NCBI GenBank assembly: GCA_029907355.1
Contig: JARYLZ010000008.1
Coordinates: 1,098 to 65,097 of the forward strand
Origin: Bacteroidota bacterium
GTDB taxonomy: Bacteria > Bacteroidota > Ignavibacteria > SZUA-365
Reading direction: 5' to 3'
DNA: 64,000 nucleotides
A program made the position numbers and the translations under genes. Position 1 is the first letter of the stretch, and each line of letters starts with the position of its first letter. The notes beneath the pieces were generated by a model. That model was not told where the DNA came from and did no database searches. It saw only the letters and a list, made by a program, of their open reading frames with translations. Of this stretch, positions 1 through 64,000 are shown piece after piece.

Positions 1-606
1 ATCGGCGTTCCCTCCTCCAGCACGGAGCGCGCATTCGAGGCCTGCTGGCGCGCGAGCGAGAATGCCGAGTTGTTCATCAACGGGTACGAGAAGAACGTCG
101 ATGCCGAATACGCCGTGACCGACGGCTCAGGGCGCGTAGACCGCCCACTCGTGCGCAGGATTTCGCGCAGCGTGCGTGTCGACTTCCGCCGCCTCCCGTC
201 TCGGGGCGTGGGATTCCGCGTCCGCGCGGAATACCGAACCATCACAAACGCCGGCGTCCCCGCACCTACCGAGGACGGTTTTCTCCTCCTAACCGATATC
301 GTCGCCGCCCCCCTGCACGACTTCTCGCTGGAAGGGAGAATCGCCGTGCACCGAACGGACTCCTGGGAAGCACGGCTTTCCGCGTTCGAAAGCGACCTTC
401 CCGGTGCAGGATCGTCCCACCCCTTGTCCGGCGAAGGCCTGCGGGCCTACGTGTTGCTCCGGTGGTCGGCCTCGAAATGGTGCACGATTTCTTCGAAAGC
501 CGGATGGACGATCCTCGACGGGGAGCGCACGCTGGGAAGCGGCGACGACCAGGTGCGAGGGGACACGGTAGCGCGTTATTCTCTCCAAGCGGACATCAAG
601 CTCTGA
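1..606 (+). CDS. C-terminal part (5' truncated by window) of a Bacteroidota ComEA/helix-hairpin-helix-family outer-membrane protein
   Basis: Frame 1 is open from base 1 to TGA at 604-606. The C-terminus (HRTDSWEARLSAFESDLPG...GEGLRAYVLLRW...GSGDDQVRG...SLQADIKL) resembles the conserved C-terminal barrel of this family. Confidence 0.6.
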   Translation: MGVPSSSTERAFEACWRASENAELFINGYEKNVDAEYAVTDGSGRVDRPLVRRISRSVRVDFRRLPSRGVGFRVRAEYRTITNAGVPAPTEDGFLLLTDIVAAPLHDFSLEGRIAVHRTDSWEARLSAFESDLPGAGSSHPLSGEGLRAYVLLRWSASKWCTISSKAGWTILDGERTLGSGDDQVRGDTVARYSLQADIKL

Positions 607-703
607 CGGGAAAGGAGCATTCGAACGCGAGGCCGCAACGAAGAAACGGAGGATTGCCGGTACGGGGAAGAGCGCCGTACCGAATCGCACGTTTCCGGTG
701 CAG

Positions 704-1810
704 TCAACGTTCTTCCCGTTCGCTGTCGAGGATCTGGAGGTAATTCCGGTAACGGAGGGGGTGGATAGCACCTTCGGCGACGGCGGCAATGACGGCACAA
801 TCGGGTTCGTGCGTGTGCGTACAGGAGGGGAAACGGCACCGGTCGGCGCGTGCGACGAACTCGGGGTAATACGTGTGCAGGTCGGCAGGGTCGAAATGGT
901 AGAGCCCGAATTCCCGTATCCCTGGAGTATCCGCGATGTAGCCGCCGTTCGGGAGCGCGTACAGGACGCTTTTCGTTGTCGTGTGCGTCCCACGCGAGCT
1001 CTGAACGCTGATCGTATCGGTCTTCCCCGACGCCGAGGGGACGAGACGGTTGAGAAGGCTCGTCTTCCCCACACCGGAATGGCCGCAGAAAGCGGAAATC
1101 GCGTCGCGCAGGAGGTTCCCGAGTTCCTCGATCCCTTCCCCTGTCACACAACTCGTGTACAGGACCGTGTACCCGACATCGCGATAGACATCGGCGATTT
1201 CCTCCACCGCCGAAAAGTCCTCGTCGTCGACGAGATCCATTTTGTTGATGACGATGAAGGCATCGACCCCGCCCATGGCGGAAGCGATGAGGTACCGGTC
1301 GATGAGACCGGGTTTCAGGAGCTCGTTCGTCGCGGCGGCGACGACGACGATGCGGTCGGGGTTCGCGACGATGACGTCTGCGAACCCTCTGTCCGATACC
1401 GCAGTCCGAAGGAGGACGCGTTTCCGCGGGTAGACGTGCGTGACCACGGCGTCGCCTTCACCCGCAGAAACGTAACGAACGCGATCCCCGACGGCGAGCA
1501 GGCTCGAGTTCGGGTTGCCCGTCGTCGTGGAGCGGCGCGGGCGCGCGCGGATCTCCTCGTCGCCGTCGAGAAGGAGCACCGACGGTCCGCCCATCTCGAC
1601 GACGAGTGCATCCCGCTCGTTCTCCGGCCTCACGATCGGGTGTTTGCGCGGGGCGCTGCGCTTCTTCAGGAGGAAGTCGTGGTCGCTCTCCCCTTCCCCC
1701 TCGTAGCGCCAGCGTGCCTCCCCCTTCCGCCAGAGCTTTTCGATGTTCTTGCGTTTCTCGACTCGACGTGGAGAATCGGGTTCGTTTTGATCCATGAAAC
1801 TCCAGACCAT
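704..1810 (-). CDS. rsgA: Ribosome small subunit-dependent GTPase A
   Basis: Circularly permuted GTPase motifs NKMD, GHSGVGKTS, RGTHTTT and DTPGIREF, plus the zinc finger CRFPSCTHTHEPDC. The start could be 1795. Confidence 0.95.
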   Translation of the reverse strand: MVWSFMDQNEPDSPRRVEKRKNIEKLWRKGEARWRYEGEGESDHDFLLKKRSAPRKHPIVRPENERDALVVEMGGPSVLLLDGDEEIRARPRRSTTTGNPNSSLLAVGDRVRYVSAGEGDAVVTHVYPRKRVLLRTAVSDRGFADVIVANPDRIVVVAAATNELLKPGLIDRYLIASAMGGVDAFIVINKMDLVDDEDFSAVEEIADVYRDVGYTVLYTSCVTGEGIEELGNLLRDAISAFCGHSGVGKTSLLNRLVPSASGKTDTISVQSSRGTHTTTKSVLYALPNGGYIADTPGIREFGLYHFDPADLHTYYPEFVARADRCRFPSCTHTHEPDCAVIAAVAEGAIHPLRYRNYLQILDSEREER

Positions 1811-1953
1811 TCAGGAAGGCGAGCGTGTCGTACACACCCCTCTGAAAACTACGCGCGGAGGAAACGGCAGGCAAGGATAGAGAGGCGCGAGGATGGCGGA
1901 TCGCGTGAAAAATCCTATTTTCTCACGCTTGCATTCATTCTCCGCCATTACCC

Positions 1954-3258
1954 ATGACATTCATCCGCAACCCCTTGAAGCACGACCGTCGTTTCCGGAT
2001 GCGTCGGGGGCTCAACTGGTCGACGCTGGGGTTTACGTATGCCGTGCTGTACATGGCGCGGTACAACCTTTCGTTCGCGAACAAGTCCCTCTCGGACAGT
2101 TACGGATGGGACAAGACGCAGATCGGGACCATCATCACCGCCGCCTTGACGTTGTACGGCGTTTCCGCGCTCTTCAACGGGCCGATCGCCGACCGCATCG
2201 GCGGGAAGCGCGCCATGCTCATCGGTGCCGCCGGGGCAGCCTTTTTCAATCTCCTCTTCGGTTTCGGTGCGTACCTGGGTTTTCTCGGGAAAGGACCGCT
2301 TCTCCTCGGGTACTTCGCGACGGTGTGGGCCCTGAACAGCTATTTCCAGTCATACAGCGCCCTGGCGCTCATCAAAGTGAACTCGGGGTGGTTCCATATC
2401 CGGGAACGAGGGGTTTTCTCGGCGATTTTCGGGTCGATGATCCAGAGCGGGCGCGCACTCATTTTTTTCCTCGGCGGCGTGATCGTCACGGTGCTCCCTT
2501 GGCAGTGGGTGTTCTTCATCCCCGCCGCCATCGTCGGCGCCATGGCGATGATGACCGCGGCGTTCGTTCGCGATACGCCCGCCGATGCCGGGCTTCCCCC
2601 ATTGGACACCGCCGATGCCACCAGCGGGTACACCGGTCCGGTGAACTTCCGTTTCGTTTTCCGGCGCGTCTTCACCAACCCCATCACCATCACGATCGCC
2701 GTCGCCGAGTTCTGCACGGGTTTCGTACGGCACGGGTTCGAGCAGTGGTTCCCCCGTTACATGCAGGAAGCCCAGCATCTCCGGCTCGATTCGGCGGTTT
2801 TCCAGAAAGGCGCCTTCGCCGTCGTCGCCGCAGGCATTGCGGGCGCGTTCGTCGCAGGGACGGTGTCGGACTGGTTCTTCTCCTCACGGAGAACTCCCGT
2901 GGCATTCATCGGGTACACGTTGCAGATCGCCGCATTGAGCGCCGTCTGGCTTTCGACGGACCTGACGGTGATCATCGCGGCATTCATCGTCAACTCGATG
3001 GCGATCAGCATGGTGCACTCGATGCTCTCCGGCACGGCATCGATGGATTTCGGAGGCCAGAAAGCGGCCGCGACGGCGGCGGGCATGTTCGACGGCATGC
3101 AGTACCTCGGCGGCGCATCGGTCGGCATCGGTATGGGGTACCTGCTCGACAGGTTCGGCTGGGCCGCCTGGGGTCCGGGCATGATCGGCTTCGCATCCGT
3201 CGGCGCGCTTCTCATGCTACGGCTCTGGAACGCTCGGCCCACGCCTGCGGGCCGTTGA
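1954..3258 (+). CDS. MFS transporter, organophosphate:Pi antiporter (GlpT/UhpT-like) family
   Basis: About 12 hydrophobic segments; YMARYNLS, GPIADRIGGKR, WFHIRERG and AATAAGMFDGMQYLG motifs. Confidence 0.8.
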   Translation: MTFIRNPLKHDRRFRMRRGLNWSTLGFTYAVLYMARYNLSFANKSLSDSYGWDKTQIGTIITAALTLYGVSALFNGPIADRIGGKRAMLIGAAGAAFFNLLFGFGAYLGFLGKGPLLLGYFATVWALNSYFQSYSALALIKVNSGWFHIRERGVFSAIFGSMIQSGRALIFFLGGVIVTVLPWQWVFFIPAAIVGAMAMMTAAFVRDTPADAGLPPLDTADATSGYTGPVNFRFVFRRVFTNPITITIAVAEFCTGFVRHGFEQWFPRYMQEAQHLRLDSAVFQKGAFAVVAAGIAGAFVAGTVSDWFFSSRRTPVAFIGYTLQIAALSAVWLSTDLTVIIAAFIVNSMAISMVHSMLSGTASMDFGGQKAAATAAGMFDGMQYLGGASVGIGMGYLLDRFGWAAWGPGMIGFASVGALLMLRLWNARPTPAGR

Positions 3259-3321
3259 GTTCGAACCGCGGTTCCACCCTTTCCCACGCGGATAGCTCTA
3301 TTCCTCAATGGACGGGTACTC

Positions 3322-4041
3322 ATGAAACAGCACTGCTTCGACGTCATCATCCTCATCGGGCGGCCCGCTTCCGGCAAGTCCGAGATCATCGACTATCTGA
3401 AAAAAACGCCGTACGAAGAGCGTCTTCGGCGATTCGGCATCGGGCACTTCGACGAGATAGACGATTTCCCGATGCTCTGGGCATGGTTCGAGGAAGACGC
3501 CATTCTCGAGCGCATTCTCGGCAAGCCCCGTCTCCACACCGACGCTCGTGGGTATTTCCTCCACCGCTATTTCTGGGATCTCCTCATCGAGCGCATTTCG
3601 CTCGAGTACGACAAGCTGATGCGGGACCCCTCGTACCACGAGAAGCGGACGACCGTTATCGAGTTCTCACGAGGGACGGAACACGGCGGTTACGCCGCGG
3701 CGTTCCCGCACCTGAGCCCGCGCATCCTCGAACGCGCGGTGATCGTCTACGTCGACGTCACCTACGAGGAGTCTCTCCGGAAGAACCGCCGCCGATTCAA
3801 CCCGGCGCGCCCGGATAGCATCCTCGAGCACGGCTTGCCGGACGAAAAGCTGGAGAGGTTGTACAAGGAAGTCGACTGGGAAGAAATCGCCTCCGCTTCC
3901 CCCACCCATATCGATGTGAAGGGAATCCTGGTCCCGTACGTCGTGTTCCACAACATGCCGAGCAAAACGGACGACCCCGCGCTTCTCGGTCCCGCCTTGG
4001 AAGAGATCTTCTCCCGAGCGCGTGCACTCGTGGCACGTTGA
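3322..4041 (+). CDS. Uncharacterised P-loop NTPase/kinase-like protein
   Basis: N-terminal Walker A (IILIGRPASGKSE) and an NMP-kinase-like layout (VIVYVDVTYEESLRKN.RR). Confidence 0.7.
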   Translation: MKQHCFDVIILIGRPASGKSEIIDYLKKTPYEERLRRFGIGHFDEIDDFPMLWAWFEEDAILERILGKPRLHTDARGYFLHRYFWDLLIERISLEYDKLMRDPSYHEKRTTVIEFSRGTEHGGYAAAFPHLSPRILERAVIVYVDVTYEESLRKNRRRFNPARPDSILEHGLPDEKLERLYKEVDWEEIASASPTHIDVKGILVPYVVFHNMPSKTDDPALLGPALEEIFSRARALVAR

Positions 4042-4390
4042 AACCGCCGAACGAGGGGAAGAGGCGGCACCGTCGTCTCACCCGAATCTCGCACGAATAG
4101 GAATCGGCAGAGATGACATGCTGCGCGATTACTCCGCGTTACGGGTGCAGTCCATCGGTCGATATGCGTAATCAGGGCCGGGAGGAAAGCCCCCTCACAA
4201 GGTTCGGCATGGGGAACAGTACCTGCTGCACCTTCTACCATCCCGCCAGCCGATGTCCAGGTTCTCCCCTCGCACGCCTTCATCCGACGCGCCATCTCTC
4301 GAAGCCGGGCCGGTAGGTTCTGCCCCTGGAACGGAATCGTTTCGCCCGGATCCCGAGAGGGAAAATGACGACGAGATGTTTCCCGGCGTA

Positions 4391-5101
4391 TTACGGAAGA
4401 TGTGGCGAGGCTTCGAAGCGTTCGATATCCCCGGGCGTACCGAGATCCCACCAACGGCCTGCGTACTCGACGCCGCGGAGAGACCACCCCCCTTCCATCG
4501 CAACTCGATAAAGATCGAAGATGTCCGAGAAGCCCGTTTCGAAACCGAGCCGGAACAGCGCCGGCTTGATCGCATGGATCCCGCAGAAACCGCGTTTCAG
4601 AACGGCTCGGCCGCCGGCAATCGAGCCGCTGAACCATGCCTCCTTCCCAAGGAACACCCCTTCGTCGTCGAAGAGAAGGGCACGGTCCGTCGGCCGTTCC
4701 TGGACAGCAAGTGCGGCGAGCACCCTCGGTTCCTCGGCGGCCGACACGAGTCGCCCGAGGTCGAAATCCGACACGACGTCGGCGTTGTGGACGAGGAATG
4801 GTGCGTCGCCGTCGAGGAATTCCCGGGCGTGGAGGATTCCGCCTCCTGTCCCAAGGATGTAGGGTTCGCGGAGGACAACGACGCGTACAGGGGCTGCGTG
4901 TTCCCGGAAATGCCTTTCGAGGCGTTCCGCGTGATGATACGCATTGACGACGATCAGCCTGCAACCATAGCGCGAGAGCGCCTCGACGGCATGGTCGATC
5001 ATCGGCTTTCCCCCTGCGCGGACCAGCGCTTTCGGGACGGTGTCGGTTAGGGGCGCAAGGCGCGTCCCGAACCCCGCCGCCAGAATCATCCCCTTCACCA
5101 C
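4391..5101 (-). CDS. Nucleotidyltransferase, MurU-like (N-acetylmuramate-1-phosphate uridylyltransferase)
   Basis: MILAAGFGTRLAPLTDTVPKAL, LGTGGG, HNADV and WWDLGTP motifs; lies in an operon with an AmgK-like kinase. Confidence 0.85.
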   Translation of the reverse strand: MVKGMILAAGFGTRLAPLTDTVPKALVRAGGKPMIDHAVEALSRYGCRLIVVNAYHHAERLERHFREHAAPVRVVVLREPYILGTGGGILHAREFLDGDAPFLVHNADVVSDFDLGRLVSAAEEPRVLAALAVQERPTDRALLFDDEGVFLGKEAWFSGSIAGGRAVLKRGFCGIHAIKPALFRLGFETGFSDIFDLYRVAMEGGWSLRGVEYAGRWWDLGTPGDIERFEASPHLP

Positions 5102-5493
5102 CAGACTCCGCGCTCGCAGTGTTCGACGGAGACCGGTACGCCCTGGCGACGCAGGTGCTCGGCGAGGCGCTCCGCACAGTAGACGGAGCGGTGCTGGCCG
5201 CCCGTGCAGCCGAACGCCACGGAAAGGCGTTCGTACCCCAGCTCACGGTAGGATCGGAGGGCGATGTCTACGATGGCCTCGGCTGCCGCGATGAATTCCT
5301 CGACGACGGGGAACGCCTCGAAATACGTCTCGACCTCCGCATCGAGGCCGCTCAACGCAGAGAGGGAAGGCTCGTACACCGGATTCGGGAGGCAGCGGCA
5401 GTCGAAGACGAAACCGCCCCCGTCCGCCGAGCGGTCCGAAGGAATACCGCTCCGAAGGTATCCGAAAGAAAAAATGGAAACGGACGGGTTCAT
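5095..5493 (-). CDS. Stand-alone RapZ C-terminal-domain-like protein
   Basis: From ATG 5493: SFGY, GGGFVFDCRCLPNP and AFGCTGGQHRSVYCAE. The start overlaps the upstream stop (ATGA, 5490-5493). Confidence 0.85.
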   Translation of the reverse strand: MNPSVSIFSFGYLRSGIPSDRSADGGGFVFDCRCLPNPVYEPSLSALSGLDAEVETYFEAFPVVEEFIAAAEAIVDIALRSYRELGYERLSVAFGCTGGQHRSVYCAERLAEHLRRQGVPVSVEHCERGVWW

Positions 5494-6524
5494 ACAGGCT
5501 CGGAAAAATCCTCGGATCGCAAATTCCCGGCAATGTCGACGAACAATGCCCGGAGGTACGGCAGGTGTTTCATGACCGGCGCGTTTTCCGCGAGCCACGC
5601 GAGGTTGTCGAGCGCCGGGGGGATCGCGGAGCGGAAACCGGGCCGGTTCTTGCGGTACCCGAGATTCCCGAACGCACCGAGCGCCTGCATGACGCGCGCA
5701 ACGGCGTAGGCATGGAACTCCTCCTCGAAACGCCCTGCATCGACGGGGAACCTGGCGGAGACCCCCTCGAGATAAGCCTCGAGGAGCGAGGCGCGGACGG
5801 CGGGCGGGATCAGGGCCCGGGCGTCGAAGAGCAACGATGCAACGTCGTACGCGAGCGCCCCCCGCCTCCCGGACTGGTAGTCGATGTATCTCGGCCCCGA
5901 TGGGGTGATCATCACGTTGCGGGACTGGAAATCGCGGTAGAGGAAAAAGCGGCGTTCGGATTCGAGGAGCGTCTCGATCAAGCGCGCGCAATCGCGCTCG
6001 TACGCAGTCGGATCGTACCGCGGCTGGAATCGGTCGAGGAACATCTCGCGGAAGTAGCGGCAATCGAAAGCGATCGCTTCACCGCCAAACTCCGCCGTCT
6101 GGTAACAGAGCGTGTAATCGATATCGTCCGCCGCATCGATTTGGAAACGGACGAGGTCGTGCAGGACGTGTACGTACATCTCGTGCACGTCTTCGGGGAA
6201 CCCCTCTGCCCCTTCTCTCCGGTGGGCTTGCCAGTCGAACAACAGCGTGTCACCGAGGTCTTCTTCGAGGTAGGAACACTGGTCGGGCGCGACGGCGAAC
6301 AGTTTCGGCACCGGCAAGCCGCACGCGCGGAATGCCAGCGTGAACCCGATGAAGGCCTTGTTCTCCGCGACGTTCCCGCCGAAAACGCCCACGGCCGAAT
6401 GCTCCGTCCCGCGGATGCGGAAAACCTTTCTTTCCGAGCCGTCCCCGCGGAGAAGGTCGATACTCCGGACCGGTTCGCCGAAGCATTCCGTGAAGAGGGA
6501 TGAAAGCGTGTCCCCGATCTGCAT
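5490..6524 (-). CDS. APH-family phosphotransferase, AmgK-like (MurNAc/GlcNAc kinase)
   Basis: GDGSERKVFR, EEDLGD, YRDFQSRN, IDYQ and YDVASLL motifs. Likely start is MQIGDTL at 6524. Confidence 0.85.
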   Translation of the reverse strand: MQIGDTLSSLFTECFGEPVRSIDLLRGDGSERKVFRIRGTEHSAVGVFGGNVAENKAFIGFTLAFRACGLPVPKLFAVAPDQCSYLEEDLGDTLLFDWQAHRREGAEGFPEDVHEMYVHVLHDLVRFQIDAADDIDYTLCYQTAEFGGEAIAFDCRYFREMFLDRFQPRYDPTAYERDCARLIETLLESERRFFLYRDFQSRNVMITPSGPRYIDYQSGRRGALAYDVASLLFDARALIPPAVRASLLEAYLEGVSARFPVDAGRFEEEFHAYAVARVMQALGAFGNLGYRKNRPGFRSAIPPALDNLAWLAENAPVMKHLPYLRALFVDIAGNLRSEDFSEPV

Positions 6525-6808
6525 AGATTTCGCTCCGCCGCTCGCCGTGCCCGTTTCCCGGCATCGCTTCGTGCAGTTCATTCGCCCGCTTTTCCGCAAC
6601 GGGCGGCACGCACCTCCGTTCACCCACCAATCGGTTTTTCGGGTGTTCGGGGTTTCCCGACGAAACATGTCAAGATATCCCGTGTATCGACGAAATGGAA
6701 ACGATGCGATGGATGTAACGCTGCGATGACCGTACGGTAAGCACGTCTGCACGGTTCAATGTCTCGATCCACCGAAGAAAAAACGAGAAGAGAAACGCTG
6801 CCCTTTAT

Positions 6809-7333
6809 TCAAAAGACGAACGGGATGAACATCCGGCTTCTCTTCATGTACGCGACGTATTCCTGACCGAATTTTTCGACGCTCTCCCTCTCCTCGACCT
6901 TCGCCGTCGCATAGAGGATCGCGGTGACGCCTCCCGCAAGACAGACGTCGAGCACCGACGGCGACTTCATGGTCATGCCCCACGCGAAGAGGATCAGCGA
7001 GCCGTACAGGGGGTGGCGGACACGCTTGTACAATCCGACGGTCACGAGCCTCGTCGTGTGATCGAGATGTCCCGCCGGCTTGCCGAATCGAACGAGAACG
7101 CGGAACCCCTCCGCCGCGAAGAAAAGGGAAACGAGGAGCAGGATCCACGAGGAGATGCCAAACGCAGACAGGGGACCATCGAACCACCCGTCGATGTTCA
7201 TGAGGACGAGGACTGCGATCCCTTCCAAGGCGAAGAAACGAAAAAAACCGTGCGATTTCGGATTCGTCAAGGAAGGCCACGAGTATGCGGCGATCGAGAC
7301 GGATACGAGAATGAAAACGAGCGGAATCAACAT
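6809..7333 (-). CDS. Isoprenylcysteine carboxylmethyltransferase/PEMT-family membrane methyltransferase
   Basis: LVTVGLYKRVRHPLY and EERE...FGQEY..Y...RMFIP motifs; hydrophobic protein. Confidence 0.85.
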   Translation of the reverse strand: MLIPLVFILVSVSIAAYSWPSLTNPKSHGFFRFFALEGIAVLVLMNIDGWFDGPLSAFGISSWILLLVSLFFAAEGFRVLVRFGKPAGHLDHTTRLVTVGLYKRVRHPLYGSLILFAWGMTMKSPSVLDVCLAGGVTAILYATAKVEERESVEKFGQEYVAYMKRSRMFIPFVF

Positions 7334-7750
7334 AGGGTTTCTCGAAGCGGTCGAAGAAAGCGTCGTACTCTATGGGCACACGGAGGCCTTATCTCGAAAT
7401 GCTGCGGACCTGGAAGGGACCATATGCTGCTGCTCGTGCGTACGATCCGCCGGTGGATAGCCGAGTCGACAGGGAAGAAAAAAGGCGCTTCCGCCCGGCA
7501 CGGTGCGGGAATGCGGAGGGGGTCGTTTCACGTTCAACCGGGCAGTGCATCGATCCCGATGTGTCCAGGCGGCACCGTCGCGCGAAGATGCGGCAGGGTG
7601 ACGGGCTCTTCGAACAGCTTTTCCCTCGGAACAGCGGGCGTGATGTCTTGGACGGTCGCATTCCATGCGCTACCTTTTCCGTCGTGCCCTCGGGCTCGTT
7701 CGAGAAATCCCGCAGGGCGACGCGAGATCTACCACCCCGAGGCTTTACGC

Positions 7751-10477
7751 ATGAACATACACAATCTCGAACCGCTCTTTCACCCTCGGCGCATCGCCCT
7801 CGTGGGTGTCACACCGAACCCGCAGAGCGTCGGCGGGAAAATCCTCTCGAACCTCGTCGGCGGTGGGTTCCGCGGCGTCGTGTACCCTGTCAGCCCGGGG
7901 TCCGAGGCGGTGCTCGGCATCCCCTGCTTCCCCGACATGGCGAGCCTTCCGAAGTCACCGGACCTCGCCATCATCTGTGCGCCGGCCGAACAAGTCCCCG
8001 CGCTCGTGCGCGCGTGCGGGGAATGCGGGACGGGCGGCATCATCGTCGTGTCCGCAGGATTCCGGGAAATCGGGCAAACGGGAAGGGCGCTGGAGGAAGC
8101 CGTGGCGGCGGAACGCGCGCGTTTCCCCGGCATGCGTCTTCTCGGGCCGAATTGCCTCGGCATCATCGTCCCCGGTACGAACATGAATGCCAGTTTCGCG
8201 GGCGGCATGCCGCGCGACGGGCATGTGGCCTTCATTTCGCAATCGGGCGCACTCTGCTCATCCGTCCTCGACTGGGCCATCGAGGAGCGCGTGGGGTTTT
8301 CGTACTTCGTTTCCATCGGTAACGCACTCGACGTGGACGTGGGCGACCTGATCGATTTCTTCGGCGAGGACGAGAAGACGAAATCCATCATCCTGTACAT
8401 CGAGTCCATCGGGCGGGCGCGGCAGTTCATGAGCGCCGCGCGCTCCTTCGCGCGTTCGAAACCGATCCTCGCGTACAAGGCGGGGCGCTTCGGTGCGTCG
8501 GCGGCAGCGGCAGCATCCCACACGGGGGCCATGGCCAGCGAGGATGCCGTCTACGACGCCGCGTTCCAACGGGCCGGCTTGGCGCGTGTCTTCGACATCG
8601 GGGAAATATTCGATTGCGCCGAGCTCCTCGGGCGGCAGAAAATTCCGGCGGGGCCTCGCCTGTGCATCCTCACGAATGCGGGCGGGCCGGGCGTCATGGC
8701 GAGCGACGCCCTCCTCGCCTCGAACGGCGTGCTCGCGACGCTCTCCGACGAGTCTATGGCACGCCTCAACCAGTGTCTCCCCCCGATGTGGTCGCACGGC
8801 AATCCCGTCGACGTGCTCGGCGACGCACGTTCCAAGCGTTTCGAGAAAGCGATGGATGTCCTCCTCGAGGATGCGGGCATCGACGCCCTGCTCGTCATCC
8901 TGACCCCGCAAGCGATGACGAACCCCGATACGATCGCCAAGGTTGTCGGTGAGCGCGCCCGGACCACGCAGAAACCCGTGCTCGCGGCATGGCTCGGCGG
9001 GGCGAGCATGCGGGAGGGCATCCGCATCCTCAACGATGCCGGCGTCCCGACGTACACGACGCCGGAACAGGCTGTCCGGGCGTTCATGACCCTCGTCTCG
9101 TGGGGGCGTAATCTCGAAATCCTTTACGAAACGCCACGCGACGTCGCGGTGCAGATACCCTACGACCGGAAACAGATCCGGAACCACTTCCACTCGCTCG
9201 TTGCGGAAGAGGGGGACATCCTGCCCGAGCACATCTCGAAGATGCTGCTCGATGCCTACGGCATCCCCGCCACGCGGCCGTACCCGGCTTCCACGGCCGA
9301 CGAGGCGGCGGAGATCGCGGACCGTATCGGCTACCCCGTCGTCCTGAAAATCCTCTCGCGCGACATCACCCACAAGAGCGACGTCGGCGGAGTCGCCCTC
9401 GGCCTCACGGGCACGGACGCCGTCCGGTCCGCTTTCCGCTCGATGATCGACACGGCGAGGGAGCGCGCACCGGCGGCGCGTCTCGACGGCGTGACGGTTC
9501 AGCGGATGGTCTCCCGGAGGGATTCCGTCGAGCTGATCCTCGGATGCCGGAAAGACCCCGTCTTCGGCACCGTGATCATGGCAGGGATGGGGGGCGTGAC
9601 GGCGGAATTGTTCGGCGACCGCGCGCTGGGGTTCCCCCCGCTGAACGAGCGCCTCGCCCGGCGCATGCTCGAATCGCTGAAAATCTGGCCGCTCCTGACA
9701 GGCTACCGCGGCCGCCCGCCCATGAATATCGACAGCCTCATCGAGGCATTGATCCGGCTCTCCTACCTCGCCGCGGACTACCCGGAAATCGTCGAGCTCG
9801 ATATCAATCCCTTGCTCGTGACGACTACCGACACCATCGCCCTCGATGCGCGGATCGTTCTCGACCGGAATGCGATGGGGAAAGACCAGAAACCGTACGC
9901 GCATCTCGCCCTCCGTCCTTACCCCGAGGAACTCGTCCGCACGGCGACGCTCAAGGACGGGACACCCGTCACCCTCCGCCCGATCCGACCGGAAGACGAG
10001 CCGCTCTGGTTCGATATGCTCCGCAGTTGCTCCCGCGAATCCATCTACACGCGGTTCCGTTCCTTCTTCCACTGGGAATCTCACCACGTCGCCGTGCGCT
10101 ACTGCTACATCGATTACGAACGCGAGATCGCCATCGTCGCCGAGCGGACCGAAAACGAGAAGCGCTATCTCATCGGCGTGGGTCGCCTCATCGCGGAGCC
10201 GGACCTGCACCGCGCGGAGTATGCCGTTCTCGTCACGGATGCGTGGCAGAACCGCGGTCTTGGGGGGCTCTTGACCGACTACTGCATGGAGATCGCACGC
10301 ATGTGGGGAATCCGCAAGGTCATCGCCCAGACGACCAGCGACAACCCCCGCATGGTCGCCGTTTTCCGCGAGCGCGATTTCGCCATCATCCCGGACCCCG
10401 ACGGTTCGCTCGTCGACGTCGAAAAGGATATCCCGGATACGGCAGGTCCCTCAACTGAGCTCCCTGCGGGGAACTGA
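7751..10477 (+). CDS. Bifunctional NDP-forming acyl-CoA synthetase-like / GNAT protein (Pat/YfiQ-type protein lysine acetyltransferase)
   Basis: CoA-binding N-terminus (GPNCLG, SQSGA, TNAGGPG, NPVD), ATP-grasp region (HKSDVGGV, ELDINPL) and C-terminal GNAT (WQNRGLG). Start taken as ATG 7751. Confidence 0.92.
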   Translation: MNIHNLEPLFHPRRIALVGVTPNPQSVGGKILSNLVGGGFRGVVYPVSPGSEAVLGIPCFPDMASLPKSPDLAIICAPAEQVPALVRACGECGTGGIIVVSAGFREIGQTGRALEEAVAAERARFPGMRLLGPNCLGIIVPGTNMNASFAGGMPRDGHVAFISQSGALCSSVLDWAIEERVGFSYFVSIGNALDVDVGDLIDFFGEDEKTKSIILYIESIGRARQFMSAARSFARSKPILAYKAGRFGASAAAAASHTGAMASEDAVYDAAFQRAGLARVFDIGEIFDCAELLGRQKIPAGPRLCILTNAGGPGVMASDALLASNGVLATLSDESMARLNQCLPPMWSHGNPVDVLGDARSKRFEKAMDVLLEDAGIDALLVILTPQAMTNPDTIAKVVGERARTTQKPVLAAWLGGASMREGIRILNDAGVPTYTTPEQAVRAFMTLVSWGRNLEILYETPRDVAVQIPYDRKQIRNHFHSLVAEEGDILPEHISKMLLDAYGIPATRPYPASTADEAAEIADRIGYPVVLKILSRDITHKSDVGGVALGLTGTDAVRSAFRSMIDTARERAPAARLDGVTVQRMVSRRDSVELILGCRKDPVFGTVIMAGMGGVTAELFGDRALGFPPLNERLARRMLESLKIWPLLTGYRGRPPMNIDSLIEALIRLSYLAADYPEIVELDINPLLVTTTDTIALDARIVLDRNAMGKDQKPYAHLALRPYPEELVRTATLKDGTPVTLRPIRPEDEPLWFDMLRSCSRESIYTRFRSFFHWESHHVAVRYCYIDYEREIAIVAERTENEKRYLIGVGRLIAEPDLHRAEYAVLVTDAWQNRGLGGLLTDYCMEIARMWGIRKVIAQTTSDNPRMVAVFRERDFAIIPDPDGSLVDVEKDIPDTAGPSTELPAGN

Positions 10478-10845
10478 CAGGCGATCGCAAGACGGCTCAT
10501 CCTTCATCCGCCTGCTTCACCCCTTTCCCCCGAATTCCTCGGCCACCGCGAGGAAATGATATGAGGGACCGCATGGTACCTCGTCGATGACATGTGCCGA
10601 TGCCGTTCATGCCCTTTCCCCGGGAAAATCGCGGATGGTTTTCTTCCCACAGTCAAAGGAACCGGCCGGCGAAGCGTTACGCCATCGCTGCGCTTTCCTC
10701 GGGGAAGATCCCCGACGAAGATATCGAGAGACACGGCAAGGAAGCAGGCGGAACAGGGGCGACCATCGGGTGGGCATCATGGGAACGACGCTGAGGGTGC
10801 ATTTCCGTTCGTTTCTCCCGGTATGCTTCCGGCGAGGCCGTCCAT

Positions 10846-12420
10846 TCACCGCTGCAGGCGCTCGTACACGATATAGAACGCGTTCGAATACGCTCGGCGG
10901 TAGTATGTTGCGAGAGTTGAATCGTGCTCTATCCAGTAGCGCGCGATTTCCGCGCCGTCGGGACTCGCTTCGCGTCCGACGATCACCCACGTGAACGCAC
11001 GGGAAAGAACTTCCGGGTTTCGAAACAGGGTGTCGCGGTTCAACGCCGTCGTGAACCGCGCGAGGCGGATCCCGCTCGTCTGCATGATTCGGTGCGATTG
11101 CCCCGTCCCCGTCACCGCCAGGATACGACCGCCTTTGTCATGTGCTCCGAGGAACTCTCCGACAGCGACGGCATACGGGGTTTGCCGGTAATAGAAGCCG
11201 CCCGCGGCGTCCGCGACGGTCACGACGTTCCCCGCCTGACGCGCGAACTGCACAACAGCCGAGGCGAGGAGGAGCAGGATGAGGATGACTCGGAGAAGGG
11301 GTTGCGTGATACGCTTGCCCGCGGCTTCCGCGGCGAACGCGGCCGAAAGCGCGAGCAACGGCATGAGGAGAAGGACGTACCGCGAGTTCCACCAGCGGGT
11401 CATCTCTGCGACACCCAGGTACAACGAGAGGATCGTGAACGCGGGGGGGGTAAGAAACGCGCTGAAGAGAAACACCGTTGCCGCGCGGGGACGACAACGC
11501 GCAAGGCGCAGGGCGCCGAACACGGAGACGAGGAGGGGGGCGACGCCGACTGCCGCGAAGAGCGTGGCCACGTAGATGGAAAGCACGTTCCATGCCTGGA
11601 GATAGTACTGCCCCCGGACCGGCCGGTGTTTCGCTTGCCATGCGGCCGAGTAGTACTCGGCCCGGTGGAATGCCAGCGCGTCGCCGAACCGCGTATGGTT
11701 CCACACCAACCACAAGGCGATGCCGAGAAAACAGGCAACGGCAAGCGCGGCCGATCGGACCGTATCCTTCGCTCCCATGCGCCGGCGCACAGCGTCCCAC
11801 ACGAGCGCGAGGAAGACGATGCAAGCGAACGGCCAAGCCTCGTAACGGCAGAGCGTCGCAGCCGCCGTCGACAGGGCGGCGAGGGCGAGGCGGCGGACGC
11901 CCCGCTGCGGCCGCAGATCGCGCATATGCGCCCAGGCATTGTACACGGCGGCGATCATGAAAAAGAGCGCGATGGTTTCCGTCATCGCCGTCATGCTGAT
12001 GTAGAGCATGTTCGGGTTGAGGGCGTAGAACACGGCTGCGAAGAGGCCGGCCCCGGGCGATGCGGTCAGTTCCGCCGCCAGCCGGTAGAGCATCACCGCA
12101 CTCCATGCGAGGAGAGGGAGGCAAACGACGGCACCGGCGAGCCCCGACGCGAAGAGGAAATCCACGCGGGCGAACGGGGCGAACAACAAAGCGGGGAGAG
12201 GAAGCCATACGGTGCCGAGCCAGTGGAGTCCGGGGGAGATGGAATCCGTAATGAGACGGGCGCCGACGAGGCGCGAATTCGCATCCCCGTAGAAAGCGAA
12301 GAAACGCGGTTCGATGAGGGAAGACAGGAGTGCGACGGCGACGCCGAGCGCGCAAACACCCGTAAAGATGGCCCGCGGAATGGCATCCATGCCGAGGTTT
12401 CGATCGAACGCTCGTGCCAT
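10846..12420 (-). CDS. GT-C fold integral membrane glycosyltransferase (GT39/PMT_2-like)
   Basis: YGDANSRL...LGTVWLPLP, NPNMLY..TAMTE and TLCRYEAW motifs; many TM helices; soluble C-terminal domain. Confidence 0.75.
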   Translation of the reverse strand: MARAFDRNLGMDAIPRAIFTGVCALGVAVALLSSLIEPRFFAFYGDANSRLVGARLITDSISPGLHWLGTVWLPLPALLFAPFARVDFLFASGLAGAVVCLPLLAWSAVMLYRLAAELTASPGAGLFAAVFYALNPNMLYISMTAMTETIALFFMIAAVYNAWAHMRDLRPQRGVRRLALAALSTAAATLCRYEAWPFACIVFLALVWDAVRRRMGAKDTVRSAALAVACFLGIALWLVWNHTRFGDALAFHRAEYYSAAWQAKHRPVRGQYYLQAWNVLSIYVATLFAAVGVAPLLVSVFGALRLARCRPRAATVFLFSAFLTPPAFTILSLYLGVAEMTRWWNSRYVLLLMPLLALSAAFAAEAAGKRITQPLLRVILILLLLASAVVQFARQAGNVVTVADAAGGFYYRQTPYAVAVGEFLGAHDKGGRILAVTGTGQSHRIMQTSGIRLARFTTALNRDTLFRNPEVLSRAFTWVIVGREASPDGAEIARYWIEHDSTLATYYRRAYSNAFYIVYERLQR

Positions 12421-12423
12421 GGG

Positions 12424-13602
12424 TCAGATCCCGAACAGGAGCACATAGGAAAGGAAAACGGTGAAACCGAAACGCAGGGAACGGTTCAGCACGACCCGTC
12501 CCCGCTCGGCATACGTCAGGAGAATCCCGACCCCGAAGCTGAGAACGATGAAGACCGCCGCGAGGAGGAGACCGTTCTCGAACGTGAAGGCGTTCCGCCA
12601 GACCCTGCTGAACGACCAGATCCATGTATTGCCGAACACGACCAGGACGTGGGCCGTGTAGATGTGCAGGGTCTTCCTGCTCAATTCGGAGTAGAACCGC
12701 TCGAAGCGGCGCGTGAGATTGAACACGACCGAGTAGGCGCCGATGAGGATCAGCGAGAGGCCCACTTTTTCACAGAAGAGAAACGGGCTGGAGATGTAGA
12801 AGTCGTGCGGGGGGAGGAGATGCCGCCCGTACACGCCCGCCGTCAACGCGAGGATCGTCACGACGATACCCAACTCGCCGATTCTCTGGGCGAATTTCCA
12901 CGTGTCGTTTTCCCGGAGCAGGGCGAGCGCGTACGAACCGATCGCTGCCCCGATGAAGAGAAAACCGCTGTGCGGGAAGATCGAAAAAAAACTCCCGCCT
13001 TTATAGGTCAGGTAATGCGCGAAAAACGGCGGGAGAAAAGCGAACCAGTCGACCCGGTGCACCCAGGGTGTCGCGGCGGCGATGAGCGTGCCGACGATGG
13101 TAGCCGAAGCGATGAACGCCCGGTCGCTCCTGCTCAGCGCCATGACACCGACCAGCATGAGGAGGGACACTCCGATGATGTTGAGCGTACCGACGCGGAA
13201 GAAGGCGAACCACCGGTCCGCGGGGAGGACGAACAGGTCCCATACCCTGTTGCCCGGGAAGATCAGCATGTAATCGACGAGGATGAGGAGTAGGGCGCGG
13301 CGGATGCGCTTTCGGAGAATACGAGGCAGCACACGGCCGCGCTCATCGCGCCGGATGCCGACGAAATTCACCATCCCCGAAATGAGGAGGAATGTCGGCG
13401 AGGTCAGTCCGCGAAGCCACTGGTAAATCATCCCGAAAAAACCGTCTTGCGGGATTTCCGCCGGGATGACGTACGTGCCTACCGTATGCCCCTGGATCAT
13501 CATGAAGACGGCCATGAGGCGGGCGAAATCCAGGACAGCGAACCGCGGGTGGCGGCTTACGACGGCAGGGGGAACGGGCCGGTCCTCGGAAAAATCAGTC
13601 AT
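12424..13602 (-). CDS. Membrane acyltransferase (DUF1624/HGSNAT-like or Acyl_transf_3 family)
   Basis: N-terminal LDFARLMAVFMMIQGH, FLLISG and SIFPHSGF motifs; about 10 TM helices. Confidence 0.7.
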   Translation of the reverse strand: MTDFSEDRPVPPAVVSRHPRFAVLDFARLMAVFMMIQGHTVGTYVIPAEIPQDGFFGMIYQWLRGLTSPTFLLISGMVNFVGIRRDERGRVLPRILRKRIRRALLLILVDYMLIFPGNRVWDLFVLPADRWFAFFRVGTLNIIGVSLLMLVGVMALSRSDRAFIASATIVGTLIAAATPWVHRVDWFAFLPPFFAHYLTYKGGSFFSIFPHSGFLFIGAAIGSYALALLRENDTWKFAQRIGELGIVVTILALTAGVYGRHLLPPHDFYISSPFLFCEKVGLSLILIGAYSVVFNLTRRFERFYSELSRKTLHIYTAHVLVVFGNTWIWSFSRVWRNAFTFENGLLLAAVFIVLSFGVGILLTYAERGRVVLNRSLRFGFTVFLSYVLLFGI

Positions 13603-13686
13603 GGGTCGGGGCTTGCGAGCAAGCGGTCCGAGACTCGCTTGGGCCGGAGAAAGATACGAGGAAATCCGATTCGACGGCGCCGGCTA

Positions 13687-15102
13687 TCACAGACCGATTT
13701 CCACCTCGACCCAGACGCGGTGGATGTTGTAATCGTGGTACGCGTCGTTCGAGGCGTTACGGGTGAAATGGTATCCCGCCCCGGCGGTCAGGAGCGCAGT
13801 ACCGTCCGCACGCATCAATACGGGCGTCGCGAGGAGGACCTGCGCGGTAAACCGCTCGTCCTTCCGCTGGGGAAACCCCGGCAGATCATCCCCGTCGAGG
13901 CTCGCTGCCGAACGCGGGTAACGGCGCCGCGCAGCGGCGAGTTCCGTTTCCATCGCGAGGCGCGGCATGATGCCTGCCCGAAACGTCGCTACCGCCTCGT
14001 CGGCCTCGTAGCCGTAACGATCCTCGAAGAAATCGTCCTCCGTCGCCGCTGCCAAGCCACGCTGATCCACATAACGTGCCGTGTTGCTCGGATTGATCCT
14101 CCGGAGCACGGAAAGCGTAAGGGAGTTGCTCGCGGCGATGTTCAGGACGGCGCCGCCGCCGAAGACGACCTGGCTCGCCGACGGCGTCGAAAACTCCGAG
14201 ACGATCTTCTTCTTCGGTTTGACGCCGCCCTTTCCTTTCCCGCTGTTCCCCGTTTCGATGAACACCGTGTCATGAACGGTCTCCGTATACCGTTTCACGC
14301 CGTACTCGGTGAAACAGAACAATTCCGTCGCCTGCCCCACCCGGGCGCTCAGCGTCAACGAGCCGTCGTTCTCGAGATGCGTGAACTGGACGAATGAGGG
14401 GTATTGTTTGAACGCGAACTCGTACTCCGCACGCGCCATGAGCGGTCCCGAGACGTGCTTCCGGAGCATCGCGGAGACCGACGCTCTCCGGAAATCGTAG
14501 AACGCGAAGACGGGCTCGTCGAAACGCGCCGCGACGACCGGTTTGACGATGAGGTAGGTGACGAGGCTGTCGCTGAACGCCTCTCCCGTCGAGGTACTCG
14601 CAGGTACGCACGATCCCGTTTCCCCGCCGTCCCATGGAGACGCCCGATGGGGCATTCCGCCCGCCCGTTCGCCATCGTGCAGGCGTTCCTCCTCGTCGCT
14701 TTCCTCTTCCATTTCCTCCCCGCCGATCTCTTCTCCGTTGTCCTCCGCCTCCTCGTCGGTATCTGCCGTGTGGAAATCCACCTGCCATTGGATATAGATG
14801 CCCGCCGTGTGCTGGTGGTAAGACCGGGTATCGTACGTGCGGAACAGCGCGGCTCCGGAGTACCAGAACGGCTGGAGGAAGACGTAATCCCCCCCGATGT
14901 CGTACGAGAACGCGGCGAAAAGCTGGTGATAGACATCGGCTCGCTTGTCGTGGAACGCCCAGGAATTATCGTCGTAGGTACTCGCGAGAAAGGCAGCGGC
15001 GTTGAACTGCGCACGGGCGTTCCCGCCGAGGGCGAGGAAGGAAATCACGACAACGCCGACCGCGTGGACCCGCATCGCGGCGGCTGGAGCGAAAGGTTTC
15101 AT
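13687..15102 (-). CDS. Putative outer-membrane beta-barrel protein
   Basis: Signal peptide (…ARA|QF), YDDN near the N-terminus, alternating aromatic strands, and the ending RNASND...YNIHRVWVEVEIGL. Start ATG overlaps the GT2 stop. Confidence 0.65.
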   Translation of the reverse strand: MKPFAPAAAMRVHAVGVVVISFLALGGNARAQFNAAAFLASTYDDNSWAFHDKRADVYHQLFAAFSYDIGGDYVFLQPFWYSGAALFRTYDTRSYHQHTAGIYIQWQVDFHTADTDEEAEDNGEEIGGEEMEEESDEEERLHDGERAGGMPHRASPWDGGETGSCVPASTSTGEAFSDSLVTYLIVKPVVAARFDEPVFAFYDFRRASVSAMLRKHVSGPLMARAEYEFAFKQYPSFVQFTHLENDGSLTLSARVGQATELFCFTEYGVKRYTETVHDTVFIETGNSGKGKGGVKPKKKIVSEFSTPSASQVVFGGGAVLNIAASNSLTLSVLRRINPSNTARYVDQRGLAAATEDDFFEDRYGYEADEAVATFRAGIMPRLAMETELAAARRRYPRSAASLDGDDLPGFPQRKDERFTAQVLLATPVLMRADGTALLTAGAGYHFTRNASNDAYHDYNIHRVWVEVEIGL

Positions 15103-16370
15103 GGGGTGCTCTCCGAACCGAAGCGAACGGTTTTCTCCCAGGTGCGCGGTCGTTTGCGGACCACGTCCAGCCAAAATGCACGAGCGACGACGTAGAGCCA
15201 GAGCTGGCAATACGTGAAGTACATCAAGCCGACGATCCCCAGGGCCTCGAGTGAATCTTCTCCGTCGTATGCGAGGGCGAGGAGGATTTCCGCGAGGAAG
15301 AGAACGACGGCGATGACCCAGACGAGGGTATACGGGCCCGGGAGGGTGATGGCGACCGTTTTCGTCACGGCGAGCAGGAAGAGGATGTCGGACGTCAGGA
15401 TCGCGAAGAAGAAGACGTAGTAGAGCGAAAGGGAGTACAGCAGTTCGAGGCGGAGTTTCCTCCCCGCGATCTCCTTCCTGCGGCGGAGGAATTTCTTCGA
15501 AACGTAGTTGTTCCCGCGTACCCACCGTGTCCGCTGGCGCACCCACACCCCCCATCGTTCCGGTTCCTGTTCGTACGTCACCGCGTAAGGGATGAACTTG
15601 ATCCTGCGATTCCTCATGTACATACGGATGCTCAGTTCCGCATCTTCGGTGATCGCTTCCTCGTCCCACCCTCCGAGCTCATCGACGACGGAGCGCCGGA
15701 TGACGAAATTCGTCCCTGGGAGCGTCGCGATCTGGAGCAGCCGCCAGCGTCCCGCCTGCAGGATGGACTGGAAGCTCAACGTCTCGATGTTGATGAACCG
15801 CGTCAGCAGGTTTTTCCTCTTGTTCCGCGTGCGGAATTTACCGATCACCGCGCCGAGTTCCGGGTGTAGGAGGAGTTCGGCGGTGAGGTAACGGAGAGCA
15901 TCGGGGGCGGGGGTGTTATCGGCGTCGTACACGGCGATCACGTCCGCTTTCGCCGAACGGATGCCGATGTTGAGCGCACGCGATTTCCCTTTTCCCCCCT
16001 CGCCAGCAGGGACAGCCAGGTGGACGATCCGCGGGTCACGTCGTCGCCGCTCGGCGATGATTTCTCCCGTGCGATCCGTGCTCCCGTCGTCGATGACGAT
16101 GATCTCGAGCTTGTCGTGCGGGTAATCGAGCGCGCACATCGCGTCGAGCGTCGCGCCGATCACCAATTCCTCGTTGTGTGCCGGGATGAGGATGGAAACG
16201 AACGGGTAATCGAACACGCTCTCGTCCACGCGCCGTTTCTCCCTCGACGAGCGACGGTAGTGGAAATAGCCCGCGACGGTGAGCACGAGCTGGTACGCGA
16301 TCATGAACCAGATGAGGATGACGGCGAGCAGGAAGAGAATGCTCAGGTCGATTTCGAGGAAGGTTTCCAT
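15099..16370 (-). CDS. Processive GT2 polysaccharide synthase, YdaM/PgaC/cellulose-synthase-like
   Basis: IPAHNEE, DDGSTD, GKSRALN, YDAD, TED and QRTRW motifs, plus TLPGTNF...GGWDEEAITED...EQEPE as recalled for Bacillus YdaM. N- and C-terminal TM helices. Confidence 0.9.
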   Translation of the reverse strand: METFLEIDLSILFLLAVILIWFMIAYQLVLTVAGYFHYRRSSREKRRVDESVFDYPFVSILIPAHNEELVIGATLDAMCALDYPHDKLEIIVIDDGSTDRTGEIIAERRRRDPRIVHLAVPAGEGGKGKSRALNIGIRSAKADVIAVYDADNTPAPDALRYLTAELLLHPELGAVIGKFRTRNKRKNLLTRFINIETLSFQSILQAGRWRLLQIATLPGTNFVIRRSVVDELGGWDEEAITEDAELSIRMYMRNRRIKFIPYAVTYEQEPERWGVWVRQRTRWVRGNNYVSKKFLRRRKEIAGRKLRLELLYSLSLYYVFFFAILTSDILFLLAVTKTVAITLPGPYTLVWVIAVVLFLAEILLALAYDGEDSLEALGIVGLMYFTYCQLWLYVVARAFWLDVVRKRPRTWEKTVRFGSESTP

Positions 16371-16373
16371 GCT

Positions 16374-19300
16374 TCACCCTCCGGCGGTGCCGCCGTGCCT
16401 CCGCTGAAGGGGCTGCAGTTTCACCGAGACGTAGAAAACGAGCAGCATCCCCACGGCGATCGCGCCGAAAAGGACGATGATCGAGGACGACAGGAGGCTC
16501 GTGATGTCGATGCCGTAGGCGACGGTGCTCTTTGTCGTCACGCGCACGTCGTGCGTCCCGGGGGGGAGCGGGATGGTATATCTCTCGTGGCCTTTCCACA
16601 CGACGAGCTGCTGTTCGAAGCCGTCGATGAACAGCGCGAGAGGCGCCTTGTTGAAGGACGCGAGGCATCGGCCGGTCGAGGTGTAGCGGAACGACACGCT
16701 CCGTTCGCCCTCCTCGAGGGAAACGAGTTCGCCGGTGAGCGACAGCAGGGAGGCGTGGAGGAGATCCGACGAAAAGAAGGGACCGCCTTCGACATCCGTG
16801 CGGACGGTATGCAGGCCGGGCGGGAGCAGTACCGCACCCCCTGCAGTGGTCCGAACGATGCCGTCCACCTCGATGAGGGGGTGCTGTTCTCCCGCCACGA
16901 ACGAAAACGCCACAGGGGAAGAAAAACGGTATCCGCCGGCTATCCGCTGGAGACGGACCGGTGCCGCAGCGGCATGTGCGAGGAAAGGGATGTCCTGGGC
17001 GTTGACGCTCGACTCCGAGTAGATGACGACGCGCGAAGCCTCGTCCGAGCAGACGGATACCAGCTGGAACGCCTCGGTCCCGGTTTGGATGAGCGTCGGG
17101 AACATCGTCGGCGCGTCCTCCGGCCTGAAGGCGAGGATGTTGATGTCCAGGCCGAAATTCCGCCCCACCAGGGCGCGATACCGCTCTGCGATCCCGCGGT
17201 ACCGACCGGGCTCCTCGGACCATCGGGACATCGGGTCCTCGATGATCGCCGTGAAAGGGTATTCGGCGCGAAGGCTCAAAATGCGTTCGACGTCGATCGC
17301 TTGCGAGACCCGCAACTCGGGGGAGCCGAGATTGTCGAGTACGGTGACGAGGGTTTCGAACCCCGGGCGGGTGCGCGCGATGCGCGCCGCAAGGTCGAGC
17401 AGTCGTCTATGGATGGAGACGATCTCCTCCACGCGGTAATCCTCGAAGGTTTTCCAGGCCACGGGGTTCCTCTTCCAGAAGAACGACGACGACGGGTCCA
17501 GCAGGGAAACGGGGTCGAACCCGTGCTTTTCCGCGAACGCCCGCCTCGCCGAAACGTGCATCGGTGTGAGGAGATCGGCATCGGTGGGCCCGCGGTTTCC
17601 GGACTCGAAGGACACTTCGGCGAAGTTGACGCCGTCGAAATCGTACTGCCGGAGGAAACGGCCGTACTCCGCAATGACGGCATTCATGCAGGCCGTGTCC
17701 GTCAAGGCGACAGGGTATCGCCAAGACGGCCGGACGTCCGCGCCGAGGCGGTTCTTCTCCCGCCACTGGGGATGATCGTTCCAGAATTTTTGGCTCACCT
17801 GCGGCGGTTCCAACCATGCGTACACGAGGATCCCGTTCGCGTGGCACAGGTCGATCAAGCGCCGGTAGTCGTAGGTGAACTTCGGGTACTGATGCCATCC
17901 CGCGGCGTGGATGGCACGCACACCCGCTGCGGCCCATCGCTTGACGAGATCCTCCACGCTCACGGTCCCCCGGTAGCCGGGGTCGAAGAACATCTCGACG
18001 CTGTTCCGGCGCAAGACGGGAAACAGCTCGAAGTACCGCCGGATGTACTCCGCGATGTACGGGAAACGGCTGAACCCTTCCCCGCTGACCGGGTCGAAAC
18101 GGCACGCGAAATAGAGGATACGGCCGTCCCCGAATTTCCGCCCGATAACGATGGGGGCTTCGCTCCCTTCGTCCTGCGCGAAAATCTCGTCGTCATCCTC
18201 GATCATCACCTTCGCGAACGACTCGGGCACGCGCCAGCTGATCCCCTCTTCGGGGAATAACCGGTCATGGACCCGGTCTACCTTGAGGACGGTGGTGGTG
18301 TGACGAATGCCCAGTTCCTTCGTGAACTCCGTCTTCCCGTCCGTGATGCACCCGCCGCCGCGCCGGACCCATTCGACGACGGCGCTGAAATCCCTCACGG
18401 AAAGCGCGTCGACGACGTTATAGGGTACGATCACGAGATTATAGGGCGAAAGATCCAGGTTCCCGCCGACACGGATGGTGTCGACAGGGATGCCGACCGC
18501 GTTGAGGGCCCGGACGAAACTCTGCTGATCGCGCATGGCTCCGCCTTTGGCCGTGGAATCCCACAGGATCGCGACCCGAGCCTCGATGCGGTTCGGTTTC
18601 GGCGGGAACAGGCGGTCGAGAATGCCCTGCAGCGTCCTCGTGACCCTTTGGGCGAATGTCGGTTCACGGCTCCGCAGTTCCGTCGGTGTCGCGACGTAGA
18701 TTTCTCCGGACCGGAGGGATACGGACCTCGTGACGACGCCGGTGACGCGATGCGGCTGTGTGGTCGATCGGATGGTTTTCCCTTCCCGGTCGATGATCGT
18801 CTCCCGCAGGTACTGGTCCGAAAGCCTCAGCGTGATCGTCGCCCCTCCCGTTACGATCGCCTTGTCGGGAAGAAGGACGCGGTGCGTGTCTTCACGAAGG
18901 TCATGGAAAGTGTACCCGAGTTCGCGGACACCCCGGACGAGACGTTCCATCTCGCCGGGCGGAACGTAGGAATGGCAGAAAAACCCCACCCACCCGTCGC
19001 GCACGCCGAGCGCGACGCGTGCGGCCTCGAGCATGCGTGTCACATTCTCTGCGCTGAGCCCGGGGTCGTCCGGGTCGACGGGGACGTAACCAAGGTTTTC
19101 CGGGTATATTTGTTGCCCATACAGGTCCCGTCGTATCGGGTAGGGGAAGAACTGGCTGTAATCGGCGTTGTTGATGGCGAGGCGCTGTTCCATCGCCGTC
19201 GTGAAAATATTCGAGACGGCTTCGTACGTCGTTCGCGACGCCGTGTAGTGTGGGGTTTCCCAGAGGAGAGGGTAGATGCCGTTCCGCATGCACTCCTCGA

Positions 19301-20318
19301 TTCCCTCTACGATCTTCCTCCGCACGCCCTCCACCGTCTCGCCGCGGATCGTGTCGTTCCTCGCCGCATCCCAGAACTCGTAATCGACAGCCGTAACGCC
19401 CTTGTACTGGTGCGTGACGCCGTGCATGAGCACCGTACCCCCCTTGCGGACCATGTAGCGGACGGCATCGGCGAAATCGGGCTTGTCCGATATCGACACC
19501 CGGAGACCGGCCCCCGGGTCGACGTAGAACGGGACGAGGGAAATGACGAAGGGGACGTTCTCCCCCGCGAGCAGATCCGCCACGGCGCGCAGACGATCGG
19601 GGTCCTCGAGCGGATGCACATCTTCGATGCGGATCAGCGCGCGGTGCGAGACGGGGTGATCTCGGTGAAGCATGTCATGGAGGAGATCCGCGAAGAGGAG
19701 ATAACGGTCCGTTTCCGTTGCGGAGGCGAACGGCGAGTCCGCCACGTACCAAAATTCGCCGCTTCGTAGAATGTACGGGACGGTCGACCGTTTCGACGAT
19801 GCCGTCGCGATCACCTGACAACGGGAAGGGTCCGTGACGCGCACGATCGTTATGTTCGGCTCCTCCTTCGTAAACGTGTCGTTGCCGCGTCGCACGATAG
19901 GGTAACCGGTGGACGTGTCGACGGCGACCGGTTCGAACCCGTAGTGGACGGAAAAGGGGGCGAACGCATGATAGGCGAGTATGCCCGTGTGGAGCCAGAC
20001 GAACGTACGCGACCGCGCCGATACGTCGCGCAGGAACACGGGGGGAGGCGAACAGTGCAAGGTGAAACCGATGAAGAACACGGCGTCGTAGCGGCCCATC
20101 GTCCCCGCCCGGTAGTCCGCGACAGGGATGATATCGATGTCGGCGTCGAAATGCCCCAGGAGAGCGCCGAGCTGCCGTGCGTCGCCTTTCGCGAGGTTCG
20201 CGGGGACATCCCCCCCTTCGTACACGACGAGAATGGAGAGCGGCGCAGCGTGGAGTGCCTCCGACGACAGGAAGCCTGCCAAAAGAGCCAGGACGAGTAT
20301 GAATCGTTTCCGGGTCAT
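16374..20318 (-). CDS. Large exported DUF2334 (polysaccharide deacetylase-like) protein fused to a putative glycoside-hydrolase-like domain, with C-terminal TM anchor
   Basis: Signal peptide; [15 protein letters not shown] and WETPHY (DUF2334/YdaL-like); later AGWH...GILVYAWLE...[11 protein letters not shown]-barrel-like region; hydrophobic C-terminal helix. Confidence 0.75.
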
Positions 20319-20322
20319 GTGT

Positions 20323-22722
20323 TCATTTTACCACGGTAATGGGAATCACGCTGGCCGCATCGCCTGTCTTCAGGACTCCGTAATATGTGCCCGAAGAGGG
20401 GAAATCCCTCATGTCCACGGGAATGGACAAGCGACCGTCTCCCGCCGTGAGAACGGTATGGGTAAGATCGAGCACCTGCCTCCCTGTCCTGTCGTACATG
20501 ACGAGCGAGGGCGCCGCACGCCAGCCGGGCGAGAGAAAGATCGTGATGACCGACCGGCTTGTGACGGGGTTCGGGGCGACCGTTTCGAGCCGGGCACCGC
20601 CGCCGTCGAAGAAAGAAAAAAAGACTTCCGCCTCCGGAAACAAGGTCTCCGTCCCGTCCATATCCACGCAGCGCAGGCGGTAGCGGACGGTGTCGCCCCC
20701 TCGGTCTCCGCACGGGTCCGCCAGGGAATAGCGCGCTCCGCTCCCATCGCCGCTTCGTGCCGGGAAGAAAGCCCGTTGCTCCCAACCGCGCCCCGCGTGC
20801 CGTTCGACGAGAAACCCCACAACGCCCTCCTCTTGCGCCGTTTCCCATCGGATGAAGGCGGAGGAACCCAACGGTTCGACCGAAAAGAGGGAGAGCGTGA
20901 CCGGCGTGGGGTACGATGCGTTCGCGAGCACCATGCCGTATTCGCCGGTACAGAAAGCGACGCCTCCCGCGAGAGCGGCACCGTAAACGGCATACGTCGT
21001 GTGCACCGGGTCGGGTGTCCAGTTCCACCCTCCGTCGCTGCTCCGGAGGATCAGCCCGCCTTCGCCCACGGCGAAGAGATCCGTCGGAGAAGTCTGCACG
21101 ACGCGGTAGATCGGCACCGTCACGTTGGTCGTCGTCGAGTCCCAATCGGCACCTGCATTCGTCGTGGCCAGCAACACGCCGGCGTCCCCGGAAACCCACC
21201 CCCTGTCCGCCGAGAGGACGACAGAGAAGAGTGCGTCGAGCGTGTAGGAGGTTTGAGGAACCCATGTCGCACCGCCGTTCGTCGTCCGAAGAATGACGCC
21301 GTCCGCCCCGACGGCCGTCCCGAGCATGTCGGTGAGCATATCCACCGCGAAGAGGTCCTTGAACGTCCCGCTGGGGACGGGTGTCCATGCCGCGCCCCCG
21401 TTGGTGGACTTGAGGATTCTGCCGCCGGCGCCGACGGCGAAGCCGACGGTCGGCGTCGGGAAATCGATGCCGTTCAGCGCGCTCGTCACCCCGCTCGGTA
21501 CGACGGTCCAGACCGCTCCTCCGTCCGTTGTCCGGAGGATCACACCGCCCGACCCGCATGCCCATGCCCGCAGCGCGTCGACAGCGCACACGGCATAGAG
21601 GGGGAGTTGTGTCCCTGAATTCTGCACTTGCCACGTCCATCCCCCGTCGCTGCTTTTCACGATGGTACCGGCGTCTCCCACGGCCCAGACCGCGTTGACG
21701 ACCGCCCCCGCCACCGCGTTGAGTGCGGCCCGTGCACCCGTGACGACGCTGCCGAACACCATCGCCGACGAGGAGCGCGTGATCTCTCCCTCCAGTCCGA
21801 CGAGGACCACCGCGGTCGTCGTGCCCCCCCCCGCCACCATTCCCTCGAAGCCGTTCGTCGTCCCCGAAGCGAGGGCGCTCCATGTCGCTCCGCCGTCCGT
21901 CGACCTGAGGATCGTCCCGTTCTCGCCGCATGCATAACCGTTCATCGCGTCGAGAAACACGACCTTGTTGAGGTCCTGGGTCGTACCCGTGCCTGCCGAT
22001 CGTGTCCACGTATTTCCGCCGTTCGTCGTCATGAGTACGGTTCCGTACGTTCCCGCTGCCCATCCGTGCTGTGCATCGAGGAAGAAGACGCCGAGGAGAT
22101 CCGCCATAGGACCGAACACGGTCTGCGCGACCCAGGTCGCCCCGCCGTCCGTCGTGCGGCGGATGGTTTTTCCCGCACCGACACACCACCCCCTCTGCTG
22201 GTCGACGAAGCAGATGTCGTTGAGATTACTCGAGGCGTTGCTGGCCTGCGGCGTCCATGTCGTCCCGTTCGTGCTAAAGAAGATGAGACCGTTGTCCCCT
22301 ACGCAATAGATACCGCTTCCCGTGCTCGTGACTTGGTTGATCCCTTCGGTGGTGGGACGCGTCAGCGGTACCCAGGTCGTACCCCCGTCCGTCGTTGAGA
22401 GGACCACGCCGTCGTCCCCCGCAGCAAGGGCGGTGGTGGGGCCGATCGCTTTCACGCCGCGGAGAAACGAGTAGACGCTGCTTTCCTGCGTTTCCCATGT
22501 CGCGCCCCCGTTCGTCGTCCGGACGATGATCCCCGCGTTCCCTACCGCCCAACCTATGGGCGACGCCGTGGCGAAGGACACGTTCCAGAGATCGTTCCCT
22601 TGAGGTCTGGGGTTTCTCCATCCCCATTGCGCTGCGGTGCTCCCCGCCATGAGGGCGAGGCACGAAAGGATAAAAAGCACAGGGTTTCCGGATATCCGCA
22701 GCAATCTGCTCAAGATGCTCAT
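20323..22722 (-). CDS. YCF48/BNR-repeat double beta-propeller protein with T9SS C-terminal domain
   Basis: About 14 repeats of WAVG.xG.I..TT(D/N)GGATW; PVTLSLF linker; PNP...SGTYYGVL...ITVVK CTD; signal peptide. Confidence 0.85.
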
Positions 22723-22803
22723 GTTCTCTCAGAGGTGAGGTATTGTCGGGGAAATGACAGAGATGTTCTTTTTCACCGTGTTACCCTAATGCATCGGGGA
22801 AAC

Positions 22804-24948
22804 TCAATGTGTGAAATGAACGGCCTGGAGACTCCGATTCCCATTCCACTCTAAAACGAGGAAGTATATACCTGCGGTCGGGAAATCGTCCGCGTAAAGG
22901 GTGAGTTCTCCAGTCCCGCCAACCGAAGACCGCGAGGCAAGACGGTGGAGAAGCGATGCACTGAGATCGCGAACGAGACAGCCGTAGACATCATAGATGC
23001 GGAGCGTGATGTCCGCTAGCGGAAAGCCCACACCCTCGACGCGGGCTGTGCTCCGCACGGGCACGATCGTTTCTCGCGTGAACGGGTTCGGGTAAGCAGG
23101 GCCGAGCTGAAACGTCTGCTCTTCCCTATCCCGCTCGACATGCACCACATGCTGCGTGTTCGTGAGAACCGTCCCGTAATCGCCCGATATCATCACGGTT
23201 CCATCCCGCGCGTCGATGCAGAACAGGTCGTGGAACGTCGGGCAATACTGCCTGCACCAATGTATTCCCCCGTCCGAGGAGCGAAGGACGAGTCCGGAAT
23301 CGCCGACCGCCCAGAGGTCCGAGCGGTCGAGACCGGCGATGACGTACAGAGATCCCCCGACGCCCGAGGTCTGCACCACCCACGTTTCCCCGCCGTCCGT
23401 CGTGTGGGCGATGGAACCCTCGTCGCCCACCGACCAGCCTTCCGAGATCCCCATGAAACGGACCCAGTACATGGTCCGGGATGTGCCTGTACGGCTTCTC
23501 CGCCATGAACCCCCGCCGTCGGTGCTCCGGAGGACAATTCCGTTTTCGCCAACGACGACTACGTTGTCGGCATCGAAAGCATGGAGACCATACAGGTATT
23601 CTACGACGCCGGCGTCCCTGCGCACCCATGTCGCGCCCCCGTCCGTCGTTCGGAGTATGCATCCGAGTTCGCCGACAGCCCAGCCGTCCCATTCGTTCGC
23701 GAAATCCACGGCGAGCAGAATATTCGAGTACGGGTTCGTCTGCTGGATCCACGTCCTGCCGCCGTCCCGGGTGTGGAGAATGATCCCATATTCGCCGACC
23801 GCCCATGTCTTCGAAGCGGAAACGGTTTTCCCCCCATAGAGGTTGTTTCGGAAGCCCGTGTTTTCCTCCGTCCACGTCGCCCCGCCGTCCGTCGTGTGAA
23901 TGACGATGCCGCTTTCACCGAAGCCCCAGCCGTTTCGGCCGTCGGCGAAGCTGATCCAGTTCACGCTTTTCCGTGTCCCGAACGAAACCGCTCTCCACGA
24001 GACGCCGGCATCGGTGGAGAGAAGCATATACCCGAAATCCCCGACGACAATGATGTTCTGGTCCTCACCCCCCACGCCTTCGAGCACTTCATCCCCGAGA
24101 CCGCTCTCGATCCGTCTCCATAAAGCGCCTCCGTCCATGGAGTGCAGTAGAATGCCCCCGTCGCAGGCGGCCCAGAGGCCGATCGGCCCGGCGTAGAGCG
24201 CATTGATGTTGCGGTTGATACCGGACTGCTGGGTGTCCCAGCGCAAACCGCCGTTCACCGTCGTATAGAGGGATCCGCCCGAACCCGCTACCCAGCCCGT
24301 CGTCTGGTTCACGAAAACGATGTCGAAAAGGTCGGGGCGTCCCTGGACGTTTCTCCGGTCCCATGATGCCCCTCCGTCCGTCGTTCTCAGGACGGTTCCC
24401 GATGCGCCCGCTGCGTAACCGTGTGTCGCGGAAACGAAGTAAACCGCGTTGAGCGTGACGGATACGCCGGTGGATTGCACGGCCCACGTTTCCCCGCCGT
24501 CGGTTGTCCGTATCATCGTTCCGTTGTCCCCGCATGCCCAACCGTTCAAGGCATCCAGGAAGACCACGTCGTTCAGACCTTCCGTCGTACCCGTCGCGCA
24601 TTCCTTCCACTCGTACCCACCGTTCGTCGTCCTCATGCAGGTTCCGTTATCACCGACGGCGAAAGCGACGCGATCGTCGACGACGGCGACGGCGATGAGG
24701 TCATCCGTGAGGCCGTCCATCTCGCTGTACCATGTCGAGCCGCCATCGAACGAATGGAGAATCGTCCCGTCGTCGCCTACGGACCACGTATTCGAGCGAT
24801 CCGCGAAACCGACGCTCGTGAGACGGTTTCCCTGGGGTTTCGGGTTGGACCACATCAACCGTCCCTGAGCGAAGGCGGCGGTAGGGAAGAGGAGAAGAAT
24901 GAAAAATGAAATCTGTCGGAGGATGGGGACGCAGGTGTCGAGGCGCAT
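22804..24948 (-). CDS. YCF48/BNR-repeat double beta-propeller protein with T9SS C-terminal domain (paralog of 20323..22722)
   Basis: Same 14-repeat layout, same N-terminal W.NP.PQGN motif, and AYPNPF...AGIYFL CTD. Likely start is 24948. Confidence 0.85.
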   Translation of the reverse strand: MRLDTCVPILRQISFFILLLFPTAAFAQGRLMWSNPKPQGNRLTSVGFADRSNTWSVGDDGTILHSFDGGSTWYSEMDGLTDDLIAVAVVDDRVAFAVGDNGTCMRTTNGGYEWKECATGTTEGLNDVVFLDALNGWACGDNGTMIRTTDGGETWAVQSTGVSVTLNAVYFVSATHGYAAGASGTVLRTTDGGASWDRRNVQGRPDLFDIVFVNQTTGWVAGSGGSLYTTVNGGLRWDTQQSGINRNINALYAGPIGLWAACDGGILLHSMDGGALWRRIESGLGDEVLEGVGGEDQNIIVVGDFGYMLLSTDAGVSWRAVSFGTRKSVNWISFADGRNGWGFGESGIVIHTTDGGATWTEENTGFRNNLYGGKTVSASKTWAVGEYGIILHTRDGGRTWIQQTNPYSNILLAVDFANEWDGWAVGELGCILRTTDGGATWVRRDAGVVEYLYGLHAFDADNVVVVGENGIVLRSTDGGGSWRRSRTGTSRTMYWVRFMGISEGWSVGDEGSIAHTTDGGETWVVQTSGVGGSLYVIAGLDRSDLWAVGDSGLVLRSSDGGIHWCRQYCPTFHDLFCIDARDGTVMISGDYGTVLTNTQHVVHVERDREEQTFQLGPAYPNPFTRETIVPVRSTARVEGVGFPLADITLRIYDVYGCLVRDLSASLLHRLASRSSVGGTGELTLYADDFPTAGIYFLVLEWNGNRSLQAVHFTH

Positions 24949-25011
24949 GGATGCATATATGAGTCGGGGGAGATACGCGATCTGCCAGCACAGCGTGTGG
25001 GCAGATGGTTT

Positions 25012-25019
25012 CAAATATA
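25012..25019 (-). promoter_or_regulatory. Possible Bacteroidota-type -7 promoter element (TATATTTG)
   Basis: Matches TAnnTTTG on the minus strand, about 65 bp upstream of the 24948 start. Confidence 0.35.
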
Positions 25020-25149
25020 GCCCGGGAAGAATTGCCCGCCAGTCCCTCCGAAATGGGACAGAGAAAATTCCTTCCAGGACAGTAGGTAAGCCCTGACAGA
25101 CGGATCGAATCGGGCTACCGTCCTTTCAAGATGGGATGTCGCGATGCCC

Positions 25150-27231
25150 TTAACGAACGACGAGAACGAGGCGTTCCCGGCAGGAGGCTCCTTTCAGAGC
25201 CATGACCAGGAGATAAGCCCCCGGCCTCAGGGTTGGAATACCCTCCCAGACGAACACGTGAGAGCCTTCCTCGTAATGGCGGGAAACCGCATGACTCACG
25301 GATGACCCGATAGAGGAATAGAGCATGAACGACACATCTCCTGCTTCACGGAGATGGAAAGCCACCTTCACCTCCTGCGCATCTGCGCGGAGCGGATGCG
25401 GAGTGACGATGAGGCTTTCGTCCAACCGCGCCGCATCCGAGACGACTTCGACGACGGGTGAGAGGGTCGATGTGCCGGTACGATCGATTTGGCGCAACCG
25501 GTAGGAGTGGACCGTTTCCCCCGACCAGGCCGTCTCGTCGATGTAACGGTATCCTTTCGGAGAGTTGGATACGCCGTAGCCCTCCACGAAGGCGATCGCA
25601 GTCCATGCACGGCGGTCGATAGACCGCTCGATCTCGAATCCGTAATTGTTCGATTCCGTCGCCGTTCTCCAAGAGAGGAGCACGCGATTCCCGTCTTTCC
25701 TTGCCATGAAAGAAACGAGCTCCACGGGGAGAGGGATCTGGGAAACGATTTCCATGATCTTTCCCGATGCACCGTCCGTGGCTCCGTTCCGGGGGAATTC
25801 CGTCAGGCTGGGACTGTTCGTCTCCCCTCCGGAACCGCCTACAACGGACATCGGGACGAATCCGCCCTTGTATGCGATGAAACCGCCGCCGCCACCTCCA
25901 CCGGGACCTTCTGCCTCGTTCCAGGTGATGAACTGCCTCCCTCCCTTTCCTCCGCGAGCGGAGAGGGAAATTCCCGAGATCGAGGTGTTTGCCTGAACGA
26001 TGACACTTCCGCCGCCGCCACCTCCTCCCGGCCCATCATTCCCGATCCCATAAGTATCTGTGCCGTTAGCCCCATCCGCACTCACGCTCCCCAAACCTGT
26101 CACGAAATTTGAGAAGAGCACGACGATACCGCCCCCCCGTCCTCCCTTGCCTCCCGCGTTGTTGTTCGCATCGCCTGCACCGCCGCCACCGCCGAAAAAG
26201 ACGTGGTGTACCGGATCGGCAATCAACGGATGTCCTCCGCGGCCACCCTTTTCCTGACGATTGTCCCCACCCCAATTCGTGATGCCCGGTCCTGCGTTCA
26301 ACGCGTTGCGTCTATTCGCCGAATAGGAATATCCTCCGCGGCCGCCGCCCGACGACACCGATGCCGCTCTTCCGTGAACGAACCATCCCGGGTCCGACTG
26401 CCATGCGGATGCCCCCGCGACGGTATCGGGCATGTTCCCATGGCCGGACCAGGGGATTCCGTTGTCTCCGTTGGCTCCGCCGCCGCCGCCACTGTTATGG
26501 GAATTGCCTCCGCCGCCGCCGTTCGCGGGCGCACCTCTCCCATAGCGCCCGTTCGGGAGCACGGACGCGTGTCCTGCTATGCTCTCCCCTTTTTCACCTC
26601 CATATGACTCGTCCGTGGAGCGATAGGTCGGAATGGCCGACGGGAAAGCAACCGATGAATTATCGAGTAATCCGCCGCGGAAACCCAACGTGTCGGCGAC
26701 GATTCTGCCGTTTATCATCGCGGTGTCGCGGACGTGTACGGCGACGATTCCACCCTTCTGCCCGTCCCACGGCTGGCCGGTGATGGTCGAACCGGAAGGG
26801 ACGATCAACGTGGTGTATTGCGGCACTCGTACGACTTGTACGTTTCCGGAAGCGGTGTAATTCTGGAGAAAGGATGGGGAGACGGTCAATGTAGAACTCT
26901 CGACCGCGATCACCTGCCGAAACTCGTAATTCCCGGCATTGTTATATGCGATAATATTGCCATACGTAGAATCGTCGCTCGTGTTGATCTGCACCCCCTG
27001 TGCCTGGTAGATCATGACGAGATCCCCCGGAGAAAATCCTACCGTGCTCTCGACAGCGACGGTACCGGTTCCCTGGACAATGTTTGAAGTCACTCGCGTG
27101 TACAGGTTCACGATCTCCATGCCGGAGGCGATTTTCCTGCCGTCTTTGCCCGGTGTTTGAGAAAAGACGAAAAACCCTTCTCCCGTGAACAGAGAGATAC
27201 CGATGAAAAACAAGACGCGTGCGAAACTCAT
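25150..27231 (-). CDS. Glycine-rich secreted protein with T9SS-type C-terminus
   Basis: Many GGGGG runs (e.g. GAPANGGGGGNSHNSGGGGGANG); LPVELVSF...WRTATESNNYGFEIERS Ig-like domain; C-terminal CTD. Start uncertain (27231-27339). Confidence 0.75.
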   Translation of the reverse strand: MSFARVLFFIGISLFTGEGFFVFSQTPGKDGRKIASGMEIVNLYTRVTSNIVQGTGTVAVESTVGFSPGDLVMIYQAQGVQINTSDDSTYGNIIAYNNAGNYEFRQVIAVESSTLTVSPSFLQNYTASGNVQVVRVPQYTTLIVPSGSTITGQPWDGQKGGIVAVHVRDTAMINGRIVADTLGFRGGLLDNSSVAFPSAIPTYRSTDESYGGEKGESIAGHASVLPNGRYGRGAPANGGGGGNSHNSGGGGGANGDNGIPWSGHGNMPDTVAGASAWQSDPGWFVHGRAASVSSGGGRGGYSYSANRRNALNAGPGITNWGGDNRQEKGGRGGHPLIADPVHHVFFGGGGGAGDANNNAGGKGGRGGGIVVLFSNFVTGLGSVSADGANGTDTYGIGNDGPGGGGGGGSVIVQANTSISGISLSARGGKGGRQFITWNEAEGPGGGGGGGFIAYKGGFVPMSVVGGSGGETNSPSLTEFPRNGATDGASGKIMEIVSQIPLPVELVSFMARKDGNRVLLSWRTATESNNYGFEIERSIDRRAWTAIAFVEGYGVSNSPKGYRYIDETAWSGETVHSYRLRQIDRTGTSTLSPVVEVVSDAARLDESLIVTPHPLRADAQEVKVAFHLREAGDVSFMLYSSIGSSVSHAVSRHYEEGSHVFVWEGIPTLRPGAYLLVMALKGASCRERLVLVVR

Positions 27232-27678
27232 GCTCAAATCCACCCCTGTAGTTAAAAAAGGAACACGTTTCCTCAAGCCGGTACCGGACGGCTCTCCCAT
27301 TGACACGGCACCCCGAATTGGGATATCCAGAGTAAACATTTACCATAATCATGCCAACAAACCGCCTATTCCTGTTTTCACTATACTTAACGATGAAAAC
27401 ATCGAGCGCTCATGATCATTAGCCATGAAAAAAAAGGCATCGTATCGCGAATAGAGAGAAGAAAAATCAAAGAAACCTTACAGGGATTGCCCTACAGATC
27501 CGGATCTCTACGATAGGGAAACCCTCGCTTTCGGTCGATGCAGTCTGCGACGATGTCTTGTATGTTGTAGCCGCACGGCATAGTTTCCCGTGCCTCGTCG
27601 GCGAAGAAGGGATGCGACGGGTACCGGCTCGTCCCTGAGAGGATCTCGGGCAACAGAAACGCGCCACATTCAACGAAG

Positions 27679-29172
27679 ATGAATAGAGCCCCCAGCACGG
27701 GTGGGAGAGACGACCAGCCGCGGTTCCGCCGCGAACTCGGTCTCTGGTCGTCGGTCATGGTCGTCGTCGGATCGATGATCGGGTCGGGTATTTTCATCGT
27801 CAGCGCGGATATCGCACGCAACGTCGGTTCACCGGGCTGGCTGCTCATCGTCTGGGTCGTCACGGGGCTCGTCACCCTCGCGGCGGCGCTCAGCTACGGC
27901 GAGCTCGCGGGCATGATGCCCCACGCCGGGGGGCAATACGTCTACCTCCGGGAAGCCTACAACCCGCTCATCGGTTTTCTCTACGGGTGGACCTTGTTCC
28001 TGGTCATCCAGTCGGGAACCATCGCCGCCGTCGCCGTGGCTTTCGCAAAATTCACGTCGGTGTTCGTCCCCTGGTTCGGCGAGGCGAATGTCCTCTTTAC
28101 GGCGGCGGGGAAAAACGTGACGGGGGCCCATCTCCTCGCCGTTCTGAGCGTGTGGGTGCTGACGGCGGTCAATCTCCGCGGTATCCGCGAAGGGAAAATC
28201 GTCCAGGTCCTCTTCACCGTTCTCAAAATCGTCGTCGTCCTGGGCCTGATCGTCGCCGGCCTCATCGTTGCGGCGGACACGGACACATTCGCGCGGAACG
28301 CGGAACGGTTCTGGGATGCGCACCGGGTGGTCATGCGCAACGACGGGAGCGTCGTCATCGAGGCGTTGAGCGGCCCCCTCTTGATCGCCGCCGTCGGCGT
28401 CGCCATGGTCGGCTCTCTCTTCTCCTCGGATGCATGGAACAACATCACCTTCACGGCAGCCGAGGTGATCGAACCGAGGAAGACGATCCCCCTCAGCCTC
28501 GCGATCGGAACAGGGCTCGTGAGCGTGCTCTACATCCTCGCGAACGTGGCATATCTCCACCTGCTCCCCCTGCAGGGGTCTCCGCACGCCGGGGATGTCA
28601 TCGGCCGCGGAATCCAGTTCGCCACGTCGGACCGCGTGGGGACCGCAGCGGCACGAGTCGTGCTCGGGGAAACGGCGGAATACGTCATGGCTGCCCTCGT
28701 CATGATTTCCACGTTCGGTTGCAACAACGGCCTCATCCTGGCGGGCGCACGAGTGTCGTTCGCGATGGCGCGCGACGGTCTTTTTTTCCGTACCGTCGGG
28801 AAGTTGAACTCCCGCTCCGTGCCGGGGGCCGCGCTCGTTCTCCAGGCAGTGTGGACTTCCCTCCTCTGTGTGAGCGGCACGTACAGCGACCTGCTCGACT
28901 ACGTCATTTTCGCCGTTCTCATTTTCTATATCCTGACCATCGGCGGGCTGTTCATCCTGCGTCGAAAGGAACCGGACGCAGAACGCCCTTACCGGGCTTT
29001 CGGCTACCCCGTCGTGCCCGCCCTCTACATCGCCGTCGCTTTCGCCGTCTCGCTGGATCTCCTCGTCTTCAAGCCTGCTTATACGTGGCCGGGGTTGCTC
29101 ATCGTCCTCCTCGGCATCCCCGCATTTTTCGCCTGGAGAAGGTTTCGAAAAACGAGCGAAATCCCAGCATGA
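27679..29172 (+). CDS. APC-family amino acid permease
   Basis: GSMIGSGIF, YGELAGMMPHAGGQYVYL, SSDAWNN and ERPYRAFGYP motifs. Confidence 0.92.
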   Translation: MNRAPSTGGRDDQPRFRRELGLWSSVMVVVGSMIGSGIFIVSADIARNVGSPGWLLIVWVVTGLVTLAAALSYGELAGMMPHAGGQYVYLREAYNPLIGFLYGWTLFLVIQSGTIAAVAVAFAKFTSVFVPWFGEANVLFTAAGKNVTGAHLLAVLSVWVLTAVNLRGIREGKIVQVLFTVLKIVVVLGLIVAGLIVAADTDTFARNAERFWDAHRVVMRNDGSVVIEALSGPLLIAAVGVAMVGSLFSSDAWNNITFTAAEVIEPRKTIPLSLAIGTGLVSVLYILANVAYLHLLPLQGSPHAGDVIGRGIQFATSDRVGTAAARVVLGETAEYVMAALVMISTFGCNNGLILAGARVSFAMARDGLFFRTVGKLNSRSVPGAALVLQAVWTSLLCVSGTYSDLLDYVIFAVLIFYILTIGGLFILRRKEPDAERPYRAFGYPVVPALYIAVAFAVSLDLLVFKPAYTWPGLLIVLLGIPAFFAWRRFRKTSEIPA

Positions 29173-29380
29173 AGCGTGCCAGCGAACACGATCGAGGGAA
29201 CGACTCGTACCCTCTGCGCCATCAACGAAAGCGTGCGCCCGATGCCTTCGCGTCTTCTTCCCCCTGCCTGGAATCTTTCCATCCTTTCCGATGTTCATTT
29301 GAATGATCGACGGGATGAACCTCGCACGGTCGAGTGAAGCCAGCTCAACGAACGGACCCGATACCCGGAGACATCGTGGA

Positions 29381-30826
29381 ATGAACATGGAAGAAAAACC
29401 TCTCGAACAACTCGTCCAGCAGGAGTACCGGTACGGTTTCGTTACCGATATCGAGACGGACGTTTTTCCCAAAGGCCTGAACGAGAAGATCATCCGCATG
29501 ATTTCTGAGCGGAAAGAAGAACCGGCGTGGCTCACCGAATGGCGTTTGAACGCTTTCCGTCGTTGGAAGGAGATGGAGGAACCGCACTGGATCAATGCCG
29601 TTTACCCCCCAATCGACTACCAAGACATCCGGTATTACGCCGCTCCGCGCGACCGACGCAAACCGCGGAGCATCGACGAGGTCCAGCCGGAGATCCTCGA
29701 GACCTACGAGAAACTCGGCATCCCCCTGCGCGAACAGGAGCGCCTCTCCGGCGTCGCCGTAGATGCCGTTTTCGATAGCGTGTCCGTCGCCACGACCTTC
29801 AAGGAGAAATTGGCCGAACAGGGGATCATTTTCTGCTCGTTCTCCGAAGCGGTGCGCGAACACCCCGACCTCGTGCGGAAGTACCTCGGCAGTGTCGTCC
29901 CAGCTTCCGACAATTTCTTCGCGGCCTTGAACTCGGCGGTCTTCAGCGACGGATCTTTCATTTACGTCCCGAAAGGTGTGCGTTGCCCGATGGAACTGTC
30001 CACGTACTTCCGGATCAACAGTTCCGAGACGGGCCAGTTCGAGCGGACCCTCATCATCGCAGACGAGGGGGCATCCCTGAGCTATCTCGAAGGGTGTACC
30101 GCCCCTATCCGTGACGAGAACCAGCTGCACGCCGCCGTCGTCGAACTCATCGCCCTCGACGGGGCCGACATCAAATACTCCACGGTCCAGAATTGGTACC
30201 CCGGCGACGCCGAAGGTCGAGGGGGGATTTACAATTTCGTCACGAAACGCGGGCTCTGCGCAGGCAGGAAATCGAAGATATCCTGGACACAGGTCGAGAC
30301 GGGGGCTTCCATCACATGGAAATACCCCGGTTGTATCTTGAAGGGGGACGAGTCGGTCGGCGAGTTCTACTCCGTCGCGGTGACGAACCGGCACCAGCAG
30401 GCCGACACGGGGACGAAAATGATCCACATCGGGAAGAACACGCGTTCGACCATCGTCTCGAAGGGGATCTCCGCGGGGGAGAGCAGGAACACATACCGCG
30501 GTCTGGTCAGCATTCTCCCCTCCGCCGACGGCGCGCGGAATTTCTCCCGCTGCGACTCGATGCTCATCGGCGACCGTTCGGGCGCCTCCACGTTCCCCGT
30601 CATCGACGTGAGGAACCCGACGGCGCAGATGGAGCACGAAGCGAGCACCTCGCGCATCGGGGAGGACCAGATTTTCTACTGCAACCAGCGCGGCATTTCC
30701 ACGGAAGACGCGGTCGCGATGATCGTGAACGGCTTTTGCAAGGAGGTATTCCGCGAGCTTCCCATGGAATTCGCCGTCGAGGCACAGAAACTTCTCGGCG
30801 TCACGCTCGAGGGCGGCGTCGGTTGA
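29381..30826 (+). CDS. sufB: Fe-S cluster assembly protein SufB
   Basis: [39 protein letters not shown] and [14 protein letters not shown] motifs. Start is 29381 or 29387. Confidence 0.97.
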
Positions 30827-30862
30827 CGCGCATCCCGAGCCATTTCAATGGACACACAACCC

Positions 30863-31633
30863 ATGCTACTCGAAATCCGCAATCTCCACGCTTCCGTCGA
30901 AGGGAAACCGATTCTGAAAGGGCTCACCCTCTCGGTGGACGCCGGCGAGGTCCACGCCATCATGGGGCCGAACGGTTCCGGCAAGAGCACCCTCGCCAAC
31001 GTCCTCGCGGGGCGCGACCACTACGAAGTCACCGAGGGTGAAGTGCTGTACCGCGGCCGAAACCTCCTCGGCATGTCGCCCGAGGAACGCGCCCGGGAGG
31101 GCGTTTTCCTCGCCTTCCAGTATCCGGTCGAAATCCCCGGCGTGAGCAATGCCTATTTTCTCAGGACCGCACTCAACGCCGTCCGCAAGGCTCGCGGTCT
31201 CGAGGAACTCGATGCCCTCGATTTCCTCGAGTTCCTCCGCGGGAAGATCGAACTCGTCGAAATGGACGATTCGCTCCTCCAGCGATCCGTGAACGAGGGG
31301 TTTTCCGGCGGCGAGAAGAAACGCAACGAAATCCTTCAAATGGCCGTGCTCGAACCGACGCTCGCGGTCCTCGACGAAACGGACTCCGGACTCGACATCG
31401 ACGCATTGCGCGTCGTGGCGGGTGGTGTGAACGCTTTGCGCTCGGCGGAGAACGCCATGCTCGTGGTAACCCATTACCAGCGACTGCTGAACTACATCGT
31501 CCCCGACCGGGTCCACGTCCTCTTCGACGGGAGGATCATCCGTTCGGGGGATAAAACGCTCGCATTCCGCCTGGAAGAAGAGGGATACGACTGGGCGAAA
31601 TCCCCGCCGGAAACCAACCGTGCAGTCGCGTGA
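30863..31633 (+). CDS. sufC: Fe-S cluster assembly ATPase SufC
   Basis: [30 protein letters not shown] and [13 protein letters not shown] motifs. Confidence 0.97.
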
Positions 31634-31643
31634 GGCTTCCGTC

Positions 31644-32969
31644 ATGGCCCCAGTCACCTTCGAACCCGTCGATGCATTCACGGCACGGCACCGCGACTTC
31701 ACCAGGGAAGTCGACGGCGCGACGCACCCCGTCATCCAGGCCCTTCGCGAATCCGCGATCGCACGCGTCTCCTCGATCGGCTTCCCGACGCGGAAACATG
31801 AGGAGTGGCGTACGACGGACCTTACGCCCGTGTATGCGACACCTTTTTCGCCTGCAATCCCCGACCCGGGATCGGCAGTCGAGATCCCGCTGCCCGCGAA
31901 ACTTTTCCTCGAAGCGTCTTCACCGCTCGCGGTCTTTGTGGACGGTATTTTCGTAACGCGCTTGTCCCGTACGCCGACCGACGGTCACGGCGTCACCGTT
32001 TCCGCACTCAGCAGGATGCTCGACGAGTCGGGGGATTTCCGTGCCCTGCTCGAGAGTTACGACGAGAGCCGTGCGGACGTCTTCGCCGAGTTGAACAGCG
32101 CATTCCTCGTCGACGGCGCCGCCGTGCAGGTTGAGGACGGAAAGGGTTCCGACCGGCCGGTCGTCCTGCTCCACCTCTCGACCGCTGCGGGAGGTCCACG
32201 ACACGTCTCTCCGCGCACCGCCGTCATCGCGGGTCGGGGCAGCCGCCTCCGCCTCGTCGAAATCCACGCATCGCTTGGTGACGGGCGTACCTTCACGAAT
32301 GCCCGCACGGATATCAGCCTTCATGCCGAGTCGACGATGGAGTATGTCCGAGTTCTCGTCGAAAACGAGGGAACGATTCACATCGATCGGACGAGCGTCC
32401 TGCAGGAAACGGAAAGCACCGCCGCGACGCATTCCTTCGTGTTCGGCGGCGGTACCGTCCGGCACAACCTCGTGCACACGCTGGACGGAGAGGGGGCGGA
32501 AGCCCGCTTGTTCGGGCTGGTCCTTGCGGACGGCAGACGCCGTGTGGACAATGTCACGCGGATCGAACACGCTCGACCTTCCACGCGGAGTTTCGAACGG
32601 TACAAGGGCATCGTCGCGGGCGAAGCCCGCCACAGTTTCACGGGCCGGATCGTCGTCCGTCCCGATGCCGCGAAAACGGACGCGCGTCAGACCATCGCCA
32701 ACCTCCTCCTTGGCGCCCGCGCATCCGCCGAGGTGAAACCCCAGCTCGAGATCCTCTCCGATGACGTCCGCTGCACTCATGGTGCGACGGTAGGACGCCT
32801 CGACCCGGACGCTCTGTTCTACCTGCGTTCCCGTGGTATCGACGCCGACGAGGCGCAGCGAATCCTCACGCGGGCTTTCGCCGTAGAGATGCTCGACGAA
32901 ATCGGCGAGGAGTGGATGCGCCGGTCTCTCGACACCCTTCTCCAGGACAGATTACGCCGGATCCTCTGA
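31644..32969 (+). CDS. sufD: Fe-S cluster assembly protein SufD
   Basis: FPTRKHEEWR.T, KPQLEILSDDVRCTHGATVG and LFYLRSRGI motifs; position in the suf operon. Confidence 0.93.
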   Translation: MAPVTFEPVDAFTARHRDFTREVDGATHPVIQALRESAIARVSSIGFPTRKHEEWRTTDLTPVYATPFSPAIPDPGSAVEIPLPAKLFLEASSPLAVFVDGIFVTRLSRTPTDGHGVTVSALSRMLDESGDFRALLESYDESRADVFAELNSAFLVDGAAVQVEDGKGSDRPVVLLHLSTAAGGPRHVSPRTAVIAGRGSRLRLVEIHASLGDGRTFTNARTDISLHAESTMEYVRVLVENEGTIHIDRTSVLQETESTAATHSFVFGGGTVRHNLVHTLDGEGAEARLFGLVLADGRRRVDNVTRIEHARPSTRSFERYKGIVAGEARHSFTGRIVVRPDAAKTDARQTIANLLLGARASAEVKPQLEILSDDVRCTHGATVGRLDPDALFYLRSRGIDADEAQRILTRAFAVEMLDEIGEEWMRRSLDTLLQDRLRRIL

Positions 32970-34249
32970 TGGAAGACATTCCCTGTTGCCCGCCCGACAT
33001 CGAACGTGCCGCCGGTACGAGCGGCATTCCGCGAATCGACCCCCGCGTCGTACGGCAGGATTTCCCGATTTTCACCCGCACCTACCGGGACCGTCCGCTC
33101 GTGTACCTCGACAGCGCGGCCTCGACGCAGAAACCCGCCGCGGTCATCGACGCGGTGCGTTCTTTCTACGAGGAGCACTACGCGAACATTCACCGGGGCG
33201 TCTACCATTTGAGCCAGATCGCCACGGCGCGTTTCGAGGCGGTGCGCGAGAAAGTCCGCGACTTCATCCATGCCGCTTCCTCGAGGGAAATCGTTTTCAC
33301 GGGCGGCACGACGGACGGCATCAACCTCGTCGCGCGGAGTTACGCGCGCGACCATATCCGCGAGGGCGACGAGATCATTCTCTCGACGATGGAACACCAC
33401 GCGAATATCGTCCCCTGGCAGATGGTCTGCGAGGAACGCGGAGCCCGCCTGCGCGTCATCCCGATGACCGACGAGGGCGAACTCCTGATCGACGAGTACG
33501 AAAAGCTCTTCGGTCCCCGCACGCGGATCGTCGCCGTCACGCACGTATCGAACGCGCTCGGCACGGTCAACCCCATCCGCCGGATGGTCCGCGTCGCCCA
33601 CGAGCACGGTGTTCCGGTCCTCGTAGACGGTGCCCAGTCCGTCCAGCACATGCCGATCGACGTACGTGATTTGGACTGCGACTTTTTCGTCTTCAGCGGG
33701 CACAAGATGTACGGACCGACAGGTGTCGGCGTCCTCTACGCGAAATCCGACTGGCTCGAACGGCTTCCGCCCGTCCGCGGGGGGGGTGACATGATCCTCT
33801 CCGTCTCGTTCGAGAAAACCGTTTACAACAAGCCGCCGTACAAGTTCGAGGCCGGGACACCGAACATCGCGGGCGTCATCGGGCTCGGCGCGGCGATCGA
33901 TTATCTCCGCGCCCTCGACATGCGAGCGGTCGCCGTCCACGAGCATGCCCTCCTCGAGCAGGCGACGGAGCGTATGCGCGCCATCCCCGGTGTGCGCCTG
34001 ATCGGGACGGCGCCGGAACGCGCGGGTGTCCTCTCCTTCATGCTCTGTGCCGTTCACCCCCACGATATCGGGACCATTCTCGACCAGGACGGCGTTGCGA
34101 TACGGGCCGGTCATCACTGCGCGCAGCCGACCATGCAGCGCCTGGGCATCCCGGCGACAGCCCGCGCATCCTTCGGCGTCTACAATACCGACGAGGATAT
34201 CGCCGCTCTCATCGCGGCCGTAGAACATGTCTTGAAGGTGTTCTCATGA
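32969..34249 (+). CDS. sufS: Cysteine desulfurase SufS
   Basis: YLDSAASTQKP, SGHKMYGPTG, FEAGTP and IRAGHHCAQP motifs. The start overlaps the sufD stop (TGATG). Confidence 0.95.
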   Translation: MEDIPCCPPDIERAAGTSGIPRIDPRVVRQDFPIFTRTYRDRPLVYLDSAASTQKPAAVIDAVRSFYEEHYANIHRGVYHLSQIATARFEAVREKVRDFIHAASSREIVFTGGTTDGINLVARSYARDHIREGDEIILSTMEHHANIVPWQMVCEERGARLRVIPMTDEGELLIDEYEKLFGPRTRIVAVTHVSNALGTVNPIRRMVRVAHEHGVPVLVDGAQSVQHMPIDVRDLDCDFFVFSGHKMYGPTGVGVLYAKSDWLERLPPVRGGGDMILSVSFEKTVYNKPPYKFEAGTPNIAGVIGLGAAIDYLRALDMRAVAVHEHALLEQATERMRAIPGVRLIGTAPERAGVLSFMLCAVHPHDIGTILDQDGVAIRAGHHCAQPTMQRLGIPATARASFGVYNTDEDIAALIAAVEHVLKVFS

Positions 34250-34725
34250 GCAACGACATCCACGACCTCTACCAGGAACTGATCCTCGACCATAACCGCT
34301 CACCGAGGAATTTCCGTGTCATAGAGGACGCCGATGTGCAGCGGGAAGGCTTCAATCCGCTCTGCGGCGACCACTACACCGTATACCTGAAACTCGACGG
34401 CGATGTCGTGGCGGATGTGAGCTTCCATGGGTCGGGGTGTGCCATATCGAAAGCGTCCGCTTCCATGATGACCACGATGGTCAAGGGCAAAACGCGCGAC
34501 GAGATCCGAAAGCTTTTCGAACGCTTCCATGCCGTGGTTACCGGCACGGAACGAGCAGGCGGATCCAGCGAAGAACTCGGCAAGCTGGCCGTGTTCGCCG
34601 GTATTTCGGAATACCCGTCGCGCGTGAAATGCGCCACTCTTCCCTGGCACACCCTCCACGAGGCACTGTTCGGCCCCCCGCCGGATATCGAATCGAGCGG
34701 GGCGACGACGGTCACCGCGGAATGA
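34246..34725 (+). CDS. sufU: SUF system NifU-family sulfur-transfer protein SufU
   Basis: LYQELILDH, NPLCGD, GCAISKASAS and RVKCATL motifs. Confidence 0.93.
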   Translation: MSNDIHDLYQELILDHNRSPRNFRVIEDADVQREGFNPLCGDHYTVYLKLDGDVVADVSFHGSGCAISKASASMMTTMVKGKTRDEIRKLFERFHAVVTGTERAGGSSEELGKLAVFAGISEYPSRVKCATLPWHTLHEALFGPPPDIESSGATTVTAE

Positions 34726-34762
34726 GACGAGCGCAGCAGCGTGGAGACATGTGCCCGTACGT

Positions 34763-34802
34763 CTCTCCGCATGCAAGACCGCACACCCGCTCATGCGGAG
34801 AG
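34763..34802. terminator. Inverted repeat between convergent sufU and rsmB; possible terminator
   Basis: ctctccgcatg (34763-34773) pairs with catgcggagag (34792-34802). No U-tract. Confidence 0.4.
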
Positions 34803-34811
34803 TCGTAGAGG

Positions 34812-36179
34812 TCACTTTTTCCTGGCGACGCGTGCGGCGAACGCCCCGTCCATGCGATGACGGTGCGGGAGTGTCTCCATGAACCCCTCGCCCGTCACGA
34901 GCTGAGGGGCGAGGAAAGCCCGTGCGTTCTCCACCGAGAATTCCGGGTGCCTCTCGAGGAACGAACGCATCTGCCACGCGTTCTCTTCCGGTTCGGTCGT
35001 GCACGTGCTGTATACGAGAACGCCGCCGGGACGCACGAGATGGGCGGCATGGTCGAGTATCGTTCGCTGGATCTCCGCCATCTTCCGAATATCGTCCTGC
35101 TCGCGCTTCCACTTGATGTCCGGCTTCTTGCACAGCACGCCGAGGCCGGTACACGGAGCATCCACGAGCACTTTGTCCGCCGGCGGGAGGTCGACGATCG
35201 ATGCATCCCCCTCGACGGTCTCGATGATGGTGATACCGAGACGCTCGGCAGTCGCTCGGACGAGCCCGAGACGAGCAGGGGAGAGATCCACGGCAACGAT
35301 TCTCCCCTCGTTCCGCATCATCTCGGCGGCATGGACGGATTTTCCGCCCGGGGCGGCGCAGAGGTCGTACACCGTTTCTCCGGGGCGCGGCGCGAGAAGG
35401 CGACCCACCAATCCCTGACTCTCGTCCTGGATGGTGAACAAGCCGTCGAGAAACGCTCTCGTCTGGCGGATGTTCGGGAGATTCCTCACGGTGACGTAAT
35501 CCTCCAGGAAAAAGCACCGTCGGTAATCGATGCACATCTCCGTGAGCGTCTCGAGAAACGCGCGGTAATCGGTGCGGAGAGGATTATAGCGCAACGTGAG
35601 GAAAGGGCGCATGTTGTTCGCCTTGAGCAGTGACTCGGTCTGCTCGAAGCCGTACCGTGCATGCCAGCGGCGCACGAGCCACATCGGGTGGGAATGGACG
35701 ACGGAGAGGTACTGGAACTCGTCGCCGGACGCGAGGGGGTAATGGATGTTCTCGATGTTGCGCGCGATGTTCCGCAGCAACCCGTTGATGGTATCCGCCG
35801 GTTTCTGCCCGCGGAACCGCTTGACGAATTCCACCGCCTCGTTCACGGCCGCGTGGTGCGGGATCCGTGTCAGGAAGAGGATCTGGTACAAGCCGACACG
35901 AAGGGCGTTCCGGATCTCCGGTTCGATTTTCCCATAGGCCCCGCGGTAGAAACTCGTGAGCACCCAGTCGAGCCTGAGAAGGTTCCGCATGACGCCGTGG
36001 ACCAGCTCGTTCAAAAGCCGTTTATCGAGCGGGTTGAACTCCCCGCCTGCCATCTCGGCGTCGAGGAGCCTGTCGAGGTACGCGTCCGTCCTCTCGATAC
36101 GGGTAAGGATCTTCACCGCGGTCCCGCGGACGCCCTTGTACACCTCGGGGGGATATTCCGCTTGCTGTTCCATGCGCAT
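34812..36179 (-). CDS. rsmB: 16S rRNA m5C967 methyltransferase RsmB
   Basis: NusB-like N-terminus (AAVNEAVE), SHP.WL, QDESQ, DLCAAPGGKS, DAPCTG and YSTCT..PEEN motifs. Confidence 0.95.
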   Translation of the reverse strand: MRMEQQAEYPPEVYKGVRGTAVKILTRIERTDAYLDRLLDAEMAGGEFNPLDKRLLNELVHGVMRNLLRLDWVLTSFYRGAYGKIEPEIRNALRVGLYQILFLTRIPHHAAVNEAVEFVKRFRGQKPADTINGLLRNIARNIENIHYPLASGDEFQYLSVVHSHPMWLVRRWHARYGFEQTESLLKANNMRPFLTLRYNPLRTDYRAFLETLTEMCIDYRRCFFLEDYVTVRNLPNIRQTRAFLDGLFTIQDESQGLVGRLLAPRPGETVYDLCAAPGGKSVHAAEMMRNEGRIVAVDLSPARLGLVRATAERLGITIIETVEGDASIVDLPPADKVLVDAPCTGLGVLCKKPDIKWKREQDDIRKMAEIQRTILDHAAHLVRPGGVLVYSTCTTEPEENAWQMRSFLERHPEFSVENARAFLAPQLVTGEGFMETLPHRHRMDGAFAARVARKK

Positions 36180-36190
36180 CGCGTCGGTTG

Positions 36191-37444
36191 TCACGTTCCG
36201 CGCCAGGCCGCACGCTGGTGTGCGGTCGCATCGAAGACGGCCCGCAGGAGACGACGTTCGGGCTCGGTGAAGCGGCACCCCCGCCGCGCCATGACGGTCT
36301 CCGCCACGGCGGCGCACATTTCGAAGCGGTACTCCTTGAACCCGTTTTCCCCACCCCACGCGAAACTGGGGATATAGGCGGGGAAGTAGCCGGCGCCGAA
36401 GAGATTTACGCATACACCGACCGACGTCCCCGTCGTGAGCATGGAGTTGATGCCGCATTTCGAATGGTCGGCCATGATCGTCCCGAGGAACATCGTCCCG
36501 GTGTCGTACTCGGTGCCCTCGAGCGTCATACGGATGTTCCGGTAGGTGTTCTTCAAATCGCTCGTGTTCGTGTCGGCGCCGAGATTGGTCCACGCCGCGA
36601 AATAGGAGTGACCGGCGAAGCCCTCGTGCTGTTTGTTCGCGTAGGAATGGAAAATCGTCCCTTCCACTTCCCCTCCGACTTTGCACACCGGCCCGATGGA
36701 GGTCCCGGCGTATATCTTCGCCCCGATCTTGATCTTCGATTGCGGCCCGACGTACACCGGTCCGACGAGTACGGCGTTGTGCATGATCTCCGCCCCGCGA
36801 TCCAGGACGATGGGCCCCCCGGACGCGTCGAGTACGACTCCCTCCCCGAGCCGAGCATCGGCCCCGATAGAGATGTTGCCCGCCTCGACGAGGCGGGTGG
36901 AAGGGGCGAGACACGCGGTCTCGTCGAGGATGCCGAGCGGCACGAGTCGTGCATCCTCGATCATCTGCGCGGGGTTCCGTACGATGATATCCCATGGGAA
37001 GTGGATCCGGCAGGCGGGGACCTCGATATGCGCCGGGGCTTCGACGATTTGCGGACCATCGCCCGCCAGAAGCCCGGCGAAGACCGTATCCCGCCACCGG
37101 TGCGACGATGCGGTGTACCCGATGACGCGATGGTCGGCCAGCAGAACGGCATCCGTCTGGGCTGCATCGACGATGCGGCGCGCAGCGTCGCCGGACAATT
37201 GCACCGTCCCGTCCAGGAATACGACCGGGCAACCGGGGGAAGTGTTCACCGGAGCGTTTTTCCGCTCGCGGACGACCTCCGCCAGATCCGGGCGCACGAC
37301 GGCGCCTAGGTCGGTACCGGGGAACAGGAGGGAGGCACGCTCCCACGGTGTGAACATTCCGCAGCGCAGATCGAACGAGGGCTGGAGGTACGTCAGCGGG
37401 AGCAGGTCCCTGACGTCGCGGTGCTCGTAGAGGATGACGTGCAT
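36191..37444 (-). CDS. GlmU-like putative sugar nucleotidyltransferase / hexapeptide-repeat protein
   Basis: LLPLTY.QP.FDLRCG, KVGGEVE, NKQHEGF.GHSY and NLGADTNTSDLKN motifs typical of the Bacteroidota family. Confidence 0.85.
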   Translation of the reverse strand: MHVILYEHRDVRDLLPLTYLQPSFDLRCGMFTPWERASLLFPGTDLGAVVRPDLAEVVRERKNAPVNTSPGCPVVFLDGTVQLSGDAARRIVDAAQTDAVLLADHRVIGYTASSHRWRDTVFAGLLAGDGPQIVEAPAHIEVPACRIHFPWDIIVRNPAQMIEDARLVPLGILDETACLAPSTRLVEAGNISIGADARLGEGVVLDASGGPIVLDRGAEIMHNAVLVGPVYVGPQSKIKIGAKIYAGTSIGPVCKVGGEVEGTIFHSYANKQHEGFAGHSYFAAWTNLGADTNTSDLKNTYRNIRMTLEGTEYDTGTMFLGTIMADHSKCGINSMLTTGTSVGVCVNLFGAGYFPAYIPSFAWGGENGFKEYRFEMCAAVAETVMARRGCRFTEPERRLLRAVFDATAHQRAAWRGT

Positions 37445-37453
37445 CGATTCTCT

Positions 37454-38368
37454 TCAGTGAAGAAGGAAAGGCTCTTCGTTCAGCAAGCGCATCTGTGCGA
37501 GGAGTGCACGCATCATGTCGCGGTATTCTTCGACATCGGGGGCGAGGCGAACCGTTTCGCGGTAGGCACGGAAAGCGTCCTCGCAAAGCCCTTTCCTCTC
37601 GAAGTAAATCCCGTGGATCAACTGGCGTGTCACGTCGTCCGCGTTCATGGCGGTCAATTCCCGGTCGAGGGATTCCACCTCGCGTTCGATCGCCGACACC
37701 GTGTCCGGGGGGAGGAGCGAGAAGGTCTGGATGTTCGACACTTCCCCGTCCGTCAGGCGCGTGATCTGCCAGTGGTACACGCCCGGACCGGGGATGACCC
37801 CGTTCGGGATACGGGCCGCGAAACCGCTCCCCTCCACGCTCCAGCGCTGGACGATCTGAAAGTTGTCATCGAGGACGAGGATCTCGTATCGGCCGGCGGA
37901 ATCCGTATCGATCCATGTGAAAGTCGGCTGGGCCGTCATGATCGCGCGCGTGGGGAAGACCGCGCTGAACACCGCCTGCTCGCCCCGCACGGCGCCGTAT
38001 TCACCCCCTTCGCGTTTCGTCTTCGTCCGCGAAATCTGCGCGGCGGCGTACTGGAGGATTTTCCCCGCCGCTCCTTCGCCGCTTCCCGCAATCGGTCCCT
38101 GCAGGAACTCCGCGAGCGGCTTTGTCGTGTTTTCGTCCACGCTCACGAGGCGGTCTTCGTTCATCATCAGCTTGACGTAGCTGGCGTACGATGTACGGAT
38201 GATATCCTTCTTCCCCAGCACCATGCCGACCGTGATGCGCTTCCAGTTCTTGCCCTTGGACATGACCTCCACTCTCCCCCGCAGGCTCATCACGATGAAG
38301 GAGTCCTGTGCCTGGAGGCATACCGTCAACAAGCACCCAGCTATCAACCACAGACCGATCGTTCGCAT
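37454..38368 (-). CDS. Exported protein with FecR-like N-terminus, DUF928-like/Ig-like middle and TPR-like C-terminus
   Basis: Signal peptide (…LQA|QD); FecR-like segment GRVEV...DIIRT...VKL; PTFTW...YHWQI; helical C-terminus. Confidence 0.6.
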   Translation of the reverse strand: MRTIGLWLIAGCLLTVCLQAQDSFIVMSLRGRVEVMSKGKNWKRITVGMVLGKKDIIRTSYASYVKLMMNEDRLVSVDENTTKPLAEFLQGPIAGSGEGAAGKILQYAAAQISRTKTKREGGEYGAVRGEQAVFSAVFPTRAIMTAQPTFTWIDTDSAGRYEILVLDDNFQIVQRWSVEGSGFAARIPNGVIPGPGVYHWQITRLTDGEVSNIQTFSLLPPDTVSAIEREVESLDRELTAMNADDVTRQLIHGIYFERKGLCEDAFRAYRETVRLAPDVEEYRDMMRALLAQMRLLNEEPFLLH

Positions 38369-38763
38369 GTTCGCTCCTTGATCCGAGTTTGACAGGGGAA
38401 AATATATGCTTTGAGCGTGTCGTTCAATACGCCGGTGTCGAGCGGCGAATCCCCATCCGGCAAAATCCCCGGTCATCCACGTCCACCGAACGAGTCGGAA
38501 ACTCCCCGCGCGGAATCGACGACGAAGACGGTTCCCGCACGTGTTCCGATCGTGCAGTCGCGCCATCGAAAGCACATGATCGGGAGACAGGACCGGTCGA
38601 TTCGGTGCTGTTACGCTTCCTTCGTGTCTCTCATCATTGACCCCCTTTGCTCCGTGACCAACGGCCGGTAGCAGCTCATCCCGCTGTCGGACATTTCAAA
38701 ATCGATCGTATATGCCGTTTCGAGCGATGGATGATCCCCGCCGCCGGGGGGGACGGAATCCGT

Positions 38764-39678
38764 TCACCGGATGAGGAACGGCGTCACCCATTGCAGGCGG
38801 ATATCGGCGAGGTAGTGGATGAGCATCGCACGGAACACCGTCGCCTCGGGGGCGGCTTGCATCGCTTCGCGGTATGCATGGAACGCTTCCTGCCGCAGGT
38901 TTCTCCCCTCGTATACTGCCGCCTTGAGAAGTGCTCCGATAACCGTGTCGTCCGCGCCCGGCATGCGCCCCAGCGCTTCGATCTCCGCTTCGACGGCCTG
39001 GATGGTATCCGCTTCGAGAACGTGGAACGAACAGATGTTGCTCGTCTCGCCGTCCCGGAGACGGACCACCTGCCAGTGATACCGTTTCCCCCGATCGAGC
39101 AGCGAATCCCCCCGGCCGGAGGCATACAGCCCGCCGGGGAAGACGAACCTACCGAGCAACGAGAAATCCTCGCGGAGAAGGATGCATTCATACACGCCCG
39201 CCGTATCCGTGTCCACCCATTCGAAGGTCGGGCGTCTCGAGAGCGTCGTGCCTTCCGGGAACAGCGCTTCGAAAACGGATGCCGCGCGGACGCCGGCCTC
39301 CACACCGGCTCTCGCACTCCCGGCCCTGCCGATACGTCTCTCCAATGCGCGAAGCACCCGCGCTTCTTCCCCTCCGACGCCGAAGTCGTGGGCCGTCTCA
39401 AGGTCCGCGAGGCGGCGCGAGGTGCGTTCTTCGATGGCGACAAGGCGGCACCCGCCGACGAGGAGTTTCACGGAACTCCCGTACCCGGTCCGCATCCTCG
39501 TGCCCGGCCCGAAGCGGTCCCCGACGTGCACCACCCTCGCCTTCGAGCCCGGCATAGTTGTCGCCGTGACCTTGCCGCGCACGCTCACGACGAGGAATGA
39601 GTCCTGCGGTGGTGCAACCGGGCTGTCGGGGCGGAACACAGCCGCCGCGACGAGAACGCAGGACAGCGGGAGAGTCAT
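38764..39678 (-). CDS. Paralog of 37454..38368 (FecR-like/DUF928-like exported protein)
   Basis: Co-linear motifs QDSFLVVSVRGKV, PTFEWVDTD, YHWQV.RL.DGE.SNI and AF.AYRE. The start overlaps the CHASE2 stop. Confidence 0.6.
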   Translation of the reverse strand: MTLPLSCVLVAAAVFRPDSPVAPPQDSFLVVSVRGKVTATTMPGSKARVVHVGDRFGPGTRMRTGYGSSVKLLVGGCRLVAIEERTSRRLADLETAHDFGVGGEEARVLRALERRIGRAGSARAGVEAGVRAASVFEALFPEGTTLSRRPTFEWVDTDTAGVYECILLREDFSLLGRFVFPGGLYASGRGDSLLDRGKRYHWQVVRLRDGETSNICSFHVLEADTIQAVEAEIEALGRMPGADDTVIGALLKAAVYEGRNLRQEAFHAYREAMQAAPEATVFRAMLIHYLADIRLQWVTPFLIR

Positions 39679-41762
39679 GCGTCGCTCGCCCGTGTGAACG
39701 CTGCGATGCGGGTCCCTTCGGACAGGCGTTCGAGCATTCGGATGACGCGGTCCGGGAGCACGGGTTCGCACGCGACGGTGTCCCCCGCGTAGATGGGGAA
39801 AGGGGGCAATGCGAATTGCCGCGGCACGCGCCCGTGGAAAACGAAGAGTTCTTCGCGCCGGTGCAGTTTACACTCCCCGATGACGCAGAACGGTTCGAGC
39901 GGGAGTGCGCCGTCGGTCCGCGGCCCACCGACGGCATGGGTATCGCCGGGAACAGCCGCCTCGACCGTCGTCGCGAGAGGGATGCCGCCCGGGTAGGTGA
40001 CAAGCAAAGTTTTGCCGTCTTCGATCTTCGGCCGCACGATAGTGCTCGCGAGGTACGGCCGAAGCGTTTTGAAGAACATTCTGAGGATATGCGGGAGGAG
40101 AATCTCCCATTCCTCGAAGTAGAAGAACTCGTTGTAACGCGGGGATTGTGTGGAGAGCAACAGGTCGCGCACACTGCACTCGCGCATGAACTGCCGCTTT
40201 CGACCCTCGAGGAACTGGAGGAAATACCGGCGATGCATTGCGCCTGTTTCCCCGCTCGAGAAACAGTCTTCGATCTCCGGAATGAGCGCGCGCCATGTTT
40301 CCACCGTGGGGTTTTCCCATGACGGCGGCAAGGGGACGCCGTCCCGGAGACACGAAGCCGCACGGACGGCAAACGCGTATTGAATCAGCGATTGCGCCGC
40401 GTGGAGCGTCCTGATGTGAGCGGGGAAAGAGTCGGGGTCTTCGAACGCTTCGTGCAGGCGGCGGGCGACGGGGTGACTTGTCTTCCGGAGCAATGCCGCC
40501 GCGCGGGCGCGGAGGAGGCGGAAACGGAGCGTGTTCGTGAGCGCGTTCGCCGGGATGAAAAGCAGGACAGCGGTGGCGGAGAGGTTGTATGCGATCTTGA
40601 CGTGGAAGAAGAAAAACGCGATGATCGGGAGGAAGAACACGATGATCGTCTCGATGACCAGTGTCGCGGAAATGAGGGTCGCCAGGCCGGCCCGGGATGT
40701 CGTCTTGGTCCTCAGCACGCGGTACAGGGCGATGCTCAGGTAGGAAAGGACGAATGGGATCGCCCAATCGACGAGGGGAGGGACGGAACGGATGAATCGG
40801 TGCTTGAGAACCATGTCGACGATATTCGCATGGATCACGATCCCCGACATGTCCGGCCCCTTCAGGCCGACCTTCCTCCCGAGCGGCGTTTCGTGCGTGT
40901 CCAAGAGGAAAGAAAACCCTTCGTCGTTCACGTAACCGACGAGTACGATGGACCCCTCGAACATGCGCCGGTAGACGGCATCCAACGCCGGCGGGGCTGC
41001 GAGCACGTCGTCGATCGCGAGCGGCACGAACTGCTGGTATTCCTGTCCGCCGTAGCGGGGCAGGTACGTGCCCGAATAGTGGATGATCTGGGGCTGTTCC
41101 CCTTCCGCGAGGATCGGGGAAACCAACGCGCTGTCGTACAGCGCCACTACTTGGATCGCGAGCGAGAGCACGCGCTTGCCTTCGATCGTCCGGTACGGCC
41201 AGAAGCGGCGCACGACGCCGTCGTCGTCCCGGATCATATTCGCGTATCCCGTCACGGGGTGGACGGAATCGATTCTCGGGTCGAGCGTGATGCTGGGCTT
41301 GAGCGTAGCGGCATCGAAGCCGGTCGCGAGGACGACGTTCCGGTTGTCGCGCAATGCCGCTGCGAGGGAGTCGATCTCGGCCAGCCGGTCCTCCGGGTAG
41401 AGGTCGACGTGTTCACGGTCGAAGAAGACGTCGATCCCGATGACGCGGGCGCCGTAGGCGTTCAGCTTCCGGATCAGCCGCGCGATTTTCCCGTCGGGCA
41501 CGGGGGCGACGTCGCGGATGTTCAGGAGGCGTATGCGCGGATCGGCGTACTCCATGTCCTTGATCGCGAATATCGCGTCGAGGCTCACGTCCTCGATGTT
41601 CAGGAAATCGATGCGGTCGAAGATGGGGTTCAGGAACGAGGTCTCGTCCGCCTCGGGCAGATTGTCCGAGAGGAAACCGAGCGCCGCTATCATCAGGAGA
41701 ACGAGCACCGATGCCACCGCGTACTCGATGTTCAGGAAATATCGGAGGAACGCCTTTTTCAT
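39675..41762 (-). CDS. CHASE2-domain membrane receptor with unrecognised cytoplasmic domain
   Basis: N-terminal TM; GARVIGIDVFF, DDDGVVRR, IVLVG, D.H.TP and MSGIVIHANIV CHASE2 motifs; three TM helices; about 280-aa tail. Confidence 0.85.
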   Translation of the reverse strand: MKKAFLRYFLNIEYAVASVLVLLMIAALGFLSDNLPEADETSFLNPIFDRIDFLNIEDVSLDAIFAIKDMEYADPRIRLLNIRDVAPVPDGKIARLIRKLNAYGARVIGIDVFFDREHVDLYPEDRLAEIDSLAAALRDNRNVVLATGFDAATLKPSITLDPRIDSVHPVTGYANMIRDDDGVVRRFWPYRTIEGKRVLSLAIQVVALYDSALVSPILAEGEQPQIIHYSGTYLPRYGGQEYQQFVPLAIDDVLAAPPALDAVYRRMFEGSIVLVGYVNDEGFSFLLDTHETPLGRKVGLKGPDMSGIVIHANIVDMVLKHRFIRSVPPLVDWAIPFVLSYLSIALYRVLRTKTTSRAGLATLISATLVIETIIVFFLPIIAFFFFHVKIAYNLSATAVLLFIPANALTNTLRFRLLRARAAALLRKTSHPVARRLHEAFEDPDSFPAHIRTLHAAQSLIQYAFAVRAASCLRDGVPLPPSWENPTVETWRALIPEIEDCFSSGETGAMHRRYFLQFLEGRKRQFMRECSVRDLLLSTQSPRYNEFFYFEEWEILLPHILRMFFKTLRPYLASTIVRPKIEDGKTLLVTYPGGIPLATTVEAAVPGDTHAVGGPRTDGALPLEPFCVIGECKLHRREELFVFHGRVPRQFALPPFPIYAGDTVACEPVLPDRVIRMLERLSEGTRIAAFTRASDA

Positions 41763-41842
41763 CCTCTGCCGGGCAGGGGTTGATTCGTGCGGTCAAACTA
41801 TCGGAAAGAGCGCCGAAAATCAATGCGGCAGCGAACCGGTGC

Positions 41843-44800
41843 TCAACGGTCGGAGAGGTCGAAACCGAAGAGAACGCCCACGTACCATTTCCATTCCTTC
41901 CCGTACGTGACGGGCCGGAAATCGAAGGAGCGCGTGAACGGCGTGAGACCGTACGCCCCGCTGAAGAACACCCGTGTCGGGTAGAGCGAGAACGAGAATG
42001 ACTCGAGGCGCAATTCGAATCCGACATCCTGCTTGACGTTCCGGATCGTCAGCTCTTCGGACCGCATGGCCGCATCCCCCGCATCGTAGAACACGCCGCC
42101 GTAGAGTTTATCGAAGAGGATGTGCCCGACACGGAAATCCATGCTCGGGATGATGGGGAACCGGTACGTGACGCCGACATGGTACAGCTCGTTCCCGCCG
42201 AGGGCATAGTACGTGTACCCTTGCATGCCGGTGATCCCCCCGCCGTAGAAGTTGAAGAACTCGTCGACGGGTTCGCCGAGAATCGTGCCGGCGCGGAGAC
42301 GCAGCGAAAACGTGTGCGACAGACCGGGGATGCGGGTCGCTGCCGTCATCGTCCCCTCCAGCCGATGGAACGTATAACGCGTGTACCGGGGCACGAGCAT
42401 CCCCGTCGACGCATCGTAATCGTAATCCCCGTTCGGGTTGAACCGGTTGAACTCGAAATCGTAATAGAAACCGACGCGAATGCCTGTGGGGTTGATTTCG
42501 GCGTCGCGGGTCGGGTTGACGTCGTGGTGGCGAATCGCGACATGGAGATTGTTCCCGATCAGGTACAGGTTGTCGCGTGCGGCCACGAGCTGGTCGGTGT
42601 CGGGGTTCCGGAAACTCCCGATCGTGCTCGTGTAACGGCTGTGGCGGTACCCGGCCTCCAGCCGCGTCTTATTGGAGAACAGGTTGTGCCGCACCGTCAC
42701 GGCGAATTCCAGCAGGTTGAACGACACGCCCACGGACATCGTGTCGAGCGGCAACGCGAGGATCGACGTGGTTTTCCGCGTGACGTTCGCGATGTCGAAC
42801 GACAGGTCGGGGTAAATGCCCAGGGACCCGAGCAGGGGCAGGCGGTCGCGGTAGGTGAACGAGGCGAAGAGATCGCGTTCGAGCCTGCTGTTGACCGCCG
42901 CACTCCCCATCATCTCGATCCGTCCGAGGATGTCACTGGAGAAGAACATCACACCCGGCTTGAGGAACTGGAGGCCGCGGTTGTCGGGATTGTACGTGTC
43001 GACGCGGAGGAAGGGGAAGAGCATCATGCTCTGGAAAATGTTCCGGTACGGTCTGGCCGTCGTCTCGGGCAGGCGCGTGTCGTCGAAATCCCGAAGCGCT
43101 TCCCAGTCCCATTCCTCGTCTCGGTTCAATGGGGGGACGAGCGGTGATTCGGGGATGTAGTCGCCGATTTCACCGCGGAGAGGCTCCGCGCTCTCGAGGA
43201 GGGCGAGTTTGTAGCCGTCTGCCGTGTACATCGCATACGCGACGGACCCCGACGCGTCCACCGACGGCATGAATGCGCCGCCGATACAGTTCGTGACCTG
43301 CTCGACGGTCCCCGTCGCCGACTCGTAGCGGTATACGTTGAAAATCCCCGTTCGATCCGAGACGTAGTACAGATACCGGCCGTCCGGGCTGTACGTAGGA
43401 TCGCGGAAATCCGCTGTGACGCCCGAGATGAATTCCCGGAAATTGTTCCCGTCGGCGTCGACTCGCGCGATGCGCCGCCGGCCGCGGTCCGCGTACCCGA
43501 AGACGAGATGGGAACCGTCCGGGGCCCACGCGGGGGTGAATACCTGTTCCCCGTTCGCGAACGCCGTGAGGGGGCGTATGTTCCCCCCATCCGCATCGAC
43601 GAGGCAGACGTTCATCGTGCCGTCTTTCGTCGTCACGAATGCGATGCTCTTCCCGTCCGGGGAACAGGCGGGGTTCGAGGCGCGCAAACCGTGCGTCAGC
43701 CTGCGCTCCGACCGTGAGGCGACATCGTATTCGTAGAGGTCGGTGAAGAGATGCCCGTACACCGACGGCGTGTTGTACCTGCCGTAGACGATCTTCTTCC
43801 CGTCCGGTGACCATGACAACGTCGACCGCACGCCTCCGGCGACCGCTTCCTCCGTGCCGGTGCGCCGATCGTACAGGTACACGCCCGCACGGCTGAAGAA
43901 GTCTTCGTCCTTGGTGGAAAGGTAGGCGATGCGCGATCCGTCGGGGGAAAAGGCCGGGTGGAGGTTCCCGAAACCCTTCGCGCCGATCACGCGCCCTTCC
44001 CTGCGGGTGCGGAGAACGGGCTCGATGCGGCGCGCGTAATCCTCCCGGAGATGCGAGCGCCATGCGCGGTACAGCGAGTCGCCGCTGATCCCGAGAACGC
44101 GCCCGATGGCCGCATCGACGGTGAAGACGAACGGTTCCGACAGGGCGCGCGTGATGGCCGGGAGAGCGTTCCTGCCGTACGTCGCGGCGATGAAGCGCGT
44201 CAGGTTGTACCCCGCGTTGTACACGCTTTCGTTGCCGAGGCTCGTCTTCCCGAAAGCGCTCATCTCCGGCCAGCTCAGCATCGAGTCGGAAAGCACGTAA
44301 CAGCGGAGGATCATGTCCCGGTGGCTGTCCCAGTGCTCGTAACCGAATTCCGGCCTCTGGTACTGCGCCGTCCCCTCGGCCAGCCAGGGGGGGACGACGA
44401 CGCCCGGAATGGGGTAGGAAACGAGCAGGTTCGGGAAGCCATACAACACGTCCTTCCTTCGCTCCTCCTCGTACCCGAACCATTGCAGAGTCATCGCGGG
44501 AACACGCCGTCCCCATTTCATCGCGGCCTGGAGCTGGATGATATGGGTGTACTCGTGGGGAATGACGTTCCGCAGCCAGTTGTGCGTCCCCCGCAGCTCG
44601 AAATCCAGCGGCGACGCCCAAATCTCGATCTTGTTGTTGAAGAAGTAAGCAGCCCCGTTCGAGTAATCGCTGATATCCTTGATGAAGATATGGACCTTCG
44701 TGTCCGGCACATGGCCGTACAGAGCCGTGATGGGACCGTGGATCTCCTCCGCGATTTTCGCGGCCGCCCGTGCGGTGCGTTCCGCGCCCTCGTGGTAACT

Positions 44801-44995
44801 CACCGTGAAATGTTTCGTCTCGATCGTGTACCAGCGGAATTCCGGAGCCGAATACTGGTCGGGTTGCGCGGCGAGGGGGAGGGACACGCCACACAACAAA
44901 GCCACGACCGCGCCCGCCCACCGCGCGGCGGGAGAACTCTGCCTTGCCCCTCTGCGTCCGCGATACGATGTGCGCCCCGTGGGTAGCCCTCTCAT
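41843..44995 (-). CDS. Exported protein with HExxH gluzincin-like peptidase domain, TolB/PD40 repeats and C-terminal Omp85/BamA-like barrel
   Basis: HEYTH...WLAEG; repeated P(A)(F/W)SPDG; ending DVGFELRL...WYVGVLFGF. The start overlaps the upstream stop. Confidence 0.75.
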   Translation of the reverse strand: MRGLPTGRTSYRGRRGARQSSPAARWAGAVVALLCGVSLPLAAQPDQYSAPEFRWYTIETKHFTVSYHEGAERTARAAAKIAEEIHGPITALYGHVPDTKVHIFIKDISDYSNGAAYFFNNKIEIWASPLDFELRGTHNWLRNVIPHEYTHIIQLQAAMKWGRRVPAMTLQWFGYEEERRKDVLYGFPNLLVSYPIPGVVVPPWLAEGTAQYQRPEFGYEHWDSHRDMILRCYVLSDSMLSWPEMSAFGKTSLGNESVYNAGYNLTRFIAATYGRNALPAITRALSEPFVFTVDAAIGRVLGISGDSLYRAWRSHLREDYARRIEPVLRTRREGRVIGAKGFGNLHPAFSPDGSRIAYLSTKDEDFFSRAGVYLYDRRTGTEEAVAGGVRSTLSWSPDGKKIVYGRYNTPSVYGHLFTDLYEYDVASRSERRLTHGLRASNPACSPDGKSIAFVTTKDGTMNVCLVDADGGNIRPLTAFANGEQVFTPAWAPDGSHLVFGYADRGRRRIARVDADGNNFREFISGVTADFRDPTYSPDGRYLYYVSDRTGIFNVYRYESATGTVEQVTNCIGGAFMPSVDASGSVAYAMYTADGYKLALLESAEPLRGEIGDYIPESPLVPPLNRDEEWDWEALRDFDDTRLPETTARPYRNIFQSMMLFPFLRVDTYNPDNRGLQFLKPGVMFFSSDILGRIEMMGSAAVNSRLERDLFASFTYRDRLPLLGSLGIYPDLSFDIANVTRKTTSILALPLDTMSVGVSFNLLEFAVTVRHNLFSNKTRLEAGYRHSRYTSTIGSFRNPDTDQLVAARDNLYLIGNNLHVAIRHHDVNPTRDAEINPTGIRVGFYYDFEFNRFNPNGDYDYDASTGMLVPRYTRYTFHRLEGTMTAATRIPGLSHTFSLRLRAGTILGEPVDEFFNFYGGGITGMQGYTYYALGGNELYHVGVTYRFPIIPSMDFRVGHILFDKLYGGVFYDAGDAAMRSEELTIRNVKQDVGFELRLESFSFSLYPTRVFFSGAYGLTPFTRSFDFRPVTYGKEWKWYVGVLFGFDLSDR

Positions 44996-47900
44996 TTCAC
45001 CACGGCGATCTTGATGATTTTCTCCCCGCTCCCCCCTGCACCGACCGCCTTGACGTGTCCGAGATAGACGCCGCTCTCGACGGAGGAAACGTCCCAGTCG
45101 ACCTCGTTGTCGAGTCCTCCCATCGCGCGCGCAGCGAGACGCGCCACCCGAACGCCGGACTGGTCGTAGATGTTCACTGTGACGTCCGCGTCCGTGGACA
45201 CGTAGAAACGGATTTTCGTGACGGCATCGTAGACGGGGTTCGGCCAATTGTAACACCGCTCGGCGGGAAAGAACACGTTCCGCGTGAACGGCACGGCTCC
45301 GGAATGCTCAGCCCGGTTGGTGTGGCGTGAGTCCCCGTCCCTTCCTCTCCACATGAGGCCGACGTCGTGGATGACGTTCCGCGTGCGGAAGAGATACACC
45401 ATGCCGTCCGCTCCGGCGACGGCGATGCCCAGCACCGACGCGTCGTCTTCCCGCAGCGGAAGGAGCACGACCGATGCTTCCGCGGGGAGAGGAACGGGAA
45501 AGCCCTCCGCCTGCACGGCACCTGTACGGAGCTGAGAGAGGAGACCTTCCCCGACGACGAAGAGCGCGTCGCGCGTATCGCCCGCCAGCCGCGCTGCGAG
45601 CGTATACCGCGCCGGCACGTTCGTGGGGTAATGGTCCGTCGAGGAAAAAGCCGCGTTGACGGCGTGAACCGATGCGCTGTCCGCAATGAGGATGTCGCAG
45701 CGCCCGTCCCCGTCCGCATCCGCGCCCGCGAGGGCAGGGCTTGCGGACCGGATGGGAATCATCGGGCAGCCCGAAGCGTCGGCTGTTCCCTGCCCCGCGA
45801 GAACGGCCGTCAAGCTCCCGTTGAGGGAAACCCCTTCGCTGTGCCCGTCCCCGTCGATATCGGCGGTGATGCAGTTCCCCGACCGCCCTGAAGCGGCTGT
45901 AGAGCGCCGCGCCGGGTATCGAACCCTCCCGTCCGCGAGGTCCACCACGGCGCCGTTCTCGAGAAAGACCGCCGAGTCGCCGAGGAAGGCGAGAGACGTG
46001 TTTTCCCCCTCGAGCGGAATGTGCATATCGCGTGCGGGGCAATGGAGCGTGTCACCGCTCGGCCCCGTCGTGAGGTAGACGAGATCCCGCACCAGCATGA
46101 ACCAGGAAGAGCGTGCGTTCCGCACGGCCGAAAGGGGGAGGTCGATGCGCCCGAGCCCATCGAAGCGCTTGTCACCATCCCCATCCGTCGTCGAGAAGAC
46201 GACGAGTGCGAGTTCCGTGCCGTCCGTGCAGGGGACGACGAGCACAGGATGGTCGTGTGCTGTGACACGCCCGACGAGCGGTCCCCTCAAAACGCTGCGC
46301 ATGCCCGGCACTTCGGCAACGAGTGCGGTCCCGGCCCGTGGAATGAGCGGGGACGCGTCGCGGTGGAAACCGAACACGCGCACCGTGTCTCCATCCGCGT
46401 GGCATCCCGCAGCGGCGAAGATTTCCTCTCCGCCGTCGCCGTCGATGTCGTAGGTTTCGACGGAAAACCCGTCTGTCTCTCCCGTGAAATGCGGTTTGAG
46501 ATCCACCGGCCAGCCGGGTTCGAGGGAGAACGCCTCGTCCCCCAGTGCGATATCGACCGACATGACCGGGCCGGGGACGTCGAAGTTGTCCATCGTCACG
46601 TGCGTGTGTGCGCCGTTGTTCGCCCGCGTATCCGGTGCGGTCGTTGCGCCGAAACGATTCTCGTAGAGCGGCGAGATGTTCCCGCTGAACCAATAATCGA
46701 GCGGCGTGCCTTTTCCGATTTCCGACCCGAAGATCGACGCGATCGTCTCGCCGATATCCTGCGGTCCCGCCGCCTGCTCGAGGTCCACGCCGCGCCGCTT
46801 CGGGTCCGCGTTGACGGTGTTGTCCGCCATGCCGGCTTCGATGACGGTTTCATCGATGTGCCAGATGAGGATGCCGCCGCCGACGCGCACTTCCTTCCCG
46901 CCGCTGATCACCCGCCCTCCCGGCAGGCTCCAGTCGAGATCCTCGACATCGACAACGACCCCTTTCAGTGCCGACACATCGGTCTCGTTGAAGCCCGTCG
47001 TGTCCTTGGGGAAACGGAGTTCGACGTCCTGCCCCCCCACGCGCATCACGATCCGCTGCCCGTTGCCGCCGGGGTCGCGCTGCCTGTTCTCGAGCAGCCA
47101 GTACTCCGTGCCCGTTACGGGCACCCGGAGAAGATCCGGGGTAGATGGTTGGTCGGTCCTCGATGCGGTGATGGAATACGTTCGTTTCCCGGCTTCCGCT
47201 TCCCGGGGTACCGCCCACCCGAGGAATCGCTTCTCCCATGCCGATGGTGCGGGTGGACAGATCCCGTTGAAAGCGAAGATCGACTCCGTATCCATCAACC
47301 CGAACCGCCCGATCCCGGTCCTCCCGCGTTTCGTGTCGAAGAGATCCGGTAGCCCTGCATACGTGCCGAAACTCGCCGCCAACAACCCGTTGATGCTCAG
47401 CTCCCACAGGGCTTTCTGACCCGTGATGAGCGATATCTCCCGCGTTTCCGTGCACGGCATGATCGAGGTGTTCGTGATGCGGAACGTCCCTCCCTCCACA
47501 GGGATGCCGTTGAACTCCGCGCCGAAATGTTTCCGGAATTCCTCGAGCCTGAACGAGAGCGAAGGGATGTCGAACGGCGTCGGGTCCACTCCCTCGTAGC
47601 TCGCCATGTCTACGTCGCGACCCCGGCCTGCATGGAAGACGATGAACATATCCCATTGGGAGAAATCCGTTTCCGGCATCGTGCTGTCCGCCGCGGTCCA
47701 TGCGTCGAACGCCAGTTCGGCGACCGGCTTCGCGCTTTCCCCCTTTCGGTAACTGTAATCGCGGATGCGTTTCGGGACCGTGACGACCTTCTCGAGCACG
47801 TGGGAACGGACGGCGGTCCTCCCGCTCGAGGCTTTCGCGACGTAGTTTTCGAGGAAGCGGAGGTGCGCCTGGAAATACGCGCGGTCGTGGGGGTATGGGT

Positions 47901-48195
47901 CGATGATTTCCCCGCCGTAATCGTATGTGAACACCGTCCCGAACTTGCCCGTCCCGCTTGTCCTCGGATCATCGTCGCTTTGGAACTCGACCATCACCGC
48001 AAGGACGCGGACCGTATCCGGTAGTGCCCGATGCACGTTCCCGGATTCCCGTGGCGCCCCCCCACTCAGGCCGTGATCGAAGAGGGGTTTCCTCGTCGTC
48101 TCCTTCAAGCCCTGGGCTCGGGCGGGAAGCGTCAGGAGAATGGGAAACGCGAGGACGGTCCCCAGTCGGAACAGCCCTGCTCGTGTCGTCGTCAT
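44992..48195 (-). CDS. M6 (immune inhibitor A)-like metallopeptidase homolog with FG-GAP repeats and T9SS CTD; zinc motif degenerate
   Basis: VLAVMVEF, IVFHAG, GLPDLFD, IGRFGLMD, SAWEKRFLGW, EYWLLENRQ and GILIWHID motifs; DIDGDG repeats; NWPNP...SGVY...KIAVVK CTD. Confidence 0.75.
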   Translation of the reverse strand: MTTTRAGLFRLGTVLAFPILLTLPARAQGLKETTRKPLFDHGLSGGAPRESGNVHRALPDTVRVLAVMVEFQSDDDPRTSGTGKFGTVFTYDYGGEIIDPYPHDRAYFQAHLRFLENYVAKASSGRTAVRSHVLEKVVTVPKRIRDYSYRKGESAKPVAELAFDAWTAADSTMPETDFSQWDMFIVFHAGRGRDVDMASYEGVDPTPFDIPSLSFRLEEFRKHFGAEFNGIPVEGGTFRITNTSIMPCTETREISLITGQKALWELSINGLLAASFGTYAGLPDLFDTKRGRTGIGRFGLMDTESIFAFNGICPPAPSAWEKRFLGWAVPREAEAGKRTYSITASRTDQPSTPDLLRVPVTGTEYWLLENRQRDPGGNGQRIVMRVGGQDVELRFPKDTTGFNETDVSALKGVVVDVEDLDWSLPGGRVISGGKEVRVGGGILIWHIDETVIEAGMADNTVNADPKRRGVDLEQAAGPQDIGETIASIFGSEIGKGTPLDYWFSGNISPLYENRFGATTAPDTRANNGAHTHVTMDNFDVPGPVMSVDIALGDEAFSLEPGWPVDLKPHFTGETDGFSVETYDIDGDGGEEIFAAAGCHADGDTVRVFGFHRDASPLIPRAGTALVAEVPGMRSVLRGPLVGRVTAHDHPVLVVPCTDGTELALVVFSTTDGDGDKRFDGLGRIDLPLSAVRNARSSWFMLVRDLVYLTTGPSGDTLHCPARDMHIPLEGENTSLAFLGDSAVFLENGAVVDLADGRVRYPARRSTAASGRSGNCITADIDGDGHSEGVSLNGSLTAVLAGQGTADASGCPMIPIRSASPALAGADADGDGRCDILIADSASVHAVNAAFSSTDHYPTNVPARYTLAARLAGDTRDALFVVGEGLLSQLRTGAVQAEGFPVPLPAEASVVLLPLREDDASVLGIAVAGADGMVYLFRTRNVIHDVGLMWRGRDGDSRHTNRAEHSGAVPFTRNVFFPAERCYNWPNPVYDAVTKIRFYVSTDADVTVNIYDQSGVRVARLAARAMGGLDNEVDWDVSSVESGVYLGHVKAVGAGGSGEKIIKIAVVK

Positions 48196-48327
48196 TCGCC
48201 TCTCACACGGGTGGGTGAATGGAACGCGCGAAGGGGGAAGCGGTCGGAGACGATCCCCCACGCCCCGAAACGGTGCGGGCGAAGACCGCGGGACACCTTT
48301 CCGTGCGCTCGTTCCCTGCCTGCCGCC

Positions 48328-49497
48328 TCAGTTCTTCGAGTCGTCCGCCGGGATCTTCGTCCCATCGTCGGGTGTTGTTTTCGAACGGCCCCAGATGATC
48401 GACAGGGTGAACCGGAGCGTATCCGCCAGGGGGCTGCGCTCGCTCGAGATGTCGGTCGAGATGTAACTGAAATCGAAACCGTAGATGTCGTACCGGATGC
48501 CCGCCCCGAAAGTCAGGAACCGCCGGTTCCCCCAGTTCGGGTCCTCGTGGAAGAAACCGAAACGCAGGGCGACGAAATCGGAGTACCAGTATTCGAGGCC
48601 CGTGCCGAGCGTGTAGGAATTCCAATCGGTGAGGCGCGTCTTCGCGAGCGCAGTGAAGAAATCGCTGGCCTTCACGCCGGACTTGTGGATGATCAGTTTC
48701 GTCACGTCGGTGGACCACGTCAGGCGGTTGTACTCCTCGCGGACGATATCGAAGCTCAAGCCGAGCCGCATCGCCGTCGGGAGGGGGTCGGACTGGTCCT
48801 GGTCGATGTACGTGATCGAGGGGCCGATGTTGGAGAATGCAAAACCCGCCCCGAAGCGGTCCCCGAGATCGAAACCGAGGAGGGGAAGAACGAGCTTGGA
48901 AGGCCGGTACAGAACGCCGATATCGCCCGCTACCGCCGTAGCCTGCCCGCTTCCCTGCTCGTTCGCCGTCTGGACAGACGAGAGGCTCGAATGAATCAAG
49001 CGCAGGCCGATGCCCGCCGAGAGGTCCTCGTCGATTCGCGTCCCGTACGACGCCGTGAACGCCATCTCGAAACTCTTGAACGTCCCGAGCTTGTTGTTCG
49101 CCTCGTCACGGTACTCGAACTCGCCGAGGTTCAGGAACGTCAGCGCGGCACCGACTGTCCCGTTGATGCTGGGAATCGACATCTTGAAATTCGCGTACTC
49201 GTAGAAAAGGTCGCTCTGCTGGAATTGCGGTAACCAGTTCGAGTGGCTGAGGCTCAATTCCATTCCCTTCTGGAATCCGAGACCGGCGGGGTTCCAGAAG
49301 ACGGCCGATGCGTCGTTCGCCACGGAAACGCCGCTCTCTCCCATCGCGCTGGCGCGTGCACCGGGCGAAATCAGAAGAAACGGAACCGCCGTGCTCGCCG
49401 CTCCCTGGGCGCGGGCGGTCGCGGGCCCTACGACCGACAGGAGAACGGCAAGCGAAAGGGCCGGTAAAAGAATCAGGGTTTTGCGCGTCATCAACAT
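48328..49497 (-). CDS. porV: Type IX secretion system outer-membrane shuttle PorV
   Basis: TAVPFLLISPGARASAMGE, FWNPAG, NIGP.I.Y...D.LPT..RLG, GNRRFLTFGAG and PLADTLRF motifs; directly downstream of porU. Confidence 0.9.
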   Translation of the reverse strand: MLMTRKTLILLPALSLAVLLSVVGPATARAQGAASTAVPFLLISPGARASAMGESGVSVANDASAVFWNPAGLGFQKGMELSLSHSNWLPQFQQSDLFYEYANFKMSIPSINGTVGAALTFLNLGEFEYRDEANNKLGTFKSFEMAFTASYGTRIDEDLSAGIGLRLIHSSLSSVQTANEQGSGQATAVAGDIGVLYRPSKLVLPLLGFDLGDRFGAGFAFSNIGPSITYIDQDQSDPLPTAMRLGLSFDIVREEYNRLTWSTDVTKLIIHKSGVKASDFFTALAKTRLTDWNSYTLGTGLEYWYSDFVALRFGFFHEDPNWGNRRFLTFGAGIRYDIYGFDFSYISTDISSERSPLADTLRFTLSIIWGRSKTTPDDGTKIPADDSKN

Positions 49498-49583
49498 CCT
49501 CGTTTATCGAATTATGAATAACTTAAAAGTTTACTGAAAAAGTCTTATTCGATCAAGGGAAGAATGTCATCCCCCAAGGCTCG

Positions 49584-52500
49584 TCAGCGTATGATCGATA
49601 TGGTCCCGATCCGTTCGCTTCCCTCTTTCCCGTCCACGGAGGTGCACATCAACTTGTAGAAATAGGTTCCGTTCGCAGGTCTGTCCCCGTCGTCGTCCGT
49701 CCCATCCCAGAATATGCGAAGAGAACGCTCCGCCGTGTCCCTCGCCTCAAGCTTCCGGATGACCCGCCCGGCGAGTGTGTAGATTTTCAACTCGACGTTG
49801 ACGGGTCCCGGCCGGTTATGCGTGAACCCGAACGTCGCTCCGCCGCTCGTGATGGGATTGGGATACACGAAGACATCCCCGAGGGTGAGACCGCCGGCGT
49901 GAACGGTGAACCAGGTTTCCGCCATGCTCGGGTTGTTGTAGATGTCCCACGCCCTCAGGCGCAGGGTGTGTTTCCCCTCCGGGAGATCGCGGTAACGGTA
50001 CTCCACCGTCCCGCGTTGGTACGAGTCCCGTTCGCCGCGGTAGTAGTCGTTGAGGACCGTCCCGACTTCCTCGCCATCGAGCCACGCCTCGATGTTATGG
50101 CCGATCCCGAGTCCCGTCGTGTTGATGCCGCTCTCGTCCGACAGGTCCGCGATGAGGAGCGGCTGCGCCCCCACCGGGTCCCCCGCCGCGAAGGTCCGCG
50201 TGTCCAGATACAAGGCGATCTCCGGCCCGCGGGTGTCCGTCCCGCTCGAGGAGTCCGAGCCGCCGATCCGGAACGACGTGCAATACCCCGCGCCATCCCG
50301 AACCCCGTCGTGGAAATACATCGCGAGCCTGCCCGTGCTGTTCTCGTAGGAGATGTCTTTCGGGATGATGAGTGAAATCGAGAATATGCCGTCGCGTATC
50401 GTCACATCGCCTCGGAACAACAGCCCGCCGAGCACGGTGTACGAGAAACCGCCCCACCCGTCGAGCGGGACCGTGATCCTCCGCTGGGCGTCGTAAAGCG
50501 AGACCTCCGCCGATCCCGAGAAATCCGTCCACACGGTGGAATCCGGTCGCCGCACGGATGCGGCGATCATGACCCGCGAGAGCGCGCGGAACTGCACCGT
50601 ATCGGCTTCCGCGCGCACGCCGTTGACGAGAATGGAATCCACCGTACAGCGGTAACGCGGCAGTGCGAGTCTCATCGCCGGGTCGGCGAAGAGATGGAAT
50701 TTCTCGTACCCCGGGTCGGAGTACCACTGCTGCTTGGTCGCGAACACCGCATCGCCGATCCGCTTGACGCGCCCGTCCGGCTCCCGGCCTTTCGCTACGA
50801 GGTTCGTGAAAAACGTCTGGTTGAAGATGGAATTCTGCCCCGAGTACACCACGCGCGGCGCCGAGAGCCCGCCGATCGCTCCCCCGTCCGGTTTGAGGAT
50901 CAAGCGCTCCGTCCCGCTCACGAGTTCCGGGCGGTCGTAGAGGCCGAACGTGCAGGTCGCCGCCGCGACGAACGTCAACCGGTCTGCATTCTCCAGTTGC
51001 GGTACCGTGACGTCCGTGACGAAAATCTGCTCGTGCGCCCAGACGGCGTCGCTGCCGTGCCCCGTGTAATTCACGATGACGGTCCCCGCGTTGATCTGGT
51101 CGATGAGATCGCTGTTCGCCGACGGTTTACGGCGGCCCTGGGCGGTGTTTTCCGTCGGGTACGAGACGATGTAGATCTTCTTCTGCTCGATCTCGAGCGG
51201 CAGAATGCGTGAGATATCCTCCGACTGGGCGGTATGCACGCTCCCCTCATCCGTCCTCGTCGTGAAACCGTCGTCGGCGACGAGCGTCACGCGGTTCTTC
51301 CACGCCCCGAACGCCGGCTGGGTCTCGTAAGAAATGATTTTCCGCACCACGTCCTCCGCTTCCGCCGCCGTTCGCACGGGCAGCCTCCCGATGGCGAGAT
51401 CCACCAGCGGATCGTCTCCCGAAACCTGCGCGAAGAAGTCGTCGGTCACGTAACTGCCGATGAGGTTTATCGAATTTTCGGATTCCCAGACCGGCACGAC
51501 GATCTTCTCGTTCGTCGTGATGTTCCGGTAATCGAAATGCCCGTCTCCGAGCAGGAGAACGTAGCGGGGCGTGATCTCCCAGTTGCGGAATGCGAAGGCG
51601 AGGAAATTCCGGATGGCCGCCGGGTCGGCGACACCCCCATTGAATTCGTTGTAAATTTCCGGGAGGGTCACGACCCGCGTCGGGATCGCGTCATCGCCCG
51701 GCCTCTCGCGATGCGCGCGAAGCATCTCGGCGGCGTTCTGGAGGGCAGGGTCGGTGATGATGATGCAGGCAGCTCCCCGCGACCCGTGAAGATCTCCGTA
51801 CGCGGCGCGCTCGGGGGGACCGGGAAGACCGAATGCGGACACTGCGGCAGCGATGTACTGGCGCGGCCTCCCCGACACGGCCTCCGCCTGGAATCGCACC
51901 GTCCCTCCGCTGACATCCATGCCGTCGATCAGCCGGACATCCGCATGGTCGGTGACGTCGTAGACGCGCACGTCGCTCGACGAAAAGCCCCCGACCTCGA
52001 ACGCGCATACCGCTGAGGTATCAGGGCTGTTGAACAGGAGAACGTCCGACACCGCCGTGAATCGGTGGGCATAGTTCCACTCGATCCAATCGATGTACCC
52101 GCCGCGGCTTCGGTTCGGATCCGTGACGAAGTACTCGACCTTGACGGTGCTGCGGTCGTCCGGAAGGTTGCCCGGCCGCTCGTACAGCCGCACGCCGGAA
52201 AACGAGGCGATATCGTCACGGTCCGTGTCGAAATTCACCGTCCCCATCGGGATGCTCCCTAGTGTGAAACCGTCGGACACGAGAAAGGAATGTGCGACCT
52301 CGGATTGGGCGTACAGGGCGATGCGATATCGCACGGGTTCGGTCCGCACGAGACCTTCCAACCGGCGTAAAACAACCTGCGAACTGCCCGTCGCAGTCGG
52401 ATTGATCTTCCTCCCGACCCACAGTTTTCCCGAGGAGAAGAAATTGACCGCGTCCTCTTCGTGGAATTCTCTCCCGGTGAACCATGGCGGCCGGTACGCT

Positions 52501-53687
52501 GTGGGTTCGTTCAGGGAAATCTGTTTCTGCATGCGTTTCCCCCGTTCCCCGCCGAATGTCAGGAGATAGGCGTTCGATTTCGCGAAGCGGTGAAGCGAAT
52601 GCACGTAACGGCGTGATGCGGAGTCGTACGACCAGACCACGGTCCCCCTCCCGTAGAAGCGCACCTCGTCCCCTTCATCGAAGCGTCCATCTTCCTCTCC
52701 GGTGACTTCGATCGCGATTTCCTGCATGTCGTCCGGCCGCGGTGCGCCGAGACGGGCGGGGAGTTCATTCCCGCCGTGCCCGAAAACACGGATGGTTCTC
52801 GGGTCGATCCCTGCCGGGTCGATCCCTGCCGCTCGGAACCACCCTGCATTCAACCGGTATATCCCTTCGGCCCCGACTTCGAAACGGTAGAGGGGTGTCT
52901 CCAGCTTCGGTGTCGTCGTTCTCTTGCCCAAGGGACCCATCCTGCCGAGGACCCATCGGGAGGCGATATCGTCGTTGAGCGGCGCGAGACCGAATGTCTC
53001 CGCCTTTCCGCCGTATGTCAGGCTGGGGTCCGGCGGTCCGAAATCGACCCGCACAACCATTCGTCTGATCATGCGAAGGCGCATCGCTCGTGCGTCATAA
53101 AGCATCGGGAACAAGCGGAGCATTCCGAGAAAACGGTGTCGGGAGATACCGATATCCACCAGGGAAGCGGCTTCAGCGGGTCGAAATCCGGCTTCGTCGT
53201 ATAAAGGACCTCTCGGCCATGAGGTTTCCACGTCGCCCCCCCTTCTCCGTACGGTTGGGACGGGGATGAGCAGGACGCCCGAGCTGTCCGTGAAATCGCT
53301 CTCGAGAATCGTTACGCGGTGCCCTTCGAGGCCGGGAAGACCGAGCGGCAATGCTCGATACTTGGTGTCGGGAGCGCCGGCGAGGGCGGGGTACAGCGGT
53401 GCCGCCCCTTCGAATGTGACGCAGGTAAAGGTTCCGCCGGGCGTAGAGAACGCATGCACGTGCATCTCGGGCCGATACTCGATCGTACACCCCGACGCGT
53501 CCGAGGAGAGCAGCCGGATTTCCTGCGCACGCGCCTTCGCTCCCCCTGCGAGGAGAAGGATCGCGGCGAGCAATACGGCCGTTTTCGTGTCCCGGCGGCT
53601 GACCGTCTGATGCCTTTCCCCGCGGGGCTGTCCTTCGGTTCCCTGCGATGCTCGTGTTCTATCCGGATGGAGCATACGGTCCTTCAT
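49584..53687 (-). CDS. porU: Type IX secretion system sortase PorU (peptidase C25 family)
   Basis: IYNEFNGG..D, YVLLLGD, TDDFF, GRLP, catalytic NYTGHG and ATCTFG, AWDIYNN; FlgD-like CTD. Confidence 0.92.
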   Translation of the reverse strand: MKDRMLHPDRTRASQGTEGQPRGERHQTVSRRDTKTAVLLAAILLLAGGAKARAQEIRLLSSDASGCTIEYRPEMHVHAFSTPGGTFTCVTFEGAAPLYPALAGAPDTKYRALPLGLPGLEGHRVTILESDFTDSSGVLLIPVPTVRRRGGDVETSWPRGPLYDEAGFRPAEAASLVDIGISRHRFLGMLRLFPMLYDARAMRLRMIRRMVVRVDFGPPDPSLTYGGKAETFGLAPLNDDIASRWVLGRMGPLGKRTTTPKLETPLYRFEVGAEGIYRLNAGWFRAAGIDPAGIDPRTIRVFGHGGNELPARLGAPRPDDMQEIAIEVTGEEDGRFDEGDEVRFYGRGTVVWSYDSASRRYVHSLHRFAKSNAYLLTFGGERGKRMQKQISLNEPTAYRPPWFTGREFHEEDAVNFFSSGKLWVGRKINPTATGSSQVVLRRLEGLVRTEPVRYRIALYAQSEVAHSFLVSDGFTLGSIPMGTVNFDTDRDDIASFSGVRLYERPGNLPDDRSTVKVEYFVTDPNRSRGGYIDWIEWNYAHRFTAVSDVLLFNSPDTSAVCAFEVGGFSSSDVRVYDVTDHADVRLIDGMDVSGGTVRFQAEAVSGRPRQYIAAAVSAFGLPGPPERAAYGDLHGSRGAACIIITDPALQNAAEMLRAHRERPGDDAIPTRVVTLPEIYNEFNGGVADPAAIRNFLAFAFRNWEITPRYVLLLGDGHFDYRNITTNEKIVVPVWESENSINLIGSYVTDDFFAQVSGDDPLVDLAIGRLPVRTAAEAEDVVRKIISYETQPAFGAWKNRVTLVADDGFTTRTDEGSVHTAQSEDISRILPLEIEQKKIYIVSYPTENTAQGRRKPSANSDLIDQINAGTVIVNYTGHGSDAVWAHEQIFVTDVTVPQLENADRLTFVAAATCTFGLYDRPELVSGTERLILKPDGGAIGGLSAPRVVYSGQNSIFNQTFFTNLVAKGREPDGRVKRIGDAVFATKQQWYSDPGYEKFHLFADPAMRLALPRYRCTVDSILVNGVRAEADTVQFRALSRVMIAASVRRPDSTVWTDFSGSAEVSLYDAQRRITVPLDGWGGFSYTVLGGLLFRGDVTIRDGIFSISLIIPKDISYENSTGRLAMYFHDGVRDGAGYCTSFRIGGSDSSSGTDTRGPEIALYLDTRTFAAGDPVGAQPLLIADLSDESGINTTGLGIGHNIEAWLDGEEVGTVLNDYYRGERDSYQRGTVEYRYRDLPEGKHTLRLRAWDIYNNPSMAETWFTVHAGGLTLGDVFVYPNPITSGGATFGFTHNRPGPVNVELKIYTLAGRVIRKLEARDTAERSLRIFWDGTDDDGDRPANGTYFYKLMCTSVDGKEGSERIGTISIIR

Positions 53688-54916
53688 ACCTCGGCTGCCC
53701 CTTGGATACAGGAAACCTTGAACGCACCGTACACGCGGACATTCAGGAAGAGGTTGAGGGCGAACGTTCCGATGAAAGCGAGAGCCGCTCCCGTCATACC
53801 GAAGAACGGGATGAGCGCAACGTTCCCCGCGATGAAGAATCCGGACGTGGCGAGAGAGAGTCGCTTGAGGGTACGTCCCTGGCGCTGGGCAGCGAGGAAA
53901 CCGTGGAACGGCGTGTTCAACGCCATCAGCGCAGCGCCGATCGCGAGCAATGGCATGACACCCAGGGAGGGGACGTATTTATCCGTGAAAAGCAAAGGCA
54001 CGAGAACGATACAAGCGGCGATGAGAACGGCCGTCCCTATGGTGCACCAGAGAACGTTCGCCGTGAGGAGCTTCCGCGGGATGGATGGTTCATGCGCGAA
54101 ACGGCGATATGCGCTCGTCGAAAGAGAACGACTGAGGAGGACGATCGGCGTCGCCATCGTGTAGGCGATCGTGTAATATCCGACAGGAACCATCCCGTGG
54201 AAGTAGGAGAGGAGCATTTTGTCCAAGCCGGTCGTCAGGCCGTCGATCACGCGCACGGCGTACATCTCCCGCCCGAACTCCCGAACCTCGGTGCGCAGCC
54301 GCGGCCATTCCGCGCCGAGGGCACGAAACATCGGGCGGAACAGTACCGCCGCAGCCAGGACTGCCGCCCATGTCGTCCCCAGCGTTACGGCGCATGCGGA
54401 CCAGAGCGAGAGGGATTGCCCCTTCGCCATCAGCACCAGCAGGGGAAGTGCCAACATGCGGGGCGCGATCACGAATGCCGAGAGCACGCCGATCCTGTTC
54501 GCCCCCTGTCCGAGTGCGAGGATCATTTCCTGCAACGGCAGAATCGCTGCGAGGGGGGCGATCGCCAGAAGTACGGCACCGGTGCCGCTCCCGAACAACG
54601 GCCCGACCACGAACGAGGTGACAGCCGTCATGCAGGCGAGAATGATCCCTGTCGCGAGCGAGGCCGTAAGCAAAACCGCCGCCCGGCGCCGCTGTTCTTC
54701 TTCGCCGTCGGCGATTGCCATGATTCTCGCCCCGGATGCGGAGACGCCCGCATCCGCGAACATGCCGAGGAACGCCAGGACGGCGAAAACGAAGGCATAC
54801 GAGCCGACATCCGAAACCGAGAGGCCGCGGGTGAGGACGCTCAGGACGGCGATACCGAGAACGCCGTTCGCGACCTGCGCCGTGAAATGCCACAGGGACT
54901 GACGCCCAAGGGACAT
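53684..54916 (-). CDS. Wzx-like oligosaccharide flippase
   Basis: About 12 TM helices; LTRGLS...VG.Y, D.GV, and DKMLLSYF.G...VGYYTIA motifs. The stop overlaps the porU start. Confidence 0.8.
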   Translation of the reverse strand: MSLGRQSLWHFTAQVANGVLGIAVLSVLTRGLSVSDVGSYAFVFAVLAFLGMFADAGVSASGARIMAIADGEEEQRRRAAVLLTASLATGIILACMTAVTSFVVGPLFGSGTGAVLLAIAPLAAILPLQEMILALGQGANRIGVLSAFVIAPRMLALPLLVLMAKGQSLSLWSACAVTLGTTWAAVLAAAVLFRPMFRALGAEWPRLRTEVREFGREMYAVRVIDGLTTGLDKMLLSYFHGMVPVGYYTIAYTMATPIVLLSRSLSTSAYRRFAHEPSIPRKLLTANVLWCTIGTAVLIAACIVLVPLLFTDKYVPSLGVMPLLAIGAALMALNTPFHGFLAAQRQGRTLKRLSLATSGFFIAGNVALIPFFGMTGAALAFIGTFALNLFLNVRVYGAFKVSCIQGAAEV

Positions 54917-55174
54917 TCCCTTTCCCCTGACAAATTCCCCGCCTCTTTCCGAGAACGCTGCATCTCGGCTCGCTTGTGTGCTCCCCCTCAAGCCTTCCGC
55001 CCCGCCGTTGGATGCAGGGGACATTCCTCTCATTTCCGCACGATACGAAAACGCCGACACCCGTTCCTCATGTGAGGTTTTTCAACTGCGAACAGGTAAC
55101 GATGTGTCGATAGCGTCCGTACCGGTGAAGAATGTTTTTATCGTCGACAATATATCTCCCGTTCCTTACCCGTG

Positions 55175-55693
55175 TCAAGCGCTTTCGGCGGCGCTTTCCG
55201 GCCGGATAAGCTTCGTACAGCGAAGGAGAACTTGCGACATGACGCGGGCCACGCTCTCGAGGAAGAGACGTTCATCTTTGCCGAACCGCCCCTCGAGCGG
55301 ACTGTCGACGTCGAGAACACCGAAGAGATCGCCCTTGATGATGAGCGGGACGACGATCTCCGACCGGCTGTCGGGGTCGCACGCGATATGTCCCGGGAAC
55401 CCCCTCACGTCATCCACGACGACTGTACTCCGATCTCGCGCGGCCGTTCCGCACACCCCTTTCCCCATCTCGATCTGCGAGCAGGCGGGTTTCCCGTGAA
55501 ACGGGCCGAGCTGGAGAACGTCGCCGTAACGAAGGTAAAATCCTGCCCAATTGACGTTCTCCATCGACCAGTACAACAGGGAGGCGGTGTTCGCCAGGAT
55601 TCCGAGATCGGTGTTCGGCCCTTCCGTGAGCGCGTGGAGGTTCACGAGCATCTCGCTGTACCGGCAACCTGTCTTGATCGTGATGTCGGTCAT
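55175..55693 (-). CDS. msrC: GAF-domain free methionine-(R)-sulfoxide reductase (fRMsr/MsrC-like)
   Basis: NWAGFY, LGPFHGKPAC, GKGVCG, FPGHIACD, SEIVVP and VLDVDS motifs. Start is ATG 55693. Confidence 0.88.
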   Translation of the reverse strand: MTDITIKTGCRYSEMLVNLHALTEGPNTDLGILANTASLLYWSMENVNWAGFYLRYGDVLQLGPFHGKPACSQIEMGKGVCGTAARDRSTVVVDDVRGFPGHIACDPDSRSEIVVPLIIKGDLFGVLDVDSPLEGRFGKDERLFLESVARVMSQVLLRCTKLIRPESAAESA

Positions 55694-55753
55694 GGGATCC
55701 GCCTCCCGGCGTTGGTGGGTCGTCGATCGCTTTCCGATGAGCAGAAAAGGTAC

Positions 55754-55761
55754 TATGTTTG
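55754..55761 (+). promoter_or_regulatory. Possible Bacteroidota-type -7 promoter element (TATGTTTG)
   Basis: Matches TAnnTTTG, about 33 bp upstream of ATG 55794. Confidence 0.35.
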
Positions 55762-55793
55762 TCCAGAATCGACAAATCCGATAAGGAGATGCC

Positions 55794-56363
55794 ATGGAAA
55801 GATTCAGCATCGCGTGCATGGGAATCGTTTTCTTCTTGTGCACCTCAGGCATGTCGGGACAGTCGAGCGCGGGTGCGCTCCAACCTCTTTCGCGTGAAGC
55901 CGTGACGCTTTGGAGCACCTCAGCCGTGCCCGCCAACGCCCCACAGAACGAGGACATGTTCAAGAACAACACCTTGTGGGCTGTGGGATTCCACTTGGGT
56001 CTCCTGTCGGGTATAGGGGTCAGTGGACGTTTTCACCCGCCTGGGCGTTTTGCATTCCAGTTGACGGCGGGCGGCATCGGGCTCAAGGACGTCGTGACAT
56101 TCAACAGCGGGCTGGAAGTGCAGTTCGATTTCGACACCGACCGGAGAACGCGTTTCTATGGCTACGCCGCTGCGGGATATTACTACTGGGAAGACAAGGC
56201 CGGCGTCCAGGATATCGGCCCGTTCCGCGCAGGTCTCGGTGTGGCGTACGAGTGGGATATTTCCCCGAAGCTGATCTTCATGGCGAACCTCGGTGTCACG
56301 TACTTCAGTACGGGTACGGTGCTTCCCATCCCCCAGGCAGGGCTCTACTACTATTTCAACTGA
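55794..56363 (+). CDS. Small putative outer-membrane beta-barrel protein
   Basis: Signal-peptide-like N-terminus, about 8 amphipathic strands and an aromatic C-terminus (GLYYYFN). Confidence 0.6.
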   Translation: MERFSIACMGIVFFLCTSGMSGQSSAGALQPLSREAVTLWSTSAVPANAPQNEDMFKNNTLWAVGFHLGLLSGIGVSGRFHPPGRFAFQLTAGGIGLKDVVTFNSGLEVQFDFDTDRRTRFYGYAAAGYYYWEDKAGVQDIGPFRAGLGVAYEWDISPKLIFMANLGVTYFSTGTVLPIPQAGLYYYFN

Positions 56364-57111
56364 ACCCCGATCCCCGCAGCAGTGACGGTCCACGAGAATC
56401 CGCGATTTCCAGGAGATCCGCGAAAGTCTCGATCGTGAAATCCGGCTCGTGCGGAATGAGTTCCGCTACGGGGTGAAAGCCGTAGAGTGCTGCACAGCAG
56501 CGTATCCCCGCCGCTTTTGCGGCGGCGATATCGTACGGCGAGTCTCCGACGACGAGAGCTTCGGATGCCGGTATCGCGGTGCGTGCAAGCGCGGCGATAA
56601 AGGGGCCCGGCGACGGTTTGATCCCCGCCGGCGAGTCGCCGCCGATGATGATCTCGAAATACGGCCGGATACCCAACCCCTGGAGTATGCGTTCAATGAA
56701 GTCGCCCGGTTTGTTCGAGACGACGGCCATGCGGGCTGGCCGAAGGAGTGGGAGCGTTTCCGCAACGCCGGGGTAGAGAACGGTCCGATCGAGAAGCCGC
56801 TTTCCGTATTCATCCGAGAACGCTTCTACTGCCTCGTCTCCCGATACGCTTTCCACACCAACCGCGGAGGTAGGGAAACTCCCAGCTATTGTGGCTGGGA
56901 ATTCCGGCCCCGATACGCTTTCCACACCAACCGCGGAGAGCGCCTGGGTCACGAAGCTGCGTATTCCCCGCCCGACGAAGGAAAGAATACGCCCCTCATC
57001 CAGCGGCGGGATTCCGTACCGCACGAGCATGCCGTTGAGCGCCGCTGCGATGTCCGATCTCGAGTCGATGAGCGTCCCGTCGAGATCGAAAAGGAGAAGT
57101 CTTATCGCCAT
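56356..57111 (-). CDS. HAD-IA phosphatase (phosphoglycolate phosphatase-like)
   Basis: FDLDGTLIDS, SNK, KPSP and VVGDS..D motifs; carries a 23-aa internal insertion. Confidence 0.88.
   Translation of the reverse strand: MAIRLLLFDLDGTLIDSRSDIAAALNGMLVRYGIPPLDEGRILSFVGRGIRSFVTQALSAVGVESVSGPEFPATIAGSFPTSAVGVESVSGDEAVEAFSDEYGKRLLDRTVLYPGVAETLPLLRPARMAVVSNKPGDFIERILQGLGIRPYFEIIIGGDSPAGIKPSPGPFIAALARTAIPASEALVVGDSPYDIAAAKAAGIRCCAALYGFHPVAELIPHEPDFTIETFADLLEIADSRGPSLLRGSGFS
56840..56938. repeat. Exact 30-bp direct repeat flanking a 39-bp hairpin-forming segment
   Basis: cccgatacgctttccacaccaaccgcggag occurs at 56840-56869 and 56909-56938. The intervening segment has tcccagc (56880-56886) pairing with gctggga (56894-56900). 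Confidence 0.95.
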
Positions 57112-57507
57112 TGCGTCATTCGGTTCATCTTCCGCACGGGAATTGGACACGATCTCTCTGAGGCTCCCGGCGGGTCGGGGAACATACGAACACCGCCGGG
57201 AAAAATCGACCGGGGGCGAAAATCACGTACCATCTCATCGCATGCAGGAACGGGCAGGCGTACACGAGGGGCGAAGCGGTACCAGGATATGACCGTCGAT
57301 TTCGGTACAGAGGTCATGTACAATGCAGCGGGGAGGAACAATTCCACGTATCCGGCGGAACTTTTCGGATACCGCTCCCGCCCGACGATGGAGAATGTTC
57401 TTTCCCCTGGATGGGGATTCGATTTCCCCTGGGGTCTCATCGACGGCTTTACGCATGCGTGGCGGTATCGATCCTCATGAGCGGAGCCGCTTCATTCCGT
57501 ATTTCCC

Positions 57508-57538
57508 TTGATTCACCGCAACATCTTTCGTAGATTTG
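57508..57538 (+). promoter_or_regulatory. Putative promoter of the tRNA pair
   Basis: TTGATT (57508), a 17-bp spacer, then TAGATTTG (57531-57538). Fits both sigma70 spacing and TAnnTTTG, 22 bp before tRNA-Lys. Confidence 0.6.
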
Positions 57539-57560
57539 ATTCCCGCACCGTGTGGCGGAT

Positions 57561-57632
57561 GGGGCTGTAGCTCAGTGGTAGAGCATCTGCCTTTTAAGCA
57601 GAGGGTCGATGGTTCGATCCCATCCAGCCTCA
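57561..57632 (+). tRNA. tRNA-Lys (anticodon UUU)
   Basis: Cloverleaf: acceptor GGGGCTG/CAGCCTC, D-arm AGCTCAGTGGTAGAGC, anticodon arm TCTGC-CTTTTAA-GCAGA, T-loop TTCGATC. CCA not encoded. Confidence 0.95.
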
Positions 57633-57642
57633 CGGAAATGAC

Positions 57643-57726
57643 GCGGAAGTGGTGAAATTGGCAGACACACCATCTTGAGGGGGTGGCGCTCGAAAGAGCA
57701 TGCGGGTTCAAGTCCCGCCTTCCGCA
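57643..57726 (+). tRNA. tRNA-Leu (anticodon GAG)
   Basis: Acceptor GCGGAAG/CTTCCGC, anticodon loop TTGAGGG, long variable arm GCTCGAAAGAGC, T-loop TTCAAGT. Confidence 0.95.
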
Positions 57727-57729
57727 CGC

Positions 57730-57760
57730 GAGAATGCCGATGCTGAGCATCGGCATTCTC
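57730..57760 (+). terminator. Perfect hairpin immediately after the tRNAs (terminator or processing signal)
   Basis: gagaatgccgatgct-g-agcatcggcattctc is a perfect 15-bp inverted repeat. No long U-tract. Confidence 0.6.
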
Positions 57761-57909
57761 ATTATCCGATTGAACGACCGTGGACCTCCAGGGAAGACGC
57801 GTGAAAGCCGAAGTGCAAGATGGGGCGATACGCATGGGGAAGTCCCGTCGATGCTCGACCGAACCGAACGACACTCTCGCTCATACACCATCACAACGTT
57901 CCCCGACTC

Positions 57910-58722
57910 ATGAAACGCAAGAGAAAACCGCCCTCTCTCTTCACGCTTTTTCTCCGATCTCTTCCCCCTGCTTTGATTTTCGTGATTTCGTTCCCTCTCG
58001 CGGCGCAGGAAAACCCCGAAGCGAGGAAACTCTATCAGGAAGGGAACAGGAAATTCAACGACGGTCTTTTCGAGGATGCCGTTCGGAAATACGACCAGGC
58101 ATTGGGCATCGAGAGGCACTATGCCATTTACTACCAGCGCGGCCTCGCACTGCGGAAAGCGGAGCGTCACGCCGCCTCGTTGGAATCCTTCCGGGAAGCG
58201 GTGTCCCTGCATCGGGATTTCGCTCTCGGGTGGTACGGCATGGCAACCGCCTTCGCCGTGCTCGGCCGTCATGACAGTGCTGTTTCCGCCTATGAGAAAG
58301 CCCTCGCGTTGGACCCTCGACTCGAGCCGGCGCGGAAAGGACTGACCGCTGCACGCACCATGCAAGCCCTTGCCCTGATCGATAGCGGCGACGCGCGCAG
58401 TGCAGCGGAAACAGCGCGCAAAGCCTGCGGTGCCGACAGCACGTTTCCCCAGGCGCACCTCGTCCTCGCCCGGGCACTCGGCCGCCTCGGCGACGTCGAA
58501 GGCTCGGTGCGGGAAGCGGAGTACGTGATCAGGAACCACCCGGCGTTCGCCCGGGATGCCTGGTACGAATTGGGTTTGACATACGAAGCGGCAGGCGACC
58601 TCGAGGGAGCCGCACGGGCGTTCACGGAAGCGTTGAACTCACCTCGTGTCGGGGAAAACGCAAACCGCAGACTTCGGAGAATCGATTCCCTGCGGAACAC
58701 GCCGAAGCGGGAAAGCGAGTGA
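57910..58722 (+). CDS. Exported tetratricopeptide-repeat protein
   Basis: Signal peptide (…LAA|QE) followed by several TPR units (YYQRG.A, WYGMA.A, WYELG..Y). Confidence 0.8.
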   Translation: MKRKRKPPSLFTLFLRSLPPALIFVISFPLAAQENPEARKLYQEGNRKFNDGLFEDAVRKYDQALGIERHYAIYYQRGLALRKAERHAASLESFREAVSLHRDFALGWYGMATAFAVLGRHDSAVSAYEKALALDPRLEPARKGLTAARTMQALALIDSGDARSAAETARKACGADSTFPQAHLVLARALGRLGDVEGSVREAEYVIRNHPAFARDAWYELGLTYEAAGDLEGAARAFTEALNSPRVGENANRRLRRIDSLRNTPKRESE

Positions 58723-58830
58723 GCCGACCCGACTTTGCGGACAGGCACGAGGGGGAATGAACTTCAACTTCAGGACGGCATGGGCTGTCCGAGAGCCGGG
58801 TGTTCAGGGCGGGAACCTATCACCGAACTT

Positions 58831-61047
58831 TCAACGATCGAAGGGCCTGACCTCCAGAACAAAAAGGAAATGGCGGATCGGCGAGAGGTTGCCGACGATC
58901 TCCGTATAAGCGTACTGGAAGACGTTGTTGACGATGAATGTTGCACCGGCAGGGATTCCGAGGCGCGAGAAATCCCATCCCACCCGGAGATCGGTCACGT
59001 ACACCGGCACACGCTGGTCGGCGTTCCTCACGACGAGGCCGAGTTCGCGGTCGATTTCTTCCATTTTCCCCACATAGCGAAAATCGGCGCCGATCGAACC
59101 GTCGATGATGCGCAGGTCCCCCGAAGCGGTAAACAGGTGTCTCGAACGGTATTTCATGATGGTGCCGCGGGTGAGATCTTGGGGGTCCATGTACGTGTAC
59201 CCCGCTGCCAATACACAACACCCGTCGGCAGGCGCGGCGCGTAGGCAGATTTCGACCCCTTGAATTCTGGCACGGGTGATGTTAGCGAAGGTGATTCTCC
59301 CGTCTGCGGGGTCGAGAAGGGGTTCGACGAGATTGGTGTACTCGTTGCGGAACACGGCCGCGTCCAACGAAACCGCCCATAGCAGATCCTGCTTGACGCC
59401 GATCTCGTACGACGTGCTCCGTTCCGAGAGGAGGTTCGGGTTCGGTTTCGTACTCAGGCCCGCCCCGCTGGCGGCCGCGAACCGTTCCGCGACGGAGGGT
59501 GCGCGGAATCCCGTGCCGTACGAAGCCCGGATGACGGTTCCCTCCGCGGCTTTCCACGCGAGGCCGAGTCGAGGGTTGAGACGGTTGTCGGAACGTGTCG
59601 TGTCCACTTTCGTCCAGTCGAAGCGCAGGCCGAGCGAGAGGGAAAGCCGTTCGTGCACCCGGAAATCCTCCTGCCCATACACGGCGCACGAAACCCCGGA
59701 ACGGTCGCCGAACGTCGTCGACGCGACGGTCGTGTACGAGGCGTCGATGCCTCCGACGAGCATGTGCCGCTCGGTCGGAGCGAACGTCCCCTGCCACTCC
59801 GCCCCGTACACGACCGCCGTGGATTGCGTTCTGTCAGCAGGGTGGGTCGTGTAATCGGCCGTATCGCTGTGCGTGTCGAAAGCCGTCCGGTACACCGACG
59901 CGCGTGCCGTGTATGCGAATACCGGACTGACGACCCTGCGGTAACGCGCGGTTCCCTGTGCCTTCGTCGAATGGATCTGCTCGCTCAAGTCCGCATCCTC
60001 CGGCTGTTCGAGAGCGTGCTCGAGGTTTCTCCAGTACAGCCAATTGCCTCGGTCGTCGGATGCTATGTGAAGCGATACCGAGAGGTTCCTGTCCCCATCC
60101 GGTCTGTATTGGCCGGATGCGCTCGCGTTCCACTTGAAAAAGTCGTCGTTCTGGCGGTACCCCTCGTTCGTGCGAGCACCTGCCGCGAGCGTCCATGCAA
60201 ACGCACCGGATGCGTTTCCGAGGACGGCGTCCATCCCTCCGAACCACCGCGGGCCGCCTCCCCACCATACCCACTGGTCGTAGCGCGGTTTGCCGTAACA
60301 CCCCCCATATGTGCGCACATCGGCGAGCGGACCGGTGGGCACGTGCGTGATGACGTTGATGACGCCGCCGAGGGCACTGGAGCCATAGAGCGCAGAGGCT
60401 GCGCCTTTCACGACCTCGATGCGGTCCACGAGGAACATGGGAACGGCATCGTACTTGATCTCGTTCGCATCTCCCGCGAGGAGGGGAACCCCGTCGAGTA
60501 AAAGCAGTACGCGCGAACCGAGTGCGCGCGCGTACCCGCTCGACCCTCTGATATTGACCTGTGACTCCGTCAAGTTCACGCCGGGGACGTTCCGAAGAGC
60601 CTGGTCGATGGATGTGATGGCTCGGTCCCGGATTTCGCGAGCCGTGCTCACGGAAACGCTTACCGGCACTTCTTCGTAGCTCTGGGCGTGCTTCCCAGCC
60701 GTCACGATGACCTCGTTCGTCTCGATCGGCTTTTGCGAGAGCACCGCATCTGCGGTCGCGACGGAATCCGCTCCTACGCGAACGAGGACTTCTTTTTTCT
60801 CATACCCCATCATCGAGAAATGGACGACATGGAGCCCCGCCTTCACCTTCCTGAGCCGGTAACGACCGTCCGCATCCGTCACAGCGCCGAGAACCGTGCC
60901 CGTGATGCGAACGGTCGCCCCGACAAGGGGTTTCCCGCCGGCTTCCGTCACTCGTCCCTCGATGCCGCCCGTTTGCGCTCGGAGTACGGCGGGTACCGCC
61001 GTGGCCGTGAGAAGGAGGAGGGTGACGGCGACAACGACGTTTCTCAT
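58831..61047 (-). CDS. TonB-dependent receptor with N-terminal carboxypeptidase-regulatory-like domain
   Basis: GATVRITGT..GAVTDADG; plug motifs NIRGSSG and RIEVVKGAASALYGSSALGGVIN; GFRAPS and NVFQY in the barrel. Confidence 0.92.
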   Translation of the reverse strand: MRNVVVAVTLLLLTATAVPAVLRAQTGGIEGRVTEAGGKPLVGATVRITGTVLGAVTDADGRYRLRKVKAGLHVVHFSMMGYEKKEVLVRVGADSVATADAVLSQKPIETNEVIVTAGKHAQSYEEVPVSVSVSTAREIRDRAITSIDQALRNVPGVNLTESQVNIRGSSGYARALGSRVLLLLDGVPLLAGDANEIKYDAVPMFLVDRIEVVKGAASALYGSSALGGVINVITHVPTGPLADVRTYGGCYGKPRYDQWVWWGGGPRWFGGMDAVLGNASGAFAWTLAAGARTNEGYRQNDDFFKWNASASGQYRPDGDRNLSVSLHIASDDRGNWLYWRNLEHALEQPEDADLSEQIHSTKAQGTARYRRVVSPVFAYTARASVYRTAFDTHSDTADYTTHPADRTQSTAVVYGAEWQGTFAPTERHMLVGGIDASYTTVASTTFGDRSGVSCAVYGQEDFRVHERLSLSLGLRFDWTKVDTTRSDNRLNPRLGLAWKAAEGTVIRASYGTGFRAPSVAERFAAASGAGLSTKPNPNLLSERSTSYEIGVKQDLLWAVSLDAAVFRNEYTNLVEPLLDPADGRITFANITRARIQGVEICLRAAPADGCCVLAAGYTYMDPQDLTRGTIMKYRSRHLFTASGDLRIIDGSIGADFRYVGKMEEIDRELGLVVRNADQRVPVYVTDLRVGWDFSRLGIPAGATFIVNNVFQYAYTEIVGNLSPIRHFLFVLEVRPFDR

Positions 61048-61059
61048 GCGACGTCCTCA

Positions 61060-61674
61060 TTACGAGTGACACGGTCGCGCAGCCAGCCGGATTTCGTGCA
61101 AGAGTTTTTCCTGGTTCCGGTTGTCGTGCACGAAATCGATTTCTCCCACGTCGATGGTGATCAGCTTGCCCGGATACCGGGCGACCCACTCTTCGTAGAG
61201 CGTGTTCAACTGCTCCAGATACGCACGGGGAAGATCCCGCTCGAACGGCCTGCCGCGGAGGGCGATCTGTTTTTGGAGGGTGTCGACATCGGCGCGGAGA
61301 TACACGAGCAGGTCGGGCAGGCGCAGGTATGGGATCATGACGTCGTAGAGCGCGCGGTAGTTCCGGTAGTCCCGTTCATCCATTTTGCCCGTCGCAAAAA
61401 GGTTCTTCGCGAAAATCTCCGCGTCCTCGTAAATCGAGCGGTCCTGGACGGCATCCCCTTTCCACTCGGTAATCCTCTTGTGCGTGATGAACCGGCGGCT
61501 GAGGAAATACACCTGGAGGTGGAATGACCACCGCGCCATGTCCGCGTAGAAGTCCTCGAGGTACGGGTTGTCGTCCACCGACTCGAAATGCGGCTGCCAA
61601 CCGAAGGCCTGGTGAAGGAGCAAGGTCAGGGTGGACTTCCCCGACCCGATATTCCCTGCGATCGTTACGAGCAT
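61060..61674 (-). CDS. Deoxynucleoside kinase
   Basis: IAGNIGSGKST, NPYL.DFY, QDRSIYED and PDLLVYL motifs. Confidence 0.92.
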   Translation of the reverse strand: MLVTIAGNIGSGKSTLTLLLHQAFGWQPHFESVDDNPYLEDFYADMARWSFHLQVYFLSRRFITHKRITEWKGDAVQDRSIYEDAEIFAKNLFATGKMDERDYRNYRALYDVMIPYLRLPDLLVYLRADVDTLQKQIALRGRPFERDLPRAYLEQLNTLYEEWVARYPGKLITIDVGEIDFVHDNRNQEKLLHEIRLAARPCHS

Positions 61675-61681
61675 CGTGTTC

Positions 61682-62221
61682 TCACGGATCGTTCCTCACG
61701 CGGGGGACGCCGCCGGCCCGGTCGCCGTACCGCGCGAGCAGGAAGAGGAAATCCGAAAGCCGGTTGAGATAACGAATGGTCTCGGGATCGATTTTTTCCC
61801 GTTCCGCGAGGCCGACGACGGCGCGTTCGGTGCGCCGGCACACGACACGACACAGATGAATGCGGGCGGCCGTTTCCGATCCGCCCGGGACGATGAATGT
61901 CCTCAGAGGCTCCAGAAGGGGTTCGATCGTATCCATCTCCCGCTCGAGACGTTCGGTCCGTGCTCGTTCAAGGCGGGGGACAGTGCCCCTCTTCCCCGGT
62001 GCTGCGGCGAGATGCGCTCCGAGAGCGAAGAGGTCCTCCTGGACGGAGCCGAGCATCGCATCGATTTCCTCGATGGGCGGGACGGCCCGCGCAAACCCGA
62101 TGAACGCATTCAACTCGTCGACCGCCCCGCACGCTTCGATCCGTGCGGAGGCCTTCGAGACGCGCCCCCCGCCGAACAACGACGTCATGCCGTCATCGCC
62201 GGTTTTCGTGGAGACGCGCAC
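61682..62221 (-). CDS. Cob(I)alamin adenosyltransferase, PduO type
   Basis: TKTGD.G.TSL, GAVDELN, CRRTER and YLNRLSDFLF motifs. Confidence 0.92.
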   Translation of the reverse strand: MRVSTKTGDDGMTSLFGGGRVSKASARIEACGAVDELNAFIGFARAVPPIEEIDAMLGSVQEDLFALGAHLAAAPGKRGTVPRLERARTERLEREMDTIEPLLEPLRTFIVPGGSETAARIHLCRVVCRRTERAVVGLAEREKIDPETIRYLNRLSDFLFLLARYGDRAGGVPRVRNDP

Positions 62222-62227
62222 GACCTT

Positions 62228-63166
62228 TCACTCCTTCCGCTCCCGCGCCTGGAGAACCCGGGCAACCTCGCGTTTCGCCTCGCCGGGTGTCGGGATTTTC
62301 AACCATACGACTTCGATCCGCCCGTCCCGGAGAACGAAGGCGCGGGGAAGAGTGCGATACAGGGTTCGCGCGAAACGCGGCTCGATCGCCGCGACGGGAA
62401 ATGCACACCCATACCGGAACATCACCTCGGAAGCCGCCGCCGTGTTCTCCACGACGAGGCCGATGGTCGACGGAATTTCGTTTTGCTGAGCGGCGGTATT
62501 CATCATCGTCACATCGGATTGGATCGTCGGGGATTTTGCGGAGAAGAGAAAGACGAGGTGCACACCCCGGTAGAGATTCCGACTCAATCCTTCGACAGGC
62601 CAGGAAGCAATCGTTTTCCCAACCCGGAGTTCGGTGACGAGGGAATCGACGGGCAAACGGTACGCGGTCGCCGCGGTCAGCGCGGCGAGTCCCCCGAAAC
62701 CGACCACGATGATTCCCTTCCACAACGTGCCGCGCGATCGGCGTCCCCACAGAACCATCGTGGAGAAAATCACCGCGGCCATCATGAGCACGTCCTCTAT
62801 GATGACCTGTTCGAAAGACCGGTGGATGTTCGTCCCGAAACACCCGCACCCTTCCAAGTTCAAGTTCAATTCCCCGTACACCGTAACCCCGATGAAGAAG
62901 ACGAGGAGCAGCACGGCGAGAATCCCCGTCAGCCGCGGGAGAAAATTGAGCGCGAGCGCCGCGGCGATCATGACTTCAAGGATGATAAACACCCATGCGG
63001 CAAGTCCAGCGAGCGAGGGGGTCACCTGGTACATGCGGATCTGTTCCGCGAAAGCGAGCGGGTCGAACGCTTTCAGAACGGCGGCGACAAGGAATACGAC
63101 GGCGACGATGATCTGAAGCGCCCGTGCCGTCATGCGGAGCACCGTGTTCGAACCGAGTGATGTCAT
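62228..63166 (-). CDS. MauE/DoxX-family redox-associated membrane protein with C-terminal soluble domain
   Basis: FL.AA..K..DP..F, ILE, GCGCFG and IIED motifs; about 5 TM helices. Confidence 0.8.
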   Translation of the reverse strand: MTSLGSNTVLRMTARALQIIVAVVFLVAAVLKAFDPLAFAEQIRMYQVTPSLAGLAAWVFIILEVMIAAALALNFLPRLTGILAVLLLVFFIGVTVYGELNLNLEGCGCFGTNIHRSFEQVIIEDVLMMAAVIFSTMVLWGRRSRGTLWKGIIVVGFGGLAALTAATAYRLPVDSLVTELRVGKTIASWPVEGLSRNLYRGVHLVFLFSAKSPTIQSDVTMMNTAAQQNEIPSTIGLVVENTAAASEVMFRYGCAFPVAAIEPRFARTLYRTLPRAFVLRDGRIEVVWLKIPTPGEAKREVARVLQARERKE

Positions 63167-63960
63167 CGTCGATTCAGGATGGATACGAGATACTGTTCGA
63201 CAGGGAGGGTCGGATTGCCGATGATACGCCCTTTTTCCACGCCGTTCTGAAAGACGATGATCGCCGGGTAATCCTTTCCGTACCGCTCGAGCGCGGCCCG
63301 CGGCTCATCCCCTCCCATCGAGATACCGATGTAGCGGACATGGAACGCCGGGTTTGCCGCCTCCGCCATGACGCGAATGAACTTCGGAACGATGGCCTTG
63401 CACGTCGAACACCACGTCGCAAAAAGAACGACGATTTCCGTCGGTTTCTTGACCTTGCGCAATTCTTCCACGGCAGTCCGCCTGGGCTTGTAGCGATCTC
63501 TCAGGATGGCATATTCCTGACTGTGGGCGAGGAGAATACCCAGCGACACTTCCCCGACAAGAGGGTCACGGAGCTTGACCAGCATCGTTTTGCCTTTGAA
63601 AGCGAAGAGACTCCCGCTCTGCTCCACTCGGTACTTCCCAACAGAGCGACCCTCCGGGATGCCGTTCGAGAGGATCTTGCATTCGCTATTGAAACGGATC
63701 CTCCCGGTCACGTCAAAAACCGTTTTCGAGGAGAGGTCCAAGAGGAGAATGGTTTTCCGTCCTGCGAAAACAAGTACCAGGTAAGGTTTCGAAACCGTCG
63801 GTTGGTACACCACGATATCGGCGGACGGTTTCCCGTCGACTTCCACAATGAACTGCGGGTTTTCCTCCCATTCGATGCTTTCCGCCCCGGCCCGTGGGGC
63901 AAGGATGAACGAAAGCACAACGAAAAGAGGAACCAAAGGGAAAAAACGGCGCATCTTCAT
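63163..63960 (-). CDS. Exported thioredoxin-family protein
   Basis: Signal peptide; C-terminal thioredoxin fold with FATWCSTC, YPAIIV and EKGRI. Confidence 0.8.
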   Translation of the reverse strand: MKMRRFFPLVPLFVVLSFILAPRAGAESIEWEENPQFIVEVDGKPSADIVVYQPTVSKPYLVLVFAGRKTILLLDLSSKTVFDVTGRIRFNSECKILSNGIPEGRSVGKYRVEQSGSLFAFKGKTMLVKLRDPLVGEVSLGILLAHSQEYAILRDRYKPRRTAVEELRKVKKPTEIVVLFATWCSTCKAIVPKFIRVMAEAANPAFHVRYIGISMGGDEPRAALERYGKDYPAIIVFQNGVEKGRIIGNPTLPVEQYLVSILNRR

Positions 63961-64000
63961 TCGGATATACGGTTAATCAACATACGAAATGAGCCTGCGA

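Follow-up and report, generated by a model that had tools for sequence, protein, structure and literature searches.

The window analysed here, a stretch of DNA of 64,000 nucleotides, carries five open reading frames in tandem on the minus strand, which we call A to E and which are separated by 3, -4, 84 and 3 nt (A-B, B-C, C-D and D-E), as the first-pass annotation had stated and the ORF coordinates confirm. A (positions 16374 to 20318) encodes a periplasmic multidomain DUF2334 protein of 1314 aa, B (15099 to 16370) a 423-aa membrane GT2 synthase of the PssC/YdaM type and C (13687 to 15102) a 471-aa predicted outer-membrane beta-barrel with a signal peptide. The two accessory genes encode a polytopic HGSNAT/AT3-like acyltransferase of 392 aa (D, 12424 to 13602) and a GT-C-type (PMT/ArnT-like) membrane glycosyltransferase of 524 aa (E, 10846 to 12420). 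At the B/C junction an ATGA overlap can be read directly in the sequence, with the ATG start of C overlapping the stop of B. The domain types assigned earlier to the five proteins were borne out by Pfam, motifs and, for C, an AlphaFold model. The extent of the cluster was correct for these five genes but not for the start of the block, as two co-oriented genes upstream of A had been overlooked. A gene for a 799-aa BNR/Ycf48-like double beta-propeller protein (20323 to 22722, minus strand; Pfam PSII_BNR) ends 4 nt before the ATG of A, as read at the junction, and a gene for a second BNR/Ycf48-like propeller protein of 736 aa (22804 to 25014, minus strand; PSII_BNR and Sortilin-Vps10) lies 81 nt further upstream. 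A T9SS sorting domain is sub-threshold in both proteins (19.7 bits against a cut-off of 23 in the 799-aa protein), and the 799-aa protein is likely to be T9SS cargo.

The window also encodes PorV, PorU and a TonB-dependent receptor, and the host is therefore a diderm, as had been proposed. Neither PilZ, GGDEF or MshEN domains nor the BcsB family were found in the nine window proteins scanned against Pfam and NCBIfam families, which agrees with the earlier statement that the operon holds no c-di-GMP receptor. Between positions 9000 and 29000 nothing reached the Rfam gathering score, no riboswitch was found and the single sub-threshold match was taken as chance. The scan for sigma-70 promoters was uninformative (2 sites versus 4.2 expected). 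The window is GC-rich.

Processive membrane GT2 synthases of the BcsA/PgaC/PssC class have DxD, TED and Q(Q/R)xRW motifs and transmembrane helices flanking the GT-A domain. B has this composition, with DDGSTD, YDADN, ITED and QRTRW in its translation and hydrophobic segments at residues 7-25 and 308-367, and BcsA chains are its top sequence matches in the PDB (E 3e-20). Along its full length it shares 47% identity with the GT2 encoded in the Listeria pss operon (193/414, E 6e-131), compared to 31% identity with E. coli PgaC (88/284, E 8e-33), and it matches NfrB at E 2e-4 over 132 residues. The Listeria record is by our reading the pss operon, according to its gene products compared with PMC4125290. 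It served as the stand-in for B. subtilis YdaL/YdaM in all comparisons, and the placement of B in the PssC/YdaM clade rests on the Listeria enzyme. In a FastTree phylogeny of 101 rows, in which many inner forks are unsupported, B falls in a 42-row clade (SH-like support 96) together with 15 locus copies and the enzymes of Listeria, Acinetobacter and B. thuringiensis, with PgaC outside. The GT2 phylogeny proposed as a check thus groups B with the Listeria enzyme and apart from E. coli PgaC. The top NCBIfam match of B is PgaC_IcaA (TIGR03937, E 2.2e-50), at 171.8 bits and thus far under the cut-off of 422.3. At the level of sequence, B is a PssC-type GT2 with the motifs of a processive synthase.

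In A, Pfam finds DUF2334 at residues 226-463 (E 8.9e-48, 163 bits) and also a marginal match to Glyco_hydro_42M. The order along the protein is signal peptide, N-terminal alpha/beta domain, DUF2334 deacetylase-like barrel, GH42M/GATase-like domain, TIM barrel, beta-sandwiches and a C-terminal transmembrane anchor. Its first approximately 480 residues correspond to the whole architecture of stand-alone DUF2334 proteins labelled 'YdaL' by JGI, and this, together with the identity of B to the Listeria GT2, upholds the YdaL/YdaM-type core suggested at first. Among 7999 scored candidates 661 relatives of A were found at E<=0.001, and nearly all of the best 120 are about 1310-1340 aa long, and the genes are not chance ORFs. 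At least 668 stretches match A in a collection with one genome per species.

Metal-dependent polysaccharide deacetylases (CE4/CE18-like) have an Asp-His-His metal triad with a catalytic base and acid in a distorted (beta/alpha) barrel. The DUF2334 domain of A (about residues 205-475; positions 18894 to 19706, minus strand) contains IRIED(233), H(299)GVTH(303), WETPHY(353-358) and H449. E232-D233, H299xxxH303, WETPHY and H449 are invariant in 16 aligned family members (45-66% identity), and the same motifs are retained in relatives from Ralstonia, Burkholderia, Acidobacteria and Ignavibacteria, whereas Listeria PssB has lost them. We take E232-D233, H299xxxH303 and H449 to be the counterparts of the CE4 motifs. 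The domain, with an intact deacetylase-like motif set, is a putative enzyme, and Listeria PssB would be a catalytically dead relative.

PDB sequence and profile searches with A gave nothing usable. The AlphaFold model of residues 25-1224 has a mean pLDDT of 88.9, and its best Foldseek matches are PelA (9cgy, E 8e-12) and Agd3 (6nwz, E 6.7e-11) as the top two, NDST1 (8ccy), the C-terminal domain of PgaB (4p7q) and Cwp19, with PgaB 42-655 also among the matches. The glycoside-hydrolase-like TIM barrel (about residues 754-1120; positions 16959 to 18059, minus strand) is seen as strand/helix alternation in the model and has a weak Pfam match to GHL6 (E 0.0027). The fold match to the C-terminal domain of PgaB (TM 0.66-0.68 when normalised to the target) presumably belongs to this barrel. 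The C-terminal anchor (residues 1279-1297; positions 16428 to 16484, minus strand) has a hydropathy of 2.63 and is followed by a basic tail, and S1274, W1276, S1277, I1281, F1284, G1285 and L1292, inside or just before the helix, are invariant or nearly so. These features identify A as a secreted protein that a single C-terminal helix anchors in the inner membrane. By hydropathy, its signal peptide, large periplasmic body and single C-terminal helix match the topology of BcsB.

C has a signal peptide and a disordered acidic loop, and neither Pfam nor NCBIfam assigned it to a family. Its AlphaFold model has 16 strands (mean pLDDT 75.8, about 90 in the strands), and Foldseek matched it to the outer-membrane barrels OccD2 and AlgE (TM 0.41-0.46). 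Atlas structural neighbours include EpsL/BBP2_2 and TPR-barrel proteins. The last residue, which is aromatic in outer-membrane polysaccharide-export barrels, is F in most homologues and L in the window protein. C thus models as an outer-membrane barrel, and the model with its structural matches sustains the earlier assignment.

Gene neighbours were counted by tblastn in 65 related loci, all from metagenome-assembled genomes. A is followed directly by B in 53 of the 54 sources with room, and 23 of 49 sources have C no more than 10 kb downstream of A. The conserved unit is therefore A-B, with C in about half of the sources, and this arrangement occurs commonly among uncultured bacteria. In acidobacterial loci a GH42-like neighbour takes the place of C, which is a lead only. 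Their upstream gene c4 was considered as a hidden porin and rejected, as its language-model features resemble GH42-type proteins instead (likewise a lead only). In 22 of 59 sources the gene immediately upstream of A, in the same orientation, is wecB, which encodes a UDP-GlcNAc 2-epimerase and was identified at equivalog level (TIGR00236, 492.7 bits versus a cut-off of 210). The upstream neighbour that abuts A is a BNR gene in 13 of 59 sources, and 10 other loci have one on the downstream side, which gives 23 sources with BNR genes next to A-B or C. No c-di-GMP-receptor-type domain (GGDEF, PilZ or MshEN) is a recurrent neighbour in the 65 loci.

D and E are much less widely distributed. The first-pass annotation had named the loss of five-gene synteny beforehand as refuting its proposal, and this synteny holds in the window and the loci L001 and L003 only (3 of 44 sources), where the position and order of D and E are kept at 52-66% protein identity. 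The claim that the polymer is acylated and/or branched can be kept at most for the small subclade of the window. In Pfam, D matches HGSNAT_cat (45.1 bits, cut-off 22), with Acyl_transf_3 just below its cut-off (29.8 versus 31). E, with ten hydrophobic segments by hydropathy, has marginal matches to PMT (26.0 bits, cut-off 22.7) and PMT_2 (24.0, below the cut-off of 26.1). PDB sequence and profile searches with D and E returned nothing usable. Five further loci have another, unrelated GT-C near A-B, in three of them with a PgfS/ArnC-like GT2, and BLAST found no similarity of E to these or to Listeria PssA.

With moderate confidence, we explain the cluster as a synthase-dependent exopolysaccharide system of the Listeria Pss/Bacillus Yda type that has been rebuilt for a two-membrane envelope. 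As in that type, the DUF2334 protein is encoded immediately upstream of the GT2, and the GT2 belongs to the clade of the Listeria enzyme. The Listeria Pss polymer is given as (-4)-beta-ManNAc-(beta1-4)[Gal-(alpha1-6)]-ManNAc in passages of PMC13492145 and PMC5422440, and this chemistry and the wecB linkage together point to ManNAc. Linkage to wecB has also been used to deduce UDP-ManNAc in the Nfr system, according to a section of PMC8669469. The product is probably a ManNAc-based, partly deacetylated polymer, as judged from comparison with these systems. Other observations counted against the Pss/Yda explanation. The BcsB-like co-subunit (PssD/YdaN) and the degenerate-GGDEF c-di-GMP receptor (PssE/YdaK), which are needed in Listeria and Bacillus, are absent from the cluster, A and Listeria PssB are weakly similar (21% over 126 residues, E 1e-7), the best NCBIfam match of B is PgaC_IcaA, no C was found in the vicinity of A-B in 26 of 49 sources, and D and E occur in so few. 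There is no wecB in the 64-kb window. Also, the yda polymer of B. subtilis bound a lectin specific for alpha-Gal/GalNAc (PMC13274460, in part), so sugar specificity in this GT2 clade may vary.

In such a Pss/Yda-type system, B would polymerise a HexNAc chain, most likely beta-1,4-ManNAc from UDP-ManNAc, and thread it through the inner membrane. Beside it, A would remove some of the N-acetyl groups at its metal-dependent DUF2334 site, while its TIM barrel may bind or trim the chain as PgaB, PelA and Agd3 do with their polymers, and C would allow passage of the polymer across the outer membrane. D would acylate the chain in the subclade of the window itself, where E would add a side sugar from a polyprenyl-phosphate donor, which is the role that PssA (WsfD family) would have in Listeria. 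The BNR propellers, presumably exported by the T9SS, may retain the polymer at the surface or give it shape. Regulation would not occur via a c-di-GMP receptor encoded in the operon.

The explanation could be narrower than this, and we regard it as possible, although not probable, that the polysaccharide system consists of A-B with C alone. In that case D, E and the BNR proteins would serve the envelope in other ways, such as in glycosylation and acylation of lipid A, lipoproteins or proteins, and would give the polymer neither acyl groups nor branches. The rarity of D and E beside A-B, the 84 nt between C and D, the marginal Pfam matches of E and the lack of a polyprenyl-phosphate sugar synthase in the cluster fit this. 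However, D and E have kept their place and order in three loci despite the divergence of their proteins, unrelated GT-C genes have been recruited beside A-B elsewhere, the Listeria operon also includes a member of a lipid-carrier-dependent hexose transferase family (PssA/WsfD), and BNR genes stand beside A-B or C on either side in the 23 sources. A broader proposal, which we put forward tentatively, is that the cluster represents an unrecognised synthase-dependent diderm secretion class that is widespread in Ignavibacteriota, Bacteroidota and Acidobacteriota. Its product would be a partly de-N-acetylated and hence cationic beta-1,4-poly-ManNAc/ManN, a polymer not described to our knowledge. 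A would be the first DUF2334 protein with deacetylase activity and would amount to a new carbohydrate-esterase family joined to a new GH-like domain. Its conserved C-terminal helix would take over from BcsB as partner of the synthase, and C would be a TPR-less export porin.

It is unlikely that A, instead of being a modification enzyme, serves the synthase as a BcsB-like co-subunit with a scaffold or guide function, or that it degrades foreign glycans for recycling. Its BcsB topology, the lack of a BcsB-like gene here and the retention of PssB in the Listeria operon without the putative catalytic residues would fit a scaffold, but the DUF2334 motifs are invariant among the aligned members and kept even in the distant Ralstonia and Burkholderia proteins, and the proteins closest in fold are enzymes that actively deacetylate or hydrolyse polysaccharides. 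The near-obligate pairing of A with the synthase also argues against a purely catabolic role. Improbable, too, is a Pga-like system in which B makes beta-1,6-GlcNAc (PNAG) and A and C are functional analogues of PgaB and the PgaA porin, since the top NCBIfam family of B, the PgaB fold matches of A and the missing wecB in the window are outweighed by the low PgaC_IcaA score, the greater identity of B to the Listeria ManNAc-polymer GT2 than to PgaC, which is outside its clade, the lack of A/PgaB or C/PgaA similarity in hhalign and the wecB genes abutting A in related loci.

Synthase-dependent polysaccharide systems of two-membrane bacteria are known in a handful of types, namely those for cellulose, alginate, PNAG, Pel and, recently, Nfr. 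The cluster would extend the Gram-positive Pss/Yda type to diderms and would be another solution to periplasmic modification and outer-membrane passage, one without BcsB-like and c-di-GMP-receptor subunits. A is common and occurs in phyla with a high abundance in sediments, soils and bioreactors, the matrix polymers of which have received almost no study, and DUF2334 gains a testable enzymatic role. No description of this gene set was found in the literature searched, which did not cover subscription journals, and the mentions of 'DUF2334' found there were incidental.

As the first-pass annotation held, the gene set equals none of Pga, Pel, Bcs and Alg, nor does it equal Nfr. PgaABCD, which makes PNAG in E. 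coli, follows the same logic of a GT2 synthase, a bifunctional periplasmic deacetylase/GH-like protein and an outer-membrane barrel. However, B does not reach the PgaC/IcaA equivalog score, and homologues of PgaB (CE4 plus GH153) and PgaA (TPR plus porin) are lacking. In hhalign the families of A and C showed no sequence relationship to PgaB (probability 0.5) and PgaA (0.2), respectively, and C has no TPR domain. PelA of the Pel system and Agd3 of fungal galactosaminogalactan (GAG) are, like A, multidomain secreted proteins, and both deacetylate HexNAc polymers, as is predicted for A. They gave no sequence-level match to A in PDB searches, and A differs from them in domain order and in having DUF2334 instead of a CE4/CE18 sequence family. 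Pel and GAG are made by synthases of other types.

The NfrB-NfrA-YbcH system of E. coli likewise belongs to a diderm and has, as do relatives of the window system, a link to wecB/UDP-ManNAc (PMC8669469). Residues 14-473 of A are 31% identical (E 4e-75) to a 578-aa Ralstonia DUF2334 protein that is encoded beside nfrB-like, nfrA-like and wecB genes. B is not of the NfrB type and lacks an MshEN domain, neither NfrA_C nor a TPR domain is present in C, and there is no YbcH (DUF4434): the family of A had hhalign probabilities of <=0.3 with YbcH and its DUF4434-like counterparts in Ralstonia and Acinetobacter, with no similarity of YbcH/DUF4434 to the TIM barrel of A. The first-pass annotation had overlooked these relatives in Gram-negative bacteria, namely the nfr-like cluster of Ralstonia that includes DUF2334 and a GT2 cluster of Acinetobacter, and also the polymer chemistry of Listeria Pss and the wecB linkage.

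In B. subtilis, YdaLMN form the catalytic core of the ydaJKLMN operon, which is set beside the Listeria pss system in parts of PMC5422440 and PMC13274460. The likeness of the window cluster to it comes through relatives of A that carry the JGI label 'YdaL', and no genes similar to YdaJ, YdaK and YdaN are present at the cluster. Compared to Listeria Pss (pssA-E, lmo0527-0531), which makes a ManNAc-Gal exopolysaccharide, the window cluster has no counterpart of the BcsB-like PssD and the GGDEF receptor PssE (hhalign of the A family with PssD gave a probability of 0.3, that is, no similarity) and has the outer-membrane barrel C in addition. A is 2.6 times longer than Listeria PssB owing to extra GATase-like and TIM-barrel domains, and it keeps the putative catalytic residues that PssB is missing. 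In both operons, however, the DUF2334 protein precedes the GT2 and has a C-terminal membrane helix, and both include an extracytoplasmic lipid-carrier-type glycosyltransferase, which is the GT-C protein E here and PssA, matching the WsfD family at 564.8 bits and not detectably homologous to E, in Listeria. WsfD has been proposed to use a lipid carrier for attaching an alpha-1,6 branch to ManNAc (PMC2943079).

The system in the window is best placed, as a new variant, within the synthase-dependent pathway known from the pssA-E (Pss) operon of Listeria and the ydaJKLMN (Yda) operon of Bacillus subtilis. The five tightly packed, co-oriented genes described in the first-pass annotation were recovered with their domain types from the open reading frames, Pfam and the motifs of the synthase. 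On the minus strand, the DUF2334 fusion protein A (16374-20318; 1314 aa; Pfam DUF2334 at residues 226-463 with E 8.9e-48, Glyco_hydro_42M marginal) is followed by the GT2 synthase B (15099-16370; 423 aa; several Pfam GT2 families), the barrel C (13687-15102; 471 aa; no Pfam family), the HGSNAT/AT3-like polytopic acyltransferase D (12424-13602; 392 aa; HGSNAT_cat, 45.1 bits) and the GT-C glycosyltransferase E (10846-12420; 524 aa; PMT, 26 bits). The gaps in this order are 3, -4, 84 and 3 nt, the B/C overlap being read directly in the sequence as ATGA. The block extends past these genes, with a 799-aa BNR/Ycf48-like gene stopping 4 nt before the start codon of A and a second one 81 nt upstream of it, and the C-terminus of each protein matches a T9SS sorting domain below threshold.

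The translation of B contains the motifs DDGSTD, YDADN, ITED and QRTRW. Its top NCBIfam family was PgaC_IcaA, at 171.8 bits far under the cut-off of 422.3, and its best tblastn match among the annotated records of the plasmid collection was from Listeria monocytogenes. In that record, a membrane protein (491 aa), a DUF2334 protein (498 aa), a GT2 (416 aa), BcsB (683 aa) and a GGDEF protein (284 aa) follow in turn, in agreement with what has been published on pssA-E (PMC4125290). B is 47% identical to the Listeria GT2 over 414 residues (E 6e-131), as against 31% over 284 residues for Escherichia coli PgaC, and is scarcely related to NfrB. A FastTree phylogeny of 101 GT2 sequences (79 representatives of 380-480 aa drawn from 150, 15 locus copies, B and six references) grouped B and the 15 locus copies with the Listeria, Acinetobacter and B. 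thuringiensis enzymes in a clade of 42 (SH-like support 96), with PgaC outside. PorV (48328-49497, minus), a PorU-like C25 peptidase (49584-53687, minus) and a TonB-dependent receptor encoded in the window indicate that the host has both an outer membrane and type IX secretion; a T9SS cargo protein with Por_Secre_tail lies at 44992-48261 (minus). Thus, the proposal of a Yda/Pss-type core in a diderm holds.

Protein A starts with a cleavable signal peptide and ends in one hydrophobic helix (residues 1279-1297) plus a basic tail, so its bulk lies in the periplasm. The AlphaFold model of residues 25-1224 (79 aligned sequences, mean pLDDT 88.9) predicts an N-terminal alpha/beta domain, the DUF2334 barrel, a beta-sandwich, a GH42M/GATase-like domain, a TIM barrel of about 370 residues and more beta-sandwiches. 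The leading Foldseek matches in the PDB, all to this model as a whole rather than to single domains, were PelA (9cgy, E 8e-12) and Agd3 (6nwz); others were exo-beta-1,4-mannosidase 7bob, GH36 galactosaminidase and alpha-galactosidase, human NDST1 N-deacetylase, Cwp19 and the C-terminal domain of PgaB (TM 0.66-0.68 on the target), the last of which would belong to the TIM barrel. Stand-alone DUF2334-type proteins, encoded on long contigs and 520-690 aa in length, span 95-99% of the first 480 residues of A, so A is a YdaL-type protein to which GH-like modules have been added. E232-D233, H299xxxH303, W353-Y358 and H449 do not vary across 16 members and are retained by the Ralstonia and Burkholderia proteins; they appear similar to the motifs with which CE4-type deacetylases bind metal and carry out catalysis. 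The ED, HxxxH and WETPHY residues are absent from Listeria PssB (L070:5476-6972) in both BLAST and MAFFT alignments, suggesting that PssB may be a catalytically dead relative, and this fits the fully N-acetylated Pss product. Residues S1274, W1276, S1277, I1281, F1284, G1285 and L1292, in or just before the anchor helix, are also invariant and hint at a specific membrane partner.

The model of C (23 sequences, mean pLDDT 75.8, about 90 in the strands) shows a predicted outer-membrane barrel of 16 strands with three disordered loops, one carrying a D/E-rich acidic insert (residues ~113-178) of variable length among homologues. The conserved features of C are a GKGKGG motif in a loop and RNxSNDxYxD at the C-terminus. 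Foldseek matched it to Occ-family porins and the alginate exporter AlgE (TM 0.41-0.46), and its ESM Atlas neighbours include EpsL/BBP2_2 and TPR-barrel clusters; C could serve in polysaccharide export. As for E, Listeria PssA (L070:4008-5483) belongs to the NCBIfam family WsfD, 'glycan biosynthesis hexose transferase' (564.8 bits), suggesting that PssA adds the alpha-1,6-Gal branch. WsfD of Paenibacillus alvei has been proposed to use a lipid-carrier donor for an alpha-1,6 branch onto ManNAc (PMC2943079). A lipid-carrier-dependent branching enzyme therefore accompanies this synthase type repeatedly, but E, PssA and the GT-Cs of other loci show no detectable relationship to one another.

Relatives of A numbered 661 at E<=0.001 among 7999 scored candidates, and the best 120 of them were 46-67% identical and nearly all 1300-1350 aa long. 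A one-genome-per-species scan gave at least 684 pattern matches, at least 668 of them confirmed, and the 65 loci retained all come from metagenome-assembled genomes, titled by their depositors as Bacteroidota (28), Ignavibacteriota (19), Acidobacteriota (11), Pseudomonadota (4), Thermodesulfobacteriota (1), Chlorobiota (1) and unplaced (1). Neighbours were counted by tblastn over these loci and the window, among sources with enough flanking sequence. In 53 of the 54 sources that extend 1400 nt or more downstream, B comes next after A in the same orientation (the sole miss being L043), and a C-type barrel lies within 10 kb downstream in 23 of 49 with at least 3 kb, and upstream in one more (L061). 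Of the 44 sources that reach 6 kb or more downstream, only 3 (the window, L001 and L003) have D and E. The five genes are thus not a conserved unit, and the acylated or branched polymer proposed earlier was overstated, applying at most to this small subclade. An unrelated GT-C occurs in five other loci, a PgfS/ArnC-like small GT2 in three, and both in two. Of the 59 sources that extend 1300 nt or more upstream, 13 have a BNR gene directly before A; in 10 further loci such a gene lies downstream. Nine acidobacterial loci (L028, L036, L044, L046, L051, L052, L056, L057, L062), where no barrel was detected, have a divergent gene pair upstream of A, encoding a ~590-aa protein with no Pfam family, for which GH42-like language-model features are a lead, and a bPH_5 protein. 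Among the loci nearest to the window (L001, L002 and L005 are noted here), several bear depositor titles of Chromatiales or Syntrophobacter, and L003 that of Ignavibacteria. The T9SS genes of the window are typical of the FCB group. The titles of these bins may be unreliable.

The product is probably a ManNAc-based polymer, partly deacetylated by A; we infer this chemistry, like a contact between A and B and the export role of C. Listeria Pss is reported to make a beta-1,4-ManNAc backbone with alpha-1,6-Gal branches (PMC13492145; PMC5422440). In addition, a non-hydrolysing UDP-GlcNAc 2-epimerase (TIGR00236 wecB, 492.7 bits against a cut-off of 210) immediately precedes A, in the same orientation, in 22 of those 59 sources that extend 1300 nt or more upstream (L002, L016, L022-L024, L026, L027, L030, L037, L041, L043, L045, L047, L050, L053-L055, L058, L060, L061, L064, L065), and none is present in the window. 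On these two grounds a ManNAc-based chain is our best guess, and the same wecB linkage led the Nfr authors to infer UDP-ManNAc (PMC8669469). However, the B. subtilis yda polymer was reported in 2026 to be bound by an alpha-Gal/GalNAc-specific lectin (PMC13274460), which calls for caution.

Other genes surround the cluster. An ADP-forming acyl-CoA synthetase fused to a GNAT domain (7013-10477, plus; Pat-like protein acetyltransferase) is convergent to E and is a neighbour in L003 too. At 4391-6752 (minus) a sugar nucleotidyltransferase comes after an APH-family phosphotransferase, and we take the two to resemble amino-sugar salvage pairs (anomeric kinase and uridylyltransferase); if so, they could supply UDP-HexNAc pools. 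A co-oriented 729-aa protein (25150-27339, minus) matches the AgmC N-terminal (gliding motility) model at 198 bits, below the cut-off of 275, and none of the 65 loci contains a relative. The genes for SufB, SufC, SufD and SufS and a NifU-like gene form a suf iron-sulfur cluster operon at 29303-34725 (plus).

The gene set equals no described system, and no published description of the arrangement was found in a literature that omits most subscription journals. The mismatch with the Pga, Pel, Bcs and Alg gene sets noted at first pass is upheld; with Pga the cluster has in common only the logic and one fold-level likeness. The GT2, porin and YbcH of Nfr are all unlike the window proteins. A Ralstonia solanacearum megaplasmid carries an nfr-like cluster (L067:2503-10835) of nfrB-like glycosyltransferase, nfrA-like porin, wecB, 105-aa ORF, 578-aa DUF2334 protein and 299-aa ORF, the DUF2334 protein being 31% identical to the N-terminal half of A, and 136 of 144 records matched by the DUF2334-domain query were from Ralstonia. 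DUF2334 thus also stands beside a second, unrelated type of ManNAc-linked synthase. In Acinetobacter baumannii (L071:6369-14289), a GT2 38% identical to B has as neighbours a gene that is annotated BcsB but matches no Pfam family, a DUF4434-like gene, a divergent wecB and a gene for a TPR protein, possibly a Gram-negative Pss-like system in a cultured species. Pss and Yda have a BcsB-like subunit and a c-di-GMP receptor; the window cluster has neither, the lack of a receptor agreeing with the first-pass annotation, and neither a c-di-GMP riboswitch nor any other Rfam family reached threshold around it. What the window cluster adds to Pss and Yda, in contrast, is a barrel and a much larger modifier.
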